Below are positions 1-64,000 of a DNA stretch of 64,000 nucleotides, in pieces. The notes below the pieces were generated by a model, which was given only the letters and a program-made list of their open reading frames with translations, did not search any database and was not told the origin of the DNA. The stretch lies in the NCBI GenBank assembly GCA_023139205.1, contig JAGLOA010000001.1, positions 906 through 64,905 of the forward strand. The letters are read 5' to 3'. The translations under genes were made by a program, and so were the position numbers. The number at the start of each line of letters is the position of its first letter. Within the stretch, counting starts at the first letter, position 1. This stretch comes from Candidatus Pacearchaeota archaeon (GTDB lineage: Archaea > Nanobdellota > Nanobdellia > Pacearchaeales > GW2011-AR1).

Positions 1-635
1 GAAATAAAAATTCTGCTTTTTTTATAACAACTTTTTCATCACATATTGCAAGATTAAAAAGCATAGTGGACTTTGGTCAAAAAACAGGAAGAGAAATAAT
101 TTTTATGGGAAGAAGCATGAATAAATATCTAAATGCTGCTAAAAAAGCAGGACAATGTCCTTTTTTTAATAAAATAATCTTATTAAAATACCGAAGACAA
201 ATTGATTCATTCTTAAAGAGAGTGGACAAAAATAGAGGAAGATATTTAATTGTTTGTACAGGACATCAGGGAGAGCCAGGTTCAATTTTAGATAGAATTG
301 CTGACGGAGCAACTCCTTTTAAATTTCATAAAGGAGATAATCTTGTTTTCTCTTCTTCAATAATCCCTGTTACAGCAAATATTAATGCAAGAGATAAATT
401 AGATAAAAAATTAAGAAAACAAGGAGTAAGATTGCAAACAGATATTCATGTTTCAGGTCATGCTGGAAGAGAAGACTTAAGAGACTTAATAGAAATGTTA
501 AAACCAAAACAAATTTTTCCTTCTCATGGAAATTTAGAAGATGTTGTTGCAATGGTTGATCTAGCCAAAGAAATGGGGTATAAATTCCATGAAAATGTTC
601 ACTTGTCTTCAAATGGAAAATTGATTAAAGTATAA
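1..635 (+). CDS. beta-CASP / metallo-beta-lactamase RNA-processing nuclease (RNase J or aCPSF2-like), C-terminal part; N-terminus upstream of window
   Basis: Reading frame of ORF 66..635 is open back to position 1 (no stop), so the gene is truncated by the window edge. Contains beta-CASP motif C-like HVSGHAGREDL. Confidence 0.6.
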   Translation, partial: NKNSAFFITTFSSHIARLKSIVDFGQKTGREIIFMGRSMNKYLNAAKKAGQCPFFNKIILLKYRRQIDSFLKRVDKNRGRYLIVCTGHQGEPGSILDRIADGATPFKFHKGDNLVFSSSIIPVTANINARDKLDKKLRKQGVRLQTDIHVSGHAGREDLRDLIEMLKPKQIFPSHGNLEDVVAMVDLAKEMGYKFHENVHLSSNGKLIKV

Positions 636-682
636 AAATATTCTTTTAGAAAACTTTTTAAGTATGTACTCTCCACAAAGTT

Positions 683-1240
683 ATGGCTTGGAAAAGAAAA
701 AACAAAGAATTTCTTTTTGATTTTAAAGAAAGCATTTTTGTAAATGAAAGAATTTTAGAGAAATATTTACTAAAAGGTAAATTAAAAGATTATAACGAAT
801 CTTTTCTTGTTGTATGTGATAAAGATAAAGAAGGAAATAAATTATCCTATAATTTTTCTTTGGATAAGATAGGCAAAATAATTCAAAGTCAACAAATTGG
901 AGGTAAAAGAAAAGGGTTAGATTTTTATTTATTTGAAAATCCTTTTGAGGAATTACTTTTGAAAAGCCAGTGGTTTGCAAGATTTAATTATTATGATCCT
1001 ATTTCAATTGTTTCAAAAGATAAAATAAGATATCTTTTAAGAATGCCTCACCAAAAAAGCACTTTTGGAAAAGATGGGTTTATTGTTCATAATTCTTATC
1101 TTAAAGAAATTTTTCGGGGAGGTCCTTTCCAAACAGATAAATTGTCTCAAGACAAGGTTCTAATTTCAGAGGTTAGTTCTAAAAAATTAGATGAAATAAT
1201 TAGAAATGTTTACAAGGAAAGGATTATCGAACAATCCTAA
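683..1240 (+). CDS. hypothetical protein
   Basis: 185-aa ORF, AT-rich third positions, no recognisable motif. Confidence 0.4.
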   Translation: MAWKRKNKEFLFDFKESIFVNERILEKYLLKGKLKDYNESFLVVCDKDKEGNKLSYNFSLDKIGKIIQSQQIGGKRKGLDFYLFENPFEELLLKSQWFARFNYYDPISIVSKDKIRYLLRMPHQKSTFGKDGFIVHNSYLKEIFRGGPFQTDKLSQDKVLISEVSSKKLDEIIRNVYKERIIEQS

Positions 1241-1409
1241 AAAAAAACCATATACCCTCAAATAAAATATTTATTAATATGAGGGATAAAATAGATACTA
1301 TGTTATTTAACTTCTTTGTAATTTGCTTTCCTCTCCTATAAAGATTAATCCGAAGATTAGAATAATGTAAGACAATAAACTTTATATTCTCTTTAAATTC
1401 TTTTTTGAC

Positions 1410-1751
1410 ATGGAATATGAAACCCCTAATAATTTTGATTCATTAATTATAGAAGAATTACAAAAAGAAAAATATGTTGGCGAAGAGACAATCTATGGAA
1501 ATCTTGCTAAGACATTAAGAGAGGAATGCACTCCTAGTTTTATTGAGCCTATTAAAAAAGATTTAGATTTTCTAACAGAACAAGGAACAATTGCTAGATA
1601 TAGTTTAGATCATTCAAGGAATTCTAATGCAGCTTTTATTGATTTTTTGTGTGATGAATTAATATACCATTTGCCTAAAAAGATAGCTAAATTAACTAAA
1701 GAGAACGCATATGCTAGGGAGACACCCCATTCATTATTAAGAACAGCTTAG
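1410..1751 (+). CDS. hypothetical protein
   Basis: 113-aa ORF preceded by AT-rich promoter-like spacer; no motif recognised. Confidence 0.35.
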   Translation: MEYETPNNFDSLIIEELQKEKYVGEETIYGNLAKTLREECTPSFIEPIKKDLDFLTEQGTIARYSLDHSRNSNAAFIDFLCDELIYHLPKKIAKLTKENAYARETPHSLLRTA

Positions 1752-1830
1752 ACACTTAATAACAATTCTTAATATTAGATTACTTTTTCTAAACCCCATA
1801 ATTTTTAAATAAAATATTCCTTAATATTAA

Positions 1831-2295
1831 ATGGTGAATCAAGAAATTCTTGGAGGATTGGAACTGGCGATTGCTAAAGGAGAATCTTTAAAACAGGCTA
1901 TGATGAGTTTTTTTAATGCAGGTTATAAAAGAGGAGAAATAGAAGAAGCTGCAAGAGCCTTTCAAATAAAGCAAAGAGAATTAAGAGAAGTTCTTGATGA
2001 AAAAAATAAAAAGTCAAAAAAGAAAATAAAAAAGTCCAAAAAAATTAAACCAGTGAAGAAAAAAAATGTTAGGTATGTCCAAAAAGTTTCAAATTACGAA
2101 GCCCCAAAACCAATGAAAAAACCCTTGGAGAAAAAAGGAAAACAAAAAATTTCTAATTATGGAGAAAAACCAAAATTAGTAGGAAAAATTTTGACTTTTA
2201 TATTCATCTTTCTTTTATTCATCTTGCTGGGAGTTTTAGCAAGTGTTTTTTTCTTTAAACAAGAATTAATTGATTTTTTTAATAAATTTGTTTAA
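1831..2295 (+). CDS. hypothetical lysine-rich protein with C-terminal transmembrane helix
   Basis: 154 aa; K-rich centre (KKSKKKIKKSKKIKPVKKK), hydrophobic C-terminus ILTFIFIFLLFILLGVLASVFFF. Confidence 0.4.
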   Translation: MVNQEILGGLELAIAKGESLKQAMMSFFNAGYKRGEIEEAARAFQIKQRELREVLDEKNKKSKKKIKKSKKIKPVKKKNVRYVQKVSNYEAPKPMKKPLEKKGKQKISNYGEKPKLVGKILTFIFIFLLFILLGVLASVFFFKQELIDFFNKFV

Positions 2296-2998
2296 AATGC
2301 TGGAAATCTACAATCCAGAACAAGATTCTTTTCTTTTATCAAAAGTTCTTTTAAAACAAATCCCAAAACTTTTGAAGAAAAATAAAAATTTAACTTTTTT
2401 GGAAATAGGATGTGGAAGTGGAATTCAGCTTCAAACAGCTTTAGAATTAGGAATAAAAAAACAAAATATTTTTTCCTGTGATATAAATCCAAAAGCAGTA
2501 AAACATTGCAAGAAACTTAGATTTCATTGTGTAAAGTCAGATTTATTTGAAAAAATTGGTGATAGGGGGTATCAGTCGGAGGCAATGAAAAGATACCTCC
2601 CTTCCACGCTTCGAGGAAGGAGCGAGGTTATCGAGTTGCGAGAAAAATCGCGAAATCGACAACGTCAACTCGGTGGCCGAGTTGGGAGGAAAATCAAGGG
2701 GTTTCCTCGCAAATATAATTTAATTATTTTTAATCCTCCTTATTTGCCTGAAGATAAAAGAGAGCCAAAAAATTCTTGTTTAGCAACAACAGGAGGAAAA
2801 AAAGGAAATGAAATTATCTTAAGATTTTTAAAACAAGCAAAAAAATATCTTGAAGAAGATGGGAAAATTTTTCTTATAACTTCTTCTCTTTCAGAAAAAA
2901 TTGATTTTGAAAAGTTGGGATACAAGGAAAAAGAAATTGGATGCGAGAAATTATTTTTTGAAAGGTTGTGTGTTTGGGAGATAAAATTATTTAAATGA
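2270..2998 (+). CDS. HemK/Mtq2-family protein N5-glutamine methyltransferase carrying an in-frame 150-nt GC-rich insertion
   Basis: Motif I LEIGCGSGIQ and catalytic NPPY (LIIFNPPYLP). Canonical spacing SDLFEKIG..KYNLIIFNPPY is interrupted by a 50-aa hydrophilic insert (DRGYQSEAMKRYLPSTLRGRSEVIELREKSRNRQRQLGGRVGRKIKGFPR) encoded by the GC-rich element at 2561-2710. Confidence 0.7.
   Translation: MIFLINLFKMLEIYNPEQDSFLLSKVLLKQIPKLLKKNKNLTFLEIGCGSGIQLQTALELGIKKQNIFSCDINPKAVKHCKKLRFHCVKSDLFEKIGDRGYQSEAMKRYLPSTLRGRSEVIELREKSRNRQRQLGGRVGRKIKGFPRKYNLIIFNPPYLPEDKREPKNSCLATTGGKKGNEIILRFLKQAKKYLEEDGKIFLITSSLSEKIDFEKLGYKEKEIGCEKLFFERLCVWEIKLFK
2561..2710 (+). repeat. GC-rich hairpin element, copy A (family with 8398-8480 and 17656-17759), inserted in frame in the methyltransferase CDS
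   Basis: Stem GGGGGUAUC/GAUACCUCC enclosing loop with invariant UCGGAGGCAAU; also shares GAGGAAAATCAAGGGGTT with copy C; exactly 150 nt (3n), no stop. Confidence 0.6.
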
Positions 2999-3016
2999 AT
3001 TTGTTTCTTTACTTAA

Positions 3017-3850
3017 ATGAACAAGAAAAACAATCTCCCCTATTCATTAAATTGGTTAGATTTGAATTGGGAAAAGAAAAAATACAAAAATATTTGGGTG
3101 TTAACTTTGTCAAACCAGACTGAAGATTATTATGATCTGGTTACAAATTATGGGAATTTATTTTCAGAAATCTTTTTAGAAATTAAAAAATTAAATCTCT
3201 TCGCTTCAACACCTCGCATTAATGTAGCTTTATTTCCTAGTGAGATCTTTGCAGAAAAAACCAAAATACCTTTTTCTTGGGGAATCGGGTGTGTGCGTTC
3301 AACAAATGGAAAATTCTCGGATACTTTATGTTATAAATATATTCCAAGTAGAAAAATCCCTACTTTTAATAGATCAACCCTCGAAGGAAAACGTGGAAAT
3401 ATCCATGAAGTAGTTCACCTTTTCTTTGCCAAACAAATTCCATTTAGTACTAGGGCAATAAATGAGGGTTTTGCTGAATTTGTTCCAAGAATTCTTTTTA
3501 ATCTTCAGAAAGGTTTAACTGAATCAACTAATTATTTTAATTCATTAACAGAAAAAGATATTGTAACTTTTGGAGAAATTGACACTAAAGGATTAGCATA
3601 TTTCTCATCAGAATTGATTGGTAAAAATAAAGCATATGCCTCAGCGTTCCTAGGGATTTTATGGCTAGTAGATGCTTTTTGTGGGAAAAATAAAAATTAT
3701 TTTACTGGAGCAAAGAAACTAATTAAGATTTTATCAGACTGCAAAAATGCAGAAGAATGTTATGAAAGCATTTACAAAAAAACAAAAGTGGATTTAAGAA
3801 ATTCAAAAGCTCCAATCTTAGAAGGTATAAACTTGCTAAAAACCAAATAA
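3017..3850 (+). CDS. HExxH zinc-metallopeptidase-like protein (paralogue of 31547..32287 and 34470..35165)
   Basis: HEVVH followed by NEGFAEF (HExxH...NEGxAx[FY] signature shared by three ORFs in this window). Confidence 0.5.
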   Translation: MNKKNNLPYSLNWLDLNWEKKKYKNIWVLTLSNQTEDYYDLVTNYGNLFSEIFLEIKKLNLFASTPRINVALFPSEIFAEKTKIPFSWGIGCVRSTNGKFSDTLCYKYIPSRKIPTFNRSTLEGKRGNIHEVVHLFFAKQIPFSTRAINEGFAEFVPRILFNLQKGLTESTNYFNSLTEKDIVTFGEIDTKGLAYFSSELIGKNKAYASAFLGILWLVDAFCGKNKNYFTGAKKLIKILSDCKNAEECYESIYKKTKVDLRNSKAPILEGINLLKTK

Positions 3851-3922
3851 AATTTTTGGGCTACAAAAAGAAATTATTTTTTGAAAAATTATATGTTTGG
3901 GAGATAAAACTTAAATAGGATT

Positions 3923-4210
3923 TTATTGCCTAATCAATAATCCAGTTAAATCATTAATATGGTATCTACTCTTAACCTTTTCATTTTTTTTGTTTAACCA
4001 TTCTACCCAATATAGCTCATAATTGCTATCTTTTAATAAACCTTTTTTATAAACATCTCCACAATGGTCATCTTGAAAGAGAATCACTCTCTTTTGAAAA
4101 GAATGAACTATCTTTGCCTTTTTCTTTTCATTAGAAGGCAATTTTACTTGGACATAACTTTCAGACGGAACTCCATCCAAATTAGATAGTAGTGTATCTG
4201 TAACAGACAT
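3923..4210 (-). CDS. hypothetical protein
   Basis: 95-aa ORF, no motif recognised. Confidence 0.3.
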   Translation of the reverse strand: MSVTDTLLSNLDGVPSESYVQVKLPSNEKKKAKIVHSFQKRVILFQDDHCGDVYKKGLLKDSNYELYWVEWLNKKNEKVKSRYHINDLTGLLIRQ

Positions 4211-4261
4211 AAATATTCACAATCTTTTTTGTTTATAAGTTTAATTATTCAAATTAATCTA

Positions 4262-5269
4262 TTATCTCCTAATATCTTTCCAACTTTTCTTTTTGTTTTT
4301 GAGATTTTCTAATTGTTCAAATTGTTCTTCAAAAACAGGTTTTTGTGTTTGATAAAAAATTCCTAAAGGAATTTTCTTGCCCCTGTGTTCAGTGTTTTGG
4401 GGTACACCGAGCAGTGCAATTCCGTTATAATCAAATTCCTGAGCTCTTTTCCATGCCTGCTCAAAATTTGTTTTATCATGATTGACTTTATCTAAAGAAT
4501 ATACTTTTTTTCTATAAGAAGCATCTTGATGAAAAATTAAACAAGGTTGCAGAACTTCGATAAATGCAAAACCTTTATGCTTGAATGCTTCATTTAAAAC
4601 ATATTCAATTTGTTTTACATCTGCAAAAACCCTCGCAACAAAACTTGCACCAGAAGCAAGCATTAATTTTATTGGATTTAATGGATGAACTTTAACTCCT
4701 TGAGGTGTTGTCTTGTCTTTAAATCCTATTTCAGTTACAGGTGTTGGTTGCCCCACTGTTAAAGCAAAAACCTGATTATTATGAACAAGATATTTGAAAT
4801 CAGAATTATATCTTGCAGCATGAATTAAATGCTCCATACCTTCTGCATAAGCATCTCCATCCCCAGAAAATCCTAAAACACTTAAATTAGGATTCCCAAT
4901 TTTCAAACCCAAACACGTCGGCAAAACTCTACCATGTAAGCTATTAATCCCGTTTAAATTTATATAATCAAAAAGTTTAGCATGACAACCTATTCCAGTA
5001 ACAATTGCAAAATCATCTTTATTTTTCCCTTTTTTTATTTGATCTTCAATTACTTTTTTCACACCAGCAAGTATTTGAAAATTATAACATCCAGGACACC
5101 AGGTATTTTTTGTTTTTGTTGATATGTTTGTCATTTTAATGTCTATTATAACCTCCTTTCTTTTCATATTCTTTGTGAGATTCATAAACTTCCAGAACAA
5201 TTTGTAATATTTCATATTCATTATTAGCAGTATTTGTATATAATGCTCGTGCTTCTTTTGATATATCAA
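4262..5269 (-). CDS. 2-oxoacid:ferredoxin oxidoreductase beta subunit (TPP-binding, PorB/KorB-like); true start probably near 5134-5167
   Basis: N-terminal TKNTWCPGCYNF (WCPGCG motif of PorB/KorB), TPP-binding GDGD-like region. The track start at 5269 overlaps the next ORF by 134 nt, so the real start is probably an internal Met (MKRKEV.. or MTNISTK..). Confidence 0.7.
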   Translation of the reverse strand: MIYQKKHEHYIQILLIMNMKYYKLFWKFMNLTKNMKRKEVIIDIKMTNISTKTKNTWCPGCYNFQILAGVKKVIEDQIKKGKNKDDFAIVTGIGCHAKLFDYINLNGINSLHGRVLPTCLGLKIGNPNLSVLGFSGDGDAYAEGMEHLIHAARYNSDFKYLVHNNQVFALTVGQPTPVTEIGFKDKTTPQGVKVHPLNPIKLMLASGASFVARVFADVKQIEYVLNEAFKHKGFAFIEVLQPCLIFHQDASYRKKVYSLDKVNHDKTNFEQAWKRAQEFDYNGIALLGVPQNTEHRGKKIPLGIFYQTQKPVFEEQFEQLENLKNKKKSWKDIRR

Positions 5270-5492
5270 TAAGAAATAAATTTGTTATCCCATATTTCTT
5301 TTCAAAATATTTGTAAATTGGAAGTTTTTTTGAAATTGGAGCCCCACTTCTTTTTTGCTTCAAAAAATCAGTTGCTTTGTTTATTAACTGATATAAATTT
5401 TCATTTGTTTTATTCTCTTGAGAAAATTCTTTTTCAATTTTAAGTTTTAATTCAAATAACTCTTTACTTAATTTAGGAACAAAAATTTTCAT
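5136..5492 (-). CDS. RelE/ParE-superfamily toxin-like protein (candidate)
   Basis: C-terminal region GITNLFLIDISKEARALYTNTANNEYEILQIVLEVYESHKEY resembles the RelE/YoeB/HigB core; 4-nt overlap with the upstream small ORF suggests coupling. Confidence 0.3.
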   Translation of the reverse strand: MKIFVPKLSKELFELKLKIEKEFSQENKTNENLYQLINKATDFLKQKRSGAPISKKLPIYKYFEKKYGITNLFLIDISKEARALYTNTANNEYEILQIVLEVYESHKEYEKKGGYNRH

Positions 5493-5764
5493 ACTGCTAC
5501 TGCTCCTTGAATTAATTCATTTAGTTTTTTATTATTCGCAAAAATCCAAATTATTTTATCTCCTTCGAACATAATTTTATTTGATCTTTCAAGATAATCT
5601 AAAATTAATTTAAAAGTTTGATATTGTATTTGTTTTGGCAGACTTTTCCACAACTCCATTCTTGTAGGATAATCATCACAATTTTGAATTGCATTTTCTA
5701 CCCTTAAAATAGAATCCAATTTTGGAAAATGCAAAATATTCATTTTTTTGATTGTTTTTACCAT
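5489..5764 (-). CDS. small protein, possible antitoxin partner of 5136..5492
   Basis: 91 aa, overlaps downstream ORF start by 4 nt (ATGA-type coupling). Confidence 0.25.
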   Translation of the reverse strand: MVKTIKKMNILHFPKLDSILRVENAIQNCDDYPTRMELWKSLPKQIQYQTFKLILDYLERSNKIMFEGDKIIWIFANNKKLNELIQGAVAV

Positions 5765-5813
5765 TGTATAAGTTTATACAACTGATTATTTAAATGTTTT
5801 GTTGATATGTTTG

Positions 5814-6368
5814 TCATTTTATAAATTCTAAAATTTCAGGAATTTCTTTTACATCATTGAAATGTCCTTGCTTTTTTTTAATTAATGTTTTTGTTCCAAG
5901 TTGATTTTTAAAAATATCTAATTCAGATAAAGGAACCAGTTCATCATTGTCAGAAAAAATTGCCAGTATTTTATGGCTATGTCTTTGTATTCTGTCAAAA
6001 TTTATTTTGGAATTAATCCAGGGATGTGCAATTTCCATTTCTTTTTCATTAAGATTTATTAAATTAAGCCAACCAGCAACAAACACACATCCTCCAATTT
6101 CTTTATGCTTTGGCAATTTTTCTAAAAACCTCATAATTGTCTGGCATCCAATACTATGCCCCACAAAATAAGTTTCTTCATCTACATCCTCAAAAGGAAT
6201 TTTTTCTTCAAGGTATTTTACCCAAGCCTCAATTTTTGGATTTTCTGTATCTGGCATATCAAATGCATAAACTTCTGTTTCTTTTTTCTTTAATTCTTCT
6301 TTTAACCAATCAAACCAACCACCTTCAGAGCTTCCTCCCCATCCATGAATTAAATAAACTTTTTTCAT
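5814..6368 (-). CDS. alpha/beta-hydrolase fold serine hydrolase (YdeN/RBBP9-like esterase)
   Basis: LIHGWGGS oxyanion region and nucleophile elbow GHSIGC; 184 aa. Confidence 0.55.
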   Translation of the reverse strand: MKKVYLIHGWGGSSEGGWFDWLKEELKKKETEVYAFDMPDTENPKIEAWVKYLEEKIPFEDVDEETYFVGHSIGCQTIMRFLEKLPKHKEIGGCVFVAGWLNLINLNEKEMEIAHPWINSKINFDRIQRHSHKILAIFSDNDELVPLSELDIFKNQLGTKTLIKKKQGHFNDVKEIPEILEFIK

Positions 6369-7918
6369 TTCAACCTCCCCTCAATTTCCTTTTTCAACTC
6401 ATCAGCTAAAAATGGTCTACCATCATATCTTAAAATTTTATTCTCAATAAAAATCCCTGTTTTTTCTGTAATTAAACTTCCTAATTGTCCTGTTGAATTA
6501 TTTTCAACTAAAATCAAATTCTTGTTTTCCAATTCTTTTTTAATTTTTTCTGGAAATGGTTCAATATATTTAATTTGAATAAACTTGCAACCTGCTTGCA
6601 GGTCTTGTCCCTCCTTGGGATTCTCGCTTGTGCCTCTTTGGGTATGCCCTCCATGGGTATCTAAATCTTTAATTGCATCTATTATTGCCCCTTTTGTAGA
6701 ACCCCACGAAACAACAACATTTTTTGAATTCTCATCCCCATAAATTTCATACTGCTCAAACTTCTCAGCTTCTTTTTTAATTTCAAAACCTTTTTTCAAT
6801 CTTTTTTCAATATTCTTTTCAATTATCTCAGGGTCTTCTGTTGCACTTCCTTCAGAATCTGTTTCATAAGAATTATATCTCCCAAATAAAGTAGATTTTA
6901 GAACAGAAATTAATTTTGATTTTTTATTTATTGTATAAAAACTTTCACCTAAATGTTTGTCTGAGATAATAATTGAGGGAATTTTGTATTTTTGTGAAAA
7001 ATAAAAAGCTTGATTAGTTAATTCTTCTGCTTCTTTTGGATCTCCTGGTGCAAGTACAACTCTGGGAAATTCTCCATGTCCAGAATGCCTCGCAATATTC
7101 AAATCTCCTTGCCCAGTATAAGTTGCCACACCAGTTCCAGGTCCAGGTCTTTGCGATAAAAAAATCACTAAAGGAACTTCTGCAATCCCAGTTAAACTTA
7201 AACCCTCTGTCATTAAATCAAATCCTCCCCCTGAAGTCCCAATCATTGTTTTAGCCCCTGTAATAGCACTCCCAACAGCTGCATTAATCACAGCAATTTC
7301 ATTTTCTAATTCAAAAACAAAAAAATTGTTTTCAATTTGCTTTTCAGCTAATTCCATTAACACAGAAGTGGCAGGAGTCATAGGATAAGCAAGATAAACA
7401 TCTAATCCAGATTTAATTGCCCCGTCTGAAATTCCCTGATTCCCATTTAAGAAAAATTTGTTTTGTCTTAACTTTAAAACTTTACAAACATTTCTTGTTT
7501 CTTCTTTATATCCTTGTTTAGCATATTTTATATTTTCCTCAAATCTATCACTAATTTCAAATAATTGTTTTTCTAACAACAAAAAATCCAAGCCAAGCAA
7601 CTTAAAAATTCCTCCGGCATAATACATATTTTCTTTATGGCCTTTCAAAATAACTCCTTTTTTGTTTAATTTATTTTCATGCAATTTTTCAGTATTTTCA
7701 TCTAAACAAACTAAAATATCTATTTTAGAATCATTACTATAAACAGGTTTATCTGAAAAAGTAAGAACATTAAAATTATGCCCCCCTCTAATCAAAGATT
7801 GATAATCTCTGGAATAAAAAACATAATTTCCCTGCCCAACTAATGCCTTCCCCAATATATTTGTCAAAATATTTGGACCACTTCCTGCAGGGCCTCCAAA
7901 AAGAATATTTAATCTCAT
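6365..7918 (-). CDS. 2-oxoacid:ferredoxin oxidoreductase fused gamma-alpha subunit (KorA/PorA-like)
   Basis: N-terminal gamma-like ILFGGPAGSGPNILTNILGKALVGQG; central YPMTPATS (alpha-subunit YPITP motif), GIAEVPLVIF; adjacent to the beta subunit. GC-rich patch 6589-6670 encodes a hydrophilic insert (DTHGGHTQRGTSENPKEGQDLQAGC). Confidence 0.65.
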   Translation of the reverse strand: MRLNILFGGPAGSGPNILTNILGKALVGQGNYVFYSRDYQSLIRGGHNFNVLTFSDKPVYSNDSKIDILVCLDENTEKLHENKLNKKGVILKGHKENMYYAGGIFKLLGLDFLLLEKQLFEISDRFEENIKYAKQGYKEETRNVCKVLKLRQNKFFLNGNQGISDGAIKSGLDVYLAYPMTPATSVLMELAEKQIENNFFVFELENEIAVINAAVGSAITGAKTMIGTSGGGFDLMTEGLSLTGIAEVPLVIFLSQRPGPGTGVATYTGQGDLNIARHSGHGEFPRVVLAPGDPKEAEELTNQAFYFSQKYKIPSIIISDKHLGESFYTINKKSKLISVLKSTLFGRYNSYETDSEGSATEDPEIIEKNIEKRLKKGFEIKKEAEKFEQYEIYGDENSKNVVVSWGSTKGAIIDAIKDLDTHGGHTQRGTSENPKEGQDLQAGCKFIQIKYIEPFPEKIKKELENKNLILVENNSTGQLGSLITEKTGIFIENKILRYDGRPFLADELKKEIEGRLK

Positions 7919-7919
7919 T

Positions 7920-8276
7920 TTATAAAAAGTTAAAAGGAATTTTTAAAATTAATGGAACTAAAACCAAGATATGAAGTATTTGATCTTGCACCATTATTAA
8001 CCATTGAATTTTATTTTTCTCTCCCTTAATTTTTTTATTCCACCAATTAACGAATTTATAGTCATCTATAAAAAAATGAGTAACAAAAATCCAGATAAGC
8101 CAGAATAAATTTATCTTTATTAAATATAAAACTGGAATAAACAAAATTGTATATTGCAGGGAATGAAAAAACCTAGGTTTGGCATTTGTTATTTTACTAA
8201 CTGCCCATTTTGCTGGCTGAAAAAACCAGTCACTAACAAAATGCGTTATTATCAAAATAAGTAATTCTTCACCCAT
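7920..8276 (-). CDS. small integral membrane protein
   Basis: 118 aa, 3-4 hydrophobic helices. Confidence 0.35.
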   Translation of the reverse strand: MGEELLILIITHFVSDWFFQPAKWAVSKITNAKPRFFHSLQYTILFIPVLYLIKINLFWLIWIFVTHFFIDDYKFVNWWNKKIKGEKNKIQWLIMVQDQILHILVLVPLILKIPFNFL

Positions 8277-8397
8277 ATTTATACTAAATCACAATCAATT
8301 TTATATATTCTCCTATTTTTTCAGGGTTATAAACTTTTTTAAAAAAATGATAAAATTTACCCCCTTAAATAATTTAGAATATAATCAAAAATTTTTG

Positions 8398-8480
8398 TGC
8401 GATTTTCATCGGAGGCAATTTAAAAAATCGCCCATCCGCAAAGAAAGGGAAAATCGAAAAAAACCGCGAGGTTGTTTTCA
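8398..8480 (+). promoter_or_regulatory. GC-rich hairpin element, copy B, ending exactly at the mre11 ATG
   Basis: GCGAUUUU/AAAAUCGC 8-bp stem around loop CAUCGGAGGCAAUUUAA; then AAAATCGAAAAAAACCGCGAGGTTGTTTTCA immediately before ATG 8481; near-identical to copy C. Confidence 0.55.
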
Positions 8481-9641
8481 ATGGTAAGATTTGCACACAT
8501 TTCAGATGTTCATTTAGGAGGATGGAAGCAACAGCCAATGCAGGATTTAAACTTTGAATCCTTTAAAAAAGCAGTAGATATTTGCATAAACCAAAGACTG
8601 GATTTCATCCTCATAGCAGGAGATTTGTTTGATTCAGCTTACCCTCCAATAGAAATTTTAAAAGAGACCTTTGCTCAATTTAAAAAAATAAAAGAAGCGA
8701 AAATACCTTGTTTTATAATTGCAGGCTCTCATGATTATTCTGTTTCAGGAAAGACTTTTCTTGATGTTTTAGAAAAAGCTGGATTTTGCAAAAATGTAGA
8801 AAACTTTGAAGAAGAAGGAGAAAACTTGATTTTAAACCCAGTAATTCATGAAGGTATAGCAATTTATGGTTATCCTGGAAAAAAATCTGGGTTGGAAATT
8901 CAGGATTTAAGAAAAATAAAATTAAATGATGCTCCTGGAATGTTTAAGATTTTCATGTTGCATACAACAATTGACAAAGCAAAAGGAACACTTCCAATAG
9001 ACGCCATAGAAACAGATTTACTTCCAAAAGTAGATTATTATGCTTTAGGTCATTTGCATATAGATTTTCAATATGAAAATTTTGTTTACCCTGGTCCAGT
9101 ATTCCCAAACAATTTCCAGGAACTTGAAGATTTACAACATGGGAGTTTTTACATTGTGGATACAGAATCAACAAATTCCCTGCAAAAAATAGAATTAAAA
9201 ATAAAGGAAGTTGTGCCAATTACAATTCATGTAAAAAATGCATTAACTGCAACAGAGCAGATAATTTCTGAAATAGAAAAAAAAGAAATAGAAGATAAAA
9301 TAGTTCTCTTGAGAATAAAAGGAGAATTAGAAAACGGGAAAAATTCAGATATAAAGTTTTCCAGAATTGAAGAATATGTTAAACAAAAAAAAGCTTATTT
9401 TCTTTTGAAAAATACTCATAATTTAAAGACAAAAGAAGTTGAACTTGAGATTGAAGTAAAAGACGTAGAAAACATTGAAGAAGAAACAATAAAAATTTAT
9501 TCAGAGAAAAATCCGTCTGATTTTAATGAATTAATCCCCCAATTAATTGATTCTCTTTCAATTGAAAAACAAGAAGGCGAAAAAACAGAAAGTTTCACAA
9601 ACAGACTTATTACAGAAGCTAAAAAAATATTGAAGTTTTAA
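8472..9641 (+). CDS. mre11: DNA double-strand-break repair nuclease Mre11 (probable true start ATG 8481)
   Basis: Calcineurin-like phosphoesterase motifs RFAHISDVHLG, IAGDLFD, AGSHD, GHLH; followed by rad50 with a 1-nt gap. Confidence 0.85.
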   Translation: MFSMVRFAHISDVHLGGWKQQPMQDLNFESFKKAVDICINQRLDFILIAGDLFDSAYPPIEILKETFAQFKKIKEAKIPCFIIAGSHDYSVSGKTFLDVLEKAGFCKNVENFEEEGENLILNPVIHEGIAIYGYPGKKSGLEIQDLRKIKLNDAPGMFKIFMLHTTIDKAKGTLPIDAIETDLLPKVDYYALGHLHIDFQYENFVYPGPVFPNNFQELEDLQHGSFYIVDTESTNSLQKIELKIKEVVPITIHVKNALTATEQIISEIEKKEIEDKIVLLRIKGELENGKNSDIKFSRIEEYVKQKKAYFLLKNTHNLKTKEVELEIEVKDVENIEEETIKIYSEKNPSDFNELIPQLIDSLSIEKQEGEKTESFTNRLITEAKKILKF

Positions 9642-9642
9642 A

Positions 9643-11688
9643 ATGCTACTTAAAAAAATAATAATCGAAAATATAAGAAGTTATGAAAATGAAGAAATAG
9701 ATTTCTTAGAAGGTTCTACTCTTTTGTCAGGAGATATTGGTTCTGGAAAAACTTCGATTCTTTTAGGAATAGAATTTGCTTTATTTGGATTGCAACCAGG
9801 GCAAAGAGGTTCTTCATTATTAAGAAACGGAAAAGATAATGGAGGAGCTACAATTGAATTTGAAGTTGATGGAAAAGAAGTTATTGTTAAAAGAACTTTG
9901 AAAAGAGGAAAGACAATTTCCCAGGATTTTTGTTCAATCCAAATTAATGGAGAAACAAAAGAGCTTTCTGTGACTGAATTAAAAAACAAAGTTTTAGAAC
10001 TTTTAAACTACCCAAAAGAATTCTCAAAAAAACAAAATATTCTCTATAAATTTACAGTTTATACTCCTCAGGAAGAAATGAAACAAATAATTTTGCAGGA
10101 TGCTGAAACAAGGTTAAATACCTTAAGACATGTTTTTGGGATTGACAAATACAAAAAGATTTTGGAAAACATTTCAGTAATTAACACAAAAATAAGAGAA
10201 GAAAAAAGAATAAAAGAAGCCATGACTTCTAATCTTGAGGAAGATAAGGCAGACATAATTCTTAAGGAAACAGATCTTGAAGCAAAACATTCAAACCTCT
10301 CTTCAATTGAGAAAGAACTTTTCTTAAAAACAGAAGAAAGAAAAAAATTTCAAGAAGAAAAACAAGAAATTTTTACAAAAATTCAGGAAAAAAGCAAATT
10401 CCAGCAGGAAGTAGAAAAATCAAAGATAATGATTTCAAATAAAAAAGAAACAATTTTGAGCAATTCAAAAACAATGTCACAAATTAAAATTCAACTCGAA
10501 GAATTCCAGAAATTAATTTTTGATGAGTCTAAAATATTTCAGCTTGAGCAGGAAGTAGAAACAAAAACAAAGGAAAAACAAGACATTAACGAAAAAAATT
10601 TACAAATTACTTCTGAAATAAGTTCATTAAACTTAAAGAACCAGGAAAACGATAATCTAAAAAGCAAAATAAGTCATCTGGATATTTGCCCAACTTGTTT
10701 GCAGGATGTTGATTCTGTTTACAAAAGTAATGTAGTCAATAAATCAGATTTAGAGATATCAAGGAATGTTCAAAGAATAAAGGAGTTAACTTTACAAAAA
10801 CAAGAGGTTTTTCAGGAAATGAGTAATGTTGACCAGGAGATTTCTTCTAAACAAAAACAAATCCAGGAATTGAAAATAATAAAAGTCAGATTACAAGGGA
10901 TTCAGGAAAAACAAATCCGCCTCGAAGAACTTGAAAAATCAAACATTTCATTGGAAAAAGATATGGATCTTTTGAATCAGCACATTGAAACTCTAAAACA
11001 ATCTCTTTTTGAATTAAATAAATTTGATAATCTCTTTGAAACAAAACAAAAAGAACTTGATAATGCTTTGGTCCAGGAGAGACAGGCAGAGATTAAAGTA
11101 GCAGAATTAAAAAAAGAAATAGAATTTTTAGATATCCAAATTCAGGAATTAAAACAAAAAATAACAAAAACCCAAGAGATAAGGGAACAACTAAATTACC
11201 TGACAGAATTAGAAAATTGGCTTTCTAAAAAATTCATACCTGTTATTTCTTTTGTAGAAAAAAATGTCATGACAAAACTTAAATCAGAATTTTCTCAGTT
11301 GTTTGCAAAGTGGTTTTACATGCTTGTTTCAGATTCATTTAATGTTAGACTTAGCGATGATTTTACTCCGATAATTGAACAGCAGGATTATGAAATAGAT
11401 TACGCATATCTTTCAGGAGGAGAAAGAACAGCAATTGCTTTAGCTTACAGACTCTCATTAAACCAAGTTATAAATTCTCTTTTAAGTAAAATAAAAACAA
11501 GAGATGTTGTTATTTTAGACGAACCAACAGATGGTTTTTCTGATCAGCAGTTAGATAAAATGAGGAGTGTTCTGGAAGAATTAAATGTCAAACAACTTAT
11601 AATTGTAAGTCATGAACAAAAAATAGAAGGCTTTGTGGAAAATGTAGTTAGATTTAAGAAAGAAAATGGGATTTCAAAGAAAGAGTAA
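9643..11688 (+). CDS. rad50: DNA repair ATPase Rad50
   Basis: Walker A GDIGSGKTS, long coiled coil with zinc-hook CPTC (ICPTCLQDV), signature LSGGERTAIALAYRL, Walker B VVILDEPT. Confidence 0.85.
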   Translation: MLLKKIIIENIRSYENEEIDFLEGSTLLSGDIGSGKTSILLGIEFALFGLQPGQRGSSLLRNGKDNGGATIEFEVDGKEVIVKRTLKRGKTISQDFCSIQINGETKELSVTELKNKVLELLNYPKEFSKKQNILYKFTVYTPQEEMKQIILQDAETRLNTLRHVFGIDKYKKILENISVINTKIREEKRIKEAMTSNLEEDKADIILKETDLEAKHSNLSSIEKELFLKTEERKKFQEEKQEIFTKIQEKSKFQQEVEKSKIMISNKKETILSNSKTMSQIKIQLEEFQKLIFDESKIFQLEQEVETKTKEKQDINEKNLQITSEISSLNLKNQENDNLKSKISHLDICPTCLQDVDSVYKSNVVNKSDLEISRNVQRIKELTLQKQEVFQEMSNVDQEISSKQKQIQELKIIKVRLQGIQEKQIRLEELEKSNISLEKDMDLLNQHIETLKQSLFELNKFDNLFETKQKELDNALVQERQAEIKVAELKKEIEFLDIQIQELKQKITKTQEIREQLNYLTELENWLSKKFIPVISFVEKNVMTKLKSEFSQLFAKWFYMLVSDSFNVRLSDDFTPIIEQQDYEIDYAYLSGGERTAIALAYRLSLNQVINSLLSKIKTRDVVILDEPTDGFSDQQLDKMRSVLEELNVKQLIIVSHEQKIEGFVENVVRFKKENGISKKE

Positions 11689-11762
11689 ATATTTCCCATA
11701 AACTAATACCAAAAGATTAAAACTACTTTCGGAGTAGGTACAAAACAATCAGAAATGAACTT

Positions 11763-12278
11763 TTATTTTTGAACAAGCACAATAATTAAATTATGCCCAT
11801 GTTTTTCTAAGTTGTCATGTTCTTCATAATCTGTGAATCCTTGATTAACTTTTACAATTTTCCAATCAGAATAAATTTTTTTTATTAAATCTAAATCAGG
11901 ATAAAAATTTTTAAATCTGTCTTTTGAACAATCATCTTTATTGGACATACAAATTAAAAAATTATATCCTTTATCATTTGTATTTGATTGAATTTTTTTA
12001 ATTAGTTCAATAGCTTTTTCTTTGTTAAAAAAATGAAGAACTAATGAGGTAATGATTAAATCATACTTCTTCTCAAATTCAAATTTAGAGATATCTTCTT
12101 GTTTAAATTCAAAACATTTTTGTTTTATCTCAAAATCTTTTTTATCAATTCCAATAACTTGGATACCTTTTTTAGCAAATCTTAATGATTTAAATCCTTT
12201 CCCACATCCCAAGTCTAAAACAGAATCAACTTTAAGATCTCCTAAATATTTTTTTGTTAGTTCTTTTACCTTTACCAT
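11763..12278 (-). CDS. class I SAM-dependent methyltransferase
   Basis: Motif I VLDLGCGKG, 171 aa. Confidence 0.6.
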   Translation of the reverse strand: MVKVKELTKKYLGDLKVDSVLDLGCGKGFKSLRFAKKGIQVIGIDKKDFEIKQKCFEFKQEDISKFEFEKKYDLIITSLVLHFFNKEKAIELIKKIQSNTNDKGYNFLICMSNKDDCSKDRFKNFYPDLDLIKKIYSDWKIVKVNQGFTDYEEHDNLEKHGHNLIIVLVQK

Positions 12279-12314
12279 CTTTTAATTACTCTTAGTTCTA
12301 TTCCAAAGAAAGAA

Positions 12315-12692
12315 TCATAATTTTTTCTTTAATAAATTTGGCAAATCTTCTTTATCTTTTTTCCTTCTTTCTTTTTCTGCTTTTTCATTACAACTTGCCC
12401 AATATTCATTTTTTTCTAAATTTGCTTTAAAATGACTTTCTCCATTTACTCTAAGTTTCCAGTAAATTATCTGACCTTTAACAGTATCTATTCTTCGTGC
12501 AACTTTTTTCAACGCTCTTTTAGCTGCTCCTTTTTTTTGAGGCGACGCATCACAATCTTCAAGTTTTGCTTCCTCTTCTTTTTTCCATTCTAAAACTTCT
12601 TGCAGTTCTTCTTTAATATCTTTATATTTCTCTTTACTTTCATCTTCAGTTAAAGGGGGATTTTTTGATTTAGAGTAATATTGCTGTGCCAT
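12315..12692 (-). CDS. hypothetical charged (K/E-rich) protein
   Basis: 125-aa ORF, no motif. Confidence 0.3.
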   Translation of the reverse strand: MAQQYYSKSKNPPLTEDESKEKYKDIKEELQEVLEWKKEEEAKLEDCDASPQKKGAAKRALKKVARRIDTVKGQIIYWKLRVNGESHFKANLEKNEYWASCNEKAEKERRKKDKEDLPNLLKKKL

Positions 12693-12700
12693 TTTTATTT

Positions 12701-14299
12701 TTAATCACAAAATTCTTCAATAAAATATTTAGTTGTTAATTCTTCGCCTGTTGTTTTTTTAATTAATTCCTCCCACCTATATTTCTTTCCATATTCAAAT
12801 AAATTCTTTCTTAAAAATTCTCCAACTTCTTTTTTGTTATAATCTGGATTTTTTACATCATTTTGCTTCAAAATATTTTTTACAATATAACTTTGCAATT
12901 GCGAAGCAAGAAGTTCCCCGAGCATATAATTGTGGTAATAAACAGGTGCTCCTACAATATGGATTTTTGAAGCCCAATCTGGTTTGTCTCTTGAAAAATC
13001 AATTCTTTGATATTTTTTAACTAAATTCCACCAAAGTTTATTCAAGTCCTGTTCAGGATTTTTATAAAGCCCTTTTTCAAAATAATACATGACTTGGCAC
13101 CATCGTGAAAAAACAATTTCTCTTATTTTAAGTTGCTTTTTTCCAAGTTCAGAAACTTTTTCAGCTTTCTCTTCGTCAACATCACAAAATCTTTTTATAA
13201 AATTTGAATTTTTGGAATTTCTCCCAAAAAGCAAAGCAATAGATTCTGTAACAAAAGTGTGCGCGTGGCTTCTCAATAAAAATGGCAAAGTTGAATCAAC
13301 ATTTTTATCATAAATACCATGACCTAATTCATGTAATGTAGTATCCATCCATTTTTCATTATTTTTTGTGTTTTGAACAATTCTAACATCTCCACTATTG
13401 TCAATATTAATACAACACGCATGCTGATATTTTCCAGGTTTTTCATATAAATCACTTTGATCTAAAATATCCTCCACATCAAAACCAAGACCCTCATAAA
13501 ATTTAATTGCTTTCTCAATCACGTCCTCTTTGTAAAATTCATCAAGATCAATTTCATAAATCTCAGGTGCTTCCTGAAAAAATAAATCATGGTAATGCCA
13601 GGGTTTTAATTCTGAAATTTTAATTTTATATCTTTTGGATAACACTTCGCCTATCTCTTTTTTTATTTCTTCAAATGGTTTATTTGTTTTTTCTTCTAAA
13701 TCCAAAAATATTTTATCAATTTCTTCTTCTTTTTGTTCATTTAATTCTAAAGACATATTAAAATAATTTTCATATCCAAGACTTTGTGCCAACTCATTTC
13801 TTAATTTTATAATTTCAAGAACTTCTTTTGCAACAAATTCCCCTTGTTTTTTGCTTGCTTCCCATGTCTGCTTTAATTTTTCTGAATTTTGTTCTTCTTT
13901 TAAAATATCTTTTATTTGATTGTCTGTTAATTTTTCTCCATTTATCTCTGCCCTGAAAAAATTAAAACTTTTTTCAACTTTTGTTGATTTTTCAAGAATT
14001 TTCTTTAATAAAACAATATCTCCTTGAGAACCCAAATAAGATTCATACAATAAATTAAGTTGCCTTTTAATAATTGAATCTTCAATACTTTTTTTTAAGA
14101 ATCCCTTAATTTTTTCAAAGTTTTCTTTGTTATGAAAAAAATCCTCCATTTCCATAGCACTCTTTTCATACTCCCTATAAAATTCCTCTTTTCCAGTTGT
14201 AATAGCATCAAAATAAAATTTATACTCTTTTTCCTGGATTTTTTTTATTTCTCTGTTTTGTTTATTAAGAAATTCTTTTATATTCATCTCATTTTCCAT
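12701..14299 (-). CDS. M3-family zinc metallopeptidase (oligoendopeptidase F-like)
   Basis: HELGHGIYD (HExxH with Gly typical of M3), 532 aa. Confidence 0.55.
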   Translation of the reverse strand: MENEMNIKEFLNKQNREIKKIQEKEYKFYFDAITTGKEEFYREYEKSAMEMEDFFHNKENFEKIKGFLKKSIEDSIIKRQLNLLYESYLGSQGDIVLLKKILEKSTKVEKSFNFFRAEINGEKLTDNQIKDILKEEQNSEKLKQTWEASKKQGEFVAKEVLEIIKLRNELAQSLGYENYFNMSLELNEQKEEEIDKIFLDLEEKTNKPFEEIKKEIGEVLSKRYKIKISELKPWHYHDLFFQEAPEIYEIDLDEFYKEDVIEKAIKFYEGLGFDVEDILDQSDLYEKPGKYQHACCINIDNSGDVRIVQNTKNNEKWMDTTLHELGHGIYDKNVDSTLPFLLRSHAHTFVTESIALLFGRNSKNSNFIKRFCDVDEEKAEKVSELGKKQLKIREIVFSRWCQVMYYFEKGLYKNPEQDLNKLWWNLVKKYQRIDFSRDKPDWASKIHIVGAPVYYHNYMLGELLASQLQSYIVKNILKQNDVKNPDYNKKEVGEFLRKNLFEYGKKYRWEELIKKTTGEELTTKYFIEEFCD

Positions 14300-14380
14300 T
14301 CCAAATCCAAATCCGAAAACTTTATAAAATCTTATATTTTACAGATGTTATAAATTCTAAAAGGATTATCTTATATTAAA

Positions 14381-15040
14381 ATGGATGAAGATATTAAAAA
14401 GAATATATTGAAGACAGGAACTACTATTCTGGGAATTGTTTGTAAAGACGGAGTTGTAATGGCTTCTGACAGACAAACTACTGCAGGAAATGTTGTAATG
14501 AATAAAGATAAACAAAAAACAATCCAAATAAATGATTATCTTTTATTTTCTGGGTGCGGACTTGCAGCAGCTTCAGATAGAATAAAAAAAATTCTTCCTG
14601 CAGAATTAAAATTAAAAGAATTACGCTCAAAATCAAGACCAAGTGTAAAGCAAGCAGCAAATTTGCTTGCATCAATAATTTATTCAACAATTAGGCAACC
14701 TTCAATGATTCCTGATGAACTTGGGGCATTAATTGCAGGATTTAATGAAGATGGAACTACGGAATTATATTCAATTGACCCCGCAGGAAGTATTAAGGAG
14801 ATAACAGATTATGACGCAAACTTTGGTTCAGGTATGCCTTATGTTTTAGGATTATTAGAAAGACAATATAAAAAAGATCTTTCTGTTAAAGAAGGGATTG
14901 AATTAGCAAAAGAATCTTTAAAATCTTCAACACAAAGAGATGTTGGTTCTGGTTATGGGCTTGATATTTTCACAATCACAAAAGAGGGGATAAAAAAAGT
15001 TGTGGAACAAACAATTGAACCAAATTTTCGAGATAACTAA
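14381..15040 (+). CDS. psmB: proteasome beta subunit
   Basis: Propeptide then GTTILGIV catalytic N-terminal Thr context, Ntn-hydrolase fold motifs; conserved archaeal neighbourhood with aCPSF1. Confidence 0.85.
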   Translation: MDEDIKKNILKTGTTILGIVCKDGVVMASDRQTTAGNVVMNKDKQKTIQINDYLLFSGCGLAAASDRIKKILPAELKLKELRSKSRPSVKQAANLLASIIYSTIRQPSMIPDELGALIAGFNEDGTTELYSIDPAGSIKEITDYDANFGSGMPYVLGLLERQYKKDLSVKEGIELAKESLKSSTQRDVGSGYGLDIFTITKEGIKKVVEQTIEPNFRDN

Positions 15041-15077
15041 TGAAGATACTTAAAAAAATAAATTTACTTTTAGAATA

Positions 15078-16961
15078 ATGGACATTTTAAAAAACATTAC
15101 AGAACAATTGCACGGTGATATAACTGAAGCTAGTTTTGAAGGAGCAAATATAGTTCTTTATACAAATAATGCAAAGTTTTTCAGAGAAGGGGAAGGGAAG
15201 ATAAAAGAGATAGTAGGACAAATAAAAAAAAGAATTGAACTTAGAGCAGATCAAAAAATTCTTCCAAGTCAGGAGGAAACAGAGAAAAAAATAAGAGAAA
15301 TTGTTCCTGAAGAAGCTGAGATAACAAAAGTAATTTTTGATTTTCATAGAAGTATAGTTTTAATTGAAGCAAAAAAACCAGGGATGGTTATTGGTAAACA
15401 AGGTTCTATTTTAGAAGAAATAAGAAAAACAACTTTGTGGATACCTCAAATTCAAAGATCTCCTGCAATAAACAGTAAAATAACTGAAAACATCAGAGAA
15501 GTTCTTTATGCAAATAATAATTACAGAAGAAAATTTCTTGATTCAATTGGTAAAAAAATATACAAAGAGTGGAATCCTGAAAAAGTAGATGAATGGGTTA
15601 GAATAACTTTTTTAGGGGGTGGAAGACAAGTTGGAAGAAGTTCACTTCTTTTGCAAACTCCTAATTCAAAAGTACTTCTTGATTGCGGAGTAGATGTTGC
15701 TTCACAAGGTCAAAATAAATTCCCCTTTTTTAATGTCCCTGAATTTGATATTGCTCAATTAGATGCAGTAATCATAAGCCATGCACACTTAGACCATGTA
15801 GGACTGCTTCCTTATTTATATAAAATGGGTTACAAAGGACCAGTATACATGACCCCTCCAACAAGAGATATAGCAGCTTTGCTTTCTTTAGATTTTATTG
15901 GTGTTGCTTATAAACAGGCAGCAAGACCACTTTTTAGTTCAGTGGATATTAAAGAAATGGTTAAACATAGTATTTGTTTAAATTATAATGAAGTTACTGA
16001 TGTTACTCCAGATATAAGACTTACTTTTTATAATTCAGGACATGTACTTGGAGGAGCAATGATTCATCTTAACATAGGAAATGGGTTGCACAATTTACTT
16101 TATACAGGAGACTTTAAATACGCAAGGTCAAGACTTTTGGATCCTGCAGTTACAAATTTTCCAAGAATTGAATCAGTTATAACAGAATCAACTTATGGAG
16201 CAAGAGGAGATATTTTCCCTCCGAAAAAAGAGTCAGAAGAAAATTTCTTAAAGTTAATTAGTGAAACAATTAAAAAAAACGGGAAAGTTTTAATTCCAGA
16301 GTTAGGTTTAGGAAGAGCACAGGAAACAATGTTAATTCTTGAAGATGCTATGAGAACTGGAAAATTAGAAAAAATTCCAATTTATATTGACGGAATGATT
16401 TGGGATATTAATGCTATTCATACTGCTTATCCGGATTTTTTAAGCAGCAAAGTTAAATCAGAAATTTTCCAGGACCAAAATCCTTTTACTTCAGAATTTT
16501 TCTCAAGAGTTGGTTCTCCTCAGGAAAGAAAAAAAGTTATTGAAGGCGAGCCATGCATTGTTTTAGCTACATCTGGTATGCTTGTTGGAGGTGCTTCAGT
16601 AGAATATTTTAAAGAATTTGCCGGAAATGAAAATAATACAATACTCTTTGTTTGTTATCAGGGTGTTGGTTCTTTAGGAAGACAAGTTCAGGACGGAATT
16701 ACTGAAACAAAAATGATGGTAGATGGAAGAGAAGAAAAAGTAGCAGTAAATTTACAAGTTCACACAATTGAAGGATTTAGTGCTCATGCAGGCAGAAATG
16801 AATTAATGTCTTTTTTCAATAATCTGAACCCAAGAGCTAAAAGAATAATAATCAATCACGGAGAAGTTTCAAAATCATTAGATTTAGCTTCAGGACTTTA
16901 CAAACTCAATCATGTAGAAACAACTGTTCCAAGAACCTTAGAAACAGTAAGATTAAGATAA
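15078..16961 (+). CDS. archaeal CPSF1 / FttA-type KH + beta-CASP ribonuclease (transcription termination factor)
   Basis: N-terminal KH-like region, metallo-beta-lactamase HAHLDHVG, beta-CASP motifs, C-terminal SAHAG; 627 aa typical of aCPSF1. Confidence 0.85.
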   Translation: MDILKNITEQLHGDITEASFEGANIVLYTNNAKFFREGEGKIKEIVGQIKKRIELRADQKILPSQEETEKKIREIVPEEAEITKVIFDFHRSIVLIEAKKPGMVIGKQGSILEEIRKTTLWIPQIQRSPAINSKITENIREVLYANNNYRRKFLDSIGKKIYKEWNPEKVDEWVRITFLGGGRQVGRSSLLLQTPNSKVLLDCGVDVASQGQNKFPFFNVPEFDIAQLDAVIISHAHLDHVGLLPYLYKMGYKGPVYMTPPTRDIAALLSLDFIGVAYKQAARPLFSSVDIKEMVKHSICLNYNEVTDVTPDIRLTFYNSGHVLGGAMIHLNIGNGLHNLLYTGDFKYARSRLLDPAVTNFPRIESVITESTYGARGDIFPPKKESEENFLKLISETIKKNGKVLIPELGLGRAQETMLILEDAMRTGKLEKIPIYIDGMIWDINAIHTAYPDFLSSKVKSEIFQDQNPFTSEFFSRVGSPQERKKVIEGEPCIVLATSGMLVGGASVEYFKEFAGNENNTILFVCYQGVGSLGRQVQDGITETKMMVDGREEKVAVNLQVHTIEGFSAHAGRNELMSFFNNLNPRAKRIIINHGEVSKSLDLASGLYKLNHVETTVPRTLETVRLR

Positions 16962-16998
16962 ATTTAAAAAGAAGAATCCCCTAATCTATATAATTAAG

Positions 16999-17553
16999 AT
17001 GGTGAAGAAAATTAAAATAGGAAAAGTTCAGATAAATTTTTCTAATAAATGGTTTTATACTTTTATTGCAATTGGGATTTTAGTGATAATTGGTGTTGGA
17101 GTTTATGCTACTGTAGATAAGACAAAAGCATGGCATTCTTTAGATGAAATTGAACTACCTGATTGTGCTGATGGACAGGTTTTGCAAATGAGTGGAGGAA
17201 GTTGGGGTTGTGTCGATTTACCAAATGTGGATACTGGTCTAAAAACAAAAGTTGTGGAAATAGGTGGTTGGGACATGACTGCAAATATAACTGTTAAGAT
17301 TGCACATGGATTAAGCGATTTTAGGAAAATAAGAACAGTAAATGCTCTTATTAGAAATGATGGTGATAGTTGGTATTATATGTTAAACCGTTTTGGTAAT
17401 CAACCTGATCCCATACTATTGCAAGGAGGGATACATTTTATAGATGATACTACCATTCATCTTAGAAGAAGAACAGGAGGACAATTCGATGGTTCAGAAC
17501 ATGATAGCGTAAGTTATAACAGAGGATGGATTTACATAGTTTACGAAGCATAA
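16999..17553 (+). CDS. membrane-anchored secreted protein (N-terminal module paralogous to 49800..51560)
   Basis: N-terminal TM followed by VDKTKAWH (49800 protein has VDKDKAWH at the same position). Confidence 0.4.
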   Translation: MVKKIKIGKVQINFSNKWFYTFIAIGILVIIGVGVYATVDKTKAWHSLDEIELPDCADGQVLQMSGGSWGCVDLPNVDTGLKTKVVEIGGWDMTANITVKIAHGLSDFRKIRTVNALIRNDGDSWYYMLNRFGNQPDPILLQGGIHFIDDTTIHLRRRTGGQFDGSEHDSVSYNRGWIYIVYEA

Positions 17554-17655
17554 ATTTTTTAAAACCTTTAAAAACTCTTTTTACTTTTCTTAATTATGTT
17601 AAATAAAGAGGTTTCTCATGTGGTATCCTTCAAAAATTCGAGGAATGACCAAGTA

Positions 17656-17759
17656 GAGGAAAATCAAGGGGTTGTCTTATGCGATTTCGTCGGAGGCAAT
17701 TGGAAATCGCCGTTCCACAATTTGAGGAAAATCGAAAAAAACCCGCGGGTTGTTTTCAA
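17656..17759 (+). promoter_or_regulatory. GC-rich hairpin element, copy C, ending at the ATG (17760) of the presenilin-like gene
   Basis: GAGGAAAATCAAGGGGTT module, then GCGAUUUC/GAAAUCGC stem with loop GUCGGAGGCAAUUG, then AAAATCGAAAAAAACCCGCGGGTTGTTTTCAA ATG; the stem differs from copy B by a compensatory C-G to U-A change. Confidence 0.55.
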
Positions 17760-18749
17760 ATGAAACACAATGTAAAAATAATAATAATTCTTTTATCCAT
17801 GTTTGTTATAACCCAGTTTATTGGGTTGGCTGTTTTGCAGGCAGATATTTTTCATATTGAAAAAGAAATCAACGGAACAATGCAAGAAGTTGCAAATCCT
17901 TATTTGTCTTGGATTCAACCCCCGGAAATGCAAACAAATACAGAATTTTTTACACTCTTTCCTAGTTTAATAATTGCGTTTGTTTTTGCAATTTTTTTGG
18001 TTTTTATCCTTAGTAAATTTAAACTGGAATTTTTCTTAAAATTATGGTTTTTTGTTGTAGTTTGTATTGCTTTATTTTTAGCACTTTATTCATTTGAAAA
18101 ATTAGCATTTTTTAATGTCGAATCTCTTTGGATATTAGCAATACCAATAATAATTGCTCTTCCTTTAGCTTTTATTAAAATTTATAAAAGAAATTTTTTA
18201 ATTCATAATCTTACAGAGTTATTTATCTATCCTGGAATTTCAACGGTTTTTATCCCTATTTTGAATTTTTGGACAATAATTGCTCTTTTGATTATAATCT
18301 CAATTTATGATATGTGGGCTGTTTGGCATTCTGGTTTTATGCAAAAAATGGCTAAATACCAAATAAACAAATTAAAAATCTTTTCTGGATTTTTTGTTCC
18401 TTATTTATCAAAAAAAGTTAAACAAGAATTAAAGAAAAATAAAAAATCAAAAAAGAAAAGTGTTAAAGCAAATGTAGCTATTTTAGGAGGAGGGGACGTA
18501 ATTTTCCCGATTATTACTGCAGGAGTTATATTTTTTACTAAAGTAGTACCTCTTCCTTTTGGATTGAAACCTTTTGTAGGAGGGCTTTTTCCGGCCTTAT
18601 TTGTAATTGGAGGGGCAACATTAGGTTTAGGTTATTTGTTTTTCTTCTCTGAAAAAAAGAAGTTTTACCCTGCAATGCCTTTTATTACAGCTGGAATCTT
18701 TTTAGGGATTTTAGTAAGTTATGTTTTAAGATATTTTAGTGTTCTTTAA
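17760..18749 (+). CDS. presenilin / signal-peptide-peptidase family (A22) intramembrane aspartyl protease homologue
   Basis: Multi-TM protein with YD (ISIYDMWAV), GxGD (AILGGGDVIF) and PAL (LFPALFV) motifs in the correct order. The track start at 17679 lies inside repeat element C and is probably artefactual. Confidence 0.6.
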   Translation: MKHNVKIIIILLSMFVITQFIGLAVLQADIFHIEKEINGTMQEVANPYLSWIQPPEMQTNTEFFTLFPSLIIAFVFAIFLVFILSKFKLEFFLKLWFFVVVCIALFLALYSFEKLAFFNVESLWILAIPIIIALPLAFIKIYKRNFLIHNLTELFIYPGISTVFIPILNFWTIIALLIIISIYDMWAVWHSGFMQKMAKYQINKLKIFSGFFVPYLSKKVKQELKKNKKSKKKSVKANVAILGGGDVIFPIITAGVIFFTKVVPLPFGLKPFVGGLFPALFVIGGATLGLGYLFFFSEKKKFYPAMPFITAGIFLGILVSYVLRYFSVL

Positions 18750-18814
18750 TTGTTCCCACTCTTTGAAAGTAACAAAAACAAAAGGTTTATAAAAACAATT
18801 TTACATCTTTTTCT

Positions 18815-19096
18815 ATGGAAATTAATTTTTACAACCCAGAAAATAATAAAGTAAAAAATGAAATAGGATGTTATCTCATAATTAAAAAGTATTATGAAGA
18901 AAATCCTTTGATGGTATCTGAGGATTATTCTTTTTTGTCTTTGATTAGAAAAGAAGGGGTTAAAAAACTTGAGAAAAAATGTTCTGAAATTAAACTTCAT
19001 CCAAATTTGGCTTCCTCGGTTTTAGAGGTTGGGGACTTTTTTAAAAAAATTAAAAAATTAAAACAAAATGTTAGTAAAAGAAGAATTAATAAGTAG
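18815..19096 (+). CDS. hypothetical protein (weak)
   Basis: 93-aa ORF overlapping the next gene start; may be spurious. Confidence 0.2.
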   Translation: MEINFYNPENNKVKNEIGCYLIIKKYYEENPLMVSEDYSFLSLIRKEGVKKLEKKCSEIKLHPNLASSVLEVGDFFKKIKKLKQNVSKRRINK

Positions 19097-19841
19097 AATC
19101 AAAGATTATTTTGATTTGAATGTTTATGAAACAAAGGTTTGGTTAGCTTTGCTGGGAAAAGGTATTGCTTCTGCAGGAGAAGTTGCTGAAATTTCAAGAG
19201 TTCCAAGAAGCAGAGCTTATGATGTTTTAGAAAATCTGGAAAAAAAAGGTTTTGCAATTGTGAAATTAGGTAAACCTGTTAAGTATATTGGGATTAAACC
19301 AAATGTGATACTTGAAAAATTAAAAAACAATGTTAAAAAAGATGCAGAAGAAAAATTAAACTCTCTTTTGAAAATAAAAGATACAGAAGAATTTGGGAAA
19401 TTAGAAGAATTATATAAAGGAGGAATAGATCCAATAAGAAGAGAAGATATTTCCGCAGCATTAGAAGGAAAATCAAATATTTCAAATTATTTAAGGGAAA
19501 TTTTGCAAAACGCAAAAAAAGAAGTTATGATTTGTACAAATGCAGAAGAAATAAAATCAAAAACAAAACTTTTCCAGCAAACTTTTGAGATACTTAAAAA
19601 ATCAAACATAAAAATAAAGTTTGCTTTATTTGGGGATGATGAGTTAATCAAACAAATAGAGGAAAAATTTGAAATGAAGATAAAGAAAATAAATATTAAT
19701 GCTAAGTTCTTTATTATAGACAGAAAAGAAATTTTATTTTATTTATCAAAAAACATTGAAAAAGAGAACATCGCAATTTGGATTAATTCAGAATTTTTTG
19801 CAGAAGCTTTTGCAGCATTATTTGAAAAAGCTTTAGCTTAA
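19068..19841 (+). CDS. TrmB-family winged-helix transcriptional regulator
   Basis: N-terminal HTH YETKVWLALLGKGIASAGEVAEISRVPRSRAYDVLENLEKKGF typical of TrmB. Confidence 0.6.
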   Translation: MLVKEELISRIKDYFDLNVYETKVWLALLGKGIASAGEVAEISRVPRSRAYDVLENLEKKGFAIVKLGKPVKYIGIKPNVILEKLKNNVKKDAEEKLNSLLKIKDTEEFGKLEELYKGGIDPIRREDISAALEGKSNISNYLREILQNAKKEVMICTNAEEIKSKTKLFQQTFEILKKSNIKIKFALFGDDELIKQIEEKFEMKIKKININAKFFIIDRKEILFYLSKNIEKENIAIWINSEFFAEAFAALFEKALA

Positions 19842-19866
19842 GAAAAATAAGGGGAGGACTAATCCT

Positions 19867-21681
19867 ATGTCAATAAAAAAAACTTTGGTAGCAGGAATGA
19901 TTTCAGCTTTTTTATTGGGTGGTTCAGTTGGAGCAGAAGAAATAAAATCTCCTGGGAATAAATTTCTTAAAAAATCTTCTTTAGGCAACTTTGCAAAAAC
20001 AGAATATTCAGCAAAGTTGGATTCTGAAAAAACAAAATTTAGTGTTTTCAGGAGAGAACAACAGAAAAAATCAGATTCTTTAAAGTTCTCTTTAGAAAAA
20101 CGAATTTCAGAGCCAAAAATAAAGATAATCTTTAATGATAAAACAGAAAGTAAACAAGATAAAATAGATTATCTTACATCACAAACAGCATTTTTTAGAG
20201 AGGATGAACTTTTGGAGAGAACCTCTAATACCCCAAAACTAAATTCTGCTGAACAAATTGAAGTAGAGAATATGCTGATTGATACTAAAAATAAAAAAAT
20301 TAATTCTTATAAAGAGTTTGCTAAAAAATCAAAAAATCTTTCAGAAAACCAAAAACTTGTTTTATTAAGTGCAATTGGAATGTTGTTAAAAAATTACAAT
20401 GGTGATCTTAATTTAAAAGAAAATAAGATTTTCCCCCAGGATGACTTTTTTTATAAGATGCAAGACTCTTTAGAATCTGGAGATAAAAATGGTCTTGGTG
20501 TGTGTAAGCATCTTTCAACCCATCTAGAGCAATTAGCAAATGATTTTGGAATAAAAGCAGCGACAGTTTCAGGAATTAGTAAAAATGGGAGGGGTCATGC
20601 ATATAATATTTTGAAATTACAAGATGGAACAGCCATAATTGACTATGGAAATATTTTGACAACAAACACAAAAAATATTGAAAAAACTCTTCAAACTTAT
20701 CAAAAAAATAATGGAACATCTGTTTTTCAGCATTTATTTTTTGAAGATTCTAAATTTAAATATGAATTTCTTACAAAAGACGGAAAACATTTTCTTGATC
20801 TTGTAGAATATGATAAATCTTCAGAGCCATTAAAAGTAGAATTACTTTCTGATTTTAAATCAGAATCTGATTTAACAATAGCCCTAAATCATGGAACTTT
20901 TTCAAAGTCAATAGATCTGAATTATTTTGGTTTTTTTGTGAAAATCGGAAAAATAATTGGAGGTTTGTCTTCCCCTCTACATAAAATGTCTTTATTTCAA
21001 GCAGGTTTTAAGAGAAAATTTTCCATACCTAAAATAATAAAGATAGAGCCAGATATAAGTTTAATTTATGGCAATCTTTTGCAAGATAAAGAACTTAAAG
21101 ATAAGAGGGTTTTTGGAATAAATAATAGTTTTAGTATAGCAACAAATAATAAAAAAGGACTTAATCTTAGTTCTAGAGTTAATTGGAATTTATTTTCAAC
21201 TGGAGATTATCCTCTTTTTTATGATATTAAATTTGGAGGCGGAGTATCTTACAAAATTCCAATTAAAAGGGTAGATATAGAACCTTATTTTATTATGCAA
21301 TTTGGCATTTTCCCAAAAGATCTTGGAACTTGTACACATGAACCAAAACTTTCAGAACTTACAATAGGAACTATGTTTAATATTAAGGCATTTAAGGACA
21401 TAAATCTTTCATTTGACTTATATTATTTAAAGAAAATTTGGGAACAAGAATTTGGTGGAAATGCAAAATTTGAAAGCAAAAAATTTGAAATAAATGCAGG
21501 AGCATATGCAACCAAATCCAATTATGAATTCTGTCCAGATAAATATGGCGTGAAAGTAGGTTTAAATTTGATGTTAGAAAATTTAACAATTGGAGCTAAT
21601 TACAAATTAGAAGGAACAAATTATGATGGAGAAATAGAAAATCAATCTTCATTAGAAGTTAGAACAAGTGTTAGATTTTAA
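19867..21681 (+). CDS. secreted transglutaminase-like (Cys-His-Asp) domain protein
   Basis: Signal peptide; GVCKHLSTHL ... GHAYNILKL ... IIDYGN matches the transglutaminase-like cysteine protease core; SD-like GGGGAGGA 8 nt upstream. Confidence 0.5.
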   Translation: MSIKKTLVAGMISAFLLGGSVGAEEIKSPGNKFLKKSSLGNFAKTEYSAKLDSEKTKFSVFRREQQKKSDSLKFSLEKRISEPKIKIIFNDKTESKQDKIDYLTSQTAFFREDELLERTSNTPKLNSAEQIEVENMLIDTKNKKINSYKEFAKKSKNLSENQKLVLLSAIGMLLKNYNGDLNLKENKIFPQDDFFYKMQDSLESGDKNGLGVCKHLSTHLEQLANDFGIKAATVSGISKNGRGHAYNILKLQDGTAIIDYGNILTTNTKNIEKTLQTYQKNNGTSVFQHLFFEDSKFKYEFLTKDGKHFLDLVEYDKSSEPLKVELLSDFKSESDLTIALNHGTFSKSIDLNYFGFFVKIGKIIGGLSSPLHKMSLFQAGFKRKFSIPKIIKIEPDISLIYGNLLQDKELKDKRVFGINNSFSIATNNKKGLNLSSRVNWNLFSTGDYPLFYDIKFGGGVSYKIPIKRVDIEPYFIMQFGIFPKDLGTCTHEPKLSELTIGTMFNIKAFKDINLSFDLYYLKKIWEQEFGGNAKFESKKFEINAGAYATKSNYEFCPDKYGVKVGLNLMLENLTIGANYKLEGTNYDGEIENQSSLEVRTSVRF

Positions 21682-22998
21682 TTAATTTCTAATAATTCTT
21701 AACTCTGTGATATTCATCTCTTTTACTTTTCTCTTATTTTTGGAATCCCAGTCAACAATAAATTTCTCTATGGTAAAATTAATCTTTTCTTTAGCATAAA
21801 TTCTTTTCTTTTTTTCAAAAGTGTTTTTATGTTTTTTCTTAAACATCATAATATTTTTTTTATCATTTAAATTTGGTCCTTCAAGAATAATTTCTTTTTT
21901 ATTTTTCACTACAAAAAAATATCTTGCTGATTTTTTTCTATTGTAATTAAATCCTTTTTTCTTTATATCAAAAAATCTTTCTATTTCCTTTGCTAAATGT
22001 TTGTGAAATTTCAATAATTTGCTTCCTGCAATATCTCCTTCTTGCTTCTGTGTCTTTGCTTCTAGTAAAATAAATTCATATTTTCTTTGCCCCTTCATTC
22101 CGCAATTTGGGGTACACTGAGCAGTGCACATTCTTTTTATTTTTTCTAAATCTGTTTTTTCTATTTCAAAAGATTTTATAGAAGGATTTTTCAAGAATTT
22201 CTTACATTGTTTTTGGAATCTTTCAAATGTTTCTTTTGAAAGTGCAGCCAAAGCATTTCTTTGCTTGTATGTTGGGTCAATTAAAATAATCGGAGAATTT
22301 AATTTAGAGCTGTTTAAATCCATTAAAACTCTTTGTTTATTTTTATGGTGTTTTTCAATATCTATAACTGCCTTTTCTTTTATTTTTACCATTTCTTTAA
22401 CAAATTTCAGAAAACTTTTGTAATGGCAAATTAACAATTCCAAAGAATATCCTGAAAAACCATTTATATAAGATTCAGCGCCATAGCATCTGTGAGCATG
22501 GCAAAATAATTTTGCAATTCTAATTTCATTTAAAAGTTCTTTTGATTTTATTTTTTTATTTATGTATTTAACATGAGAATAAGACAAATCAGTGATATTT
22601 TCAAATTCTTTTATGTTTTTTATTTTTATTACAGGGATTATTTCTAAATCTAATTTTGGGGTTACTTTTATTTTAAAATAATCTCTTGATCCATGAATTA
22701 CAGAAATATTGCTAAATCCTTTTAAGATCTTCCAGGCTAATTTAGAGATTCCTTGATTTTTGTATTGTTTATCAAATCTCATAAAAATATCAATATCATA
22801 TTCATCTTTTTGAATCATTGTTTTTTTAGCAAAACTTCCTCCAACAAAAACCTCCACATTTATTTTTAATTTTTTAATTTTTTTATTGAGTTTTTCTAAA
22901 AATTCTTTAAGTGACTTCTCAATAATTTCCCAGTCTTTTTTTGGAGGTTCTATTTTTTCCAAAACTTCTGTCAGAATAGAATTTATTTTCTTTGTCAT
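21682..22998 (-). CDS. cca: archaeal class-I CCA-adding tRNA nucleotidyltransferase
   Basis: VEVFVGGSFAKKTMIQKDEYDIDIF (GS...DxD polymerase-beta motif of archaeal CCA enzymes), 438 aa. Confidence 0.75.
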   Translation of the reverse strand: MTKKINSILTEVLEKIEPPKKDWEIIEKSLKEFLEKLNKKIKKLKINVEVFVGGSFAKKTMIQKDEYDIDIFMRFDKQYKNQGISKLAWKILKGFSNISVIHGSRDYFKIKVTPKLDLEIIPVIKIKNIKEFENITDLSYSHVKYINKKIKSKELLNEIRIAKLFCHAHRCYGAESYINGFSGYSLELLICHYKSFLKFVKEMVKIKEKAVIDIEKHHKNKQRVLMDLNSSKLNSPIILIDPTYKQRNALAALSKETFERFQKQCKKFLKNPSIKSFEIEKTDLEKIKRMCTAQCTPNCGMKGQRKYEFILLEAKTQKQEGDIAGSKLLKFHKHLAKEIERFFDIKKKGFNYNRKKSARYFFVVKNKKEIILEGPNLNDKKNIMMFKKKHKNTFEKKKRIYAKEKINFTIEKFIVDWDSKNKRKVKEMNITELRIIRN

Positions 22999-23165
22999 AT
23001 TATAATATTTGAAGAAGACTTTATATAAGTATTTCTAACTCCTTAGGACACATTAAAGAAATTTGGAAAAACTCTCTTCGTAAACTCCTCGCCCTTCGGG
23101 ATTTTAATAAAGATTTAACAGTTCGCTTATTCTTCGCTCACCCAAATTTCCTACAGCAACTTCTC

Positions 23166-23834
23166 TTAATTGTGATGTTCTGCACAATAATCTTTTGGGC
23201 TATCAATATGTTTTGCAATATCCCTTAAGTTTTCAATAATAATTTTAGAACCAGCATTTTTCAATTCATCATATGTATGTAAACCAGATACTACAGCTAC
23301 AGAAATAACTCCTGCTTCTTTTGCAGCAATTACATCCCCTTCACTATCTCCAACATACATAACTTTATTTTTATTAAAATCATATTTCTCAACAATTAAT
23401 TGAATTATTTCTGACTTAGAATGATAATTTTTAAAATCTTCATTTCCAAAAATATCTCCAAATTTTAATTTATCATTGCCATTTTTATTTAAAACTTCAT
23501 TAATTACTTCTTTAGAATTATTTGATACAATGCCAAAATAAATGCCTTTTTCTTTTATTTCAATTAATTCATCCAAATCATTAATATTGCATTCTTTATA
23601 ATAATGGTGCATTGAATTTTTATTCCATTCACTTATTTCTTCCCAGGAATATTTATTTTGATTCATTTCTGCAACATTTTTCATCAATGGAATGTGTGGG
23701 GTTCCCCATATCTCTTTTTCAGTCATACCAATAAATAAGCCATGTTTATTTCTCAAATCTTCAATAGCTTTATTTCCAACATCTAAAAAATTAACTAGAG
23801 TCATATCAAAATCAAAAATAATTGCTTCAATCAT
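23166..23834 (-). CDS. HAD-superfamily phosphatase
   Basis: DxDxT motif IIFDFDMTL, later GDSEGD. Confidence 0.65.
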   Translation of the reverse strand: MIEAIIFDFDMTLVNFLDVGNKAIEDLRNKHGLFIGMTEKEIWGTPHIPLMKNVAEMNQNKYSWEEISEWNKNSMHHYYKECNINDLDELIEIKEKGIYFGIVSNNSKEVINEVLNKNGNDKLKFGDIFGNEDFKNYHSKSEIIQLIVEKYDFNKNKVMYVGDSEGDVIAAKEAGVISVAVVSGLHTYDELKNAGSKIIIENLRDIAKHIDSPKDYCAEHHN

Positions 23835-23969
23835 CTATAAAGAGCTTGCAAAGGATTATATAAAGTTTAGCCCAAAAGACGACTTTGCTAACATGATCCA
23901 ATCTTCATCCAGGAAACTCCCCAAATTACTAATTTATCCGCAATCCAAAACCTTAAAGAAACAGGAATT

Positions 23970-24365
23970 TTATTCTTTATCAGGATTTTTAATCTCTTTC
24001 AAATCCTTTGTATGTTGATTTAATGTTGAAGCTAAATCAATTATATATTTTCCCTCTTCAAGTTTATAAATTAAAGGCCTATTTTTATTAAAAAGATTTA
24101 CAATATCAATCTCAAATTTCCCTGAACCAGTAACTCTCACAGATTCTAAATCTAAAATAACAGGAGTATCTTCTTCTGTTATCCCTGCAATTTCCCTTAT
24201 ATCTTTTTCAATTGATACTTTTTCTTCTTCAGGAATTTCAATTGGATTTTCTTTTATTTTCTCTAATTGTTCTTCCCTTATATAAAAGAAAAAATGCCCT
24301 TTACAATTTTCACATCCTTCAATTAATTCCTTGCTACCAAGAGGAATTATCCTTGAGCACTTCAC
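23970..24365 (-). CDS. hypothetical zinc-ribbon protein
   Basis: CSRIIPLG...CENCKGHFFF suggests a Cys4 ribbon; 131 aa. Confidence 0.35.
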   Translation of the reverse strand: MKCSRIIPLGSKELIEGCENCKGHFFFYIREEQLEKIKENPIEIPEEEKVSIEKDIREIAGITEEDTPVILDLESVRVTGSGKFEIDIVNLFNKNRPLIYKLEEGKYIIDLASTLNQHTKDLKEIKNPDKE

Positions 24366-24368
24366 GCA

Positions 24369-25075
24369 CTGATGAGGGATTTTATGTTACCTCCAATTTT
24401 ACTTTCAACCATGTTCTTTTCAAGATAAGAGCCTTTTAATATTTTTCCTCCTTTACTTCTGTTTTCCTCCATACTTAACCATTGTAAATTGTCAGGGCTA
24501 AATGCTTTTTGAATCTCTTCAATTTTGTTCAAATCAAAAGATCTAAGGGTTTTATGTAATCAATTTCAAATTCTTTTATATTCTCTGGGAATGGTTTAAG
24601 ACCTTCAATCACTTTCTCCCAAGGGATGCCATATTTTTTAGAGCTCATTATTTTTCCAGTTTTAGAATATTTTGTCAGTGCATGATTCAAAGAGCGTCTA
24701 AGTCTATCGGCAATTGCATATTCTTTATTTATTTTTCTTTTTACTTTTTCTCTTTGGCGTATTATTGATTTAACCTGTGATCTCTGAAAATATTTTTTCC
24801 AATATTTTTTCCTCCTCTTTTTGTACCTAGTGGTTGCGAGAATCCTTCTTTTAGCTTTAATTTCTGGTTTTTGATTATATCTTCTTCTCCAATTCTTTAA
24901 TCTTTTTTTATTTTCAGGATTTTCTAGATATTTTTTTTGGTAAGTTTTCCTTTTTTTCTAGTTTTTCAGGAATAGTTCTATAATATTTTTCTCTACAATT
25001 TCGATTGCAAAACATTCTCCCATATTTAGAATTTATCCTGTTTTTACAACATTTACATTTTTTTAGAACCATTTT
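24369..25075 (-). pseudogene. degraded HNH-endonuclease-like gene (multiple frame disruptions)
   Basis: Minus-strand translation gives MVLKKCKCCKNRINSKYGRMFCNRNCREKYY (Zn ribbon), a K/R-rich linker, and ...EIDYIKPL / ...DNLQWLSMEENRSKGG resembling the HNH H-N-H core with the His replaced. No frame stays open for 60 aa over about 700 bp. Confidence 0.45.
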
Positions 25076-25134
25076 ATAGAATAATTCTCTTAAAATATAA
25101 ATAATTTTTTATTCACTTTCAAATAATTCTTATT

Positions 25135-25548
25135 CTATTTGTTTAAAAGAAGTTCTATTTTCTTAGGATTACGTTTAATTTCTTTAACAATTGTCGCAGG
25201 ACCAATTATTGTTATTGCCCCCAAATCTCCTCCAGCAAGAATATTAGCAATCCCTTTTTTCATTTTATCAAAGATGCTTTCATTCTCATCACCAGAAATA
25301 ACTGCTAATTCTATTCCTTTAAAATCTTTTAAATGTTCAATCATAACCATTGTGTCCCCAATTAATCGAGTTTCTTCTTCTGGTTTTAATTTTCCCTGTA
25401 AAATAAGTATATTGTTGCCTAATACAATTCTTAATATTTTTTTCAATCTCTCGTCGCTGTCTAAATGTCTAATCTCTGCATAAGGAATAAATTGTATAGA
25501 GAATCCTTTTATTTGTCCTAAGTCCTTTTTTTTCACACCCTTCTTCAT
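25135..25548 (-). CDS. hypothetical protein, possibly Roadblock/LC7 (MglB-like) partner of the adjacent GTPase
   Basis: 137 aa, directly downstream of the P-loop GTPase on the same strand. Confidence 0.3.
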   Translation of the reverse strand: MKKGVKKKDLGQIKGFSIQFIPYAEIRHLDSDERLKKILRIVLGNNILILQGKLKPEEETRLIGDTMVMIEHLKDFKGIELAVISGDENESIFDKMKKGIANILAGGDLGAITIIGPATIVKEIKRNPKKIELLLNK

Positions 25549-25583
25549 TTTTTTAATAAGTTTTTTTGCTTTTTAATATTTAC

Positions 25584-26225
25584 TTAAATCTTTTTTGACA
25601 GCTTAAAAATTGATTCATAAAATTCTTCTAAATTTTTCCCATATTTAGCACTTATTCCCACAACCTCATATTCTGGGAATGCAGCTTCGATTTTTTTGAT
25701 ATCTGCTTTTCTTAAATCAATTTTATTCGCAACAATTAAAACTGGAATTTTTCTTGCAACTAAATTTCCTATGATTGTGATATTAACTTGGTTGTAAGGA
25801 TTCTCTGTAGCGTCTAAAACAATAACTACAATATCCATATCATCCAACCATTTTATACTTTCAATAACCCCTTGTGTAGCTTCTTTTGCTCTTTCTTTGG
25901 CAACTTTCTTTTTTAATTTGTATTTTAAAAATTCCTCATAATCAATTTTTGTTGCAATCCCCGGAGTATCTATCATTTTGAAAACCATTTTTTTCCCTTT
26001 GTAATCTATTTCTACTTTTTCTTTAAATTGAACACTTCTTGTTTCATGGGGAACTTTACTGACACTTCCAATTTCTTCACCAGTAAAATCCTTGCAGATT
26101 CTATTAGCCAAGCTGGTTTTTCCTGCATTTGGAGGACCATAAAAACCAAGTTTTATATCTTTTTTATTTCTGAAAATACTGGAAAAAACCCTCTTAAAAA
26201 AATTTTTAATAATTTTTATAGCCAT
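25584..26225 (-). CDS. small P-loop GTPase
   Basis: G1 GPPNAGKTS, G3 DTPG, G4 ANKID. Confidence 0.65.
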   Translation of the reverse strand: MAIKIIKNFFKRVFSSIFRNKKDIKLGFYGPPNAGKTSLANRICKDFTGEEIGSVSKVPHETRSVQFKEKVEIDYKGKKMVFKMIDTPGIATKIDYEEFLKYKLKKKVAKERAKEATQGVIESIKWLDDMDIVVIVLDATENPYNQVNITIIGNLVARKIPVLIVANKIDLRKADIKKIEAAFPEYEVVGISAKYGKNLEEFYESIFKLSKKI

Positions 26226-26277
26226 AGTATAAATTTATTTTATTACTTTATAAATATTTCAGTGATAATTAAGATAT

Positions 26278-28974
26278 TTAGTAAAATCTTTTTTTAGGGA
26301 TGAATTTTTGTCCTGGTTTTTTAGAATGAAAATTTTTATTTTCTTTTTTATTGAATTTATTTAAAATCTTTCCAACAGGAAGTTCAACCATGCCAGTTCT
26401 TTTTCCCGAATATTTTTTCATAACATATGTTACTTGTTCAGAGGTCCAGCCAGTTTTCTTTAGTTGAGATACAATTTTTTTTTCATCAGCCCCCCCTTTT
26501 TTAGCTGTTTGAATATATGAAATTAAGTTATACAAATCATTTCTATTCTTGAACAAATAAGCTTCATATTTTTTCTTATACCATTCTTGCAAAATAATAT
26601 ACAAAACAAATCCGATAATTGCTAAAAGAGCAATTATCAAAACAAAAAGTGTGGCTTTTGATATCTTTTGTTTTTCTCCAGAAGTTTCTTCTACAATTGC
26701 TAGTTTGCTTATTGCAGGAGAAATAAACATAGGCAGGTTAGTGAAATCAATATTCTCTGTTGTAGAAAAAGTAATAGAAGTTTTCTCATCTTTTAAATAA
26801 ACATAATGGTATCCTTCAATATCTCTCTCTGAATAATCTTTCTTAAAATTTAAATTCTCTATTTTCTTCAAAATTAAATATGAATTTTGTGATTGGTTTT
26901 TCTTTTCTGCAGTTATTTGAAAGACTCTTAAAACAGGTTCAGTTAAATCTTCATATTTTGCAGAAATCTCTTCAAAAGTTATTTTTGTATCCATATTCTT
27001 TTGATTCCATGCAAAAACAGCGTCAATATACTCGCTTTCTTTATCATCTTTGTAGTCTCCTCCGCCAATATCTTTTAAAACAGAGATGTCCACATCTTCT
27101 TCCCCAGGATAAAATAAAAGCGAGTTTGTACTCGAACTTACTGAAACAGATTCAGGAATTTTTAATGCTAAAACTCTTGTTAAAATTGAATTATATCCTT
27201 CTTCATTAGCAGTTGCATAATCTTTTTTAATATTTGTAAAATCTTTTTCTGAAGAATCAATATTTAAAACAGAATTTAGCTCATCTCCATAAAATAAATC
27301 AAATGCATTAATTTGTGCTTTTACATTTTCTAAATCTGTCTGCATTTTACTCAAAAAAGATTCTATTAATTCTTTGGGTGATTTGACTGTTATTATAAAT
27401 GTTTGAGAAGTTTCTTTTCCTAAAGAATCTGTAATTGTTATTACTAAATTATATGTTCCTATAACATTATAGGTGTGGGTAACTTCATTTATTGTGGTTG
27501 TTTTAGTCTTATTGTCCCCAAAATCCCAAACATATTTTGTTATCCCAGTATTATTTGCATCATCTACTTTAAAGATAGTGGGATATGCAGATGCAGTAGA
27601 AGTAGGGGTAATCCCATTAATTATAGCTATTTTCTTAACAGAAATCTCTTCTGAAAAAACATACTCTTTATTTAATTCTAAAGTATAATTGTAATCCTTC
27701 AAAGTTTTTGAAACAGAAAAGTTTCCTTTATCTAAATAAAGTTTTTGAAAATCAGCATTAATTGTTGCAGAGGTTTCAGACAAATCAGAAAAATTATACT
27801 TTGTTGTAGATCCAGCGTCTAAACGATATTCTATTTCTAAATCTTCTAAAATTACTTCTTGTCCTATTGCTGTTTTTGAAGTGAATCTTACTGGAATTAC
27901 ACAACCATTTGAACAATCTCCACTACCATAAATTCCTGTTAAATAACTCCACAAATCAATTGGCTTTCCATCACTTATTTTTATTTTTAATGGGTTAGCA
28001 TTCATTGTTCTGAATGCTTTACCTTCAACAAAAATCTGATATGCTCCAGGAGTTCCTTGTGTTGGGGGGGGATTGCTATTAAACCCACAAGTTTCCGAGG
28101 AACTAGAATGCCCTTTTAATTCATAGTCCCCAGTCCCATCTTCATAATAAATACAAACATAATATTCTTTTCGCTTTAAAACTTGGTAATCAATTTCACA
28201 ATAAACTTCATCTCCTCCAAGGGTAATTTCTTCATAGTTTAATTCACAGTTTCCACCTAAAATAGAATCTCCGTTTAAATTATGAAGTTCCATTGTAAGA
28301 TTTTCTCCTCCTGCTTGTCCTCCTGGTTTTTGTCTTACCCAGGCACCAATTTTAAATCCAGGTGATTGACTTAAAGTTATTTTTTGACAAAAAGGAATGT
28401 CAGAGATATCATAATATGTTGGAGATGTTAGTTCTTCAAAACATCCATGAGTTTTTAAGTCAAAACAAACAGGATTATCTGCTGAAAGATTATTTCCAAA
28501 ATCAATCTCCCCATTATCAAAAAAATCAATCTCTAATTGACTTCTACAATCTGAACTAGCGTTACTATTAATTGTGAATTCCAAAGAACTTATCCCTTGC
28601 AAATTTCCAACAAAATTAAATCCAACAACCTTGGAATCTCCGTTGCCTAAACTAAATACTTTTGTTAGCTGAGAATTAATTGCACTATAACCTGTATCGC
28701 AACCAAGAGGATTACATTCATAATTGTAATCTGTTCTTGTTTTTAATAAGTCAATTAAACTAATAGAGTTATCAAAAGAATCTTCAAAAGTTAAATTTAA
28801 AGGAGCGTCTATTAAACTTATATTTATCCACCCTGAAATATAATCTGAAGCTCCATAAGAAGTTTCAATTGTGTGAGATAAATTTCCTATTTCAAATTTA
28901 TTAGAACTTGCAGAAATAATCCATGCACTTAATATTAGTGCAAAAATTAATGCAAATACAAATCCTCTTTTCAT
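26278..28974 (-). CDS. large surface protein with PKD-like domain and C-terminal membrane anchor
   Basis: Signal peptide, KYVWDFGDN...ITDSLGKE (PKD-type), TM helix near C-terminus followed by a K-rich tail; 898 aa. Confidence 0.5.
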   Translation of the reverse strand: MKRGFVFALIFALILSAWIISASSNKFEIGNLSHTIETSYGASDYISGWINISLIDAPLNLTFEDSFDNSISLIDLLKTRTDYNYECNPLGCDTGYSAINSQLTKVFSLGNGDSKVVGFNFVGNLQGISSLEFTINSNASSDCRSQLEIDFFDNGEIDFGNNLSADNPVCFDLKTHGCFEELTSPTYYDISDIPFCQKITLSQSPGFKIGAWVRQKPGGQAGGENLTMELHNLNGDSILGGNCELNYEEITLGGDEVYCEIDYQVLKRKEYYVCIYYEDGTGDYELKGHSSSSETCGFNSNPPPTQGTPGAYQIFVEGKAFRTMNANPLKIKISDGKPIDLWSYLTGIYGSGDCSNGCVIPVRFTSKTAIGQEVILEDLEIEYRLDAGSTTKYNFSDLSETSATINADFQKLYLDKGNFSVSKTLKDYNYTLELNKEYVFSEEISVKKIAIINGITPTSTASAYPTIFKVDDANNTGITKYVWDFGDNKTKTTTINEVTHTYNVIGTYNLVITITDSLGKETSQTFIITVKSPKELIESFLSKMQTDLENVKAQINAFDLFYGDELNSVLNIDSSEKDFTNIKKDYATANEEGYNSILTRVLALKIPESVSVSSSTNSLLFYPGEEDVDISVLKDIGGGDYKDDKESEYIDAVFAWNQKNMDTKITFEEISAKYEDLTEPVLRVFQITAEKKNQSQNSYLILKKIENLNFKKDYSERDIEGYHYVYLKDEKTSITFSTTENIDFTNLPMFISPAISKLAIVEETSGEKQKISKATLFVLIIALLAIIGFVLYIILQEWYKKKYEAYLFKNRNDLYNLISYIQTAKKGGADEKKIVSQLKKTGWTSEQVTYVMKKYSGKRTGMVELPVGKILNKFNKKENKNFHSKKPGQKFIPKKRFY

Positions 28975-28993
28975 ATTTTATAGAGAAAAAGAG

Positions 28994-29067
28994 AACTTAT
29001 AAATATTTTCTATTTCTTCTTTTTCTTCCCCAATAATTTCTTAAATTTCCCTTTCTTTTTTTAAAAT
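28994..29067 (+). repeat. direct repeat R1 (orphan copy of the 3' end of gene 32329..33750)
   Basis: 63/64 nt near-identical to 32324-32385; its first 28 nt are also identical to 29847-29874. Confidence 0.7.
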
Positions 29068-29171
29068 TAATAGAATATAAAATTGAGTATGATAAAATTT
29101 AAATAGATTGAACAATTCTTCTTTATGAAAAGATCTTCCAGCATTTAGTTCATCTTATTGGAAGAAAAAAG

Positions 29172-29825
29172 ATGAAAACATTAAATAAACACATTAAATG
29201 GAGAAAAGAAAAAGAAATACTTATTTGCGATTGCAAGAGAAATATCAACTTAAAAGTTCCTTTAAAATACGAAAAAGAATTAATTAAACTAGAAAAAGGA
29301 GAAAAAATAAATGAAAAATTAGAATTAGACTTTAAAAAATTAGGATTTTTAGTTGATTTAGAAATAAAACAAATAAACGATCTAAATGAATTATTTAAAT
29401 TATTAGACAAATTCCTAAAAAGAGCAAGAACAAATAGTTTTCTAACAAAAAGATACAAAGAAAATCCAAAGTTATTTATTGGAATTTATTTAGATAAAGA
29501 ATTAATTGGAGCAATAGGTGGTTTTTATAGAGAAGATTATTCTTTAATAAGTGAATTAGCTATTGATTCAAAATTTAGAAGAAGGGGCTTTGCAACTTTA
29601 TTAGTAAAAGAATTTGAGAAAAAAGCAGGAAAAATACAAGTTGGTGCTTTAGATGAAGCTATTGGTTTTTATGAATCACTTGGGTATGAATCTTATTTAT
29701 TTGTTCAAAAAGACAAAGAAAATTTCTATATAAAACATACCTCTGATTTAAAAAGAATTATAGAATTAAGAAAAAAATGCCCAAGTTTATGTTTCCAATA
29801 CATATTCAGGAAATATTGGGAGTGA
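29172..29825 (+). CDS. GNAT-family N-acetyltransferase with N-terminal extension
   Basis: C-terminal GNAT motif A FRRRGFATLLV; upstream 23-nt promoter-like sequence identical to that upstream of 39495. Confidence 0.5.
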   Translation: MKTLNKHIKWRKEKEILICDCKRNINLKVPLKYEKELIKLEKGEKINEKLELDFKKLGFLVDLEIKQINDLNELFKLLDKFLKRARTNSFLTKRYKENPKLFIGIYLDKELIGAIGGFYREDYSLISELAIDSKFRRRGFATLLVKEFEKKAGKIQVGALDEAIGFYESLGYESYLFVQKDKENFYIKHTSDLKRIIELRKKCPSLCFQYIFRKYWE

Positions 29826-29846
29826 AAGTTCCTAAAAAATAAAAAA

Positions 29847-29874
29847 AACTTATAAATATTTTCTATTTCTTCTT
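29847..29874 (+). repeat. direct repeat R2 (28-nt partial copy, TATA-like AACTTATAAATATTTTC) upstream of the precursor-rSAM operon
   Basis: 28/28 identical to 28994-29021. Confidence 0.6.
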
Positions 29875-29953
29875 ACTCAAAATCTTTTTCTTTTCACCTG
29901 CCAGAAAATTGAAGTATAGAAATCTATTTAAACTTTGAAGTGTGTAGAAAATT

Positions 29954-30118
29954 ATGGAAAAACTTGAAGCAAAAGCTGAAGAATTTGTTGGAAAAATGGA
30001 ACTTCGTTGCAAAGGTTGGTGCCATGACAAATATGAAATGAGATGTAAAGGATGGTGTCATGATGGAACTCCAAAAATGTATGACACAGATTTTCCAAAT
30101 GTTGAATACTTTAATTAA
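29954..30118 (+). CDS. candidate RiPP precursor peptide (54 aa) with tandem RCKGWCHD core repeats
   Basis: MEKLEAKAEEFVGKMELRCKGWCHDKYEMRCKGWCHDGTPKMYDTDFPNVEYFN; ends 36 nt upstream of the rSAM/SPASM gene; below the 60-aa ORF-track cutoff. Coordinates anchored on the antisense ORF 29924..30226 frame. Confidence 0.5.
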   Translation: MEKLEAKAEEFVGKMELRCKGWCHDKYEMRCKGWCHDGTPKMYDTDFPNVEYFN

Positions 30119-30154
30119 ATGCAAAAAGAAAAACTTTTCTTGAATCTTTTTTAG

Positions 30155-31564
30155 ATGAGACTTTCTAAATTTACCCATGTTTATGAATGTATTTATGAAG
30201 AAAACTGCTATTACCTTATTAGACATTCAATAACAAATAAATCTTTCTTTTTTACTGAAAAGGATTTTAACAAATTAGTTGAGGATTTAAAAAGCAAGAA
30301 AGAAACAGATGAAATAAACATCTTAAAGCAGAATCATCTTTTAGTCCAGGATTCTTATTCTGAAACTAAATTTGTTAATTACTTAAAAGAATCTAATAAT
30401 CTAAATAAATTTGATTTAGAATTAATCTATTTAATTTTTAATACTAGTTGTAATCTTAGATGTAAATATTGTTATGTAGAAGGAAGTGCCAAACTAGGGT
30501 TTAAGAATGATTCTATGAATGAAAAAACTTTTAATAAATTGATGGATTATCTTAATAAATTAATCCAACATCAAAAAAGGAAGAATCCTCTCAAAAATAA
30601 ATTAACTTTTATTTATTATGGGTCTGAACCCCTGATGTCAAAAAATTTTTTTATAAAAAGCTTAAAAATAATTCAAAAAATTTGTAATGAGAATAAAATC
30701 ACCCCAGATTTTCAAATAACTACTAATGGAACTCTTTTTGATGATGCGATTATAAAAGCAATGAAAGAATTTAAGGTTGGTGTTTCAATTTCTTTGGATG
30801 GAGAAAAAAAGATTAATGATTCTATGAGGATAACACAAAGTGGGAGGGGAAGTTATGATAAAATAATTATTGCAATAAATCTTTTAAAAAAATCAAAGAT
30901 TCCTTTTGGTATCTCTTGCACCATTAGTCAACACAATATAAATCATCTCAAAGAAAATGTAGATCATTTTATCAAATTAGGGGCTAGTAGTGTAGGATTT
31001 AATATACTTTTAAATGCAAGATATTCAAATATCCCTTTGATCCCCTTAACAACCTTAAATAATAATCTTTTGGAGGCTTCAAAAAAAGTTAATGATTTAG
31101 GCTTTTATGAAGATAGAATTCAAAGAAAAGTTCGGGCTTTTAATGGTATTCCCAGATTTAAGGATTGTGGAGGTGTCGGAAATCAATTAGTATTTTTTCC
31201 TAATGGAGACATAGGACCTTGTGAGGCTTATCTTTGCAATAGAAAATTTAATGCAGGAAATATAAAAACACTTAAAATTGAAGAGATTGAAAAAAGCCCT
31301 GTTCTAAAATATTGGACAAAAAGGTATCCTCTGAATATGGAAGAATGTTTATATTGCCCAGCATTGGGGATTTGTGGAGGAGGATGCCCATTTAATGCAG
31401 AAACAATTTCCAAGAAAAATATTTATCAAAGAGATAAACCTTTCTGCGTTCATACAGAGATGGTATTAAATTATTTGCTAAAAAAAAGCATTGAAGATAA
31501 AACAGGAAAAAAAGATCCATATATTAGAGATATAACTTTTATGTATTCAGATAATCTTTTTTAA
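30155..31564 (+). CDS. radical SAM / SPASM-domain peptide-modifying enzyme (N-terminal RRE-like region)
   Basis: CNLRCKYCY (CxxxCxxC), GSEPLM, ISLDG, C-terminal SPASM cysteines CGGVGN..CEAYLC..CLYCPALGICGGGCPFN; about 95-aa N-terminal extension before the rSAM core. Confidence 0.8.
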   Translation: MRLSKFTHVYECIYEENCYYLIRHSITNKSFFFTEKDFNKLVEDLKSKKETDEINILKQNHLLVQDSYSETKFVNYLKESNNLNKFDLELIYLIFNTSCNLRCKYCYVEGSAKLGFKNDSMNEKTFNKLMDYLNKLIQHQKRKNPLKNKLTFIYYGSEPLMSKNFFIKSLKIIQKICNENKITPDFQITTNGTLFDDAIIKAMKEFKVGVSISLDGEKKINDSMRITQSGRGSYDKIIIAINLLKKSKIPFGISCTISQHNINHLKENVDHFIKLGASSVGFNILLNARYSNIPLIPLTTLNNNLLEASKKVNDLGFYEDRIQRKVRAFNGIPRFKDCGGVGNQLVFFPNGDIGPCEAYLCNRKFNAGNIKTLKIEEIEKSPVLKYWTKRYPLNMEECLYCPALGICGGGCPFNAETISKKNIYQRDKPFCVHTEMVLNYLLKKSIEDKTGKKDPYIRDITFMYSDNLF

Positions 31565-32287
31565 TTCATCCAGTGCAAAATCTAAAATTTTCTTATTGTC
31601 TGAATTTTCTTTAAATTTTTTCTCAAAAATTTTAAATCCAAGATTCCTGTTTGAAATTAGTAGATTCTCAAAAATTTTATCAAATTTTTCTATGTCAAAA
31701 TTATTTAGCATTTTTTTATATGGTGGCTTCTCTTGATTTTTTTTGGATATTTTCATTTTTTTAATAGTTGAAATAGTTGAGATATCAACTTCCTCTAAAA
31801 TTTTCTTAGTCATAAACTCTGCATAACCTTCATCAAATTGGATAATTTTCTTATTCCCAATAAATTTATTTTTGTTAAATTTAAATTTTAAATAATTAAT
31901 ATCTTTTTTAATTTTTTTAGACAAATGTAAATGCAATGATTCATGAATTATTAATTCTAAAAAATCAATTGAAAAATATTCCCCTCTGTTAAATGGATTA
32001 AAATTCATTTCAATTATAGAATTTTTTTTAAAATCTATTGTTCCATAAGTCCCATTATTTAATGCACATTTTATTATCTCCTTTGAAATCCTGCTATTAA
32101 AACCATAACTTTCTACTTCTAATAGAACTTTTTCTATAAATCTCTTAAATGAATTATAAAAATAAATTTTTTTTGGAATAGAAATCTCATTTTTTCTGAG
32201 TAATTTTTCTGCAAAAATAATAATTTTTTTAAGATAGTCTTTTTCAAATTTATTAAATGAATTATTTGGACTAATAATTAATTCCAT
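31547..32287 (-). CDS. HExxH metallopeptidase-like protein convergent with the rSAM gene (candidate leader peptidase)
   Basis: LIIHESLHLHL (HExxH) and downstream DEGYAEF; paralogue of 3017..3850 and 34470..35165. Confidence 0.45.
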   Translation of the reverse strand: MELIISPNNSFNKFEKDYLKKIIIFAEKLLRKNEISIPKKIYFYNSFKRFIEKVLLEVESYGFNSRISKEIIKCALNNGTYGTIDFKKNSIIEMNFNPFNRGEYFSIDFLELIIHESLHLHLSKKIKKDINYLKFKFNKNKFIGNKKIIQFDEGYAEFMTKKILEEVDISTISTIKKMKISKKNQEKPPYKKMLNNFDIEKFDKIFENLLISNRNLGFKIFEKKFKENSDNKKILDFALDELKKII

Positions 32288-32323
32288 AATCCATAGAAGA
32301 TTTAATTATTTAAATTACTTGGC

Positions 32324-32385
32324 ATTTTCTATTTCTTCTTTTTCTTCCCCAACAATTTCTTAAATTTTCCTTTCTTTTTTAAAAT
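32324..32385 (+). repeat. direct repeat R3 (native copy, C-terminal coding region of 32329..33750)
   Basis: Encodes ILKKKGKFKKLLGKKKKK* on the minus strand; matches R1. Confidence 0.7.
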
Positions 32386-33750
32386 AAAAAATACATAAAT
32401 AAATGCAACAACTATAATTGTAACTACAATTCCATAATAATCAAAAAATGGCATTTGAATTTGTGCAGGACAAGGAACTGTTTTACTTCCCCCAACACAT
32501 TTTTTAGATGCTTCATCTGGATCATAATAACATTTCCCATCTTTATATAAAACATAATTCACTTTACATGGATCATCTGTAGTACCTTCATTTCCTTCAT
32601 CCCATTCCCATTCAGCTGTCCAAGTATAAGACATAAGTCCATCTTCACAAGTATCATCTGTACTCTTAGAAGAAACACACTTCCCAATTGTTGAAGGATA
32701 ATCTACAAGAGGAGCACAACCAGTTGTATCAAAAGTACATTCATTTTCTGTTCCAGTGGCATAACAAGCTAATCCAGTTCCTTCATTTAAATTAAAATCA
32801 GCACAAGTTTTGCTATTTAATAAAGTTCCATCACAAGTTTCCCCTAAATTTATTTCAGCACCATCACATAATCCTGCTGGATTACATCCAGTACATGATT
32901 CAATATTTAATGTACATTCATTTTCATGCCCCGGAGCATAACAAGATAAAGTTCCTGCAGTACAATCATCTATATTTCCACTACTACAATCTGTAAAAGG
33001 CATATCTGTTCCATCACATTTTTCTCCAGAACCTATTTCATTATTTCCACAATAATCAGAAAAAATTTCTCTCCAACCAGAAATACACCCATCTACCTCG
33101 CTCCACTCACAATAACAAGCCTTAGAATTTGAACTACAATCTATATCATATGTTTCTTTAGCATCATCACTTGCTACACCACAAGGATCAAAACCACATT
33201 CATTTTCATTATAATCTCCACAAGAAGCAACTTCTCCTATTCTACATGAAATAATATTGCAACAAATATTTCTTGAATAATCTTGATATGCTCCAATATG
33301 TGCATTAGTTGTTCCAGATAAAGAAAGAATCCCAACAGAATAATCTTCTTCTGCACAATTTCCTTCAGTATCAACACAAGTTAATCCATTATAACAAACA
33401 TCTTCATCATAAGTTATATCTTGAACTCTTTGAGCATGAGCATTTGTTTTAGAAGACAAACCAATTAATTTATTTGAAGAAATTCCTGCCCCATATATTG
33501 CGTGGTCTGTTAAAGAGCATTCATTTAGTTGAACCCCATTTCCAAAATCACAACACAAAGCATAATTATAATTTCCTTCATCATGAAGTTCTCCATGAGC
33601 ATTTGTAGAAGCAGACAACCCTAAAACAACATGGTCTCCATTGTTAAGGCAATTCTCTTTTGTGTCAACATAGCAAGTTTCAGCAGAAGCAATTCCTAAA
33701 AAAAGAATTAAAACTAAAATCATAAACAAACCTAACACTCTTTTTTTCAT
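32329..33750 (-). CDS. secreted cysteine-rich repeat protein with C-terminal TM anchor and lysine tail
   Basis: Signal peptide, about 60 Cys, repeated S(A/K/G)(S/T)TNAH(G/A/I) units, C-terminal VVTIIVVAFIYVFFILKKKGKFKKLLGKKKKK. Confidence 0.45.
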   Translation of the reverse strand: MKKRVLGLFMILVLILFLGIASAETCYVDTKENCLNNGDHVVLGLSASTNAHGELHDEGNYNYALCCDFGNGVQLNECSLTDHAIYGAGISSNKLIGLSSKTNAHAQRVQDITYDEDVCYNGLTCVDTEGNCAEEDYSVGILSLSGTTNAHIGAYQDYSRNICCNIISCRIGEVASCGDYNENECGFDPCGVASDDAKETYDIDCSSNSKACYCEWSEVDGCISGWREIFSDYCGNNEIGSGEKCDGTDMPFTDCSSGNIDDCTAGTLSCYAPGHENECTLNIESCTGCNPAGLCDGAEINLGETCDGTLLNSKTCADFNLNEGTGLACYATGTENECTFDTTGCAPLVDYPSTIGKCVSSKSTDDTCEDGLMSYTWTAEWEWDEGNEGTTDDPCKVNYVLYKDGKCYYDPDEASKKCVGGSKTVPCPAQIQMPFFDYYGIVVTIIVVAFIYVFFILKKKGKFKKLLGKKKKK

Positions 33751-33793
33751 ATTATATTTAGTAAATTATGTTTTATAAATATTGTTATCTGTT

Positions 33794-34081
33794 TTAAAAA
33801 TAAGAAAATGTTATAATCTTCCAAAGAGAAACATTTAAAGGAGATAAAAATATTACATTTCTATGGGAATAATTGATTTCATTAAATGATTTAGAATCTG
33901 TAATCCATTCTGCAAAGCCATCTTCACAAATTACAGGATAACCTTTTAATTTTTCATTTACAATCTCCTTAAATTTTGGAGAAATTGAAATAAGGGGATT
34001 ATCATGTACCAATCCATACACAAAATAAGAAACTTCTTCTAAATAAATCCTTTTTCCAAATAATAGAGAACATTCTTTCAT
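33794..34081 (-). CDS. hypothetical protein
   Basis: 95-aa ORF between the Cys-rich protein and the precursor-like ORFs. Confidence 0.3.
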   Translation of the reverse strand: MKECSLLFGKRIYLEEVSYFVYGLVHDNPLISISPKFKEIVNEKLKGYPVICEDGFAEWITDSKSFNEINYSHRNVIFLSPLNVSLWKIITFSYF

Positions 34082-34208
34082 TTTTAAAAAATTTAAATTT
34101 TATAATGCAGCACCCAGAGCATATGCGGCCATTCCAGCAGCTACACCCGCGGGAGATAGCACAATTGTCCAAGCACTTTTGAAGCATCCACAACTCATAC
34201 AAGAACAA
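34002..34208 (-). CDS. small cysteine-rich protein; GC-rich island 34105-34200 is open in two overlapping minus frames
   Basis: Track frame: ..KCLDNCAISRGCSCWNGRICSGCCII.. The +1 frame (ATG about 34198 to stop about 34100) gives MSCGCFKSAWTIVLSPAGVAAGMAAYALGAAL and has AT-rich third positions, unlike the track frame. Confidence 0.3.
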   Translation of the reverse strand: MFLYELWMLQKCLDNCAISRGCSCWNGRICSGCCIIKFKFFKNERMFSIIWKKDLFRRSFLFCVWIGT

Positions 34209-34282
34209 GCATTCACATTATACTCTAACTTACTTGCTTCGTCTATATTTGTGTCGTTAAATTCAAGTTTCTCTAGTAAAAT

Positions 34283-34477
34283 TTATGGACGAGGTAAACT
34301 ATTGCAAGAGACATCGCAAACATCACAACGATCGCAGGCAATACAATAATCATCCTTGTTTTTTGGAGAAGGTGATAAAATTTCTGCTTTTGCAAGACTT
34401 TCCAATAAATTAGAATCTTCTGCATCTACTTTTTCTTTTGTATATTTTTCTGATACTTGATTATATTTCTTATTCAT
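34283..34477 (-). CDS. candidate RiPP precursor peptide (64 aa), Cys/Asp-rich C-terminal core
   Basis: Helical leader (DSNLLESLAKAEIL) then DDYCIACDRCDVCDVSCNSLPRP; start overlaps the stop of the HExxH peptidase by 8 nt, in an operon with the rSAM/SPASM gene. Confidence 0.5.
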   Translation of the reverse strand: MNKKYNQVSEKYTKEKVDAEDSNLLESLAKAEILSPSPKNKDDYCIACDRCDVCDVSCNSLPRP

Positions 34478-35165
34478 TTGTATGAATCCTCCCTTTCATC
34501 TCTATAAATTCTTTTGGGGTGACCCCAAAGACCATATTAAATTTTTTATTAACCAAATCATCATTATCTCCTGATTGTATTTGATTTAAAAATTCAAATA
34601 ATTTTTTTCTTCCTTTTTCTTGACTAAGAATTTTATCTATAATAAAATATCCTGCAAAATAATCTTTTTTGTAATCTTTCATCCCCTTTAACAAACATTC
34701 TTCATCCCCTATTTTAAAATCTTTTATATTGAAATTTGGCGAAACAAATTGATACTTAAAATATGTAGCGATTCCTTCATTAATTAATCTTAGATTGGGA
34801 TGTTTCAAACCCCCATAAAATAAATGCGAAATTTCATGTGCAATTATTCCTCTAATTTCTTCTTTTTTATGAATTGTGCATTCTTCAACTACTGAAGGTG
34901 AAAACACAATTATTTTATTAGGATAAGTCACTTGCCCAACTATCCACTTTTCAAATTTATCTCTTCCAGAAAAAAAGATAAATTCTTCAGGAGAATAAAC
35001 TAAACACAACCTAATAGGATTTATGTCTTCTTCAGAATTAAAAAAAGTCTTAATTTCTTGATACATTTTATCTAATTCTAAAGAGTCAATAAAATCTTTA
35101 TCTTTTTCTTCAAATCTTATTAAAAAATTATCTTTTTTCTTTATCATTTTAAGTGTTATAAACAA
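34470..35165 (-). CDS. HExxH metallopeptidase-like protein (candidate leader peptidase)
   Basis: IIAHEISHLFYGG and NEGIATYF; immediately downstream of rSAM 35170..36471. Confidence 0.5.
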   Translation of the reverse strand: MFITLKMIKKKDNFLIRFEEKDKDFIDSLELDKMYQEIKTFFNSEEDINPIRLCLVYSPEEFIFFSGRDKFEKWIVGQVTYPNKIIVFSPSVVEECTIHKKEEIRGIIAHEISHLFYGGLKHPNLRLINEGIATYFKYQFVSPNFNIKDFKIGDEECLLKGMKDYKKDYFAGYFIIDKILSQEKGRKKLFEFLNQIQSGDNDDLVNKKFNMVFGVTPKEFIEMKGRIHTNE

Positions 35166-35169
35166 TTTA

Positions 35170-36471
35170 TTATTTTTCAGGTGTTAAAAATTCCTTTGAC
35201 AAAAGAACTTCTCCTAAATCTTTTGCTTTTGTTTGCATATTCTCAGGAAACTCAGACAAGTTAAAATCTCCTTGTTTTTGAAGATTAATTAAAAAATCTT
35301 TTAATCCCTTATTTGCATAAAGGGTTTGTCCATTAAATAAAGTATACTGGTCTTTAAATTCTTTTCTCCAAACAAAATCTCTGACTAAATATTTTTCATT
35401 TAATTCAACTTTTGGTTTTCCATCTCTTTTTATTTGTTGTTTTAAAGGGGAACTCATTCTTGAATCTTTTCTGTCTAGCTTTTCTCCTTCTTTATAACTT
35501 TCGAATCTACACCCTCCTTGACAGAATTTTACTTCAGCACAATCTTCACATTCATTGGGGATATATTCCTTTTTTCTAAATGGTTCTAATTTCTTCCATA
35601 TATCTTCAAAATTTTCTTCAAGAATATTTCCTTCTTTAAATGGAGAATGTCCGCAGGCTCTGACATCCCCTTTAGGAGAAATAATAAAACTTGTTGATCC
35701 TGCAGAGCAGGTCTTATTAAAAATTCTTTCTTCGCGTAAATGCTTAGGCAAAGCACAAAGAGGAATAACTTCTAAACTGGAAATATTTATCCCAAAGTCC
35801 CCCCTTAATTTTATCAAGTCTTCCAGTGGCTTAATCAAATCTTCTTTTGAAAGAGTGTGGGGTATCTCTTTTTTAGGAGGGTTTACTAAAGGAGTTGCAG
35901 CGAAATTCTTTATGCCATAATTTTCATACAAATATTTTCCTGTTTCATAAACTTCACTTTTGTTTAATTGATGAAATACCATATTTGGAACCACATGAAC
36001 TCCTTTGCGGAGAGCATTTTCTAAATTTTCATAAAATCTGGAGAGATTATTTTTTCCTGTTATTTGCTTATATAATTCCTTTTTATGACTGGGAATAGAA
36101 GTTAAAATTTGCAAATTAGGTTTTAAGAATAAGATTTTATCCAATCTTTCTTTAGTTAATAAAGTTAAATTAGAATTTAAATTATTAAATATTTTAGCTT
36201 CTTCAAATCTTTTCATTAAATATAATGTTACATTAAAATTCGTGAGGGGTTCTCCCCCTGTCAAAACAATGTGAAAAGGTCTTATATCGTTTATTATTTT
36301 ATCTGATAGAATTTTTGCATCTTCTTTTGTCATTTTGTTAGAAGCATTATTTTTTCTCCAATGATTATAACAATAAAAGCATTTATGGTTGCAATCTTCT
36401 GTAACTTCAATTTGCACATTAAGAGGAGATTTTAATCCAACACTTTTTTCCATTTTCCTTATATTTTTCAA
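35170..36471 (-). CDS. radical SAM / SPASM-domain enzyme
   Basis: CNHKCFYCY (CxxxCxxC) near the N-terminus, VLTGGEP, C-terminal Cys cluster CEDCAEVKFCQGGCRFESY (SPASM/twitch-like). Confidence 0.75.
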   Translation of the reverse strand: MKNIRKMEKSVGLKSPLNVQIEVTEDCNHKCFYCYNHWRKNNASNKMTKEDAKILSDKIINDIRPFHIVLTGGEPLTNFNVTLYLMKRFEEAKIFNNLNSNLTLLTKERLDKILFLKPNLQILTSIPSHKKELYKQITGKNNLSRFYENLENALRKGVHVVPNMVFHQLNKSEVYETGKYLYENYGIKNFAATPLVNPPKKEIPHTLSKEDLIKPLEDLIKLRGDFGINISSLEVIPLCALPKHLREERIFNKTCSAGSTSFIISPKGDVRACGHSPFKEGNILEENFEDIWKKLEPFRKKEYIPNECEDCAEVKFCQGGCRFESYKEGEKLDRKDSRMSSPLKQQIKRDGKPKVELNEKYLVRDFVWRKEFKDQYTLFNGQTLYANKGLKDFLINLQKQGDFNLSEFPENMQTKAKDLGEVLLSKEFLTPEK

Positions 36472-36535
36472 GAATTAGGCATCTTGAGACCAACACCTCT
36501 TGTTAATAAAAAAGAATTGGAATTTATATAATCTT

Positions 36536-38407
36536 CTACTGAACATCCACCAAAATACTTCCCTCATTATTATCTTCATTAGATTCAAGAATTAAATTAT
36601 CAAAATCAACAATAACATTTGGATTATAAGTTCCTGAAGAAGCATATGTCCACCTCATGTAGACTCTTTCAAAATCTCCTACATCAAGATTAATAGCTTC
36701 TATTCTTTCAGGATTATCATCCCCAGAATCAGTATCAACCATCCAAAAAATATTTTCTGCAATAAAATTCCCAATATTTTTTATAGTAAATGCAAGCACA
36801 ACTATTTGATTTTCATTCTTTTGAATAACTAAATCTTCAATAATTAAATCAGGATAAACACATTCTGCATTATTACAACTATATTCACAATTTTCAACTA
36901 ATTGTCTTTCAGTAGTCTCAAAACAAGAACCAGAAGAACATCCCCTGTCTGTAAAATCTTTGTAAATATCACCTTCATAACAATAATTTTCACTATATTC
37001 TTCTTCCCCACATTCAGAAACTTTTTCCTCTTCTCTCATCATCACAACATCAATTAAATTTATGCAAGTTTTATTATGATAAACATCATTTTCTTTACAA
37101 TAGTTATTTCCCCAATTTTCATCACACTCAAGAACTTTAAAATTTTCATCCCCTGTAAATCTTACACAATTAGCACTTACACAAAAAGGATAATCTGCCT
37201 GAGCTTGGTCAAAAGCATCTTTAACATTATAACCTTGATTCATATAATTAAAAAGAACATTTTCCCAGGAAGGAGAGTACACAAAACAATCCCAGCATTC
37301 TGGAGTATCTAGACCACAATAGCCCATCGCAGTTGTATCTTCATTGGAGCCTTTCATTAATTCATATGAAAGAGTATTATCCCCTAACTCACACATGCTA
37401 TTACAACTACTTAAAAAATTAAATGGAATTTTATTAGATTCTGTCATCCATGTTTCAATTTCACTTGCATATGTGGTTTCATAAAAACCTCCAACACATC
37501 CACCTCCAAACGAAAGAGAAGTCCCATGAGCAATTTCATAAAACATTTTTAATTCATTTGATTGTATATGACTTTGTATTTTTGCCTTTGTTGGCCATTC
37601 AACAGCTTCTGTATTATATCCCATTTCATTAAACCAAGATTCAGCATTTAGGTATTGATTTTCCCAGGAAAAACCACAGGGATTATGAACCATTGGACCA
37701 GACAAAGAAAAACCACTATATCTTGGGGGAACACCTTCTCCTAAAATCTCTCCATCAACAGAATCAATTATTGTAATTGTTATAGAACCATTTTTAGAAG
37801 TTGAAACAATCCAGCAAGGATTCTTTGGAGTTGGTTTAATTAAGAAAATTTCTGAATCAGGAGAAATAATATATAACTTAGAAAATTCAATTTCTCCTTC
37901 AACAAGTACTTCTGCTTCTTCTGAGCTAATTATATTTTCTGGAAAAACATAGTCATCTAAATCATCTCTCAAATGAATTTCTTTTTTCAAAAAATTACCT
38001 TCTTGGTCAAATTGATATGATTTAAAATCTTTTTCAACAATTGCGTCGCCAATCATTCTTTGGTAAAAATAAACTATTTTATCATCAACTTCAACTAACT
38101 TAAACTCCTCATAATTTTCTTCATAATCTTCTAAAGGATGTTTTTCTTCTTCAGAATTTTTTTTTGAAGATTTTTTTGAAGAACTTCCTCCACCCCCTCC
38201 ATTAGAATAAGGGTTTTCAGGAATTTTCAAATTACTAACAGAAGATCCAAGAACAGGAAAACCAAGTAAAATCTCCTGATTTTGAGAGTCCCCAATTTTA
38301 TCATTCTTTTTGTAAACTTCATTAACAGTAAAAACAAAACCTGAAAAAACAATTAACATAGAAAAAACTAAAAGAATCACCAAGATCCTTTTTTGTTTGT
38401 TTATCAT
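36536..38407 (-). CDS. large secreted protein (G/S-rich linker, Cys-rich C-terminal half, CARDB/NNEG-like tail)
   Basis: Signal anchor, GGGGGSSSKKSSKKNSEE linker, many Cys pairs. Its C-terminal 40 codons are duplicated as a fragment at 41575-41690. Confidence 0.45.
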   Translation of the reverse strand: MINKQKRILVILLVFSMLIVFSGFVFTVNEVYKKNDKIGDSQNQEILLGFPVLGSSVSNLKIPENPYSNGGGGGSSSKKSSKKNSEEEKHPLEDYEENYEEFKLVEVDDKIVYFYQRMIGDAIVEKDFKSYQFDQEGNFLKKEIHLRDDLDDYVFPENIISSEEAEVLVEGEIEFSKLYIISPDSEIFLIKPTPKNPCWIVSTSKNGSITITIIDSVDGEILGEGVPPRYSGFSLSGPMVHNPCGFSWENQYLNAESWFNEMGYNTEAVEWPTKAKIQSHIQSNELKMFYEIAHGTSLSFGGGCVGGFYETTYASEIETWMTESNKIPFNFLSSCNSMCELGDNTLSYELMKGSNEDTTAMGYCGLDTPECWDCFVYSPSWENVLFNYMNQGYNVKDAFDQAQADYPFCVSANCVRFTGDENFKVLECDENWGNNYCKENDVYHNKTCINLIDVVMMREEEKVSECGEEEYSENYCYEGDIYKDFTDRGCSSGSCFETTERQLVENCEYSCNNAECVYPDLIIEDLVIQKNENQIVVLAFTIKNIGNFIAENIFWMVDTDSGDDNPERIEAINLDVGDFERVYMRWTYASSGTYNPNVIVDFDNLILESNEDNNEGSILVDVQ

Positions 38408-38412
38408 TTTAA

Positions 38413-39111
38413 TTAAGAACCTCCATTCACAAAATTTTCAAGTCCTGATTTTCCAACATATTCAGGAGTTCTTATCCAAGAATAATTTGGAATGCCGTAG
38501 AAATTTAATAACGCCCTATTCTCTCTATCTTTTGTTAAATCATCCATAGAACTCACATAATTAATTACATGATCTTTTCCCAAATAACAAAGAAAATCAG
38601 CATGAGCATTATCTGAAGCTCCAAGAGAAAGGTCTTCACTCTCATCATAAGTTATGTTAGCATTTTCAAGATAATTTCTAATAATAGTTCTTGCTTCTTC
38701 TTCTGATGGAGAATAAACAGCATCTGTTGCAGGAGTGCTATCTTCTGTGCCCCCTGAAGTAACTGCACTTGCTGAAAAATAATTCCAGCCCTGATTTAGT
38801 GAAGTAGTTATTTCATAATTATTGGGGTAGTTTTGTGATTCTTCTTCATCTATTTTTGTTTTAATATACTCTATAGGCTCCTCTGAATCTTCCCCTTTAA
38901 CAGTATATTGCACATGTCCTTCATTATCAAATTTTGTTGTTACATATGTTTCAGGAGCTATAACTTTAATTCTGATTATGGCTTTTGCAGGAGCAATAGC
39001 AGGTTCTCGACAAGAAGCAAAGGCGATGGTAGGGACTATTAAGGTTAGCCCAATTAATGTTTTGAACCCCCTCTTGACATTTCCAACAAGTCTTTGAAGT
39101 GATTTTTTCAT
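38413..39111 (-). CDS. secreted protein / putative lipoprotein
   Basis: N-terminal hydrophobic segment ending AFASC. Confidence 0.4.
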   Translation of the reverse strand: MKKSLQRLVGNVKRGFKTLIGLTLIVPTIAFASCREPAIAPAKAIIRIKVIAPETYVTTKFDNEGHVQYTVKGEDSEEPIEYIKTKIDEEESQNYPNNYEITTSLNQGWNYFSASAVTSGGTEDSTPATDAVYSPSEEEARTIIRNYLENANITYDESEDLSLGASDNAHADFLCYLGKDHVINYVSSMDDLTKDRENRALLNFYGIPNYSWIRTPEYVGKSGLENFVNGGS

Positions 39112-39319
39112 CTTGTTTCGCCACTATTAAGTGATGTTTAAACTTTATAAACTTATCTGTGTAAAAACATAACCTTTTTTTGCAATAAAATGTCTTATCA
39201 AATAATCTTTTTTTCAATTTCACCAGAAAAATATTTTGATATTGTTTTTTGCTTTAATTTTTTGAGGAATTTTGTTTTGGTTAACAGGTGATTTTATTCT
39301 TGTTCAGTTTTTTCATAAG

Positions 39320-39352
39320 AACCTGCTTTACAGCAGGTCTTATCTTTTTTTT
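39320..39352 (+). other. GC-rich hairpin followed by T8 (AACCTGCTttacaAGCAGGTCTTATC TTTTTTTT); member of a repeated hairpin family (see 6589-6610)
   Basis: 7-bp perfect stem plus oligo-T; lies in the 5' region of minus-strand gene 38413..39111, so not an obvious terminator for an upstream gene. Confidence 0.4.
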
Positions 39353-39494
39353 CGAGGTAACCTTATTTCTGGATAAGACAAGAACCTTAATTACAATAAA
39401 ATTTAAATAGATTGAACAATTATTTTATAAAAAGAAAATGAGATTGTGGAGAAAAATAAATTAAACTCAAAATTAAATCATAGGAGGTATAAAA

Positions 39495-39866
39495 ATGTTA
39501 AAACTTGAAAATTTAATAGGAGTTAGTCCAGTATTTCAGGCAATGAAGCCAATGTATTTTTTTGGTGATTTCAGTCCTGCAGAAAAAGTAGCATATGGAA
39601 TAGTTAAAACACCTTATCAACTGAACAACGAGAAGCTTCAACTTGAAAGCAGTGATACTTGCATAAAATTGAAATCTTCAGATGGGCAACCATTAGTCAG
39701 ACTTGACTACAAACAACATGGAAGCAATCCGCCAATGCATCTTCAGTATGGAGGAGAAGAGAATGGATTTAACCCATATAGGAGTGGAAACGAAGCAGCT
39801 GAAATAGTGGTTAAGATACTTCAACTAAGTAAATTAGTTCCAGTGATGTTTGAGAAAACAAAATGA
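39495..39866 (+). CDS. hypothetical protein
   Basis: Strong SD-like AGGAGGT 8 nt upstream; 123 aa. Confidence 0.4.
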   Translation: MLKLENLIGVSPVFQAMKPMYFFGDFSPAEKVAYGIVKTPYQLNNEKLQLESSDTCIKLKSSDGQPLVRLDYKQHGSNPPMHLQYGGEENGFNPYRSGNEAAEIVVKILQLSKLVPVMFEKTK

Positions 39867-40093
39867 GAGTAGAAGTAAGTAAACACGAAAAGGGAGAAGA
39901 GAAAGTCTTCAAAGGAGAGTATAGTTATATGGAAAGCTGGAAAGAAGATCATAAATTTGTTTCCCTTATGTCAATTGTAAATAATGAAACAGAAGGAAAC
40001 TTTGATATACAATTTACTTTAACTGAAGAAGAATTAACCAAATTAATAGAACAATTGAATATCCTGAAGTATCAAGGGGGAAATAGTGGTTAA
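39863..40093 (+). CDS. small hypothetical protein (EGEYSY family, paralogue of 40136..40339)
   Basis: Shares (F/L)(K/E)GEYSY(M/V)E...N(N/D)(E/K)TEG(N/D)FDI(Q/K)F with the next ORF. Confidence 0.35.
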   Translation: MRVEVSKHEKGEEKVFKGEYSYMESWKEDHKFVSLMSIVNNETEGNFDIQFTLTEEELTKLIEQLNILKYQGGNSG

Positions 40094-40135
40094 GATACTT
40101 GAATTAAATAAAAAGATAACTTATGAATTTGAAGA

Positions 40136-40339
40136 ATGAAAATAAAAGTAACTTTTTTTAGGAAAGCAGAAGAGCAGGTTCTCGAAGGAGAATACAGCTA
40201 TGTGGAAACTGGCGATGAAGGAGAAGAAGCAGCAGTTACTGTTTCAGTTACTAATGATAAAACCGAAGGAGATTTTGATATAAAATTTAATGGAAGCAAA
40301 AAAGAAATGAAAGATTTTATAGATGAATTTAGTTACTAA
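40136..40339 (+). CDS. small hypothetical protein (EGEYSY family)
   Basis: Tandem paralogue of 39863..40093. Confidence 0.35.
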   Translation: MKIKVTFFRKAEEQVLEGEYSYVETGDEGEEAAVTVSVTNDKTEGDFDIKFNGSKKEMKDFIDEFSY

Positions 40340-40538
40340 GATAGTCACCAAAGAGTAATAGAAATGGCAGATGTTAGTGAACAGGAATTAAAAAAAGAAC
40401 TTTTAGAAATTTATGAAGGATTTTTAAGTAATCCTCATATCAAATAATTAAAAGTCTGACAGTGAGTCTTCACGGAAAGTATTTGAGTCTGACTAATCTC
40501 AGCTTGATGGATAAAAATTTGATTTAACAATACCCTCT

Positions 40539-41390
40539 TCATATATCCTCCATAACTGGTTTTCCAGAAATAAATTCTGATTCCAAACCAAGTTTCCTAA
40601 AGTATTCACACATTTTTTGGCAGGCAAATTTCTCAGTAGAATAATGAGTTCCACCAAGAATGTTTATTTTATGCTCTTTAGCAAAATCATGTGCTTTTTG
40701 TGAATAAGGATTTAATGCAGTTATTCCAGTTACAAATGTATTTACTCCTTCTTTTGCAATTTCTTGCAACATTTCAATATCATTTCCCCCGCCAGCTATA
40801 ACTGCTGCAAATCCTTCTTTAATGTTTAAACTTCCATATTGATATAAACTGATTTTATGACCTACTGACTCTTCAAACTTTCTTGATAAATCTGCAGTTG
40901 TTCTTAATTTTGTTTTTCCAAATATCCCGCATAAAGCTCCGAAATATTTTGCAAATGCTTTTTCAGGTTTTATTCCAACAGCTTCGGCTAAAGTATAACT
41001 TGTAGAATATTTTCCATAATTATCTAATGGAACATGCAAAACATAAATTGAAATATTTCTTTTCCTTAATTCTTCCAAATACTCTTTTTTAGGAGGCTGA
41101 AATACGGAAGGTGTTTTTCTAATATCCCAGATTAAAGGATGATGCAAAAATAACATAGCATTTTCAACACCATCATCTAAAATCTTTTGCATTACTTTAT
41201 CTTCAGGAAAAACAGCAGTATAAACTTTAGTTATTTCCTGAGTATTATCGCAAACTAATCCCATTGCTCTTTTTTTAAAGTTTTCACTAAGAAATTCACC
41301 ATAACCCTCTTCCATCCCAAACCATTCATCTGAAAGTCCTGATTTTATAAAATCTTTTTCAAGCCCTGCATAAAGTTTCTTAGCTTCCAT
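40539..41390 (-). CDS. Nif3-family dinuclear-metal-centre protein (YqfO/YbgI-like)
   Basis: LFLHHPLIW, HVPLDNYG, GGTHYSTEK are conserved Nif3 His/Asp/Glu ligand motifs; 283 aa. Confidence 0.65.
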   Translation of the reverse strand: MEAKKLYAGLEKDFIKSGLSDEWFGMEEGYGEFLSENFKKRAMGLVCDNTQEITKVYTAVFPEDKVMQKILDDGVENAMLFLHHPLIWDIRKTPSVFQPPKKEYLEELRKRNISIYVLHVPLDNYGKYSTSYTLAEAVGIKPEKAFAKYFGALCGIFGKTKLRTTADLSRKFEESVGHKISLYQYGSLNIKEGFAAVIAGGGNDIEMLQEIAKEGVNTFVTGITALNPYSQKAHDFAKEHKINILGGTHYSTEKFACQKMCEYFRKLGLESEFISGKPVMEDI

Positions 41391-41574
41391 AGAAATATTT
41401 AATACTTTGACTTTTTAGAGTTTACTTCTCACCCCTCTTTATTCAGAAATACAAAATCAACAATATATCCTTTTATAGTTTCAATTAAGAAATTTAGAAT
41501 TATCCACAAACTTTTAAATAACACTCTTTATTTCTTCTCTTTTGTAATCTCCTAAACAATAACTTCAACACGTT

Positions 41575-41690
41575 CCTCATTATTACCTTCATTAAACTCA
41601 GTAATTAAATAACCAAAATCAATAATAACACTTGGATTATAAGTTCCTGAAGAAGAATCTACAACCTGGTAAAGTTTGAAAAGAATTAAA
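41575..41690 (-). pseudogene. C-terminal gene fragment duplicating the 3' end of 36536..38407
   Basis: About 85-90% nt identity to 36555-36660; translates to ..VDSSSGTYNPSVIIDFGYLITEFNEGNNEERVEVIV* versus the native ..YASSGTYNPNVIVDFDNLILESNEDNNEGSILVDVQ*. Confidence 0.45.
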
Positions 41691-41774
41691 AAATTAGTTT
41701 TTGTTGTATAATCTAACAAGATATATCATATAACCAAAAGACTTAAATATCCTTCTTTTGTTATATAAAACAAC

Positions 41775-42113
41775 ATGGATAATATAGCTTTAGAACTAAA
41801 AGAAAATATCCGAGAATTTTACAGTTCAGCATTAAAAGCAGAACAAGAACGTAAATATAATGTTGCAGTCACATTATTTTTCAAGGCTCTGGCACTTCTT
41901 TCTGACTTATATATCTTTGAAAAAGAAAACAAAATCCCAAACAGCCATTCAGATAGATTCAGAATCCTTGACTCAAAATATCCTGAAATTTACAAAATAC
42001 TTGATAAAAATTTTTCTTTTTATCAGGATAGCTACAGAATAAAATTAAATAAAGAAATTTGCGAGGTATTTAGAAATGATGCAGAACAACTCATTAAATT
42101 ACTTAAAATCTGA
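41775..42113 (+). CDS. hypothetical alpha-helical protein (possible HEPN-like partner of the nucleotidyltransferase)
   Basis: 112 aa, helical; overlaps the start of the MNT-like ORF by 38 nt. Confidence 0.25.
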   Translation: MDNIALELKENIREFYSSALKAEQERKYNVAVTLFFKALALLSDLYIFEKENKIPNSHSDRFRILDSKYPEIYKILDKNFSFYQDSYRIKLNKEICEVFRNDAEQLIKLLKI

Positions 42114-42645
42114 AAGCAAAAAATTCTCTGACAAAGAAATCTTTGATATTGTTCTTTATGGTTCTTCTGTTTCAAAAGAAAACCCAAGAGACACAGACAT
42201 TGCAATAATCTTTTTCAACAAAAACCTTAATGAAAGATTAAAATTATCTCAGGAATTCAAAGATAAAATAAAAAATAAAATTCATAATCCAGATGTAAAA
42301 ACAATAAATCTCTCAGAACTTTTTGACAAATCATTTCTTGCAAGACAAGGAATTATAACCGAAGGATACAGCCTTCTTACAAATTCATGGTTCTCTGAAA
42401 AAATCGGATTTAATGGATATATGCTGTTTACTTATTCATTAACAAATCTTAATCACAATGAAAAAACAAAATTCACTTATTCTTTAATTGGAAGAACAAA
42501 TAAAGGAATGATAGAAATTTCAAAGGCAAAACACCTGGGCAAAGGAGCATTAATTGTGCCAATAGAAAACAGCTTTTTATTTGAAGAGTTTTTAAAAAAA
42601 TGGAAAATAAATTTTAAATCTAAAAAAATTCTTGTTTCACAATGA
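42076..42645 (+). CDS. minimal nucleotidyltransferase (Pol-beta superfamily, MNT-like)
   Basis: DIVLYGSSVSKENPRDTDIAIIF (GS...DxD motif). Confidence 0.5.
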   Translation: MMQNNSLNYLKSESKKFSDKEIFDIVLYGSSVSKENPRDTDIAIIFFNKNLNERLKLSQEFKDKIKNKIHNPDVKTINLSELFDKSFLARQGIITEGYSLLTNSWFSEKIGFNGYMLFTYSLTNLNHNEKTKFTYSLIGRTNKGMIEISKAKHLGKGALIVPIENSFLFEEFLKKWKINFKSKKILVSQ

Positions 42646-42824
42646 TATCAAAAAAAGAAATTAAAGACCTTGCAAAAAAACATTCTAAAAAGTTAAGTAA
42701 AGAAAGTTTCAATGTACTTGAAGAAAAGGTTGCAACGTATATCTCAGAACTCATAAAAAGCTCTTCAAGAAAAGCAGATTTTTCAGGAAGAATTTTAATT
42801 AAACCAGAAGATTTTATTATTTAA
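42642..42824 (+). CDS. small hypothetical protein
   Basis: 60 aa, start overlaps the preceding stop by 4 nt. Confidence 0.2.
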   Translation: MISKKEIKDLAKKHSKKLSKESFNVLEEKVATYISELIKSSSRKADFSGRILIKPEDFII

Positions 42825-42855
42825 ATTTCTTGATAATTTTATTAAATTCAACCCT

Positions 42856-43155
42856 TCATCCTCCAATTAAATGATGGTATTCTTTTTTTTCAGAAATTTT
42901 TATTAGTTTATTTAAGAGACCATTTAATATTTTTTTTCTTTGCTCATCTTTTGCATCACCTAGTAATGTAACCCATGAAGTTTTGAATGTTTTAGTTAAT
43001 GGTGCAAGACCATATACTAATAAAGTATTTATGATTAAAGTATTATTTGTATTTGTTAATTCTGCAAGTTCTTTTACTAAATTTAATGTTGTTTTATCTA
43101 TGTTTAAAGAAATTTTTTTCTGAGGATTTAATGGGCTTTCTATTAGTTTTTTCAT
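42856..43155 (-). CDS. hypothetical protein
   Basis: 99-aa ORF. Confidence 0.3.
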   Translation of the reverse strand: MKKLIESPLNPQKKISLNIDKTTLNLVKELAELTNTNNTLIINTLLVYGLAPLTKTFKTSWVTLLGDAKDEQRKKILNGLLNKLIKISEKKEYHHLIGG

Positions 43156-43252
43156 AATATAACTATAATACTAAAGTATATATAAATTTTTCTTTTAGAT
43201 AAATATTCTTTATGATTTCCCTAGTCTACATTTCTTGATAATTTTATTAAAT

Positions 43253-44665
43253 TCAACCCTTCACAACACACAAAGGTTTTAACCTAACAACTTTTTTGCT
43301 AATTCCAAGTTCATCCACAACCCTTACAACTTCGTCAATATCTTTGTAAGCATCAGGTGCTTCCTGAACAAGTCCTTTCCAGCTCCCAGATTTAACCTCA
43401 ATACCTTTTTCATAAAGTTCTTTTTTCACATCTTCACCTTTTCTATCTCTTGAAGCTTCTGCCCTGCTTTTTACTCTCCCTGCTCCATGAACAGTGCTCC
43501 CAAAAGTTAATTCCTCTGCTTTTTTTGTTCCAACTAAAACATAACTTGAAGTTCCCATACTCCCTGGAATCAAGACCGGCTGTCCAATCTTTCTATAAGC
43601 AATAGGAATTTCTTTTCTACCTGGACCAAAACTTCTGGTCGCACCTTTTCTATGAACAAGAACAATTTTCTTTTTGCCTTTAACAATATGCTTTTCAAAC
43701 TTTGCAATATTGTGGCAGATATCATAAACAACATCAATTTTAATTTTTGGAAAAAGATATTTCATTTCTTCTCTAACCCAATGAGTAATTATCTGTTTAT
43801 TTACAAAAGCAAAATTTGCAGCACAAGCCATAGCAGAAAGATAATCTTCCCCTAATTTACTTTTTATTGGAGCATTAACCAATTCCCTGTCAAAGTCGGG
43901 GTAGCCATATTTCTCCCCCATTTTTTTAATATAATCAGAAGCAACTTGATGGCCCAATCCTCGGGAACCGCAATGAATCATAATTGTAACCTGATTTTTT
44001 TTCAATCCAAAAACTTTAGCAATTTTTTCATCAAAAATTTCATCAACATACTGCACCTCTAAAAAATGATTTCCTGCTCCCAAAGTTCCCAACTGCCCAA
44101 GACCTCTTTTTATTGCTCTTTCTGAAACCTTGCTTACATCTGCTCCTTTCATACATCCTTCTTCCTCCATATGCAGATAATCTTCTTTCACCCCATAACC
44201 TTTCTCCACAATATATTTCGCTCCACCCTTTAAAACTTTTTCAAGTTCTTTTTTAGTAATCTGAAATTTGCTCCCTTTTCCAAGACCAGAAGGAATTTTT
44301 CTATAAAGTGCCTCAACAACTTTTTTTTGATTTTCTACAATATCTTTTTTTGTTAAATTAGTTTTCAAAAGTCTTACACTACAATTAATATCATATCCCA
44401 CCCCTCCAGGAGAAATAATCCCCCTATCTAAATCAAAAGCTGCAACACCCCCAATAGAAAAACCATATCCTTGATGAGCATCTGTTAAAGCAATTGATGC
44501 CTTTAAAATTCCAGGCAAACACGCAATGTTTTTAACTTGCTCCAAAGTTTTATCTTTTTTAATTGCTTCAAGAATTTTTTCAGAAGCATAAATCATTCCA
44601 GGAACATTCATTTTCCCTTCTTTAGGAATTTCATAAATATTGTTTCCTATTTTTTTAAGTTCCAT
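43253..44665 (-). CDS. rtcB: RtcB-family RNA 3'-phosphate ligase (tRNA-splicing ligase)
   Basis: LGAGNHFLEVQ, HGAGR, PGSMG and other RtcB metal/GMP-binding motifs; 470 aa. Confidence 0.85.
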   Translation of the reverse strand: MELKKIGNNIYEIPKEGKMNVPGMIYASEKILEAIKKDKTLEQVKNIACLPGILKASIALTDAHQGYGFSIGGVAAFDLDRGIISPGGVGYDINCSVRLLKTNLTKKDIVENQKKVVEALYRKIPSGLGKGSKFQITKKELEKVLKGGAKYIVEKGYGVKEDYLHMEEEGCMKGADVSKVSERAIKRGLGQLGTLGAGNHFLEVQYVDEIFDEKIAKVFGLKKNQVTIMIHCGSRGLGHQVASDYIKKMGEKYGYPDFDRELVNAPIKSKLGEDYLSAMACAANFAFVNKQIITHWVREEMKYLFPKIKIDVVYDICHNIAKFEKHIVKGKKKIVLVHRKGATRSFGPGRKEIPIAYRKIGQPVLIPGSMGTSSYVLVGTKKAEELTFGSTVHGAGRVKSRAEASRDRKGEDVKKELYEKGIEVKSGSWKGLVQEAPDAYKDIDEVVRVVDELGISKKVVRLKPLCVVKG

Positions 44666-44760
44666 TTGATAATCAAGAAGAAAGAGTTTTTATAATTTTA
44701 ATTTCCTTTTAGAATTAAACAATATATTTCTCTGGACTCTTGATAATTAAATAGAGAAAA

Positions 44761-45039
44761 CTAATAAAAATATTTTGAGAATGCAGTATTAAAGCTTGCA
44801 TGTGACCGGAGGTAATCTTCTTGATTTTGATGCCCTTGATTTTTATTTATCAAATTTTGTACTGGTTTTGGAAAAAAATTATCTCTTTTCATTACATTAT
44901 TAAAAAAAATTTTTTTACCTTCTATGCTTGGAGCAAAAGTTTCATTAACCATAAAAACTTGAAAATAATCAATTATCTTATTTAAAGTTCTTTCTTGTAA
45001 ATATTTTAAAGTTCTTTCTTGTAAATATTTTTGTTTCAT
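44761..45039 (-). CDS. small hypothetical protein containing a 24-bp tandem duplication
   Basis: LKYLQERTLKYLQERTL arises from tandem duplication of a 24-mer at about 44985-45035; may be non-coding. Confidence 0.2.
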   Translation of the reverse strand: MKQKYLQERTLKYLQERTLNKIIDYFQVFMVNETFAPSIEGKKIFFNNVMKRDNFFPKPVQNLINKNQGHQNQEDYLRSHASFNTAFSKYFY

Positions 45040-45158
45040 TTTAACTTGGAGGATAAACTCTTTTTAAACTTTACTAATCCCCTTTTATGGCTTAGAATAA
45101 GCTTCAAATATAAAATCTCTTCTAAAGATTCCATAACAACCTTTCAAAACCTTTTCAC

Positions 45159-45626
45159 TTATTTAGTCCAGCAAAACAACTTCAATTGCCTATAATCTAG
45201 TTTTGTCATATTAGCAGTGATTGTGACTGATTCAGAATAAACATCTGCTTCAATTATTTCTCCTAATTCACAAGTTATATTCATCCAGCAAATACTTGCC
45301 TTGCAATCAAGATAATTCGGGGTTCTGTAGATTATTCTATTTTTAATCATTAAAGGAAACTCTGCGTCATCCCAGGTAACAACCGGGGAAACAACCCCCA
45401 CCATATCTCCTCTTAAAGAATTATTTAATTGAATTTCTCTTAAAATTGAAAGTTCAGCATCATGTATCTGCTGAGAAATATCTTTTTTCCCTATCCCTGT
45501 TTTATCCACAACAATTAACAAAACCGCCGCAATTAATAATATCGCAACAAAAGCTTCAACAATTTTTATCCACCCTCTTTTATTCATAATTATCCCCACA
45601 CTTGTATATTTATAAAACCTGTCCAA
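45159..45626 (-). CDS. archaeal type IV prepilin-like protein
   Basis: MNKRGWIKIVEAFVAILLIAAVLLIV class III signal peptide-like N-terminus. Confidence 0.45.
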   Translation of the reverse strand: MDRFYKYTSVGIIMNKRGWIKIVEAFVAILLIAAVLLIVVDKTGIGKKDISQQIHDAELSILREIQLNNSLRGDMVGVVSPVVTWDDAEFPLMIKNRIIYRTPNYLDCKASICWMNITCELGEIIEADVYSESVTITANMTKLDYRQLKLFCWTK

Positions 45627-46417
45627 ATATTTGCATTTTCATCAACATATTGAATTGGAATTTCTCTTGCATAAACATTGCCTGTAATTTCTTTTTCTTC
45701 TGTTCTTACAATTGTTTCATTATAAGTAAAACTAAAACCAAATTCAGTTCCAGGAGAAAGTTTTAATTCCTCCTTTAATTCATCATATCTGGAATTATAA
45801 TCTTCCAAAAATTCCCCAATTTTACTTAAGAATATTTTTTCACTTTTTTTAACTAACCCTATAAAATATATCCCCACAATATAACCTTCTTCTTCATTTT
45901 CTAAAGATTGACATTTTTCATCATCATCACAATCAGAAATTCCTGCACATCCTCCAACAAGTTCTTCTCCCAAGGAATTAAATTCTTCAGAGTTATATAG
46001 TTTGTATAAGATGATGGAATTTTCCCCTTTATCAACATATAAATGATCTTCAGAAGCAGAAGCAATAACTGGGTTTTCATTTTCATCTTTGATAATTGTT
46101 CTAGAATCAATCTCTAAATCTGTTAATAAATCCTTTAATTCAATACAAGTTACCCCTGCCTCAATAACTGTATCATTTCTAATTATAATACTCGTGAAAT
46201 TTTCAGAAATCGCTTCAACTAATTCAATTTCTAAATAATCTAAAGTTGATTCTCTGTCTTGATCTATTTTTAATGAAGGTTCTAAGGCTGAATATAAAAA
46301 AATCAAAAAAGTTATGAAAATTGTAAAAGACAAAACAATTCCTACATGCGAGCCTTTTTTGTTTAAATGACTATGTTGATTTGAATAAGTTAAAAATTTT
46401 TTATTTTTTATTTTCAT
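45590..46417 (-). CDS. prepilin-like / pilus-associated protein
   Basis: KKGSHVGIVLSFTIFITFLIFLY hydrophobic N-terminal segment after KKG. Confidence 0.35.
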   Translation of the reverse strand: MKIKNKKFLTYSNQHSHLNKKGSHVGIVLSFTIFITFLIFLYSALEPSLKIDQDRESTLDYLEIELVEAISENFTSIIIRNDTVIEAGVTCIELKDLLTDLEIDSRTIIKDENENPVIASASEDHLYVDKGENSIILYKLYNSEEFNSLGEELVGGCAGISDCDDDEKCQSLENEEEGYIVGIYFIGLVKKSEKIFLSKIGEFLEDYNSRYDELKEELKLSPGTEFGFSFTYNETIVRTEEKEITGNVYAREIPIQYVDENANIWTGFINIQVWG

Positions 46418-47253
46418 CCCCCCCCAAAAATTATATTTGCCAATGTAGAGACCATAAAAGACATCAATACTAAAGCAAAAGAATGTTTTATTCCTGCTTT
46501 AACATTTCCTTCTGCAAGCTTCCCAATTGTTAAACCACTAAAAAAACCCTGAATTAAAAGTAAATATAAAAAAGAAATTGAAATTTCTTCTTGTCCAGTT
46601 TCAGCCCCCATCCCTCCAACAATCCCTCCTATTGAACCAATATCTCCAATCCCTGAAATCATTGGCAAAATTTGAAATTGCATAACTAAAATAATTATTA
46701 CAAAAACAAAAAAGATAATATAACCCTGAACAACTAATGTTGAAATTGCAGCTTTTCTCTCTTTTTTTAATTTGTCTGTCATACGAACAGCACCAGTAAC
46801 TGCATCAAGTATCTCCCCGATTTCTCCTCCTGCTCTTTCTGCCTGACCAATTAATGTCAAGGCTCTGGAAATATTTTTGTGATTAACATCTCTGGAAAAA
46901 ACTTTAAGAGCAAGATTCAAAGGAATCCCCAAAGAAATTTGATTTGCTAATTTTTCTACATTTTTGCTCAAAACCCCATAAGATTTGTCCTTGATATTGA
47001 TAATGCTCCTGCTTATGGGAGTCCCTGTTTTTACACTTTCAACTAAGTTCCTGGAAAACTCCAAAAACATCATTTCTTTTTCACTGGAAATAGCCGCTTC
47101 TTTGATTGTTGCAAATACAAATGGAGATGCTCCAACTAAAACAGCTGACCCAATTATAAAAAAGAAAAAATTAGTGTCAATAAAAAGAATCGAAGAAAGC
47201 AGAATTCCCATTGAGATAATTATTCCAACCCAATATGATTTTTTTATTTCCAT
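46414..47253 (-). CDS. TadC/FlaJ/PilC-like pilus platform membrane protein
   Basis: T2SSF-like helical cytoplasmic domain plus TM segments; coupled to the upstream paralogue. Confidence 0.5.
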   Translation of the reverse strand: MEIKKSYWVGIIISMGILLSSILFIDTNFFFFIIGSAVLVGASPFVFATIKEAAISSEKEMMFLEFSRNLVESVKTGTPISRSIINIKDKSYGVLSKNVEKLANQISLGIPLNLALKVFSRDVNHKNISRALTLIGQAERAGGEIGEILDAVTGAVRMTDKLKKERKAAISTLVVQGYIIFFVFVIIILVMQFQILPMISGIGDIGSIGGIVGGMGAETGQEEISISFLYLLLIQGFFSGLTIGKLAEGNVKAGIKHSFALVLMSFMVSTLANIIFGGG

Positions 47254-47261
47254 TTTATTTT

Positions 47262-48587
47262 TTATTCATTAGGATTTTTTAAATATAAAAATGTCAAAAA
47301 GACTATGTTCATAACAGAAACCCCTAAAATCATTAACAAAGTAATCATCCCGCTGCTTAATGAAATCCCCAATCCACTTATTTTCATCATCATCAATAAA
47401 AGCATTAAAATCATTGGAGCAGCAATAACAACACTAATGTAAATATCCATAAAAGTTTCTGCGGTTTTAGTGTATTTTTCTTTTTCAAGTCTATACTCAA
47501 ATAATAACGTCTCAGCCCTTTTACTAAAAAAACCTGGGAGATTCCCCCCTGAAATAATTGTTGTAGCTAAACTATTTAACAAATCTGTAAGTTTTTTACT
47601 GGGATTATTAGTTGCTACACTTCTTAACGCAGTAACTAAATCATATCCATAAATATTTATCTCATTAATTATCTTTGTAAACTCTCTTTCTAAATAAGGA
47701 TATTCTTTTGTGGAGATTATTATGTCAAAAATTTTGCTTGGTTCTAACATTGAATTAGAAATAGCTGACATCTGAATTACTGCAAAAGGCAATTCTTGAT
47801 CAATTTTGTTTTCAGCAGATTTTTTTTCCAAAGAAGGATAAAAATACATAATGAAAAAAGTTCCTAATGGTATTGCAAACAAAATCCAGAAAACCTTTAA
47901 AATTCTGGAACTAATACTTTCAACGACTCTTGTAATTATTGGGAGGTCTGCACCAATATTGAAAAATAAAAAAAATCCAAAAAGAAAAATTCCTGCAAAT
48001 ATAGATAAAATAGTAGTAAAAATAATTGTAGAGAGATAATTAGAAGGAGTAAATTGCAAATTTGTTTTTATTAAATCTTTTTCTAATTTTATAAAAAACT
48101 CTTTTTTAAGAAGAGACTTTGAAAATTCTCCAAAAATTTTATTTGATAATTCAACATATTTGCTTGGCTTAGGAATTTTCTTTTTCTTTAAAACTTCTTC
48201 GCCTCTCTTTAGTCTTTTCAAAGTTTCTTTTTCAAGTTCTGAAAGACCCATTTTAGAAATACCTTTTAATCCTAAAAAAGGATTTTTTTTGAGTTTTTCA
48301 ATCTTCTCTTTTTTGACTTTGTGTTTAGGAAGTTCTTTTTTAATTTCTTTTCTTTCCCTAAGAATTAATGGTTTTGAAAAACCAATCGACTTTAAAATTT
48401 TTGAAATATCTTCGCTGGTTTTTTTCAAAGAATTTTTCAAATCTTTTATTTGACGAGAGATAAGCCTTTTTTCTTTTTCATCATCTGTGTTTCTGAGATA
48501 ATTAAACATATAGTTTAATTCATGAATCGTTCTTTTTTCTTTTAAGATCCCTGCCTTTAATTTTTCCCAGGAATTTTCAATCACCAT
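47262..48587 (-). CDS. TadB/FlaJ/PilC-like pilus platform membrane protein
   Basis: T2SSF-like domain (..LVTALRSVATNNPSKKLTDLLNSLATTIISGGNL..) with flanking TM helices. Confidence 0.5.
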   Translation of the reverse strand: MVIENSWEKLKAGILKEKRTIHELNYMFNYLRNTDDEKEKRLISRQIKDLKNSLKKTSEDISKILKSIGFSKPLILRERKEIKKELPKHKVKKEKIEKLKKNPFLGLKGISKMGLSELEKETLKRLKRGEEVLKKKKIPKPSKYVELSNKIFGEFSKSLLKKEFFIKLEKDLIKTNLQFTPSNYLSTIIFTTILSIFAGIFLFGFFLFFNIGADLPIITRVVESISSRILKVFWILFAIPLGTFFIMYFYPSLEKKSAENKIDQELPFAVIQMSAISNSMLEPSKIFDIIISTKEYPYLEREFTKIINEINIYGYDLVTALRSVATNNPSKKLTDLLNSLATTIISGGNLPGFFSKRAETLLFEYRLEKEKYTKTAETFMDIYISVVIAAPMILMLLLMMMKISGLGISLSSGMITLLMILGVSVMNIVFLTFLYLKNPNE

Positions 48588-48681
48588 AAAATATTTAGGA
48601 TAATTGGCTTTTTATATTTTTTATAGTTCTTTTTTAGCACCCATCAAAAGATTATTAAACTAAAATAATACCTTTTGTTTT

Positions 48682-49287
48682 ATGAAACATATATTTGAAA
48701 AAGTTTGGGAATTAGCCCTTCCTTATCAGGATAAGCGGGATGATAGAGGACACGCTGAAGTAACTTTTAATTATGCAAAGAGATTAGCAAAATTAGAAGA
48801 GGGTAATAAAGAGATTATCCTTCCCGCAATAATTTTACACGATATTGGCTGGAGCCAGTTGCCAAAAGAAAAAAGATTTGTAATTTTCAATGAAAATGCA
48901 ACTAAAGAGGAAAAATTAGCTGTTAGATATAAACATCAGGATGAAGGAGTTATGATTGCTAAAAAAATTCTAAAGAAGGTGAATTATCCTTTAACATCAA
49001 GTCACGAAATTTTGGAGATAATTTCCCAGCATGATACAAGAAACGGATTTATCTCAAAATCAGAAGGATTAGTTAGAAATGCAGATAAATTATGGAGATT
49101 TTCTAAAACAGGATTTAAAGCAGATGTAATGAGAAATGGTTTTACTTCAGAATTTATTTATGAAGGATTAAAAAAACAAATTAAACTGCCAAATTTTCTT
49201 TATCCTGGAATTGCAAAGCAAATAGCATATCAAGAACTTGAATTAAGAAAAGAAGAATTTAGCAACACAAGAAATTTAAATAAATAA
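48682..49287 (+). CDS. HD-domain phosphohydrolase
   Basis: H...HD motif: GHAEVTF...ILHDIGW. Confidence 0.6.
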   Translation: MKHIFEKVWELALPYQDKRDDRGHAEVTFNYAKRLAKLEEGNKEIILPAIILHDIGWSQLPKEKRFVIFNENATKEEKLAVRYKHQDEGVMIAKKILKKVNYPLTSSHEILEIISQHDTRNGFISKSEGLVRNADKLWRFSKTGFKADVMRNGFTSEFIYEGLKKQIKLPNFLYPGIAKQIAYQELELRKEEFSNTRNLNK

Positions 49288-49299
49288 AAACTTATAGCA

Positions 49300-49551
49300 A
49301 TGAAAATTAAAAATGGTAGTTGTGTTATGGAAGCCTGGAAATTAAAAGAAAAGGATAATGATGAGGGGAGCGTATATTATGTATATAAGATAGACCAGAA
49401 GTCAATTAACCATGCTTATTATCTTCCTTATTCTCTTCAAAATGAAAAAAATTTAGATAAAACAGCACTTAATCAAAAAGAAAATGGTTACCCGCATTAT
49501 CCTCCTCTTACAGTTCGTGAAGTGTTAAAATATGGAAGAAAATTTTTTTAA
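49300..49551 (+). CDS. hypothetical protein
   Basis: 83-aa ORF. Confidence 0.3.
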   Translation: MKIKNGSCVMEAWKLKEKDNDEGSVYYVYKIDQKSINHAYYLPYSLQNEKNLDKTALNQKENGYPHYPPLTVREVLKYGRKFF

Positions 49552-49799
49552 TTAAAAATTATCTTATTGTTTCTGAAATTTGTTTCTGAATCTGCAGCAT
49601 AATTTTTTTTGCCTTGTTGAATTTTTCATTATCTTTCTTTTTATAATATTTTTCTAATTTTGGTTCAGCTTCCTCAAAAGAGTGAATTAATTGATTCAGA
49701 AACAGGAGGTCTTCTTTTTTCATAAATCAAATAAGAAATAGGTGTTATTAAATATTTTGATTAAGATAAATTTAAAAACAATAATCCTTTATTTTAACT

Positions 49800-51560
49800 A
49801 TGAATATGAAAAAGAAAGGGGTTTATTTTATTTTAGGATTTATTTTATTGGTAGTAAGTATTTTTACTATTAATGCAGTTGTAGATAAAGATAAAGCCTG
49901 GCATAATTCTAGTGAAATTTTAGTTACAATCGAAGGTTATACAATGACTTTGGAGGAAGCAATAACTAATAATGTTTTCATTGATGGAGCAATAGAATCA
50001 TATACCTCAGAAATTCCAAATCCAGGTCATAGTGCAGAAGAAGTTTGGATTTCAGTTGATGGCGATGAAAAAACTTTGCAAACTGCTATAGACGAATTAT
50101 CAACCTCAGATAGTCTTTGCAGAGCTGGTGAATTATTATGTAAACCAATTTGTAATTTTGTAGGAACTTTCAAGGAATGTTGGTATGATCCTTGTGCAAA
50201 AGAATGTATCGGGGGTTTGTGTGAGGGTAATAAAGCTATTTGTGAAGAAATAGGATTCCCTGAAGAAGGTTGGTATAGTTCTCGTAAAGGAGAACTTATT
50301 CTTCTTGGAAATTGTGCTTACGAATCTTCAGATCCAAGCAAGGTAGATAAAAGCCAGTTTGCAAATGAAATTGAAGTTTCATCAGGCATAAGTTTACAAG
50401 ATTCTATTGATTCTGGAGATTTTTGTTGTGTACCAGATTGTGTTGATAAACCCTTTCAACCAGATGGTTGTGGAGGAATTTGTGAATGTAATTGGTTAGT
50501 TTCTAAACCATCTACTGTTTTTGAATTTGAGGCTAATCATGGATCATGCAACTCACTCCAAAAAATAGACGCTACCCATTATTTAAACACTTATCTGGGT
50601 GCTGATTATGATGGATATGCTGTTGTTTTAGAAGTAAACCCAACTGACTGGTCAATTTCTAAACCTTCTACTGCTTTTGAATTTGATACTTCTCGTGGAT
50701 CATGGAACTCACTCCAAAAAATAGACGCTACCCATTATTTAAACACTTATCAGGGTGCTGATTATGATGGATATGCTGTTGTTTTAGAAGTAAACCCAAC
50801 TGACTGGTCAATTTCTAAACCTTCTACTGCTTTTGAATTTGATACTTATTATGGGATATGGAACTCACTCCAAAAAATAGACGCTACCCATTATTTAAAC
50901 ACTTATCAGGGCAATGGTGAAGATGGATATGCTGTTGTTTTAGAAGTAAATCCAACTGACTGGTCAATTTCTAAACCTTCTACTGTTTTTGAATTTGATG
51001 TTTATAACGGTCTATACAACTCACTCCAAAAAATAGACGCTACCCATTATTTAAACACTTATCAGGGCAATGGTGAAGATGGATATGCTGTTGTTTTAGA
51101 AGTAAATCCAACTGACTGGTCAATTTCTAAACCATCTACTGTTTTTGAATTTGATACTTCTCAGGGAGCATGGAACGCACTCCAAAAAATAGACGCTACC
51201 CATTATTTAAACACTTATCGGGGTGCTGATTATGGTGGTCATGCTGTTGTTTTAGAAGTAAATCCAACTGACTGGTCAATTTCTAAACCATCTACTGTTT
51301 TTGAATTTGATGCTAATTATGGTGATTACAACGCACTCCAAAAAATAGACGCTACCCATTATTTAAACATTTATTCTCCTTTTGGTGGTCATGCTGTTGT
51401 TTTAGAAGTAAATCCAACTGACTGGTCAATTTCTAAACCATCTACTGTTTTTGAATCGGATGTTATGATTTATAACTCACTCCAACAAATAGACATCACT
51501 CATTATTTAAACACTTATTATGGGGGTAAGGGTTATGCTGTTGTTTTAGAAATAACTTAA
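49800..51560 (+). CDS. pilin-like/secreted repeat protein (class III signal-like N-terminus + 7 tandem 52-aa repeats)
   Basis: MNMKKKGVYFILGFILLVVSIF then VDKDKAWH; C-terminal half is WSISKPSTVFEFD..NSLQKIDATHYLNTYQG..GYAVVLEVNPTD repeated about 7 times. Confidence 0.5.
   Translation: MNMKKKGVYFILGFILLVVSIFTINAVVDKDKAWHNSSEILVTIEGYTMTLEEAITNNVFIDGAIESYTSEIPNPGHSAEEVWISVDGDEKTLQTAIDELSTSDSLCRAGELLCKPICNFVGTFKECWYDPCAKECIGGLCEGNKAICEEIGFPEEGWYSSRKGELILLGNCAYESSDPSKVDKSQFANEIEVSSGISLQDSIDSGDFCCVPDCVDKPFQPDGCGGICECNWLVSKPSTVFEFEANHGSCNSLQKIDATHYLNTYLGADYDGYAVVLEVNPTDWSISKPSTAFEFDTSRGSWNSLQKIDATHYLNTYQGADYDGYAVVLEVNPTDWSISKPSTAFEFDTYYGIWNSLQKIDATHYLNTYQGNGEDGYAVVLEVNPTDWSISKPSTVFEFDVYNGLYNSLQKIDATHYLNTYQGNGEDGYAVVLEVNPTDWSISKPSTVFEFDTSQGAWNALQKIDATHYLNTYRGADYGGHAVVLEVNPTDWSISKPSTVFEFDANYGDYNALQKIDATHYLNIYSPFGGHAVVLEVNPTDWSISKPSTVFESDVMIYNSLQQIDITHYLNTYYGGKGYAVVLEIT
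50492..51556 (+). repeat. tandem coding repeat, 156-bp unit x about 6.8 copies
   Basis: Near-identical 156-nt units (e.g. 50648-50803 vs 50804-50959); last units are 150 nt and partial. Confidence 0.8.
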
Positions 51561-51620
51561 TTTCGCCCACCCCAATTTTCTTTCGGTAAAATTATTGTAT
51601 GTCTTGACGAATAAAAAATT

Positions 51621-53168
51621 TCACTCAACACCAAATTCCTTTAAAACTTTTTTAGGTTGTTTATAATATCTATTAATAACTTCCTGAACTTCTTTAAAAT
51701 GAAAAATTCTTTTCTCATATAAATTATTAATTAATTGAACTCTTCTTTTAAATTCTAAAGTAATTTCTTCCATTGTTATTCCATGTCTTTTTGAAATTTT
51801 TTCAAATATTTTACTCCCTTTTTTAAAATAAAATTGATCATCATTTGGATTCCAGACAAACGGAGTATTGGTTAAAGCAACCCCCTCAGGAGTTACATTA
51901 ATCATCTCTACAATCTCCCTAAGTTTTCTGCTTTTTTGTTTATTTACAATCGCGTGAGTCATAACACAAACACAGTCAAGAACATTTAACAAAGTTGGAG
52001 ATAATTCTATTGGAGGTGTTTCTAATCTTTTTATAACAGTGTCAACAGATTCTGCGTGAAGAGTGCTTATAGAAGAATGACCTGAGGCCATACCCTGAAA
52101 TAATACATATGCTTCTTTGCCTCTAACTTCCCCCACAATTACATAATCAGGATTCTGTCTAAACGAACTTTTTAATAATGTAAACAAATCTATTTCATTT
52201 TCTTCTTTTATTCCTGTTGTTCCTCTTGTTACACTTGGCAGCCAGTTTTCTCTTGGAAGATTTAACTCTCTGGTATCTTCAATACTTACTACTCTTGCCT
52301 CAGGAGCAATAAAAAATGCAATAGCATTCAACAAAGTTGTTTTACCTGAAGCAGTTCCACCAGTAATTAAAATATTCATTTTATATTGAACTAAAAGCCA
52401 TAAATATGCTAACATCTCAGGACTTAAGGTATTAAACGCCAAAAGTTGAAAAGGAGTCCAGGGAGTTTTAGTGAATTTCCTAATTGTAAATGTAGGTCCT
52501 TTACTTGTAATGTCTTTTGTATAAGTAGCATTTACCCTGCTTCCATCAGGTAAACTACCATCTAAAATTGGCTGCGAATAAGAAATATATTTTCCGCATC
52601 TTTGAGCAAGTTTTTCAATAAAACTCTCAAGTTCACTTTCATTATCAAAAATTAAATTTGTTTTAATGTTCCCATACAGCCTATGAACTAAATAAACAGG
52701 ACTCTTTACCCCATTACACTCAATATCTTCTACAAAATAATCCCTTAACAAGGGTTCTGTTTCATTAAATCCAATAAAATCTCTGCAAAGATAATAATAA
52801 ATTTTTTTATAACTTTCATAAGGAATATTCATCCCTAATTCTGTTGCGAGGATCTTAAACCTCTTATCAATATACTTTAATAAATTGTCTTTCCCCTTTC
52901 CAACAATATCCCTAAAATTAATTAAATCTCTCATAGCAGAGATTATTTGTTTTTTTAACTCCTCCTCATTCTTATCTAATTTTGGTTCTTCAATTTCATA
53001 GATAAGTTCATAAATTTTTGGATCCCAGTGAATATGTGCAAAAGCAAACGGAGACACTAAGCAATATCTCACATCAATTTCAGATTTATTTTTTACTTTT
53101 TTTAAAGGAGGAATTTTAGGAGAAAAATCAATTGGAATTATTTCATAATCTTTTAGTGCTTTGACCAT
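51621..53168 (-). CDS. type IV pilus/archaellum-type secretion ATPase (FlaI/PilB/VirB11 family)
   Basis: Walker A ILITGGTASGKTT, Walker B/Asp box, His box; 515 aa. Confidence 0.8.
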   Translation of the reverse strand: MVKALKDYEIIPIDFSPKIPPLKKVKNKSEIDVRYCLVSPFAFAHIHWDPKIYELIYEIEEPKLDKNEEELKKQIISAMRDLINFRDIVGKGKDNLLKYIDKRFKILATELGMNIPYESYKKIYYYLCRDFIGFNETEPLLRDYFVEDIECNGVKSPVYLVHRLYGNIKTNLIFDNESELESFIEKLAQRCGKYISYSQPILDGSLPDGSRVNATYTKDITSKGPTFTIRKFTKTPWTPFQLLAFNTLSPEMLAYLWLLVQYKMNILITGGTASGKTTLLNAIAFFIAPEARVVSIEDTRELNLPRENWLPSVTRGTTGIKEENEIDLFTLLKSSFRQNPDYVIVGEVRGKEAYVLFQGMASGHSSISTLHAESVDTVIKRLETPPIELSPTLLNVLDCVCVMTHAIVNKQKSRKLREIVEMINVTPEGVALTNTPFVWNPNDDQFYFKKGSKIFEKISKRHGITMEEITLEFKRRVQLINNLYEKRIFHFKEVQEVINRYYKQPKKVLKEFGVE

Positions 53169-53681
53169 TTATTTTACCTCCATGTCAATAACATTTATAT
53201 CTCCACCTTTATTAATTATTGTTAGTTTATAAGGATTAGGAGATTCTGTTATTGTTTTTAATTTGTCTTCAAGTTGATAAGTTATATTATATTTTTCACC
53301 ATAATCTCTTGTTATATTTACTAAATTAAAATTTCCTTTAGGTTGAGTATAAATAATTAAATTACCGTCGGAAATGGGAATTCCGGGTTCACTATAAACA
53401 TGTTTACTTTCTATTTCAAAATAAATTAAATCATTTTCTCCATCAATAATTAAATTTCCCTTTTTTATTGTTGGTCCAAGTATTCTTTGATTTCCAGGAC
53501 CACCCATATGTAAAATAGTAGAATCAATATCTTTAATCATACTTATTGATTGTTCAATAATTGCTTTGTCTTGAAACTCTTCTATTTTTGGTTTTGCATA
53601 AGCAAGAACTAACCCAATCATAGCAAATGCAATTAAAGTATAAATCACAGTTTCTACCCAAATTTGCCCCTTTTTATTCAT
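53169..53681 (-). CDS. archaeal prepilin-like protein
   Basis: MNKKGQIWVETVIYTLIAFAMIGLVL. Confidence 0.45.
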   Translation of the reverse strand: MNKKGQIWVETVIYTLIAFAMIGLVLAYAKPKIEEFQDKAIIEQSISMIKDIDSTILHMGGPGNQRILGPTIKKGNLIIDGENDLIYFEIESKHVYSEPGIPISDGNLIIYTQPKGNFNLVNITRDYGEKYNITYQLEDKLKTITESPNPYKLTIINKGGDINVIDMEVK

Positions 53682-53717
53682 CCTCTAAAATACCAAAATT
53701 AGTTTATAATATTTTCT

Positions 53718-54302
53718 CTAAGCCAAAGATAAACAATCATCAATTCCAGATAAAGAATCAGACATTTCACATTGTTTTCTATTGATTATCGGAGCAATCT
53801 CAATTAAGTCTGGCGTTTCTGTAAAAGTATTTTCTAGATAAGTAAGACCTGAATTTTTATCAGGCATTTTTACTGAATCATTATTAAAAACCCCAGAACC
53901 ATAATTAGCTAAATGTGCAAATGTTTTAGCTTCATTAGTTATTGTATAACTTTTTGTAGAACCTGCACTGGAAATTGAAACCAAAATAGAATCAATTTCA
54001 ATATCCTTTACACTTATTGAAAATTGCAAATTACCTGAAGTAGAATTATAACAAGTATACAAACTATTTATTGAAACTTTTCCATAACTTCCCATGCAAG
54101 ATTCAGCATCTTCTAGTCCTTCTTCAACAAGATTATTCACAACAGTCCATACAATTACCACAGTAGCCATTACCAACGCAATCATAAGAACAGCAGTAAT
54201 AACTCCTGAAAGCCCTTTCTTATTTTTTGAAAAAAAACTCTTCTTCAGAGAAAATTCTTTTCTTTTATTATATTTCAATTTTATATCCATATTGTTCTTC
54301 AC
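53718..54302 (-). CDS. archaeal prepilin-like protein
   Basis: KKGLSGVITAVLMIALVMATVVIV. Confidence 0.45.
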   Translation of the reverse strand: MKNNMDIKLKYNKRKEFSLKKSFFSKNKKGLSGVITAVLMIALVMATVVIVWTVVNNLVEEGLEDAESCMGSYGKVSINSLYTCYNSTSGNLQFSISVKDIEIDSILVSISSAGSTKSYTITNEAKTFAHLANYGSGVFNNDSVKMPDKNSGLTYLENTFTETPDLIEIAPIINRKQCEMSDSLSGIDDCLSLA

Positions 54303-54714
54303 ATATATAAGCTTTTTTTTCTTTACTCATTAAAACAGGGATTAAAGTAATTTTGTTTGCACCACTAATCTCTGAATTTATATTTTCTGAAAAAGCTCCT
54401 CCTTGATTTAATCCTAATGCAGGCCAATCTCCTTCAATTTCTTTTGTAGAGTGGCTACCTTCTTTTGAGATTTTCATTTTCATTCTATAAATTGGAGGTC
54501 TTCCTGTATTTACAATACTTAAAATTCCTGTTGAATCAGAATAACTTGCATCAAATTTAACATCTGCACAAACAAGTTTCACATTCTTGCCAAATTTAGT
54601 TCCTTCTTCCTGGACAATTCCCCGAAACCATAAAAAAACAATTAATCCAATTACAATCACCATAGCAATTAACAAAACAGTTGCAATCACCGGCGATATA
54701 CCTCTTTTATTCAT
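54268..54714 (-). CDS. archaeal type IV prepilin (class III signal peptide)
   Basis: MNKRGISPVIATVLLIAMVIVIGLIVF, the canonical archaeal pilin N-terminal domain. Confidence 0.6.
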   Translation of the reverse strand: MNKRGISPVIATVLLIAMVIVIGLIVFLWFRGIVQEEGTKFGKNVKLVCADVKFDASYSDSTGILSIVNTGRPPIYRMKMKISKEGSHSTKEIEGDWPALGLNQGGAFSENINSEISGANKITLIPVLMSKEKKAYICEEQYGYKIEI

Positions 54715-54748
54715 TTTAATATTAGTTTATTCTTATTTTTAAATCTTC

Positions 54749-55270
54749 TTAACTTATTGTTTCACTAACTTTTGCATCCCCGCAACTTACAAATCTAATT
54801 TTGTTTTCTTCTTCTTGAAATCTTGTAGGAATAATTTCAATAGAATAAATTTCTCCAATTCCTGTTGCACTTAAATCAAAAAGATTATTTATTTTTTCAT
54901 TAGGCTTTAGAGAATTATCCATGTGAAGCAAGACATACCCTCCTTTATCTTTACCTTTTGGAGTATATTCTGCTAAACTTATCGTGGCTAAGACCTCTTC
55001 ATCAGAAATATTCCTTGCATAAATAAAATATCCTGCAATATTGAATTTCCCATTATTTATTAAACTTAGGTTTAATATTGATGTAACACTATTAAAATCA
55101 GCTTGTTCTATAAAAATAGAAACTCCTTCAGGGCATTCAATAACATCTTTTGGAATATAAGTTTTCAAACTCCTGTAAACAACAAAACTAATTATAATTG
55201 CAAATACAATTAACAAAACATATCCAATCATGATACTTACACCTTTTTTTGATTTACCCTGTAACAACAT
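54749..55270 (-). CDS. archaeal prepilin-like protein
   Basis: SKKGVSIMIGYVLLIVFAIIISFVVY. Confidence 0.45.
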   Translation of the reverse strand: MLLQGKSKKGVSIMIGYVLLIVFAIIISFVVYRSLKTYIPKDVIECPEGVSIFIEQADFNSVTSILNLSLINNGKFNIAGYFIYARNISDEEVLATISLAEYTPKGKDKGGYVLLHMDNSLKPNEKINNLFDLSATGIGEIYSIEIIPTRFQEEENKIRFVSCGDAKVSETIS

Positions 55271-55793
55271 ATTGTTCTCCTTCTATTTCTTGAGCAAGGA
55301 TGAAATAAAAATTTTCCCCTTTTCTTAATTCAAATTCATAAGCAGATCCCCCCACAATAACAATTACATCTTCCCCGGGGTTTTCATAAGTTTCACTGGT
55401 TGCATTTTCACCACCTATTTGTAATGAATAACTGCCAGTACCTGTTTCTATGTTAATTATTTCTTGTTCAAGTTGTTGATATCCTAAAATAGTTATATTG
55501 TCCTGATTACCAAAAATAAAAACTATTTTTTGAACTTCACCATACTCTGAATATGCTTCAATAAAACCTTCTAATAAGTTTAACATTTGTGCCTCATCAA
55601 ATGCCCAGTATGTTCCATATGCCAAAACATTTTCACTCTCAATTTCTAAATCCTCTTTTAAATCATAAAGTTTTGTTTGTTCATCTTTTTCCAAGTAATT
55701 TGAAACCCCTGCAAAAACAATTATTAACGCAATAATAATAACTGCTGAAATTAAATAAAATTGACCTCTCTTATTCATCCCATGAAACACCAA
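55254..55793 (-). CDS. archaeal prepilin-like protein (probable true start at internal MNKRGQ)
   Basis: MNKRGQFYLISAVIIIALIIVFAG. Confidence 0.45.
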   Translation of the reverse strand: MVFHGMNKRGQFYLISAVIIIALIIVFAGVSNYLEKDEQTKLYDLKEDLEIESENVLAYGTYWAFDEAQMLNLLEGFIEAYSEYGEVQKIVFIFGNQDNITILGYQQLEQEIINIETGTGSYSLQIGGENATSETYENPGEDVIVIVGGSAYEFELRKGENFYFILAQEIEGEQYVVTG

Positions 55794-55828
55794 AATAAGT
55801 TTATTAAACTTTTTATAATAAGATCAGT

Positions 55829-56087
55829 GTAGACTCAGAGGGTTGCTCTTAGATAATTAAAAAGCTACCTTTATTTTTCCTCGGTTCTGCGACCTGTCAA
55901 GCATCTTAACAAATGTTTAGGGCTGCTCCGATCAAGGTCTGACCCAGTTCGCATATGCAAGATCAAAACAGACAAAACGTCAACGTCCAAACAAAGACTT
56001 TTCAACGCACTAATCACGCCCCTCCTTGCAGTCTGCCATAAAGCCCGTTTGCAAAAGGCAGAGGGCTAACCTGCCAACCTAGTCTAC
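55829..56087 (-). ncRNA. candidate signal recognition particle (7S/SRP) RNA
   Basis: About 260-nt GC-enriched ORF-free island. On the minus strand, 5' GUAGACU pairs with 3' AGUCUAC (terminal helix). 5'-domain hairpins GGCAG-GUUAGCCCU-CUGCC and UUGCA-AACGGGCUUUAUGGCAGAC-UGCAA have complementary loops (AGCCC/GGGCU, Alu-domain-like). The apical hairpin GGGUCAGACC-UUGAUC-GGAGCAGCCC resembles the helix-8 SRP54-binding consensus GGUCAG..AGCAGCC. Confidence 0.5.
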
Positions 56088-56121
56088 AAAAAAGATAGAA
56101 ATAAAGAGTTTTTAAGCTTAA

Positions 56122-58380
56122 CTAATTACGCCTTCTTTTCACCAAGATTATCAAAGCAGAAACAATCATTATCCCTCCTAACAGGATAAAAATAAGAACT
56201 ATATGATTTATACAGGGAGGGTATTTGCAAGAAGAATTAAAACCACAAAGAAAATCCTTGATTAAATCTTTTCTTTTTTCATCAAGAACCACCTCTTTAG
56301 GTTTTACCACTATCTCTATTTTTTTATCCTTTTTTAAACCTCCAAGATTTATCATTTCCCCTTTCTCCCCAAGACTTATAATTTCATTATATTGAGTTGC
56401 AGAACCAAAATAATCTTTTTTGGATTTTTTCAAAACTTCAAAATACTCCCTTTTAGAATCTTGACCATCATCAAATATAATAGTTACTTTTATCCCATAT
56501 TCTTTTTCTTCAGCAGATTCAGGAATCTTGATATGAAATGTCTTAGTTTCCTCATTATCTTCACCATATTCTTCAATTTCAAATTCTTCTGTTTTTTCTG
56601 AAATATTTAATTCAGTATTTTCTATTTGAATATAAACATCTTCTTCTTTCATTCCAATATTTTCAATTTCAACATTAATTTCCAAATCTTTCCCCGGAGA
56701 AATTGTTTTCTCAGGAATTTCTATGTTCTTGATAATTACCTCATGTTTTTTTCTTTCAATTTTAATTTCAGCATATTTTGAATTACATCTATTTTCTTCA
56801 TCTTCCACAAAAACATAAATTACAAAATCATTATCCTCAACATTCTTAGGAATATTAATTTCCATTTCAATTGTTTCAGATTTTCCTGATTTAATTTTAA
56901 TTTCTTCTTTTACTTCTTCAATAGATTCATCCTCATCTAAATCATATAAATGAGTTTCAATTTTAAAATCCAGTTTTTCATCAAATTTATTTTTTATTTT
57001 TACTTCAACTTTCATAGTTTCTCCAATCTCAAATTCATCGTCTTTATCTGGTTCTTTTATAGTTATTTCAATTAAATCATCTTTTTCATAACATTCTTCT
57101 GCATCAGAAAATTCAAGAGGCTTTTTTATGCAACTAACAAGACAACAATTATTTGTGTCCTTTACATTTATTGTTTCTTCAGGGCAGATTTGGTCTTCAG
57201 AACAAATATTTCCTCCAACTTCAGAGCAGGTAAATTCAGAACTTGAGCCAACAATTACATTCCATAATTTATTTAAATAAAATTCCCCGTCACTTAAAAT
57301 AGCTTTAACAATATAATTTCCTTGTTCTTTATTAAAAGTATAATCTTCTTTTGAACAAACCCCAACATCATCTACAAACCAATTTATTTCTAAAACACTA
57401 TCAACATCAGATGCTTCTAACATAAAATATTGATTTTTGTTTTCAACAATTGTTAAATTTTCTTGTTCTGGGAAAAAATAATTGATAACAGGTGCATCAT
57501 TCACAGGAGTTATATTTATTTCAAAAATAAAAGTAGTTTCTCCATGATCATCTTCTGCTTTAATCAAACAATTTGCTTCACCATTATGATCTTGAAATGA
57601 TTTATATTTTAATTCATTTTCATTTATTTCACAATTAAGATTATTTTCATTAACAATACTAAAGACAAATTCATCTCCAAAATCACTTAGATTAAATTCA
57701 CAAATTTCTTCATAATCTTCTAAAATTTCTTTGTTGCAATTTCCACCAAATTCAGGGTAATTATATTCCCCATCCATTAACCAGACAATTGAATTTTCAA
57801 ATAATTGTTTGCTGTCTTCTGTCCAGTATTCTGTAAAAGTTATGCCAAAGAAAACTCTTTTAGGATTTTGTTTTATTGCCATCACAAAATTTTCTAAATC
57901 ATTAATTGTTGAAGTAACCCTTTCGGTATCATACTTTCTTCCACTAAGATAATACATCGGAATAGAAATCCCATTAAGTCTAGCTCTCGTATAAACTTGA
58001 AATTCTTCTGGTAAATTTTTTGTGATAGAGATTTCAGTATTAATGTTCTTGGCTCTTAAAGGCTGGCTACTTGCAATACTTCCTCCCCTACTACTCCAAC
58101 CATCATGATAATCTGGACTTACAACTAGAGATTTATGTTCATTAATAGGAACATTTTTTATGTTTTCATCATTTATTAAGATTATTTCATATTTGCTGAA
58201 ATTAGTAGTGCTTATATCAGAATCATCTATCAACTCATAAGTATAACCTAAATCATTTATTGATTCTATAAACTGCTGGTTTTGAGAATTAGAATTTTTT
58301 AAAACATAAGCAATATCAAAAGCAGAAACACTTCCAATTACAAAAATTAACAGACATAACATTAAAAATATTCTTTTCAT
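56122..58380 (-). CDS. large surface protein with C-terminal TM anchor (N-domain paralogous to 60340..61380)
   Basis: Signal peptide; shared N-domain motifs FDIAYVLKN / FFGITFTEYWTEDSKQLF; C-terminal IVLIFILLGGIMIVSALIILVKRRRN. Confidence 0.45.
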   Translation of the reverse strand: MKRIFLMLCLLIFVIGSVSAFDIAYVLKNSNSQNQQFIESINDLGYTYELIDDSDISTTNFSKYEIILINDENIKNVPINEHKSLVVSPDYHDGWSSRGGSIASSQPLRAKNINTEISITKNLPEEFQVYTRARLNGISIPMYYLSGRKYDTERVTSTINDLENFVMAIKQNPKRVFFGITFTEYWTEDSKQLFENSIVWLMDGEYNYPEFGGNCNKEILEDYEEICEFNLSDFGDEFVFSIVNENNLNCEINENELKYKSFQDHNGEANCLIKAEDDHGETTFIFEINITPVNDAPVINYFFPEQENLTIVENKNQYFMLEASDVDSVLEINWFVDDVGVCSKEDYTFNKEQGNYIVKAILSDGEFYLNKLWNVIVGSSSEFTCSEVGGNICSEDQICPEETINVKDTNNCCLVSCIKKPLEFSDAEECYEKDDLIEITIKEPDKDDEFEIGETMKVEVKIKNKFDEKLDFKIETHLYDLDEDESIEEVKEEIKIKSGKSETIEMEINIPKNVEDNDFVIYVFVEDEENRCNSKYAEIKIERKKHEVIIKNIEIPEKTISPGKDLEINVEIENIGMKEEDVYIQIENTELNISEKTEEFEIEEYGEDNEETKTFHIKIPESAEEKEYGIKVTIIFDDGQDSKREYFEVLKKSKKDYFGSATQYNEIISLGEKGEMINLGGLKKDKKIEIVVKPKEVVLDEKRKDLIKDFLCGFNSSCKYPPCINHIVLIFILLGGIMIVSALIILVKRRRN

Positions 58381-59003
58381 TTTTTACCTTTTTTTGATTT
58401 ACTTTTCTTTTCTTTCATTAAAAAAATTAAATATCCTAAGATAGTTAATAAAATAAAACTACTAAAACTTAAAAAAATTAATCCTTTAACTGATTTACCT
58501 TCTTCATTAATTCCGATATTTCCCCCGGTAATTACATTAACTTCCTCATTCTTTTCTTTTTCCTCTTCTTCAATTTCTTCATAGTCTTTTTCTTTTTCTG
58601 CGATTACAATTATTGTAGATGACAAAACAACCCCAGGTTTTTTGCTGTTAATAGGAGAAAAAAACACATTAATTTTTCCTTCATATCTTCCTTGTTTTTT
58701 TACTTTAACTAAAAATTCTGCTTTTTTTTCATCACCTGGCTGCAAAATAAAATTCTTATCAATAACTTCTAAAAATTCCTCCCCTTCTTTGTCTGGAATT
58801 AAGGTAATGTTTATTGGAATATCATTAACGTTTTTTACTAAAATACTTTTTTCAATTGTTTTTGTAAACCACCCATTTACCTCAGGATAAAGAATCATTC
58901 TTGCATTTCCCATTGAACCAGTAATTGCACTAACTAAAACAGAATTAACTAAAATAAGCATTATAAAAAACATAGAACCAATAACCAATCCTTTTTTTGT
59001 CAT
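58377..59003 (-). CDS. secreted protein with C-terminal TM anchor
   Basis: Signal peptide, E-rich linker, C-terminal TM plus KKSKSKKGKK tail; start overlaps the upstream gene by 4 nt. Confidence 0.4.
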   Translation of the reverse strand: MTKKGLVIGSMFFIMLILVNSVLVSAITGSMGNARMILYPEVNGWFTKTIEKSILVKNVNDIPINITLIPDKEGEEFLEVIDKNFILQPGDEKKAEFLVKVKKQGRYEGKINVFFSPINSKKPGVVLSSTIIVIAEKEKDYEEIEEEEKEKNEEVNVITGGNIGINEEGKSVKGLIFLSFSSFILLTILGYLIFLMKEKKSKSKKGKK

Positions 59004-59097
59004 AATTCTTTAGAAGTAACTTGGTATATAAGCATTTTGTCGTCGAAGAATATATTTTTTGTTATTACTTTGTTTTGATGAATGAGAAATTTTCATC

Positions 59098-60282
59098 TTA
59101 ATCCTCTTTACAGTCCAAATCTAAATCAACCCCAATATCCTCTAAATTATTCTTTATCCTCTCCACAATTTCTTCCTTACTCCCCCTCAACTTTTCTCTT
59201 CTCTTTTCCTTTCTGTCTTTTTCATTCTTCAAATTTCCCATCTCCAAAATTATCTTTGTTGTTTCAGAATATAATTCCTGAGTTTTATCTTTTTTAATTT
59301 CTTGTTTGTTTTTTGTTACTTCTTCTTTCTTATTATTAATCTGTTCTATTTTATCAGAAATATTTTTGTTGTTTAACTTGGCTTCGTTTAATAATTTAAT
59401 AATCTCCTCTCCATTATCTTTTTTAAATCTTATATGAAAATCCTCTTTGTAGGCTTTTACAAGATTCATTTGTTCTTTAAAAATATGAAAAAAATTAGTA
59501 AGCGCTTTAAAATCAATAAGCTGCCTTAAACCAAAGATTTCCTTTTTTAATTCTCCTTCAAATAATTTAATTTTTTCCTGTCTTTCTAAATTTTTTATAT
59601 GTTCCTCACTTTTCTTAATTTTTTCAATTTCTTCAAGAATTTTTTTATTTTCTTTTTCTCTCTTACTTATTTTTTCATCTAAAGAACTTATTATTTTATC
59701 AATTTTTTCAAAATTCTCCTCAATATCAGTAATTTGGTCTAATTTTAATTTAATAAATGGAACTATTTTAGATCCTTCAACAACATCTTTATTTTCCTCA
59801 AAAACTTTTATTAAATCTCCTGAAAAAACCTTTAGGCTCTTTTTTATCTCTACCATTTCTTTTCCAATCAAAATCGTGGTTTTTTCATAACTCCTATGCG
59901 AACTTTTATCAAAATCCAAAAAAACTTTATTTACGCCTCCAATAAATTTTTCAAGCCCACATTCCTCCAGATTCTCTAAACTATCCAAAAACCCATTTAC
60001 AGATTCAATATACTTCTCTCTCCCTTCATTTACAATAAACTTAATTCTTTCTTCAACTTTTTTCCCTTCTATATTCACATTCCTAACAGTATTTATTTTT
60101 TCCTTAAGCTCATTAGTAAAAACATTAATTTTCTCCTGAATCAAAATAAGGACATCTTTTTCTTTAGCTTCAATTTCTTTTGTTTTGTTTTTAATCCAAT
60201 CTTCAATCTCAGAAAAAGTAATTTTTTCCTGCTCTGTTTCTGGTTTTTCAATTATCTTTTTAAAAAAATCAAATAATCCCAT
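59098..60282 (-). CDS. coiled-coil protein
   Basis: 394 aa, K/E-rich heptad-like sequence throughout. Confidence 0.4.
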   Translation of the reverse strand: MGLFDFFKKIIEKPETEQEKITFSEIEDWIKNKTKEIEAKEKDVLILIQEKINVFTNELKEKINTVRNVNIEGKKVEERIKFIVNEGREKYIESVNGFLDSLENLEECGLEKFIGGVNKVFLDFDKSSHRSYEKTTILIGKEMVEIKKSLKVFSGDLIKVFEENKDVVEGSKIVPFIKLKLDQITDIEENFEKIDKIISSLDEKISKREKENKKILEEIEKIKKSEEHIKNLERQEKIKLFEGELKKEIFGLRQLIDFKALTNFFHIFKEQMNLVKAYKEDFHIRFKKDNGEEIIKLLNEAKLNNKNISDKIEQINNKKEEVTKNKQEIKKDKTQELYSETTKIILEMGNLKNEKDRKEKRREKLRGSKEEIVERIKNNLEDIGVDLDLDCKED

Positions 60283-60339
60283 AAAATATACAAGAGACTT
60301 AACTTAAAAAACTTTTATCTAAATTTTCTCATTTAGAAT

Positions 60340-61380
60340 TCATTCGCAAACAACTTCTCTGCTTCTAAAATTATTTTCAGGACTAATGTCTTCTTCTATT
60401 CCTGCAAAAATATCAAGACTATAAAATCCAGAATCAAAAGTCATATTAATTGTTTTTGAACCAGTAGTTGTTGTTTTTCCTGGTTCTAAATTTTTCTTTA
60501 AAGAAGTCCAGTTAAAATTAGAAATCATTCCTGTAAAAGTTATATTCTCAGTAAAGTTGCCAATATTTTTTGTTTTAAAACTAATCTTATATTTCTTATT
60601 GCATTCAAGTTGAGCAATTTCATCTAAAATATATTCTCCTGTTTCTAAATCTTTTATCCTTATTCCATTAACACCCTTTGAATAATCTCCAATAATTTCA
60701 ACATCATGATATCCTTCAATAGTTTTGTTTTCTTCATAATTACTTCCTTCTAAAACAAAATTCACACATTCTTTAAACAAATTTTTTGCATCTTCTGTCC
60801 AATATTTTGTTTTTGTAATCCCAAAAAAACATTTATTTGGTTCTTGTGTTGAATAGGAAATTACATCACCCTTCTTTTTACCATGCCCAACAAAAGTTGT
60901 CGCAATTGAGGTCATATAATCTTTTTTATATTTGTAATTTAAATAAGAATAAGGAATTCCAAGCCCCAAAAATTTAAAGATGGCTCTATTATAAACTTGA
61001 ATTATGCTTTCTTGTGTTTTAACTTTTAATGGAGAATTTGATACTAATTTTGATGCTCCTCTTTTATTTGTCAATCCAAATTCTTTTCCATAATAACCAT
61101 TTGCAATCACACTTGGATAATTTTTTACAGGAAAATTTTTCGCATTTCTAAATCTTTCATCTCCAACAAAAATAAATTTATATCCTGAAAAATCAATATT
61201 CTTAACATTCTTGCTTTCAATTAAATCAACCTCTAAGCCCATTTCTTCAAATACATTCATAAAACCAGAGTCAACACGATTTGTATTTTTTGTGATATAA
61301 GCAACATCACTAGCAAGAATAAAATTAGATAAAAATATTACTGAGAATAGCATTAAAAAGATAATCACATGTCTCTTCAT
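60340..61380 (-). CDS. secreted surface protein (paralogue of N-domain of 56122..58380)
   Basis: Signal peptide; SDVAYITKN and FFGITKTKYWTEDAKNLF shared with the 752-aa protein. Confidence 0.45.
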   Translation of the reverse strand: MKRHVIIFLMLFSVIFLSNFILASDVAYITKNTNRVDSGFMNVFEEMGLEVDLIESKNVKNIDFSGYKFIFVGDERFRNAKNFPVKNYPSVIANGYYGKEFGLTNKRGASKLVSNSPLKVKTQESIIQVYNRAIFKFLGLGIPYSYLNYKYKKDYMTSIATTFVGHGKKKGDVISYSTQEPNKCFFGITKTKYWTEDAKNLFKECVNFVLEGSNYEENKTIEGYHDVEIIGDYSKGVNGIRIKDLETGEYILDEIAQLECNKKYKISFKTKNIGNFTENITFTGMISNFNWTSLKKNLEPGKTTTTGSKTINMTFDSGFYSLDIFAGIEEDISPENNFRSREVVCE

Positions 61381-61434
61381 AAACTAAAAAACAAAATAAG
61401 CTTTTTAAATCTTTATGCTTTTTTTTTTGAAAAA

Positions 61435-62811
61435 TCAATAATCAACTTTAAATTCAACAAATTTTTCGTCGCTGTTTCCTACTTTGTCTAAAACTTTTAT
61501 TGTTAAATTATACTCCCCTTTCCTAAAAGTTCTTTTCTTTTCACAAATCCCCTCTTTCAATCTTGAACATAATCTACGATTTTTTAGTCTCCCTTTATTA
61601 TCAATATAAGTATATCGAATTTCATCAAAGTTTTCTTCTGTCACATTAATTTTGAAAGTAACCCTTCTTTTATTAATTTCTAAATCCTTTGTTATATTAT
61701 TGTTAATTATTGGAGGAGTTGTGTCCACTTTAATTTTTGTTTTCTTTGAGCTGACACTTCTTACAAAATCAGAAACATTAAACCAGTATTTAATTTCTTG
61801 TCCATTGAATTCTGTTAAATTTAGTTTAACATAACATTCTGTATATCTCTTTCCTTTGATACATTCAGAAGTATTAATCTGATAGAATTCTGTTTCATTA
61901 ATTATTAATAGGACTTCATTTAAATTATCTTCTTTGAATTTAATATAAAAATTAGAACCATTTGTAAATTTATTTTTTCTTGGAAGAGTTTTTGAAATTC
62001 TTGGTTTTTTGCTGTCAATTGAAAACAAAATATTTTCTTCTTTAGTTTGATCAAAAGAATCTGTTGCTCTAATTGTTATATTGTGTTCCCCTTCTTTAAA
62101 GGACTTTAATTTTTTCTTTGAAAATCCATATTCATTACAATTCCTGCACAATCTTCTCCATCGAGGTTGTCGATCCCCCCAGTTTTTATATTCTATTAAT
62201 TTAACTTCTTTACTTGTTGTTAAATTAAACTTGATTCTTCTTGAGCCGTAAATTTTCTCTATTGGAGAGTAAATTGTCAGATTCCATGGTTTTTCCGCCA
62301 TATTTTCTGGATAAAAAAATCCAACACTAAAATTATATTCTCCAGGCCATAATGCAGGATTTGATTTTATGTTTAAAGTAACTTCATTAATTGAATCCAA
62401 ATCCATTTCTAAAAATTCTTTATTAGTGCAATAAAAAGTTCCGTCTGGGATGTTTTCTATCTCAACAGGACCAAAAGGATAATCTAAAATAAAATCATCT
62501 TCACTACATATAAACTTGTAATTATAAGGTTGCATTGAGCCGTTTAATTCAAAATCATTTTTCCATACAGGATAATTAGAATTATTTGACGAAATGTTTA
62601 TTACAAAAACCAAAAGTGCATTTTCAATCTGGTTAGGATAAATCCCAGAAATATCCGGATAATTAAATGTAAAGATTGTTGATACTGTTTCACCCGCAAT
62701 AAAATCTGGGATTTCTTGATTAAATACAAGGTTTGTGATATTTCCTTGTGCTTGGATTAGAGGTAAAACTAATAAAATTCCGAGCATGATTAAGAATGTT
62801 TTTGTTTTCAT
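61435..62811 (-). CDS. secreted hypothetical protein
   Basis: Signal peptide, N-glycosylation-sequon-rich (NxS/T), 458 aa. Confidence 0.4.
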   Translation of the reverse strand: MKTKTFLIMLGILLVLPLIQAQGNITNLVFNQEIPDFIAGETVSTIFTFNYPDISGIYPNQIENALLVFVINISSNNSNYPVWKNDFELNGSMQPYNYKFICSEDDFILDYPFGPVEIENIPDGTFYCTNKEFLEMDLDSINEVTLNIKSNPALWPGEYNFSVGFFYPENMAEKPWNLTIYSPIEKIYGSRRIKFNLTTSKEVKLIEYKNWGDRQPRWRRLCRNCNEYGFSKKKLKSFKEGEHNITIRATDSFDQTKEENILFSIDSKKPRISKTLPRKNKFTNGSNFYIKFKEDNLNEVLLIINETEFYQINTSECIKGKRYTECYVKLNLTEFNGQEIKYWFNVSDFVRSVSSKKTKIKVDTTPPIINNNITKDLEINKRRVTFKINVTEENFDEIRYTYIDNKGRLKNRRLCSRLKEGICEKKRTFRKGEYNLTIKVLDKVGNSDEKFVEFKVDY

Positions 62812-63344
62812 GTTGCAGATACCTCAATTCGTGAATATCCTGCAGAATATTCATGGCCAACTCTAATTTTTGCCATGCCCGATATTTTAATCCCTAATTT
62901 ATTTTTTGAACTTAAGTTAATTTCTTCATTTGAAGAACAACTAATTATCTGTTTTTGAAAATTAGTGCTTTTTATGATTATTATTCCTGAATCACAAACA
63001 ATTTCTTTATCTATACCATTTGTTTTAATTATTTCTATTTTGAGGTAGCTTGTTTCATTATTTTTTTTAGCCCAAATAAAATTATTAAATTGTGCAGAAT
63101 AAAATTTATTAATTCCTAAATCGTCAGTTATAAATGTGGCATTATTTTCTTTAGTTATATTAAAATCATTTTCGTTTAAGCTGGAGTTATCATTGAGGAT
63201 TAAATCTTCAGGAGCACTAAGATAAAAAACAGGTCCTTCGATAGTAGCAGTTCCTGTGATTTTCCCAAAATAAGGGATAAAACTTGCAGATACAATTACT
63301 ATTGATAAAATTCCAAGTATCCCAATTGTTATTTTCTTTTTCAT
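62808..63344 (-). CDS. secreted/membrane-anchored hypothetical protein
   Basis: N-terminal hydrophobic segment; start overlaps the upstream gene by 4 nt. Confidence 0.35.
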   Translation of the reverse strand: MKKKITIGILGILSIVIVSASFIPYFGKITGTATIEGPVFYLSAPEDLILNDNSSLNENDFNITKENNATFITDDLGINKFYSAQFNNFIWAKKNNETSYLKIEIIKTNGIDKEIVCDSGIIIIKSTNFQKQIISCSSNEEINLSSKNKLGIKISGMAKIRVGHEYSAGYSRIEVSAT

Positions 63345-63414
63345 TTTGAATATGTTGCCCTCCTTAGAGGGACTTTGTTTTCCTTAAAAATAAATTGGAA
63401 AAATAAAAATAAAT

Positions 63415-64000
63415 TTATGTTGGTATGACTTCTGTAGTTCTTGTGTAAGTGTCTGGAACTAAGTTTATTTCAAATTCATTATCTATACAAAAGTCAAATC
63501 CTCCACCATTTGATGGGAGTGTTATCTCATTTACAGTATTCTTTGAGTAAGTTATTAAATCAGTTTCAAATAAATAATTTGCTTGATTCCATGCAGTTAA
63601 TTTCTTATTGGTTTCGTCGTAATCACTTGAAGGAACTAACCAAATCTTTGCTCCCTTACAATGTGAATCAGTAGGATTACATCCGTTAGTGCAATAATCA
63701 CAAGTCTCTTTAGCATTTGCGTCGTTTGGGTGTGGCAAACTCATACCTAAATCTGTGCTTCCACTAATAATTAAATCTCCACTCCCATCTGATGTTCCTG
63801 TCGCTATTAAAGCTCCTGGATTATTTCCTGGCCAATCATCAGCATAATAGATTAAAGAGTATTCTGTACTAATCATTAGACCTTCTGCATTTAAATCATA
63901 TCCAAATTCATCACCAACAATACTATACAAAAGTGTTGCAATTGTACTATCATTTATTCTATCCCACTCAGTAGTTGTACAAAAGTCATTATCGCTATCT
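63415..64000 (-). CDS. secreted hypothetical protein, N-terminus beyond window end
   Basis: Track ORF starts at a TTG at 63930, but the same frame stays open to position 64000, so the gene runs off the window. Confidence 0.4.
   Translation of the reverse strand, partial: DSDNDFCTTTEWDRINDSTIATLLYSIVGDEFGYDLNAEGLMISTEYSLIYYADDWPGNNPGALIATGTSDGSGDLIISGSTDLGMSLPHPNDANAKETCDYCTNGCNPTDSHCKGAKIWLVPSSDYDETNKKLTAWNQANYLFETDLITYSKNTVNEITLPSNGGGFDFCIDNEFEINLVPDTYTRTTEVIPT

Follow-up and report, generated by a model that had tools for sequence, protein, structure and literature searches.

GC-rich hairpins that spread in a very AT-rich genome, between genes and within coding sequence, are known from yeast mitochondria as GC clusters or byp elements; the byp elements, which are organellar, are skipped by the ribosome. 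Rickettsia palindromic elements (RPEs) are hairpin repeats of about 100-150 nt found in one lineage with small, AT-rich genomes, where they lie between genes and, strikingly often, in frame within unrelated protein genes that are still functional (PMC10969869). Correia, ERIC, BOX and RUP elements are small structured repeats located just upstream of bacterial genes, with which they are co-transcribed and whose expression they change; BOX is also modular (A-B-C) and nesting (PMC10969869). In Caldiarchaeum, tRNA fragments lie beside an integrated element (PMC3293823).

Here we describe a family of small, modular, GC-rich repeats in the tiny genomes of Pacearchaeota- and Woesearchaeota-type DPANN that apparently has not been described before. 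DPANN account for much of the diversity of archaea and, to our knowledge, their non-coding DNA is almost unannotated. The copies designated A, B, C1 and C2 lie in the window, by which we mean the whole stretch of 64,000 nucleotides analyzed, from a Candidatus Pacearchaeota archaeon. Taken as a whole, the observations are probably explained by a dispersed, lineage-restricted family that spreads by copy-and-paste, has a leader role at B and C2, and is translated at A.

Like RPEs, the family occurs in frame in proteins, at two sites in the Mtq2 methyltransferase, in a second methyltransferase and in an 883-codon ORF. The family here is archaeal and apparently unrelated to RPEs in sequence. This counterpart to the in-frame repeats of Rickettsia suggests a repeated tolerance of such elements in the proteins of small AT-rich genomes. 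Unlike RPEs, the archaeal repeats favor gene starts and tRNA 5' ends, enter tRNA introns and covary as RNA. They resemble BOX in being modular and nesting. Correia elements have terminal inverted repeats, a TA duplication and their own promoters, whereas the family described here has no such repeats, its predicted promoters are upstream of the element, and what it probably contributes, in a leaderless genome, is a Shine-Dalgarno sequence.

The basic unit is about 80 nt long and consists of a hairpin, hp1, followed by a small middle hairpin and then by a third, hp2. The 8-bp stem of hp1 encloses a near-invariant loop, UCGGAGGCAAU; hp2 has 10-12 bp, a conserved A.G mismatch and a 3' arm containing GGUG, and its module (~40 nt) is also found on its own. 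Alternative 5' modules, nested insertions and tandem copies occur. Further copies and structural covariation were both sought and both found, in other DPANN genomes and in metagenomes. A strict hp1 pattern has 61 matches, all of them in DPANN, in 37 assemblies with at most 7 per assembly. The hp2 pattern identifies at least 120 metagenome loci, and the covariance model yields 86 and 32 significant matches in loci. In viral contigs there are 0 matches to the hp2 pattern, and 13 matches to a shorter hp1 pattern were rejected as chance matches in phage genes. No Rfam family matches at its gathering score or at E <= 1.

In the window, the motif TCGGAGGCAAT occurs exactly three times, at 2576, 8409 and 17690, always on the + strand and always in a hairpin loop, in agreement with the preliminary description. 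With one mismatch allowed there are 4 matches against 0.40 expected, a count reached by 0 of 100 shuffles. The stems that had been described as complementary but differing pair as given: GGGGGTATC (2565-2573) with GATACCTCC (2592-2600) in copy A, GCGATTTT (8399-8406) with AAAATCGC (8424-8431) in copy B, and GCGATTTC (17681-17688) with GAAATCGC (17703-17710) in copy C; across the family, covariation indicates selection for paired stems. When built from unrelated copies, a covariance model picks out exactly three sites in the window, C2 (88.1 bits), B (77.4 bits) and A (21.8 bits). Flanking duplications were looked for at the window copies, and none was significant.

Copies B (8397-8479, + strand, with hp1 at 8399-8431 and hp2 at 8456-8479) and C2 (17679-17757, + strand, with hp1 at 17681-17710 and hp2 at 17734-17757) are complete short forms. 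Copy C was initially taken for one element, but is really a tandem pair in which C2 is adjoined by a fourth, degenerate copy, C1 (17618-17678, + strand), a decayed A-type copy with the hp1 loop and 3' arm deleted. Similarly, copy A (2561-2710, + strand) does comprise 150 nt in frame, but rather than a plain copy it is a composite of an A-type unit of ~90 nt and a 60-nt expansion. Its hp1 (2565-2600, + strand) pairs GGGGGUAUC with GAUACCUCC and carries the loop motif at 2576-2586; the internal expansion (2625-2684, + strand) forms two additional hairpins; and the 3' module, an A-type hp2 (2686-2710, + strand), is a GAGGAAA/UUUCCUC hairpin ending in CCUCGC. The GC island at 2556-2718 is more than 160 nt long and among the richest of the window, with at most 0.56 GC per 50 nt in a window that is 28.6% GC.

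Compensatory changes preserve the pairing of both main stems. In copies picked through hp2, hp1 is 98% paired and has double changes at 6 of 8 pairs, and in copies picked through hp1, hp2 has double changes at 10 of 10 pairs; slid controls are 39-63% paired. The covariation score, computed on alignments fitted to the model, is reached by 0 of 500 shuffles, and by no more than 1 of 500 on any measure. At interior pairs, G.U (27) is far above A.C (5), a bias suggesting that the sense RNA is under selection. From a MAFFT alignment RNAalifold recovered hp1 only, because of register shifts, and a hand-specified structure with model-based alignment took its place. A C/D-box or K-turn reading of the hp1 loop was discarded, as inspection revealed no conserved box motifs.

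An ORF-opening ATG lies within 4 nt of the hp2 end in 58 of 170 copies (34%) compared to 2.2% of random positions (p ~ 1e-51), in a set of loci picked via conserved patterns in which copy classes are unevenly sampled. Based on N-terminal sequences, the genes downstream of many copies include those for ribosomal proteins, SRP54, SMC, RFC and Mre11/Rad50. Twelve copies have the hp2 end flush with the +1 position of a tRNA. Inverted copies adjoin stop codons or tRNA 5' splice sites, and the canonical 37/38 introns of tRNA-Lys, tRNA-Gly and tRNA-Asn hold inverted copies 1-3 nt past the 5' splice site. In-frame copies occur in at least three unrelated protein families; in the second methyltransferase (L024, L094 and L110) they precede FDVIVMPRPQ, and the 883-codon ORF that spans a copy (L049) is taken, on sequence alone, to encode a family-B DNA polymerase. 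These placements affect gene calling, through spurious N-terminal extensions, small ORFs and inflated protein lengths, and lead to tRNAs being missed owing to ~100-nt introns.

Exact target duplications flank 12 of 141 copies (9%) and 0 of 141 controls. Their lengths span 12 nt to 40 nt or more, one being 51 bp; one has a palindromic filler (CTGGCT/AGCCAG), others run from the tRNA T-loop to CC, and one (L109) reaches upstream of the tRNA start. The base just 5' of the element is always a pyrimidine. Copies inside 37/38 introns, and copies flanked by duplicated tRNA fragments, recall archaeal tRNA introns and the disruption of tRNA genes by mobile elements. Unlike bulge-helix-bulge (BHB) introns, however, the element makes no splice motif itself, is ~40-150 nt long without a recombinase, and has no BHB in its Mtq2 copy.

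Copy B ends at 8479, 1 nt short of the mre11 ATG (8481), and copy C2 at 17757, 2 nt short of the ATG (17760) of a presenilin/SPP-family gene. We infer that both are element-derived leaders that supply a predicted Shine-Dalgarno sequence. According to the TATA matrix, from which alone transcription starts are predicted, the TATA begins at -29 in 40% of the ORFs in the window and in 31% of the 727 ORFs of the loci; before tRNAs, it is at -30/-31. Our proposal is that these genomes would transcribe most genes leaderless, and that an element landing at a gene start would make a leaderless gene leadered. Transcripts would then begin at a promoter that lies upstream of the element, and the GGUG/GAGGU of the hp2 3' arm, ~8 nt 5' of the AUG, would serve as Shine-Dalgarno. 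The SD-like GAGGU of copy B is at 8468-8472, and the match in C2 is weak (GGGU). The mre11 element is present in the window and absent in two other loci (L002 and L004); in L002, the region upstream of the mre11 orthologue has no element and has TATA at the leaderless position.

B and C had been proposed as leader or promoter modules. Leaders abutting start codons are what we see, but promoters are predicted upstream of elements and none inside. The BRE/TATA and start predicted upstream of C1 (17559-17598, + strand; BRE/TATA 17559-17576, PWM 11.3 bits) place the start at 17596, which is an orphan ATG. From it a 55-codon ORF crosses C1 and C2 and ends at a TGA overlapping the real ATG of the gene at 17760. 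For copy B, the best promoter match (8292) may be that of the divergent gene. An upstream ORF through the element, as seen for B and C, was rejected as a selected feature because ATG-flush copies (22 of 41) show no enrichment for it over others (34 of 69). A promoter inside the element was also rejected: the TATA matrix scores low within it, and the TTTAAAAA of some hp1 3' arms varies among variants. Likewise, predicted starts show no peak consistent with an ancestral promoter fixed at -29 from the element 5' end, and lie 6-100 nt upstream.

The hp2 loop triplet yields RGRGGUG in 16 of 34 ATG-flush copies versus 1 of 79 others (Fisher p = 3e-9), an enrichment of which part is a subfamily effect stemming from the common descent of the copies. 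The hp2 loop may evolve towards a perfect Shine-Dalgarno only where the element precedes a start codon. The family offers a natural experiment in translation initiation, in which one portable sequence makes leaderless genes leadered. Shine-Dalgarno spacing cannot account for the sites at which the hp2 end is flush with tRNAs.

A copy-and-paste process would join the hp2 end precisely to the target and leave the other end variable. Of the copies that lack the 5' part, 70 of 108 break at model positions 40-49, a module boundary, and this clustering led us to reject random 5' truncation. A mode of spread outside the standard classes is suggested by the placement of junctions at transcript boundaries, by the long duplications of variable length and by the lack of terminal repeats. 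The family could be a MITE from a DNA transposon, either IS200/IS605-type and palindrome-associated or rolling-circle, moved in trans by a transposase encoded elsewhere. Copies are small, non-coding and numerous, as expected for MITEs, and hairpins near both ends without long terminal repeats are reminiscent of single-strand transposon derivatives. The constant pyrimidine directly 5' of the element is a further point in favor. Counter to this, there are neither consistent terminal inverted repeats nor a fixed short target duplication. Nothing at the 3' end (GGTTGTTTTC or GGTGTCCTCGC) consistently complements the (Y)GCGATTT of the 5' end; the match between them is at most 5 nt (GCGA/TCGC), in one subtype only, and the majority of copies show no duplication. 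Nor are there the similar end hairpins and conserved 5' target of IS200/IS605: hp1 and hp2 are unrelated in sequence and differ in loop, and only the -1 pyrimidine is constant. No longer, transposase-carrying relative turned up in ~1.2 Mb of fetched DNA. We consider this origin unlikely.

Alternatively, the family could be a SINE-like retroposon, in which a reverse transcriptase starts on, or jumps to, hp2 of the element RNA, so that the hp2 end is fused to ends of cellular nucleic acids, such as 5' ends of transcripts or ends of tRNA fragments, with variable target duplications left behind. As in SINEs, the 3' junction is precise, some copies are without their 5' part, a stem-loop lies at the 3' end, and target duplications, present in 9% of copies, vary in length. 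The element is joined precisely at hp2 and variably at its other end, the junctions match predicted transcript ends in a leaderless genome, and selection acts on the sense-strand RNA structure. The direct duplications of 12-51 bp, the palindromic filler and the T-loop-to-CC spans also fit. Unlike in SINEs there is no A-rich tail, and the lost 5' parts cluster at one module boundary instead of forming a continuum. Furthermore, an operon-internal copy at rad50 (L004) is flush with an ATG where transcripts probably do not begin, and the L109 duplication reaches upstream of the tRNA start. We think this process quite unlikely. Diversity-generating retroelement reverse transcriptases are the main reverse transcriptase type in DPANN (PMC8632793). 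Correspondingly doubtful is a non-autonomous archaeal retroelement whose RNA, recognized through hp2, is copied by a reverse transcriptase (perhaps of this type) and fused to RNA ends or nicks at transcript boundaries. If true, it would account for hp2 ends at leaderless starts, tRNA +1 positions, 5' splice sites and tRNA fragment ends, as well as for the variable duplications with palindromic fillers, and prokaryotes would gain their first described family of SINE-like retroposons.

Spread by copy-and-paste, whatever its machinery, contrasts with the possibility that the repeats are a dedicated cis-regulatory leader RNA before a housekeeping regulon, not mobile, with the odd copies incidental. 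The covarying stems, the near-invariant loop, the sense-strand G.U excess and the many copies before ribosomal-protein, SRP54, SMC, RFC and Mre11/Rad50 genes are compatible with such a role. However, copies are also inverted, in tRNA introns, before tRNAs, past stop codons and in frame in proteins, orthologous sites differ in presence (as at mre11), target duplications and tandem and nested copies exist, and Rfam holds no matching family. Rather than a constant 5' UTR position before functionally related genes, we find both orientations and several contexts. The earlier suggestion of a pure cis-regulatory RNA family is too narrow, and we regard a dedicated leader RNA as very unlikely.

Copy A occupies residues ~89-138 of the HemK2/Mtq2-type methyltransferase gene (2297-2998), where the 150 nt, or 50 aa, that it adds separate SDLFEKI from KYNLIIFNPPY. 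Among the 120 best homologues, most are 179-187 aa long and without the insert, which bears out the in-frame insertion of the preliminary description. Its lineage specificity is not upheld by the orthologue comparison: in at least nine other Pacearchaeota alleles a related insert occupies the same codon position, with one allele having it at a second site. All ten insert alleles, with two sites and one nested 57-nt insertion, are open and in frame, and each of at least five independent length changes is a multiple of three without a stop codon. Such strict conservation of frame argues against removal and for ordinary translation, unlike the case of byp elements.

It is extremely improbable that copy A is an archaeal BHB-type mRNA intron cut by tRNA splicing endonuclease and sealed by a ligase to yield a protein without the 50 residues, for although the family is truly present inside genuine BHB tRNA introns and the insert combines high GC content with strong structure (z = -4.2), in those introns it is not the element that builds the BHB but the tRNA together with a unique tail at the 3' end of the intron, a scan that recovers 4 of 5 tRNA-intron controls finds no conserved motif at the junctions of seven orthologous Mtq2 inserts, the best window candidate (2565-2712) would excise 148 nt and shift the frame, the fold of 2521-2750 has no exon-exon helix, and the insert length changes all preserve an open frame.

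The AlphaFold model of Mtq2 has a confident methyltransferase core (blocks 84-94) and an insert with pLDDT 40-55, placed between strands 77-80 and 140-145 (beta3/beta4). As in the earlier view, copy A is probably a repeat tolerated in frame at this place. We suggest that it would be an old composite copy whose transcript is translated to give a disordered excursion of ~50 aa from beta3 to beta4. At the Mtq2 site, some lineages have an A-type hp1 and others a standard hp1, giving mosaic copies. The A-type hp1 of copy A is also found in three other loci (L003, L023 and L039), and the short A-type copies of L039 and L003 are without the 60-nt expansion. The hp2 of copy A is 96% identical over 25-26 nt to positions 5337-5362 of L039, where the module is flush with an ATG.

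The GC-rich hairpin copies A, B and C belong to a widespread, lineage-restricted and modular repeat family that is under structural selection at the RNA level, meets gene boundaries with a precise junction at its 3' hairpin, and is tolerated in introns and proteins. Its unit of ~80 nt has two main hairpins, hp1 on the 5' side and hp2 on the 3' side, with a small middle hairpin between them. In the window, which an exact protein match assigns to a Candidatus Pacearchaeota archaeon and whose GC content is 28.6%, TCGGAGGCAAT has three exact occurrences, at 2576, 8409 and 17690, always on the + strand; with one mismatch there are 4 matches against 0.40 expected, a number reached in 0 of 100 shuffles. 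Each occurrence is a hairpin loop whose stem differs in sequence among copies while pairing is kept, just as the preliminary description had it. Copy A (2561-2710, + strand) lies inside the gene for a HemK2/Mtq2-type methyltransferase (Mtq2, 2297-2998), is among the window's most GC-rich stretches (up to 0.56 in 50 nt, more than 160 nt long) and folds into five hairpins in series (z = -4.2 on the + strand, -4.9 on the - strand). It combines a ~90-nt unit of a variant form, here called A-type, with a 60-nt internal expansion (2625-2684); the short A-type form is present in locus L039, flush with the ATG at its end, and in the L003 Mtq2. Copies B and C, both on the + strand, sit at start codons as had been claimed: B ends at 8479, 1 nt ahead of the ATG of an Mre11-type phosphoesterase with Rad50 next, and C ends at 17757, 2 nt ahead of the ATG of a presenilin/SPP-family protein. 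The three copies are real, but the count was incomplete: alignment resolves C into two tandem copies, C1 (17618-17678, + strand), a decayed A-type copy without the hp1 loop and 3' arm and thus a fourth copy, and C2, which is complete. Nine unrelated copies were used to build a covariance model, which matches these sites alone in the window (88.1, 77.4 and 21.8 bits; next match E = 0.11), and no significant flanking duplications were found at the window copies.

A wider search for the hairpin found further copies. Across prokaryotes, sampled at one genome per species, a strict hp1 pattern matched 61 times, in 37 assemblies (maximum 7 in one assembly) that all bear the label Pacearchaeota, Woesearchaeota, Nanoarchaeota or unclassified archaeon. 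In metagenomes, the pattern of one hp2 subtype matched at least 120 loci, and pattern scans of viral contigs gave no real copy. Rfam returned no match at gathering score or at E <= 1, and we found no description of this hairpin repeat family in the literature; a 2024 review of prokaryotic MITEs draws its archaeal examples from Sulfolobus, haloarchaea and Desulfurococcus only and leaves DPANN unmentioned (PMC10969869).

The hp1 hairpin is exemplified by the stem GCGAUUUC/GAAAUCGC with loop UCGGAGGCAAU, and hp2 by GAAAAAAACC NNN GGUUGUUUUC and GCGAAGGAAACC NNN GGUGUCCUCGC; the middle hairpin is short, variable and CCCUU...AGGG-like. hp1 is optional, being absent from about half of the copies selected via hp2, and in 70 of 108 copies without it the break falls at the same module boundary. 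There is also an alternative 5' module (AAUCAGCCUUGAGC...), and extra hairpins are nested in the hp1 loop at L004 9240-9378 and L159. Covariation samples were cross-selected, such that the stem under test played no part in ascertainment. In these alignments, which were fitted to the model and hold copies related by descent, hp1, in copies selected via hp2, had 98% of cells paired and two-sided changes at 6 of 8 pairs (GC to AU, UA to CG), and hp2, in copies selected via hp1, had double changes at 10 of 10 pairs. The covariation score was matched by 0 of 500 shuffles, and no measure by more than 1 of 500; slid-register controls reached only 39-63% pairing. The earlier argument that the stems are under selection for pairing is therefore borne out in both hairpins. 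An A.G mismatch within hp2 is conserved too, in 48 of 85 sequences. At interior pairs, 27 G.U against 5 A.C point to selection on RNA of the hp1-to-hp2 strand and not on a DNA cruciform. This structural selection would be in keeping with the suggestion of a structured cis-regulatory RNA family, but a purely cis-regulatory reading is too narrow for repeats that are also found inverted, in tRNA introns, within ORFs and between target duplications, and they match no curated RNA family.

The genomes carrying the family are of the leaderless type, in which transcripts of most genes would start at the ATG. A near-perfect TATA octamer (TTTATAAA-like) begins at precisely -29 relative to the ATG for 40% of window ORFs (for example, upstream of those at 1410, 21682, 23166, 26278 and 32329) and for 31% of 727 ORFs across all loci, and an 18-nt matrix for the archaeal BRE/TATA promoter box peaks at a single position. 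Shine-Dalgarno-like motifs occur in 14 of 58 window upstream regions; by eye, the genes concerned are mostly close behind another gene. The box of tRNA genes lies at -30/-31, so that their leaders would measure 1-2 nt; taken together, a copy flush with an ATG or with tRNA position +1 is flush with the transcript start. The ATG of an ORF of at least 60 codons lies within 4 nt of the hp2 end in 58 of 170 distinct copies (34%), compared with 2.2% of random positions (p ~ 1e-51). On inspection of N-terminal sequences, the genes downstream of these ATG-flush copies are mostly housekeeping genes, including those for ribosomal proteins L10e, L11, S10 and L24e, SRP54, SMC, RFC and Mre11/Rad50. Twelve copies share a strand with a tRNA and stop between -1 and +6 nt from its position +1.

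Where an element stands in front of a gene, the box at -29 is missing and strong boxes lie upstream of the element; the element thus appears to give a leader to a gene that would otherwise be leaderless. In 11 of 18 type-I copies, transcription is predicted to begin at an orphan ATG; in the C region of the window, the box at 17559 (11.3 bits) places the predicted start on an ATG, at 17596. Copy B has an ambiguous promoter, and the mre11 gene of L002, which has no element, carries a TATA at the leaderless position. The hp2 loop triplet adjoins GGUG, and an RGR triplet yields RGRGGUG, the complement of the 16S 3' end as found in L043. RGR is present in 16 of 34 ATG-flush copies versus 1 of 79 others (p = 3e-9), an enrichment that supports a Shine-Dalgarno role for the hp2 loop region. 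Copy B has GAGGU 8 nt ahead of the ATG; C2 has GGGU only. B and C2 are probably 5' leaders that derive from the element and provide the ribosome-binding site. Of the original proposal of leader or promoter modules, we infer that the leader part holds, whereas predicted promoter boxes lie upstream of the elements instead. Upstream ORFs run through B and through C1 + C2 and end at the real ATG or slightly beyond it; ATG-flush copies show no enrichment of such ORFs, and we thus draw no claim from them. A 69-nt hp2-type copy between an upstream gene and rad50 (L004 17574-17645) holds a 23-codon ORF (MKISHEHKFSGKIKRKKPEVSAQ) whose two ends both overlap the neighboring genes in a stop/start ATGA, and this mini-ORF also precedes other genes in L096, L102, L120 and L083.

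Inverted copies lie in the canonical 37/38 introns of tRNA-Lys, Gly and Asn, starting 1-3 nt past the 5' splice site; the bulge-helix-bulge (BHB) of these introns is built by a unique ~20-nt 3' intron tail, not by the element. Others directly follow stop codons (L028, L035 and L058) or the 16S 3' end (L043). ARAGORN found no tRNA gene anywhere in the 64-kb window; in related loci, its default run missed many tRNAs with ~100-nt element-containing introns.

Of 141 copies, 12 lie between exact direct repeats of the target, which measure from 12 nt to at least 40 nt; a displaced control gave 0 of 141. At L109 556-707, the 5' end and promoter region of a tRNA are cleanly duplicated as 51-bp direct repeats on either side of a 50-nt insert made of a 13-nt filler and an hp2 module, the first 6 bases of the filler (AGCCAG) being the reverse complement of the target's last 6 nt (CTGGCT). 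At L182, a tRNA is duplicated from T-loop to CC. An RNA-mediated mode of spread fits several features of the junctions, but the modular break points and the operon-internal copies make it less likely. In its working, the family is closest to the Rickettsia palindromic elements, through in-frame copies, and to Correia/BOX-type repeats, which are likewise modular, co-transcribed and upstream of genes. A MITE-like element, as had been suggested, fails on both defining tests, terminal inverted repeats and fixed target duplication. At L136 13194-13363, two tandem repeats of a unit (element plus duplicated tRNA 3' end) adjoin a tRNA gene, which suggests array growth through unequal exchange. Three assemblies (L026, L053 and L023) share an inverted copy ahead of a gene starting MITYNDIYEAA, with the gene's first ~34 nt duplicated beyond the copy; the duplicate has diverged in L023.

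Copy A is an in-frame insertion, as first described: it adds 50 residues to Mtq2 between SDLFEKI and KYNLIIFNPPY, and most of the best 120 homologues measure 179-187 aa and do not have this segment. Its supposed lineage specificity does not hold, for at least nine other Pacearchaeota Mtq2 alleles carry a related insert. All ten Mtq2 alleles counted with an element have open ORFs. Site 1 is occupied in the window, L001, L002, L003, L004, L006, L008, L080, L098 and L159, and a second site, ~10 codons upstream, in L183. Six of the insert loci came from DNA patterns, so intact frames were not favored by ascertainment. At least five independent changes of insert length are all multiples of three, and, in a recent change, L159 carries in its hp1 loop a nested insertion of 57 nt that its close relative L098 does not have. 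A full-length type-I element, checked by hand, has no stop-free frame other than the one used in Mtq2, and across copies usually one or two frames are open; as a consequence, independent in-frame copies share one frame, for example in a second methyltransferase. An AlphaFold model has a confident methyltransferase core, with the insert at low confidence between strands 77-80 and 140-145. Copy A is thus probably translated. The proposal that it is a BHB intron is very unlikely, as a BHB scan found nothing conserved at the Mtq2 junctions although it recovered 4 of 5 tRNA-intron controls. At site 1, hp1 is A-type in the window and L003 and standard in L001 (the closest relative) and others, which implies that copies swap modules or that insertion at the site was repeated. 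By inspection, the in-frame copy of the second methyltransferase lies just ahead of FDVIVMPRPQ (L024, L094 and L110), another lies in an 883-codon ORF that is family-B DNA polymerase-like near the element (L049; also L046 and L070), and a copy in L054 lies ahead of an FVIQEH... segment similar to the LigD phosphoesterase.

Elsewhere in the window, a GC-rich non-coding stretch at 55827-56089 (- strand) is the archaeal SRP RNA (75.4 bits, E 5e-15), with the helix-8 region of the model largely deleted; this score is below the Rfam gathering score of 96.5, and a default scan therefore misses it. A 156-nt (52-aa) unit is repeated in tandem six to seven times at 50337-51523, within the ORF at 49800-51560. 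The units are 82-92% identical, and this arrangement suggests that the 586-aa ORF encodes a repeat-domain protein, probably a surface protein.

Follow-up and report, generated by a model that had tools for sequence, protein, structure and literature searches.

We analysed a 64-kb stretch of DNA (the window) from a small DPANN archaeon and found that 3.26 kb of cargo now parts two conserved genes for surface proteins that were ancestrally adjacent, and that a short segment from their junction, a gene tail together with a promoter, is present in three copies. That the block was inserted, and that it has been mobile over evolutionary time, is well supported. Part of the cargo is a GNAT module; the remainder is a RiPP unit that is self-contained, with its own promoter for each gene, and that occupies many unrelated chromosomal sites in related archaea. 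The mechanism was either an att-like recombination, for which the enzyme came in trans, or a break repair that duplicated the target; we favour the former, as a serial, Campbell-type integration of circularised modules at the same site, with a probability of about 0.5.

Repeats around the block

The block lies between geneA (26278..28974, minus strand), which encodes an 898-aa secreted or membrane protein with PKD domains (Pfam PKD and PKD_4), and geneB (32329..33750, minus strand), whose product is a secreted, Cys-rich protein of 473 aa that has a TM helix and a K-rich tail at its C-terminus. At the geneB side, the repeat R3 (32324-32385, minus strand, 62 nt) is the functional copy, that is, the native 3' end of geneB (ILKKKGKFKKLLGKKKKK*) and 5 nt past the stop codon. 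At the geneA side, R1 (29005-29067, minus strand, 63 nt) is an orphan copy of the last 16 codons of geneB, the stop codon and 5 nt. Apart from two substitutions (29034 T vs 32353 C; 29049 C vs 32368 T), both synonymous in the geneB frame (TTA/TTG for Leu, GGG/GGA for Gly), and a 1-nt indel in a T-run, R1 and R3 are the same; the longest exact run common to both is 29 nt. Their local alignment has a score of 111, compared to 23 +/- 3 in shuffles, and a score of 48 was not attained by any of 538 empirical window pairs.

An earlier note, made from the letters alone, had described near-identical direct repeats around the block, with R3 as native coding sequence and R1 as an orphan copy that still reads as a K-rich tail, and in all this it was right. 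R1 can be read as KKKGKFKKLLGKKKKK*, but directly before it there is a TAA stop; no ORF passes through it. Only the extent of R1, given there as 28994-29067, has to be corrected: positions 29005-29067 are indeed the repeat, but the 11 nt at 28994-29004 (T, minus strand, ATTTATAAGTT) are the TATA box of the leaderless geneA promoter, at -29 from the ATG, and lie outside the R1/R3 repeat.

The third copy, R2 (29847-29874), is a 28-nt exact copy of T and the first 17 nt of the repeat and forms a module boundary (28/28 identical to 28994-29021, and 32/34 over 29841-29874). T is common to R1 and R2 only and is missing from R3. In summary, R3 completes geneB, R1 and T preserve the native promoter context of geneA, and the partial R2 stands between the cargo modules. 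The TATA-like sequence noticed before in R2 does exist, but it copies the geneA promoter, whereas the precursor gene downstream has its own TATA (ATTTAAAC) at 29926-29933. Note that the TATA of R2 is an orphan, for which neither strand offers an ATG at the canonical distance.

Each half of the repeat is found only at R1 and R3 within the window, where shuffles give an expectation of 0-0.01 matches, and no copy of the R1/R3 sequence is present in the 90 related loci or in the viral contigs that were searched. Therefore it is not a generic K-tail motif, an objection that had been foreseen. The folding of R1, R2 and R3 is no better than that of shuffles (z from -0.07 to +0.46), with no attC-like palindrome or hairpin.

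The ancestral junction

The gene order geneB, geneA, GTPase, OapB, OapC is kept in about 80 species loci of related Pace- and Woesearchaeota, and in at least 24 of the 80 a gap of 0-140 nt separates the end of the geneB-like gene from geneA. A TM segment with a K/R tail is a recurrent trait of the gene preceding geneA in the relatives. The empty sites that the earlier note had suggested looking for were thus found: the closest geneB homologues, in L097 and L099, form geneB-geneA junctions of 45 and 31 nt, and therefore the block is an insertion, as had been supposed. All geneB homologues, including those of the empty-site relatives, are at most 50% identical, and no strain-level empty site was found among them.

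In the ancestral order geneB was followed by geneA, with the K-rich tail and the stop codon directly against a TATA box about 22 nt before a leaderless ATG. The architecture of the empty sites in L097, L098 and L099 (stop codon, TATA, ATG) is the layout of R1 and geneA in the window, and ATTTATAA(A/G) is found at -29 before geneA in relatives, too. TATA-like motifs cluster at -30 to -26 of start codons in the window (26 of 48 matches). R1 has the position of the ancestral 3' end of geneB, abutting the geneA TATA, with the stop codon 5 nt away from it. Since 12 other occupied geneB/geneA junctions have no duplicated tail, the repeat of the window is lineage-specific and young.

Two modules of cargo

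While the block of about 3.3 kb had been taken for a single RiPP cassette, it is made of two modules: the GNAT gene from R1 to R2 and, from R2 to R3, a core unit of precursor, rSAM/SPASM and HExxH genes; the core unit recurs elsewhere without the GNAT gene. Module 1 (29068..29846, plus strand, 779 nt) consists of the GNAT acetyltransferase gene (29172-29825), preceded by 104 nt of leader and followed by 21 nt of trailer. The GNAT matches Pfam Acetyltransf_10, 1 and 7, shares 42-49% identity with GNATs encoded after a 368-aa rSAM in L019 and L102, and is missing from every other core-unit copy. It belongs to another cluster type, rSAM368-GNAT.

Module 2 (29875..32323, 2,449 nt) holds a precursor gene with its own promoter, a maturase gene and a convergent gene for an HExxH protein. 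The precursor peptide (29954..30118, plus strand) has 54 aa, with MEKLEAKAEE.. as the leader, and contains the core motif RCKGWCH twice. In an alignment of seven homologues M1, E2, L4, E5, E10, R18, C19, G21 and C23 are invariant; each homologue has one or two core copies, and the LRCKGWCH core with the conserved leader is found in seven loci. The radical SAM/SPASM peptide maturase (30155..31564, plus strand, 469 aa; Pfam Radical_SAM and SPASM) has its best NCBIfam match in the FibroRumin maturase (7e-59, 199.8 bits vs a cutoff of 400 bits), followed by the PapB ranthipeptide maturase and others.

The HExxH protein (31547..32287, minus strand, 246 aa) has a TATA 21 nt upstream of its ATG, inside the 36 nt that separate the gene from R3. 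It had been called a peptidase. The motif HExxH...E is indeed there, and H115, H119 and D152-E153-G154 are invariant in 22 homologues, with E116 nearly so; beyond the motif there are only weak, zincin-leaning fold matches. No sequence match was found in Pfam, NCBIfam or PDB, and the fold matches of the AF2 model (pLDDT 95.8) are all non-significant, though enriched for zincins (SprT-like, IrrE, M61, thermolysin) and unlike a recombinase. A divergent leader peptidase of the zincin type is probable.

Like the rSAM/SPASM RiPP clusters of the ranthipeptide/PapB, FibroRumin or SCIFF type, the core unit has a maturase beside a short precursor that contains Cys and whose leader and core are conserved, and genes for a tailoring GNAT and a putative metallopeptidase lie near the maturase gene of the window. 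On the other hand, the maturase is below the cutoff of every named NCBIfam family (FibroRumin, PapB, SCIFF and others; best 200 bits vs 400), and the LRCKGWCH core and the HExxH protein appear to belong to no described family.

The core unit in related genomes

The precursor/rSAM/HExxH trio recurs with 47-80% identity in at least nine other contexts (L092-L096, L098, L102, L104, L105, L107, L108, L110), the homology extending from about 45 nt upstream of the precursor ATG to the ATG of the HExxH gene. For example, the core unit is found between the genes for rpS6e and aIF2-gamma in L096, between CARDB and geneB in L098, beside Fic/rpS10 in L107 and in a RiPP-rich island in L102. It adjoins a DDE transposase gene in L093 and DDE fragments in L108, and in these two only. 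The best rSAM homologue reaches no more than 80% identity, so that no donor can be named.

Direct repeats of unrelated sequence also bracket the core unit in L107 (24/24 nt, score 48), L102 (34/39 nt, score 50) and L105 (34/34 nt for the outer copies and 20/22 nt for an inner copy). As a null for these scores we used 538 empirical window pairs, none of which reaches 48. In the four repeat-flanked loci there are 79, 78, 70 and 71 nt from the end of the left, upstream repeat to the ATG of the precursor gene. Furthermore, the window and L105 have independently come to the same layout of long repeat, extra module, partial repeat, core unit and long repeat. The duplications have no fixed length (17, 22/34, 24, about 38 and 62-74 nt) and, across the window, L102, L105 and L107, no common att core. 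At 5-6 of about ten other core-unit loci flanking repeats were not found.

Search for mobility genes and element ends

As the earlier note had stated, there is no integrase inside the block. It encodes only the GNAT, the precursor, the rSAM/SPASM protein and the HExxH protein, with no transposase, other recombinase or tRNA. No recombinase was seen in the window either, where the scan covered the called genes of 16278-43750 and, in the rest of the window, 20 of the 23 ORFs with 180 aa or more, and none is present within any other repeat-flanked core unit. End-versus-end alignments of the block and of both modules revealed no terminal inverted repeats (0.15-0.84 of shuffles reach the observed score), the unit ends share no conserved terminal motif, and the core unit has no Cas1. 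Among the assembled contigs, neither an empty allele nor a circular junction was seen in the same population.

Mechanism and alternatives

Our favoured account is accretion by two successive insertions into one short sequence. In each, the chromosomal site would recombine conservatively, in an att-like manner, with a site copy on a circularised module, the identity segments being 17 nt for the core unit and about 74 nt for the GNAT module. Since the modules encode no enzyme, it would act in trans, as the recombinase of a helper element or as host RadA-dependent recombination. The 62-nt repeats would also permit a precise loop-out that restores an intact empty site. Targeting of the same site predicts the three-copy layout of the window and L105, which random break repair does not predict. 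The repeats are wholly different between loci, and therefore a single element-borne att site is excluded; it follows that each module copy would need a host-specific sequence. R1 with T differs from R2 and R3 at five positions in all, too few for placing a crossover.

The same-site model gives no origin for the first host-specific site copy on a module.

A possible but less probable course of events is that cargo DNA, linear or circular, was caught at a staggered double-strand break, or by template switching at a replication fork, in the AT-rich promoter region. Filling in of the overhangs would then create a target duplication of 17-74 nt de novo, with no need for a dedicated recombinase or an element-borne site copy. 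Such repair would account for the first duplication of host-specific sequence, namely the species-specific geneB tail, and it agrees with repeats that vary widely in length and are unrelated and target-derived, as well as with unit ends that have no recombinase, inverted repeats or conserved motif; furthermore, Mre11/Rad50 are encoded in the window. However, in the window as well as in L105 two independent insertions would have to fall within one stretch of a few dozen bases, and in four loci the left repeat keeps a near-constant distance of 70-79 nt from the precursor ATG, which suggests that the unit has a defined end and was not captured at random. Duplications of tens of nucleotides also far exceed the known target duplications of the transposase type.

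It is improbable that selection and not mobility explains the repeats, in the sense that the arrangement is old and R1 and R2 were kept alike by selection or gene conversion, with geneA depending on a tail-derived BRE or upstream promoter context and geneB on its tail. With the geneB stop codon so close to the geneA TATA, any insertion between them must duplicate the overlap for both genes to work, and the synonymous nature of both R1/R3 substitutions is in line with this idea. But a BRE needs about 7 nt and not 62, the indel in R1 breaks the frame, the TATA of R2 serves no gene, and no relative with cargo at the geneB/geneA junction has kept a duplicated tail; the repeats of L107, which lie in a convergent intergenic region, would be left unexplained.

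Even less credit can be given to the idea that a second geneB paralogue once stood in tandem, or that the segment had been duplicated, and that the cassette replaced most of this copy and left only R1. Several relatives do have more than one geneB-like gene upstream of geneA, and there is a weak similarity of 11/17 over the 17 nt beyond the R1 indel. The likeness of R1 to geneB, however, breaks off abruptly at the boundary of K-tail and TM segment (the flank beyond R1 scores 22 against the TM-coding region, vs 25 +/- 4 in shuffles, i.e. no excess), R1 lies exactly at the ancestral stop/TATA junction, and neither R2 nor the repeats of L102, L105 and L107 are explained. Finally, a free circular element threaded into the chromosome by the assembler would give the same assembly-graph topology as an integrated one if it shared a repeat with the chromosome, and two Logan contigs of SRR13892604 stop at the R3 edge (32310 and 32323), but such an artefact is very improbable, as the longest exact R1/R3 run is 29 nt and Logan contigs L004 and L010, presumably built at k = 31, cross both junctions, as do MEGAHIT, ENA and NCBI contigs from different samples, with 100% identical sequence in at least five independent assemblies (NCBI, ENA, Logan).

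Comparison with known systems

In archaeal integrated mobile elements, e.g. the thaumarchaeal ones, attL and attR repeat the 3'-distal part of the protein-coding gene that serves as target, and crenarchaeal att sites have 29-69 bp (PMC6563490). The window resembles these elements in that direct repeats bracket the insert, one of them restoring the 3' end of the target gene, that their length is within the reported range, that related genomes have an empty site (in relatives at most 50% identical in geneB), and that tandem integration at one site gives three repeat copies. Unlike them, the block has no integrase or other mobility, replication or virion gene, the insert of only 0.8 + 2.4 kb is pure cargo, and core-unit copies in other genomes carry unrelated repeats. 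We rejected an element of a tyrosine or serine recombinase with a shared att core, for the repeats of the window, L102, L105 and L107 are unrelated and no integrase is element-encoded.

Att-flanked elements that have no integrase and carry only cargo are mobilised by helpers in cis or trans and accrete into tandem arrays; examples are the CIMEs of streptococcal ICEs and cargo-only tycheposon-like islets. The unit of the window is likewise repeat-flanked and without a recombinase, its tandem modules are split by a site copy, and its cargo looks adaptive. The target, however, is the overlap of a species-specific protein tail and a promoter instead of a conserved tRNA or housekeeping gene, its hosts belong to the DPANN archaea, and no helper element or cognate recombinase was identified.

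With transposons and casposons the block shares a duplicated target that flanks the insert, and DDE genes or fragments adjoin the L093 and L108 copies. Transposases and casposases typically create target duplications of 2-15 bp, whereas those described here are variable, with 17-74 nt. A DNA transposon, insertion sequence or casposon was rejected: terminal inverted repeats are missing, neither a transposase nor Cas1 is encoded inside the core unit, and its duplications are long and variable. Similarly, cargo modules with or without a promoter stand in series, parted by a recurring short site, as in integrons, but there is no attC-like hairpin (z about 0) and no IntI, and the site has only three copies, so that a cassette array was rejected as well.

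Tentatively, the precursor/rSAM/HExxH trio may be a previously unrecognised, cargo-only mobile unit of DPANN archaea, which creates target duplications of 17-74 nt, sometimes by serial insertion into one spot, and has neither terminal inverted repeats nor a recombinase of its own. If so, insertion would follow a pathway not yet described, by way of templated repair or of an enzyme, encoded by the host or by a helper, that targets promoter-proximal positions or site copies. In that case the unit would be a natural plug-in vehicle that brings RiPP clusters into surface-protein loci.

Direct repeats at both ends of the block

The 3.3-kb block lies between two minus-strand genes, geneA (26278..28974, a PKD-domain surface protein) and geneB (32329..33750, a Cys-rich secreted protein with a transmembrane segment and a K-rich tail). 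As the earlier note described, it is bracketed by direct repeats. The right copy, R3 (32324-32385, 62 nt), is the end of geneB and encodes its C-terminus, ILKKKGKFKKLLGKKKKK and the stop codon; the left copy, R1 (29005-29067, 63 nt), is an orphan copy of the same 3' end that translates to KKKGKFKKLLGKKKKK and a stop codon. They differ by two substitutions, both synonymous in the frame of geneB, and by a 1-nt indel within a T-run, which leads to a TAA stop immediately upstream in R1; we found no ORF through R1. Their alignment score of 111 (compared with 23 +/- 3 for shuffled flanks) is higher than that of all 538 pairs in an empirical null, which consists of 400-nt windows, 2.3 kb apart, from the source and related genomes. 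A third copy, R2 (29847-29874), is partial and matches 28994-29021 at 28 of 28 positions.

R1 is not a decayed paralogue of geneB, because the flanks past the repeat show no similarity. Nor is the repeat a generic K-tail or low-complexity sequence, a possibility that had been raised against the insertion: each repeat half has only two sites in the window (R1 and R3) while shuffling predicts about none, and the repeat sequence was not found in 90 related loci or in viral contigs. A 17-nt core, ATTTTCTATTTCTTCTT, has near-matches with two mismatches each at 9280-9296 and 21626-21642 (minus strand), and the total is five matches in the window versus 0.6 expected. Rather than being related sites, these two extra matches may be gene ends of a similar "K-codons + TAG + A-rich" type.

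The window is 99.995% identical to contig DAOWGE010000014.1 of GCA_030637545.1 and 100% identical to contigs of several ENA and Logan assemblies from one sample series. R1 and R3 have no exact stretch longer than 29 bases in common, yet both junctions of the block are crossed with identical sequence in at least five independent assemblies; we therefore consider the integrated arrangement real. Two Logan contigs from SRR13892604 (L005 and L009) end at 32310-32323, the left edge of R3, where they overlap by only 14 nt. Since the longest exact stretch common to R1 and R3 is 29 nt, the repeat should not by itself break a k = 31 graph; the contig ends could reflect low coverage or a population variant at the junction. 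The window has a GC content of 28.6%. A comparison of GC between the block (0.21-0.30) and its flanks (0.25-0.34) revealed no informative anomaly.

The geneB/geneA junction in related genomes

We retrieved 80 species-level loci, using the conserved GTPase beside geneA as an anchor. These loci come from Pacearchaeota, Woesearchaeota or Nanoarchaeota, and the order geneB-like gene, geneA, GTPase, OapB, OapC is general among them; further neighbours in the window are an archaeal CCA-adding enzyme, TrmB and an aCPSF1-like gene. Together, these neighbours and the related loci assign the window to the DPANN archaea. The C-terminus of a geneB-like gene lies at most 140 nt from geneA in at least 24 loci, and in several further loci a gene with a transmembrane segment and a K/R tail directly precedes geneA. 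GeneB evolves fast, and its closest homologues, which include those of L097, L099, L098, L100 and L045, are only 46-50% identical. In L097 the order is RtcB, geneB, 45 nt, geneA, and in L099 a 585-aa gene with a weak CARDB-like match is followed by geneB, 31 nt and geneA. The empty site that the earlier note proposed to look for is thus found in relatives.

Other junctions are occupied by something else. Around 12 loci carry 0.6-2.2 kb of other cargo there, including TehB-like methyltransferases and an rSAM/SPASM gene; L100 and L045 each have one different single gene. The opposite-strand cargo varies by species between a TehB-like methyltransferase, another rSAM/SPASM gene and genes without assignment. 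The junction or TehB-like cargo is located at 3127-3657 in L045, 4607-6167 in L085, 9450-10112 in L100, 9915-10460 in L102 and 6436-6978 in L105. Neither a duplicated geneB tail nor flanking repeats around the cargo were seen in any of the 12 other cargo-bearing junctions tested. In L098, a cassette of the same kind as that of the window sits on the opposite side of geneB. The TehB-like gene type of these junctions is also found beside the core unit (the precursor/rSAM-SPASM/HExxH trio) in L102 and L105, which suggests a shared pool of RiPP-island genes shuffling around the geneB/geneA surface-protein locus.

Because relatives have either empty or differently filled junctions, we regard the block as inserted at a junction that has been used repeatedly, and as a young insertion since the duplication is still intact. 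Neither an empty site at strain level nor a donor of near-identical sequence was found (the nearest geneB is 50% and the nearest rSAM 80% identical); all exact-match contigs represent one and the same occupied allele, and no viral contig was found to carry the block.

Between the CARDB gene and geneB is a second, RiPP-like cassette (34283-36471 on the minus strand; orf95 at 33794-34081), unrelated to the block and made up of a 64-aa Cys-rich ORF (containing CIACDRCDVCDVSC), a 231-aa HExxH protein with weak M1/DUF2268 matches and a 433-aa rSAM/SPASM enzyme. It is missing from L045, L099 and L100, where CARDB abuts geneB, and no flanking repeats were found around it (33.8-36.5 kb). Its HExxH protein is not a paralogue of the one in the block, as there is no similarity outside the motif.

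Promoter layout at the repeats

Of 48 matches to TATA-like motifs, 26 cluster between -30 and -26 relative to start codons in this genome, which suggests that transcripts are usually leaderless here. The 11 nt to the left of R1, which we call T (28994-29004), are the TATA box of geneA at -29 on the minus strand. Many relatives have ATTTATAA(A/G) at the same -29 position before geneA, and in L099 and L091 the stop codon of geneB touches this TATA. R1 together with T reads K-rich tail, stop codon, 5 nt, TATA, 22 nt, ATG; given the arrangement in the relatives, this is the exact ancestral layout.

R2 copies this R1+T junction: the last four codons, the stop, the spacer and the TATA. The TATA-like sequence noticed previously in R2 is therefore present, and it looks like the scar of a promoter junction, because on neither strand is there a start codon at promoter distance. 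It is not the promoter of the precursor, which has its own conserved TATA (29926-29933, at about -28); the homology that cassettes share across genomes begins between R2 and the precursor, about 45 nt before the precursor ATG.

Cargo of the block

The block holds a GNAT gene (29172-29825), a precursor (29954-30118; 54 aa with a conserved leader and two RCKGWCH cores), an rSAM/SPASM maturase (30155-31564) and an HExxH protein (31547-32287, minus strand; 246 aa), and, as reported before, no integrase. The best-matching families of the maturase are FibroRumin and PapB, and its scores stay below every family cutoff. The precursor has two copies of the RCKGWCH core in the window, L093 and L107 and one in L092, L094, L095 and L096; the motif is duplicated or lost within the precursor family.

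The earlier note regarded the block as a single RiPP cassette. The block consists of two modules split exactly at R2: the trio recurs elsewhere without GNAT, and the GNAT belongs to a different cluster type, its relatives (42-49% identical) following a 368-aa rSAM in L019 and L102.

The HExxH protein, previously called a peptidase, is putatively one. Residues H115, H119 and D152-E153-G154 are invariant, and none of its 49 database homologues has a Pfam domain. Its very confident AlphaFold model (pLDDT 95.8) has no significant fold neighbour in PDB or BFVD; the weak hits lean to zincin peptidases and none is recombinase-like, so the predicted structure may be an undescribed zincin-like fold variant.

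The core unit in other genomes

The trio recurs at 47-80% identity in several contexts: between rpS6e and aIF2-gamma (L096), next to a DDE_Tnp_1 transposase gene (L093, 2788-3777) or DDE_Tnp_1_6 fragments (L108, 5154-5357), both outside the unit, in a RiPP-rich island with GNAT-rSAM pairs and TehB (L102), beside Fic/rpS10 (L107) and in further contexts in L104, L105 and L110. L107 and L018 belong to one MAG, and in L018 a geneB-like gene and geneA are separated by 60 nt, without a cassette. The rSAM gene of L096 (8001-9406) runs over two frames, one with residues 1-78 and one with 77-469; it is either a frameshifted pseudogene or the product of an assembly error.

We tested every core-unit locus with enough flank for direct repeats and found them at three loci besides the window. 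L107 has 24 of 24 identical nt (1099-1122 and 3615-3638) around a unit of 2,492 nt, the right copy lying 15 nt past the Fic stop codon. In L102 (and likewise L103), 34 of 39 columns match between 6699-6736 and 9255-9293, and the left copy holds the leftward neighbour's TATA at -29. In L105 (and likewise L106) the outer copies at 2560-2593 and 7022-7055 are identical (34/34) and an inner one at 3991-4012 matches at 20 of 22 positions; the architecture is that of the window, namely long repeat, extra genes, partial repeat, core unit (plus TehB), long repeat. The scores of L107 (48) and L102 (50) are above all 538 null pairs; a repeat in L096 was dropped, its score of 33 falling within the null (11/538 pairs). 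Across the window and these three loci, the left copy ends at much the same distance from the precursor ATG, namely 79, 78, 70 or 71 nt before it. The four repeat sequences are unrelated to each other, and hence target-derived. A flanking repeat is absent at five or six other core-unit loci, as expected if repeats decay with age.

Discussion

The block was inserted with duplication of its target, it carries cargo in two modules, and its core unit has moved repeatedly, which supports the earlier note's reading of the block as recently acquired or mobile; the mechanism, att-like or by de novo duplication, is inferred. The simplest history would be two events at one site: that of the GNAT module, with about 74 nt of identity (T+R, R being the 62/63-nt repeat) at its edges, and that of the core unit, with 17 nt. 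With circle integration of the Campbell type, each module bringing a copy of the att-like site, either order of events would work; de novo duplications would work only with GNAT first and the core unit second.

Targeted recombination is favoured by the same-site accretion in two independent loci (the window and L105) and by published features of archaeal elements, as the repeat lengths fall within the reported att range and both integration into 3'-distal gene regions and tandem integration are documented (PMC6563490). A serious rival is that the duplications arose from break repair or template switch. It would account for repeats that are unrelated between loci and for the lack of a recombinase: none was found at the block or among the ORFs scanned in the 64-kb window. 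Furthermore, the att-like model leaves unexplained how a module first gained a copy of a host-specific site.

Terminal inverted repeats were found neither on the block nor on its two modules. The repeats do not fold into an attC-like hairpin or a terminator, and the junction upstream of the precursor is not structured (z ~0 in the window, L102, L105 and L107). No tRNA or known RNA family was identified as target. The only RNA match, to the C/D-box snoRNA SNORD31 inside the rSAM gene (31271-31339, plus strand), scores 24 bits (E = 0.06), below the gathering score of 40, and is most likely due to chance.

Under either targeted recombination or break repair, it is the duplication that allows both neighbours to survive: R3 completes the membrane anchor and tail of geneB, and R1+T keeps the geneA promoter. 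Recombination between the 62-nt repeats could delete the block precisely. The best classification for the locus is an att-like islet with flanking repeats and nothing but cargo, namely an undescribed rSAM RiPP unit that related DPANN genomes also have between repeats.

Little is understood of how DPANN archaea, with their tiny genomes, acquire accessory genes. The insertion described here is cleanly resolved and apparently young: one can still read the junction as it was ancestrally, the two duplicated ends and the scar inside, and the cargo is a compact RiPP unit of an undescribed family that recurs between repeats in related genomes without a mobility gene. If break repair made the duplications, the locus would document unusually long target duplications in archaea. 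If, on the other hand, the repeats are a genuine recombination site, it would offer a testable model of how uncultivated archaea exchange islets, be it with a recombinase in trans or driven by homology, a route for the spread of secondary-metabolite genes among episymbionts, and a new family of rSAM-modified peptides (core LRCKGWCH) encoded beside cell-surface proteins that may mediate host contact.

Follow-up and report, generated by a model that had tools for sequence, protein, structure and literature searches.

The window analyzed here is a 64,000-nt stretch from the MAG of a tiny symbiotic archaeon, Candidatus Pacearchaeota. It carries a cassette of three genes (~2.4 kb) coding for a small peptide, a predicted radical SAM (rSAM)/SPASM peptide maturase and an HExxH protein designated HExxH1 (Table 1). 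The coordinates and sequences of these genes and of a neighboring GNAT acetyltransferase agree with those given in an earlier, sequence-only reading of this DNA. The ORF that it described as unlisted exists exactly as claimed, although it is called as a 54-aa gene on public contigs. The rSAM gene starts 36 nt past the stop codon of the peptide gene. As had also been noted, the HExxH1 gene is convergent with the rSAM gene and overlaps its 3′ end, in this case by 18 nt. An RNA gene search detected no tRNA or Rfam family in the window.

Table 1. Genes and repeats of the cassette and its surroundings (positions in the window).
Feature	Position	Strand	Remarks
Direct repeat copy A	29005..29065		Degenerate second copy of the 473-aa gene’s 3′ end
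GNAT acetyltransferase	29172..29825	+	70-aa N-terminal extension; GNAT domain at aa 79-175; neighbor, not a conserved member
Partial repeat copy B	29841..29874		Between the GNAT and peptide genes
Precursor peptide gene, 54 aa	29954..30118	+	Leader, two core units, conserved tail
Core repeat unit 1, ELRCKGWCHDKY	29999..30034	+	12 residues
Core repeat unit 2, EMRCKGWCHDGT	30035..30070	+	12 residues
Radical SAM/SPASM peptide maturase (predicted), 469 aa	30155..31564	+	N-terminal RRE-like domain (predicted), aa ~7-80
HExxH1, 246 aa, predicted zincin fold, putative dedicated peptidase	31547..32287	-	
Direct repeat copy C	32324..32384		Functional 3′ terminus of the 473-aa coding sequence (..KKKGKFKKLLGKKKKK*)
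Cys-rich protein gene, 473 aa	32329-33750	-	3′ end is copy C

The leader (amino acids 1–15, MEKLEAKAEEFVGKM) and tail (amino acids 40–54, ..Y..FPNVEYFN) of the peptide are both conserved. A profile search recovered 76 peptide sequence clusters, in which the leader follows the pattern ME[K/T/Q]LE..., the core [E/D]-L-R-C-K-G-W-C-H-D and the tail Y..P..EYF. Members of the family carry one, two or three RCKGWCH units, or a six-Cys variant, and R-C-x-G-x-C is invariant throughout. The type-A units (n = 84) have Trp by definition (84/84). Arg, Gly and each of the two Cys are also present in 84/84 units, His in 83/84, Lys in 76/84 and Asp in 70/84. The Lys position is occupied by L, Q, S or R in otherwise intact orthologs, and in 14/84 units S, K or N takes the place of the Asp that follows the second Cys. 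A sister subfamily, with an rSAM enzyme 45–47% identical, shares the R-C-x-G-x-C core yet substitutes Met (or Ser, Arg or Ala) for the Trp and lacks the equivalent His.

The two units of the window’s peptide differ at 6 of the 24 nt in their RCKGWCHD codons, and all six differences are synonymous. Pairwise dN/dS values of the peptide gene are ~0.34 and 0.15. This is a genuine gene that evolves under purifying selection. A TATA-like TTTAAA sequence ~22–26 nt 5′ of the ATG (29924–29931 in the window) is conserved in eight loci. We also examined a candidate attenuator hairpin between the peptide and rSAM genes (30100–30160) and rejected it because the region folded no better than shuffles (z 0.98). 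The peptide matched no Pfam or NCBIfam family; TIGR04135 gave one marginal match among 12 peptides (E 0.055), and a literature search on the motif CKGWCH found nothing.

The pairing of small ORF and rSAM gene is conserved in related genomes. A homologous ORF lies 7–56 nt 5′ of the rSAM gene in all 13 orthologous DPANN loci (rSAM identity, 43–76%), and a convergent HExxH1 gene is present in 11 of them, with the identical 18-nt overlap in other genomes. The flanking genes vary from genome to genome. Close rSAM homologs number ~60, and more distant relatives (30–34% identity) likewise adjoin Cys-rich peptides. The cassette was found only in DPANN archaea, and no close relatives turned up on viral contigs. 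It includes no transporter, immunity gene or signal peptide, and no partner redox enzyme is conserved near it.

The GNAT acetyltransferase (Pfam Acetyltransf_10/1/7, E ~1e-10) had been proposed as part of the cluster. However, only one of the 13 orthologous loci (L008) has a GNAT homolog within 5 kb of the cassette, and at this locus it shows translational coupling to another rSAM/SPASM protein (368 aa) without an RRE. At L015, a GNAT of 157 aa encoded downstream is unrelated. The N-terminal extension of the GNAT protein has no similarity to the RRE profile of the rSAM enzyme, and its gene is flanked by a 34-nt direct repeat of its own (28988–29021 and 29841–29874). The acetyltransferase lies outside the conserved RiPP unit.

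We also identified direct repeats around the cassette. Copy A (61 nt) is 95% identical to copy C (local alignment score 54.5; shuffles reached at most 15.5), and a 1-nt insertion breaks its reading frame. Copy B (34 nt) is 94% identical to 28988–29021, and its last 17 nt also agree with the beginning of copy C. Direct repeats of 24–86 nt enclose the cassette in four loci, which suggests insertion. The cassette appears to move between genomic sites. Exact-pattern metagenome scans found no empty sites of the insertions in the window and at L017, which the exact-match requirement may explain.

The rSAM enzyme has the CNLRCKYC motif and SPASM cysteines described in the earlier reading, and both domains score above their Pfam cutoffs (Radical_SAM, PF04055, 55.6 bits, cutoff 29.5; SPASM, PF13186, 28.5 bits, cutoff 21.5). 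The CxxxCxxC cysteines (C99-x3-C103-x2-C106) are invariant in 25 homologs. Seven SPASM cysteines (C338, C356, C398, C401, C407, C411 and C431) and an additional one (C255) are invariant as well. In the AF2 model of the protein (pLDDT 86.6), the N-terminal domain comprises three beta-strands and three helices (E7–14, E17–24, E30–34, H35–46, H52–59 and H70–80; pLDDT ~90), and structural alignment to CteB and TigE is full-length, including this region. The N-terminus had no PqqD match in Pfam at E <= 0.1. The model predicts an RRE-like fold for the domain.

Peptide maturases take all of the top places among the NCBIfam matches of the rSAM enzyme (FibroRumin, 199.8 bits; PapB, 159.1; DynA, 139). 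Other scores include anSME (137.5), SCIFF (121), YhhB (120.8) and the QhpD-type family (107 bits), with AmcB, FxsB and GrrM at ~93–95 bits. The top matches count in favor of a peptide maturase, as proposed in the sequence-only reading, but no curated rSAM family cutoff in NCBIfam is reached and the chemistry is thus not transferable by homology. CteB is the closest solved structure in the PDB both by sequence profile (E 1.6e-34) and by fold, and Foldseek returned CteB, TigE, ChlB and anSME as neighbors. These nearest structural neighbors carry out very different reactions, yielding thioether, cyclopropyl, cyclophane and formylglycine products. Paralogy of the two rSAM proteins in the window was rejected, their similarity being at the SPASM level only.

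Synteny, family conservation and predicted fold strongly support a RiPP-type unit with the layout that had been recognized from the sequence: a precursor, an rSAM-SPASM maturase with an RRE-like domain and an HExxH protein. The family is a real, new RiPP family. We consider it probable that the precursor, the RRE-containing rSAM/SPASM maturase and the HExxH metalloprotease-like protein make up a self-contained three-gene cassette that operates as follows. The maturase would bind the precursor leader via its N-terminal RRE-like domain and use 5′-deoxyadenosyl radical chemistry to form one or more intramolecular cross-links per core unit. These could be thioethers of the sactionine or ranthionine type that link the two invariant cysteines to carbon atoms of neighboring residues. 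HExxH1, as a cytoplasmic gluzincin-like metallopeptidase private to the cassette, would cleave off the leader or tail and perhaps also cut between units to generate several copies of a small cyclic peptide per precursor. The product may be an antagonistic or signaling peptide between symbiont, host or competitors. We infer the type of cross-link, the peptidase activity and its cleavage sites, and the export and role of the product. The absence of a transporter and an immunity gene from the cassette counts against this explanation.

Cysteine thioethers are our leading guess for the cross-link. Against them, the units have no obvious conserved acceptor for a Cys-to-side-chain link, with Asp and Lys both varying. 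The same variation disfavors the Lys-Trp and Cys-Asp cross-links suggested in the sequence-only reading, which we set aside as conserved chemistry; in addition, Met replaces the Trp in the sister subfamily. The Arg, Trp and His of the type-A units, which are invariant or nearly so, could instead pair in a C-C cyclophane. The same cassette would then join the invariant Trp to Arg or His, much like the Trp-Arg link of WprB or the W-x-x cyclophanes that span three residues in triceptides, and leave the cysteines for disulfide or metal binding, for example. Repeated motifs of 3–5 residues are typical substrates of cyclophane maturases (PMC11851443), and several enzymes of this kind (YhhB, AmcB, FxsB, GrrM and ChlB) match the rSAM enzyme significantly in sequence or fold. 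Such a link is nonetheless unlikely, if not negligibly so, because the sister subfamily keeps the R-C-x-G-x-C core without the Trp and His, because the only universal residues are the cysteines, Arg and Gly, and because the best neighbors (FibroRumin, PapB and CteB) are Cys-directed maturases.

The role of HExxH1 can also be read in two ways. The protein has the motif HESLH (H115/E116/H119) and an invariant D152-E153-G154 (‘DEGYAEF’). The Glu of DEGYAEF, 33 residues past HExxH, parallels the third zinc ligand in the ‘NEGFA’ motif of M1 peptidases, and this HExxH-x33-E arrangement is accompanied by a gluzincin-like predicted fold. HExxH1 has no relatives beyond the cassette among 1.84 billion proteins, and its sequence resembles no peptidase family of Pfam or NCBIfam. 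Homology to the cluster-2 HExxH protein and to the HExxH proteins beside the distant rSAM relatives was rejected, as only the motif is shared (BLASTP; hhalign probability <1%). Alpha-KG-dependent HExxH oxygenases exist, and an HExxH protein in an rSAM RiPP cluster need not be a peptidase (PMC12636437). According to the same source, which cites Morishita et al. 2024, some HExxH proteins that are paired with rSAM maturases or fused to them have been shown to be alpha-KG oxygenases with a zincin-like fold. Because such oxygenases exist, we read a peptidase function for HExxH1 from its fold and motif only. The protein could be a tailoring enzyme (an Fe/alpha-ketoglutarate hydroxylase or an enzyme of oxidative cleavage such as ChlH, PflC or BpmH) or a non-catalytic partner rather than a leader peptidase, and its dissimilarity to peptidase families fits such a role. 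We nevertheless judge this distinctly unlikely. HExxH1 falls outside the alpha-KG-dependent HExxH oxygenase family (IPR026337), with no alpha-KG HExxH family match in NCBIfam at E <= 0.1 (assuming that TIGR04267 is in the release), and its invariant Glu argues for a zinc ligand of the M1 kind. Furthermore, the hosts of these lineages are probably anaerobes, which disfavors O2-dependent chemistry.

The lack of a transporter, immunity gene and signal peptide would also suit a peptide that acts inside the cell as a cofactor precursor or as a small metal- or redox-active protein (cf. PQQ, mycofactocin and QhpC), its CxxxCH binding a metal or heme-like ligand. Consistent with this, the C-x3-C-H of the units resembles variant metal- or heme-binding motifs, the conserved C-terminal Tyr-Phe is reminiscent of the sites at which cofactor precursors are modified near their C-terminus, and a QhpD-type quinohemoprotein maturase is among the weaker matches (107 bits). 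Yet the presence of one to three units and of a six-Cys variant is typical of multi-core RiPPs, both subtypes of the peptide occur in one MAG (L014 and L017), the distribution is patchy and insertion-like with flanking duplications, and a redox enzyme partner is not conserved nearby, all of which make an intracellular cofactor role very improbable. Finally, the notion that the AT-rich DNA holds this small ORF merely by chance and that the rSAM substrate lies elsewhere (e.g., a protein modified in an anSME-like manner) could appeal to the missing Pfam or NCBIfam family but is effectively refuted by the homologous ORF in 13/13 loci, the 76 clusters, the synonymous-only divergence of the motif and the dN/dS values, as well as by an anSME model score of 137.5 against a cutoff of 349 and by the lack of an N-terminal domain in anSME, whose structural match begins at residue ~97.

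A bolder proposal, which we hold only tentatively and think unlikely as a whole, is that RCxGWCH carries a cross-link of a type new to radical SAM enzymes (e.g., a Cys/Arg/His-Trp link or two bridges in a span of seven residues), that HExxH1 represents a new zincin-fold processing family and that the cassette is mobile with unusually long target duplications of 24–86 nt, once at the 3′ end of a 23S rRNA gene. If true, genome-reduced DPANN symbionts would have a transferable peptide weapon or signal. More generally, the family is compact and well defined (76 peptide clusters, ~60 close rSAM homologs and an HExxH1 found nowhere else), which lends it to a direct test by co-expression in a heterologous host. 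Its study could uncover a new rSAM cross-link, formed on a very short repeated motif, together with a new family of peptidases or HExxH tailoring enzymes, and could explain why organisms with minimal genomes retain a peptide-modification cassette and apparently exchange it. Such an explanation bears on symbiont-host or symbiont-competitor interactions. To our knowledge, DPANN archaea have yielded no characterized RiPP. The earlier statement that RiPP clusters are essentially undescribed in these archaea holds for the present family but not for rSAM-type clusters at large, which antiSMASH surveys have already counted, as predicted clusters only, in DPANN/Nanoarchaeota (PMC12144867).

Among known systems, FibroRumin (TIGR04136 rSAM with the TIGR04135 Cys-rich target peptide) provided the best curated model, aligned from rSAM residues 19–442 to model positions 25–450 of 458, and likewise has a Cys-rich precursor directly upstream. 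However, the rSAM enzyme is not a FibroRumin maturase: its score of 199.8 compares with a cutoff of 400, and annotated FibroRumin maturases are ~30% identical. Furthermore, the precursor has a repeated RCKGWCH unit instead of a Cys-rich C-terminus, and the cassette is archaeal (DPANN) with a private HExxH partner. A literature search found no paper on FibroRumin chemistry. The thioether-forming, RRE-containing SCIFF/CteB system (PDB 5wgg; Foldseek E 1e-20, TM 0.68–0.72 over the full length, N-terminal domain included) is similar in its minimal cluster of precursor and rSAM without a transporter. Yet the enzyme falls outside the SCIFF maturases (TIGR03974, 121 against a cutoff of 425), the precursor is not of the six-Cys-in-45 type, and the invariant C255 corresponds to a Gly in CteB in the profile alignment. 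PapB maturases (NF047865), which form the Cys-Asp/Glu thioethers of ranthipeptides on repeated CxxxD motifs, were the second-best NCBIfam match (159.1 bits) and also act on repeated short Cys motifs with an acidic residue close by. However, the score is below the cutoff of 340, which excludes membership, and the units here lack the CxxxD spacing and have a variable Asp.

The cyclopropylglycine synthases TigE/TvgB (PDB 8vpo) gave the best TM-score of the solved structures (0.73–0.76), with a TigE sequence match spanning rSAM residues 16–443, RRE included. The TigE substrate likewise has tandem short repeats. The TigE/TvgB reaction takes place at Val methyl groups in TVGG repeats (PMC10878394), whereas a conserved Val is absent from the units here. 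Streptide maturases (StrB/SuiB, Lys-Trp) are also rSAM/SPASM enzymes with an RRE, and K-G-W is superficially similar to their target. SuiB is nevertheless a much weaker structural match (TM ~0.5), and the variable Lys and the Trp-to-Met change in the sister subfamily set the family apart from streptide-type RiPPs. Nor does the enzyme belong to the anaerobic sulfatase maturases (TIGR03942): the anSME match starts at residue 97, making the N-terminal domain an extra one, and the rSAM enzyme here has a conserved small-peptide partner. Like ChlB-ChlH and other rSAM plus HExxH systems, the cassette pairs a peptide maturase with an HExxH protein of predicted zincin fold, and both the rSAM domain of ChlB and the HExxH domain of ChlH are among the matches.

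All four genes that the sequence-only reading had grouped into one cluster (GNAT acetyltransferase, 54-aa precursor peptide, radical SAM (rSAM)/SPASM enzyme and convergent HExxH protein) were confirmed in the window (28.6% GC) at the coordinates it had given, and the peptide has exactly the sequence it had reported. The ORF described as unlisted is called as a gene in public contigs. The locus also appears in a Candidatus Pacearchaeota MAG (GCA_030637545.1, contig DAOWGE010000014.1) and in several metagenome contigs that come from a single study.

Coordinates of the cassette, its surroundings and related loci
Feature	Locus	Position	Strand	Remark
898-aa PKD-domain protein	window	26278-28974	minus	
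Direct repeat, left copy	window	29005-29065		
GNAT gene	window	29172-29825		genuine GNAT domain
Direct repeat, third, partial copy	window	29841-29874		between GNAT and cassette
TTTAAA element	window	29924-29931		
Precursor peptide ORF	window	29954-30118		54 aa
Core unit 1	window	29999-30034		ELRCKGWCHDKY
Core unit 2	window	30035-30070		EMRCKGWCHDGT
rSAM gene	window	30155-31564		start 36 nt past peptide stop
HExxH1 ORF	window	31547-32287	minus	convergent with rSAM, 18-nt overlap at rSAM 3' end
Direct repeat, right copy	window	32324-32384		
473-aa Cys-rich protein	window	32329-33750	minus	internal DNA repeats, spacings 159-282 nt; C-terminal TM and Lys-rich tail
Cluster 2	window	34100-36471	minus	
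Cluster 2 Cys-rich small ORF	window	34100-34216	minus	MNACSCMSCGCF..
Cluster 2 Cys-rich small ORF	window	34283-34477	minus	..DDYCIACDRCDVCDVSCNSLPRP
Cluster 2 HExxH protein	window	34470-35165	minus	classic M1-like HEISH-x17-NEGIATYF
Cluster 2 rSAM, RRE-less	window	35170-36471	minus	433 aa; weak NirJ2 and mycofactocin-type NCBIfam matches
23S rRNA match	L017	695-4693		3999 nt
Repeat, 86 nt, 94% identity	L017	4642-4727 / 7192-7277		
368-aa rSAM/SPASM and GNAT homolog	L008	1420-3290		
Repeat, 38 nt	L008	4699-4736 / 7255-7293		
Repeat, 24 nt	L012	1099-1122 / 3615-3638		
157-aa GNAT	L015	6394-6867		
Cassette variant with interrupted rSAM ORF	L019	2436-3827		
Distant rSAM relative	L037	2773-5151		
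Distant rSAM relative	L020	1553-3708		Thermotogae MAG
Distant rSAM relative	L038	2617-4446		

The peptide system is solidly real. A genome scan for the rSAM retrieved 13 orthologous loci with 43-76% identity; their MAGs are labelled as Pacearchaeota, Woesearchaeota, Nanoarchaeota or Diapherotrites. All 13 keep the pairing with a small ORF, which stops 7-56 nt before the rSAM gene. Full-length homologs of the window peptide account for 11 of these ORFs; in locus L018 an internal Met serves as the start, and the L019 ORF is divergent and truncated (26 aa). At the L019 locus, which seems to be a decaying copy of the cassette, the rSAM ORF is also interrupted and the HExxH gene is missing. Within the window peptide, the DNA encoding the RCKGWCHD octapeptide differs between the two core units at 6 of 24 positions. 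All six differences are synonymous, which directly indicates that the peptide sequence is under selection. Pairwise dN/dS values for the peptide gene were 0.34 (window versus L008) and 0.15 (L010 versus L011). Furthermore, eight loci have a TATA-like TTTAAA element approximately 22-26 nt before the peptide ATG, which is compatible with a promoter of the gene's own and a leaderless transcript.

A profile search built from the small ORFs of the orthologous loci recovered 76 peptide sequence clusters, and no Pfam or NCBIfam family matches the precursor. The peptides have a conserved N-terminus (ME[K/T/Q]LE...) and a conserved C-terminal tail (Y..P..EYF[N]; SSDSYQFKKAA in type B), and split into two subtypes. 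Type A (54 peptides, 84 units) carries the unit x-[E/D]-L-R-C-K-G-W-C-H-D once in 26 peptides, twice in 26 and three times in 2. Type B (23 peptides) has M-R-C-x-G-M-C-x-G-S-C-S-C-P-T-G-H-C-x-C-K, and R-C-x-G-x-C is invariant in both.

Searches with the rSAM enzyme returned about 60 homologs with more than 42% identity; source names are given for a few, all of them Pacearchaeota or Nanoarchaeota. The CxxxCxxC motif, the complete seven-Cys SPASM motif and one more cysteine, C255, are invariant in 25 homologs. The enzyme scored below the cutoff of every NCBIfam family, including the maturases of the FibroRumin system (199.8 bits, cutoff 400), PapB ranthipeptide (159, cutoff 340) and SCIFF (121, cutoff 425), DynA (139, cutoff 450) and the anaerobic sulfatase maturase (137.5, cutoff 349); apart from the last, the ten best families are peptide maturases throughout. 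By sequence profile, the solved structures nearest to the enzyme are CteB (5wgg, E 1.6e-34), 8vpo and anSME. The 8vpo entry, deposited as TigE, is cited in work on rSAM cyclopropyl synthases (PMC10878394). In the AlphaFold model (pLDDT 86.6), residues 7-80 form three strands followed by three helices (pLDDT about 90), a predicted topology that supports a PqqD-like RiPP recognition element (RRE). The proposed RRE is thus supported at the level of fold prediction, in topology and Foldseek alignments, but has no HMM match. Foldseek aligned the full-length enzyme, N-terminal domain included, to CteB and TigE (TM 0.68-0.76); anSME and ChlB cover just the catalytic part, and SuiB is a weaker match.

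More distant rSAM relatives (30-34% identity; bacteria and other metagenomes) also adjoin Cys-rich small peptides, for example ..CDCSTCACGACACNCSCNSCGACYCDCSC.., and two of them adjoin unrelated HExxH proteins as well. The latter share an 'NPICPR...HExxHF' pattern and have no detectable homology to HExxH1, the predicted zincin-fold protein of the cassette.

Universal in the units are an Arg and a pair of Cys, three residues apart, that enclose a Gly, and the nearest relatives of the rSAM are cysteine-acting enzymes. For these reasons, the leading hypothesis is that the two Cys of the unit would form thioethers. A Trp-centred cyclophane, Trp-Arg or Trp-x-His, is possible in type A units, and the Trp-Arg link has a precedent in WprB (PMC11851443). 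The cross-links initially suggested were both weakened: for Lys-Trp, orthologs with a 64-71% identical rSAM have L, Q, S or R instead of the Lys, and Trp, together with His, is missing from type B peptides; for Cys-Asp, 14 of 84 units have S, K or N at the Asp position.

HExxH1 is present and convergent in 11 of the 13 orthologous loci, and its 18-nt overlap with the rSAM gene recurs in other genomes. A word-index search found 49 homologs, all those with a taxon name being DPANN archaea and none having a Pfam domain; the profile matched only 16 clusters among 1.84 billion representative proteins and no distant relatives. In these searches the family is private to the cassette. Invariant residues include H115, H119 and D152-E153-G154, and E116 is conserved in 29 of 30 sequences. 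The DEGYAEF helix, 33 residues after HExxH, is similar to the NEGFA helix that carries the third ligand in M1 gluzincins. A rival reading of HExxH1 as an oxygenase, not a peptidase, draws on other rSAM systems, where some HExxH proteins associated with the maturases are oxygenases (PMC12636437). However, the NCBIfam scan gave it no sequence support. These archaea are likely anaerobic, which also argues against an oxygenase.

The GNAT, proposed as a cluster member, lies outside the conserved unit: a homolog occurs near one rSAM ortholog only (L008, 42% identity, with the same N-terminal extension). There, the stop of an RRE-less 368-aa rSAM/SPASM gene overlaps the GNAT start by 4 nt, so this GNAT family may be part of a different rSAM system, and its first 70 aa could form a separate recognition domain. 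In L015, the rSAM is followed directly by an unrelated GNAT where HExxH1 would otherwise stand. A 34-nt direct repeat of its own flanks the window GNAT on both sides. The GNAT might have an accessory role, for instance in acetylating the peptide, but nothing supports this.

The genes flanking the peptide-rSAM-HExxH1 cassette differ in every genome, and direct repeats (24-86 nt) of sequence unrelated between loci flank it in four independent genomes. The repeat in the window surrounds the block from GNAT to HExxH1; its two copies of 61 nt, extendable to 77 nt, are 95% identical (alignment score 54.5 versus a shuffle maximum of 15.5). The right copy supplies the 473-aa protein gene with its functional 3' coding end; the left copy, immediately upstream of the 898-aa protein gene, is a remnant with a frameshift. 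The same geometry recurs in L017, L008 and L012, in each of which the left copy stops 70-79 nt short of the peptide ATG. The arrangement suggests that insertion duplicated the target. The cassette contains no integrase, exact-pattern scans found no empty site, and no viral copies were found.

The type B cassette of L017, from a Pacearchaeota MAG, immediately follows a 23S rRNA gene, the last 52 nt of which fall in the left repeat copy (Rfam). Because the match is longer than the 2987-nt model, this 23S gene probably contains roughly 1 kb of inserted sequence or introns. MAG JBAZMK01 holds both cassette types (L014 and L017). In the window, the two large secreted or membrane-anchored proteins flanking the cassette have genes with similar start and upstream promoter regions (45 nt, 73% identity). 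A second, unrelated rSAM/SPASM unit nearby (cluster 2) is not paralogous to the cassette.

RiPP clusters had been considered essentially undescribed in DPANN archaea. AntiSMASH surveys already count rSAM-type clusters there (PMC12144867). Our literature search found no description of the present peptide family or its motif. The cassette is readily testable and would be of high interest if its cross-link or mobility proves unusual. Its rSAM reaches none of the curated family thresholds tested, so the cassette belongs to no named family. Among known systems, those of the FibroRumin, SCIFF and ranthipeptide group come nearest, and the cassette works like minimal rSAM-RiPP systems, pairing a multi-core precursor with an RRE-rSAM/SPASM maturase whose guidance by the leader through the RRE is predicted.
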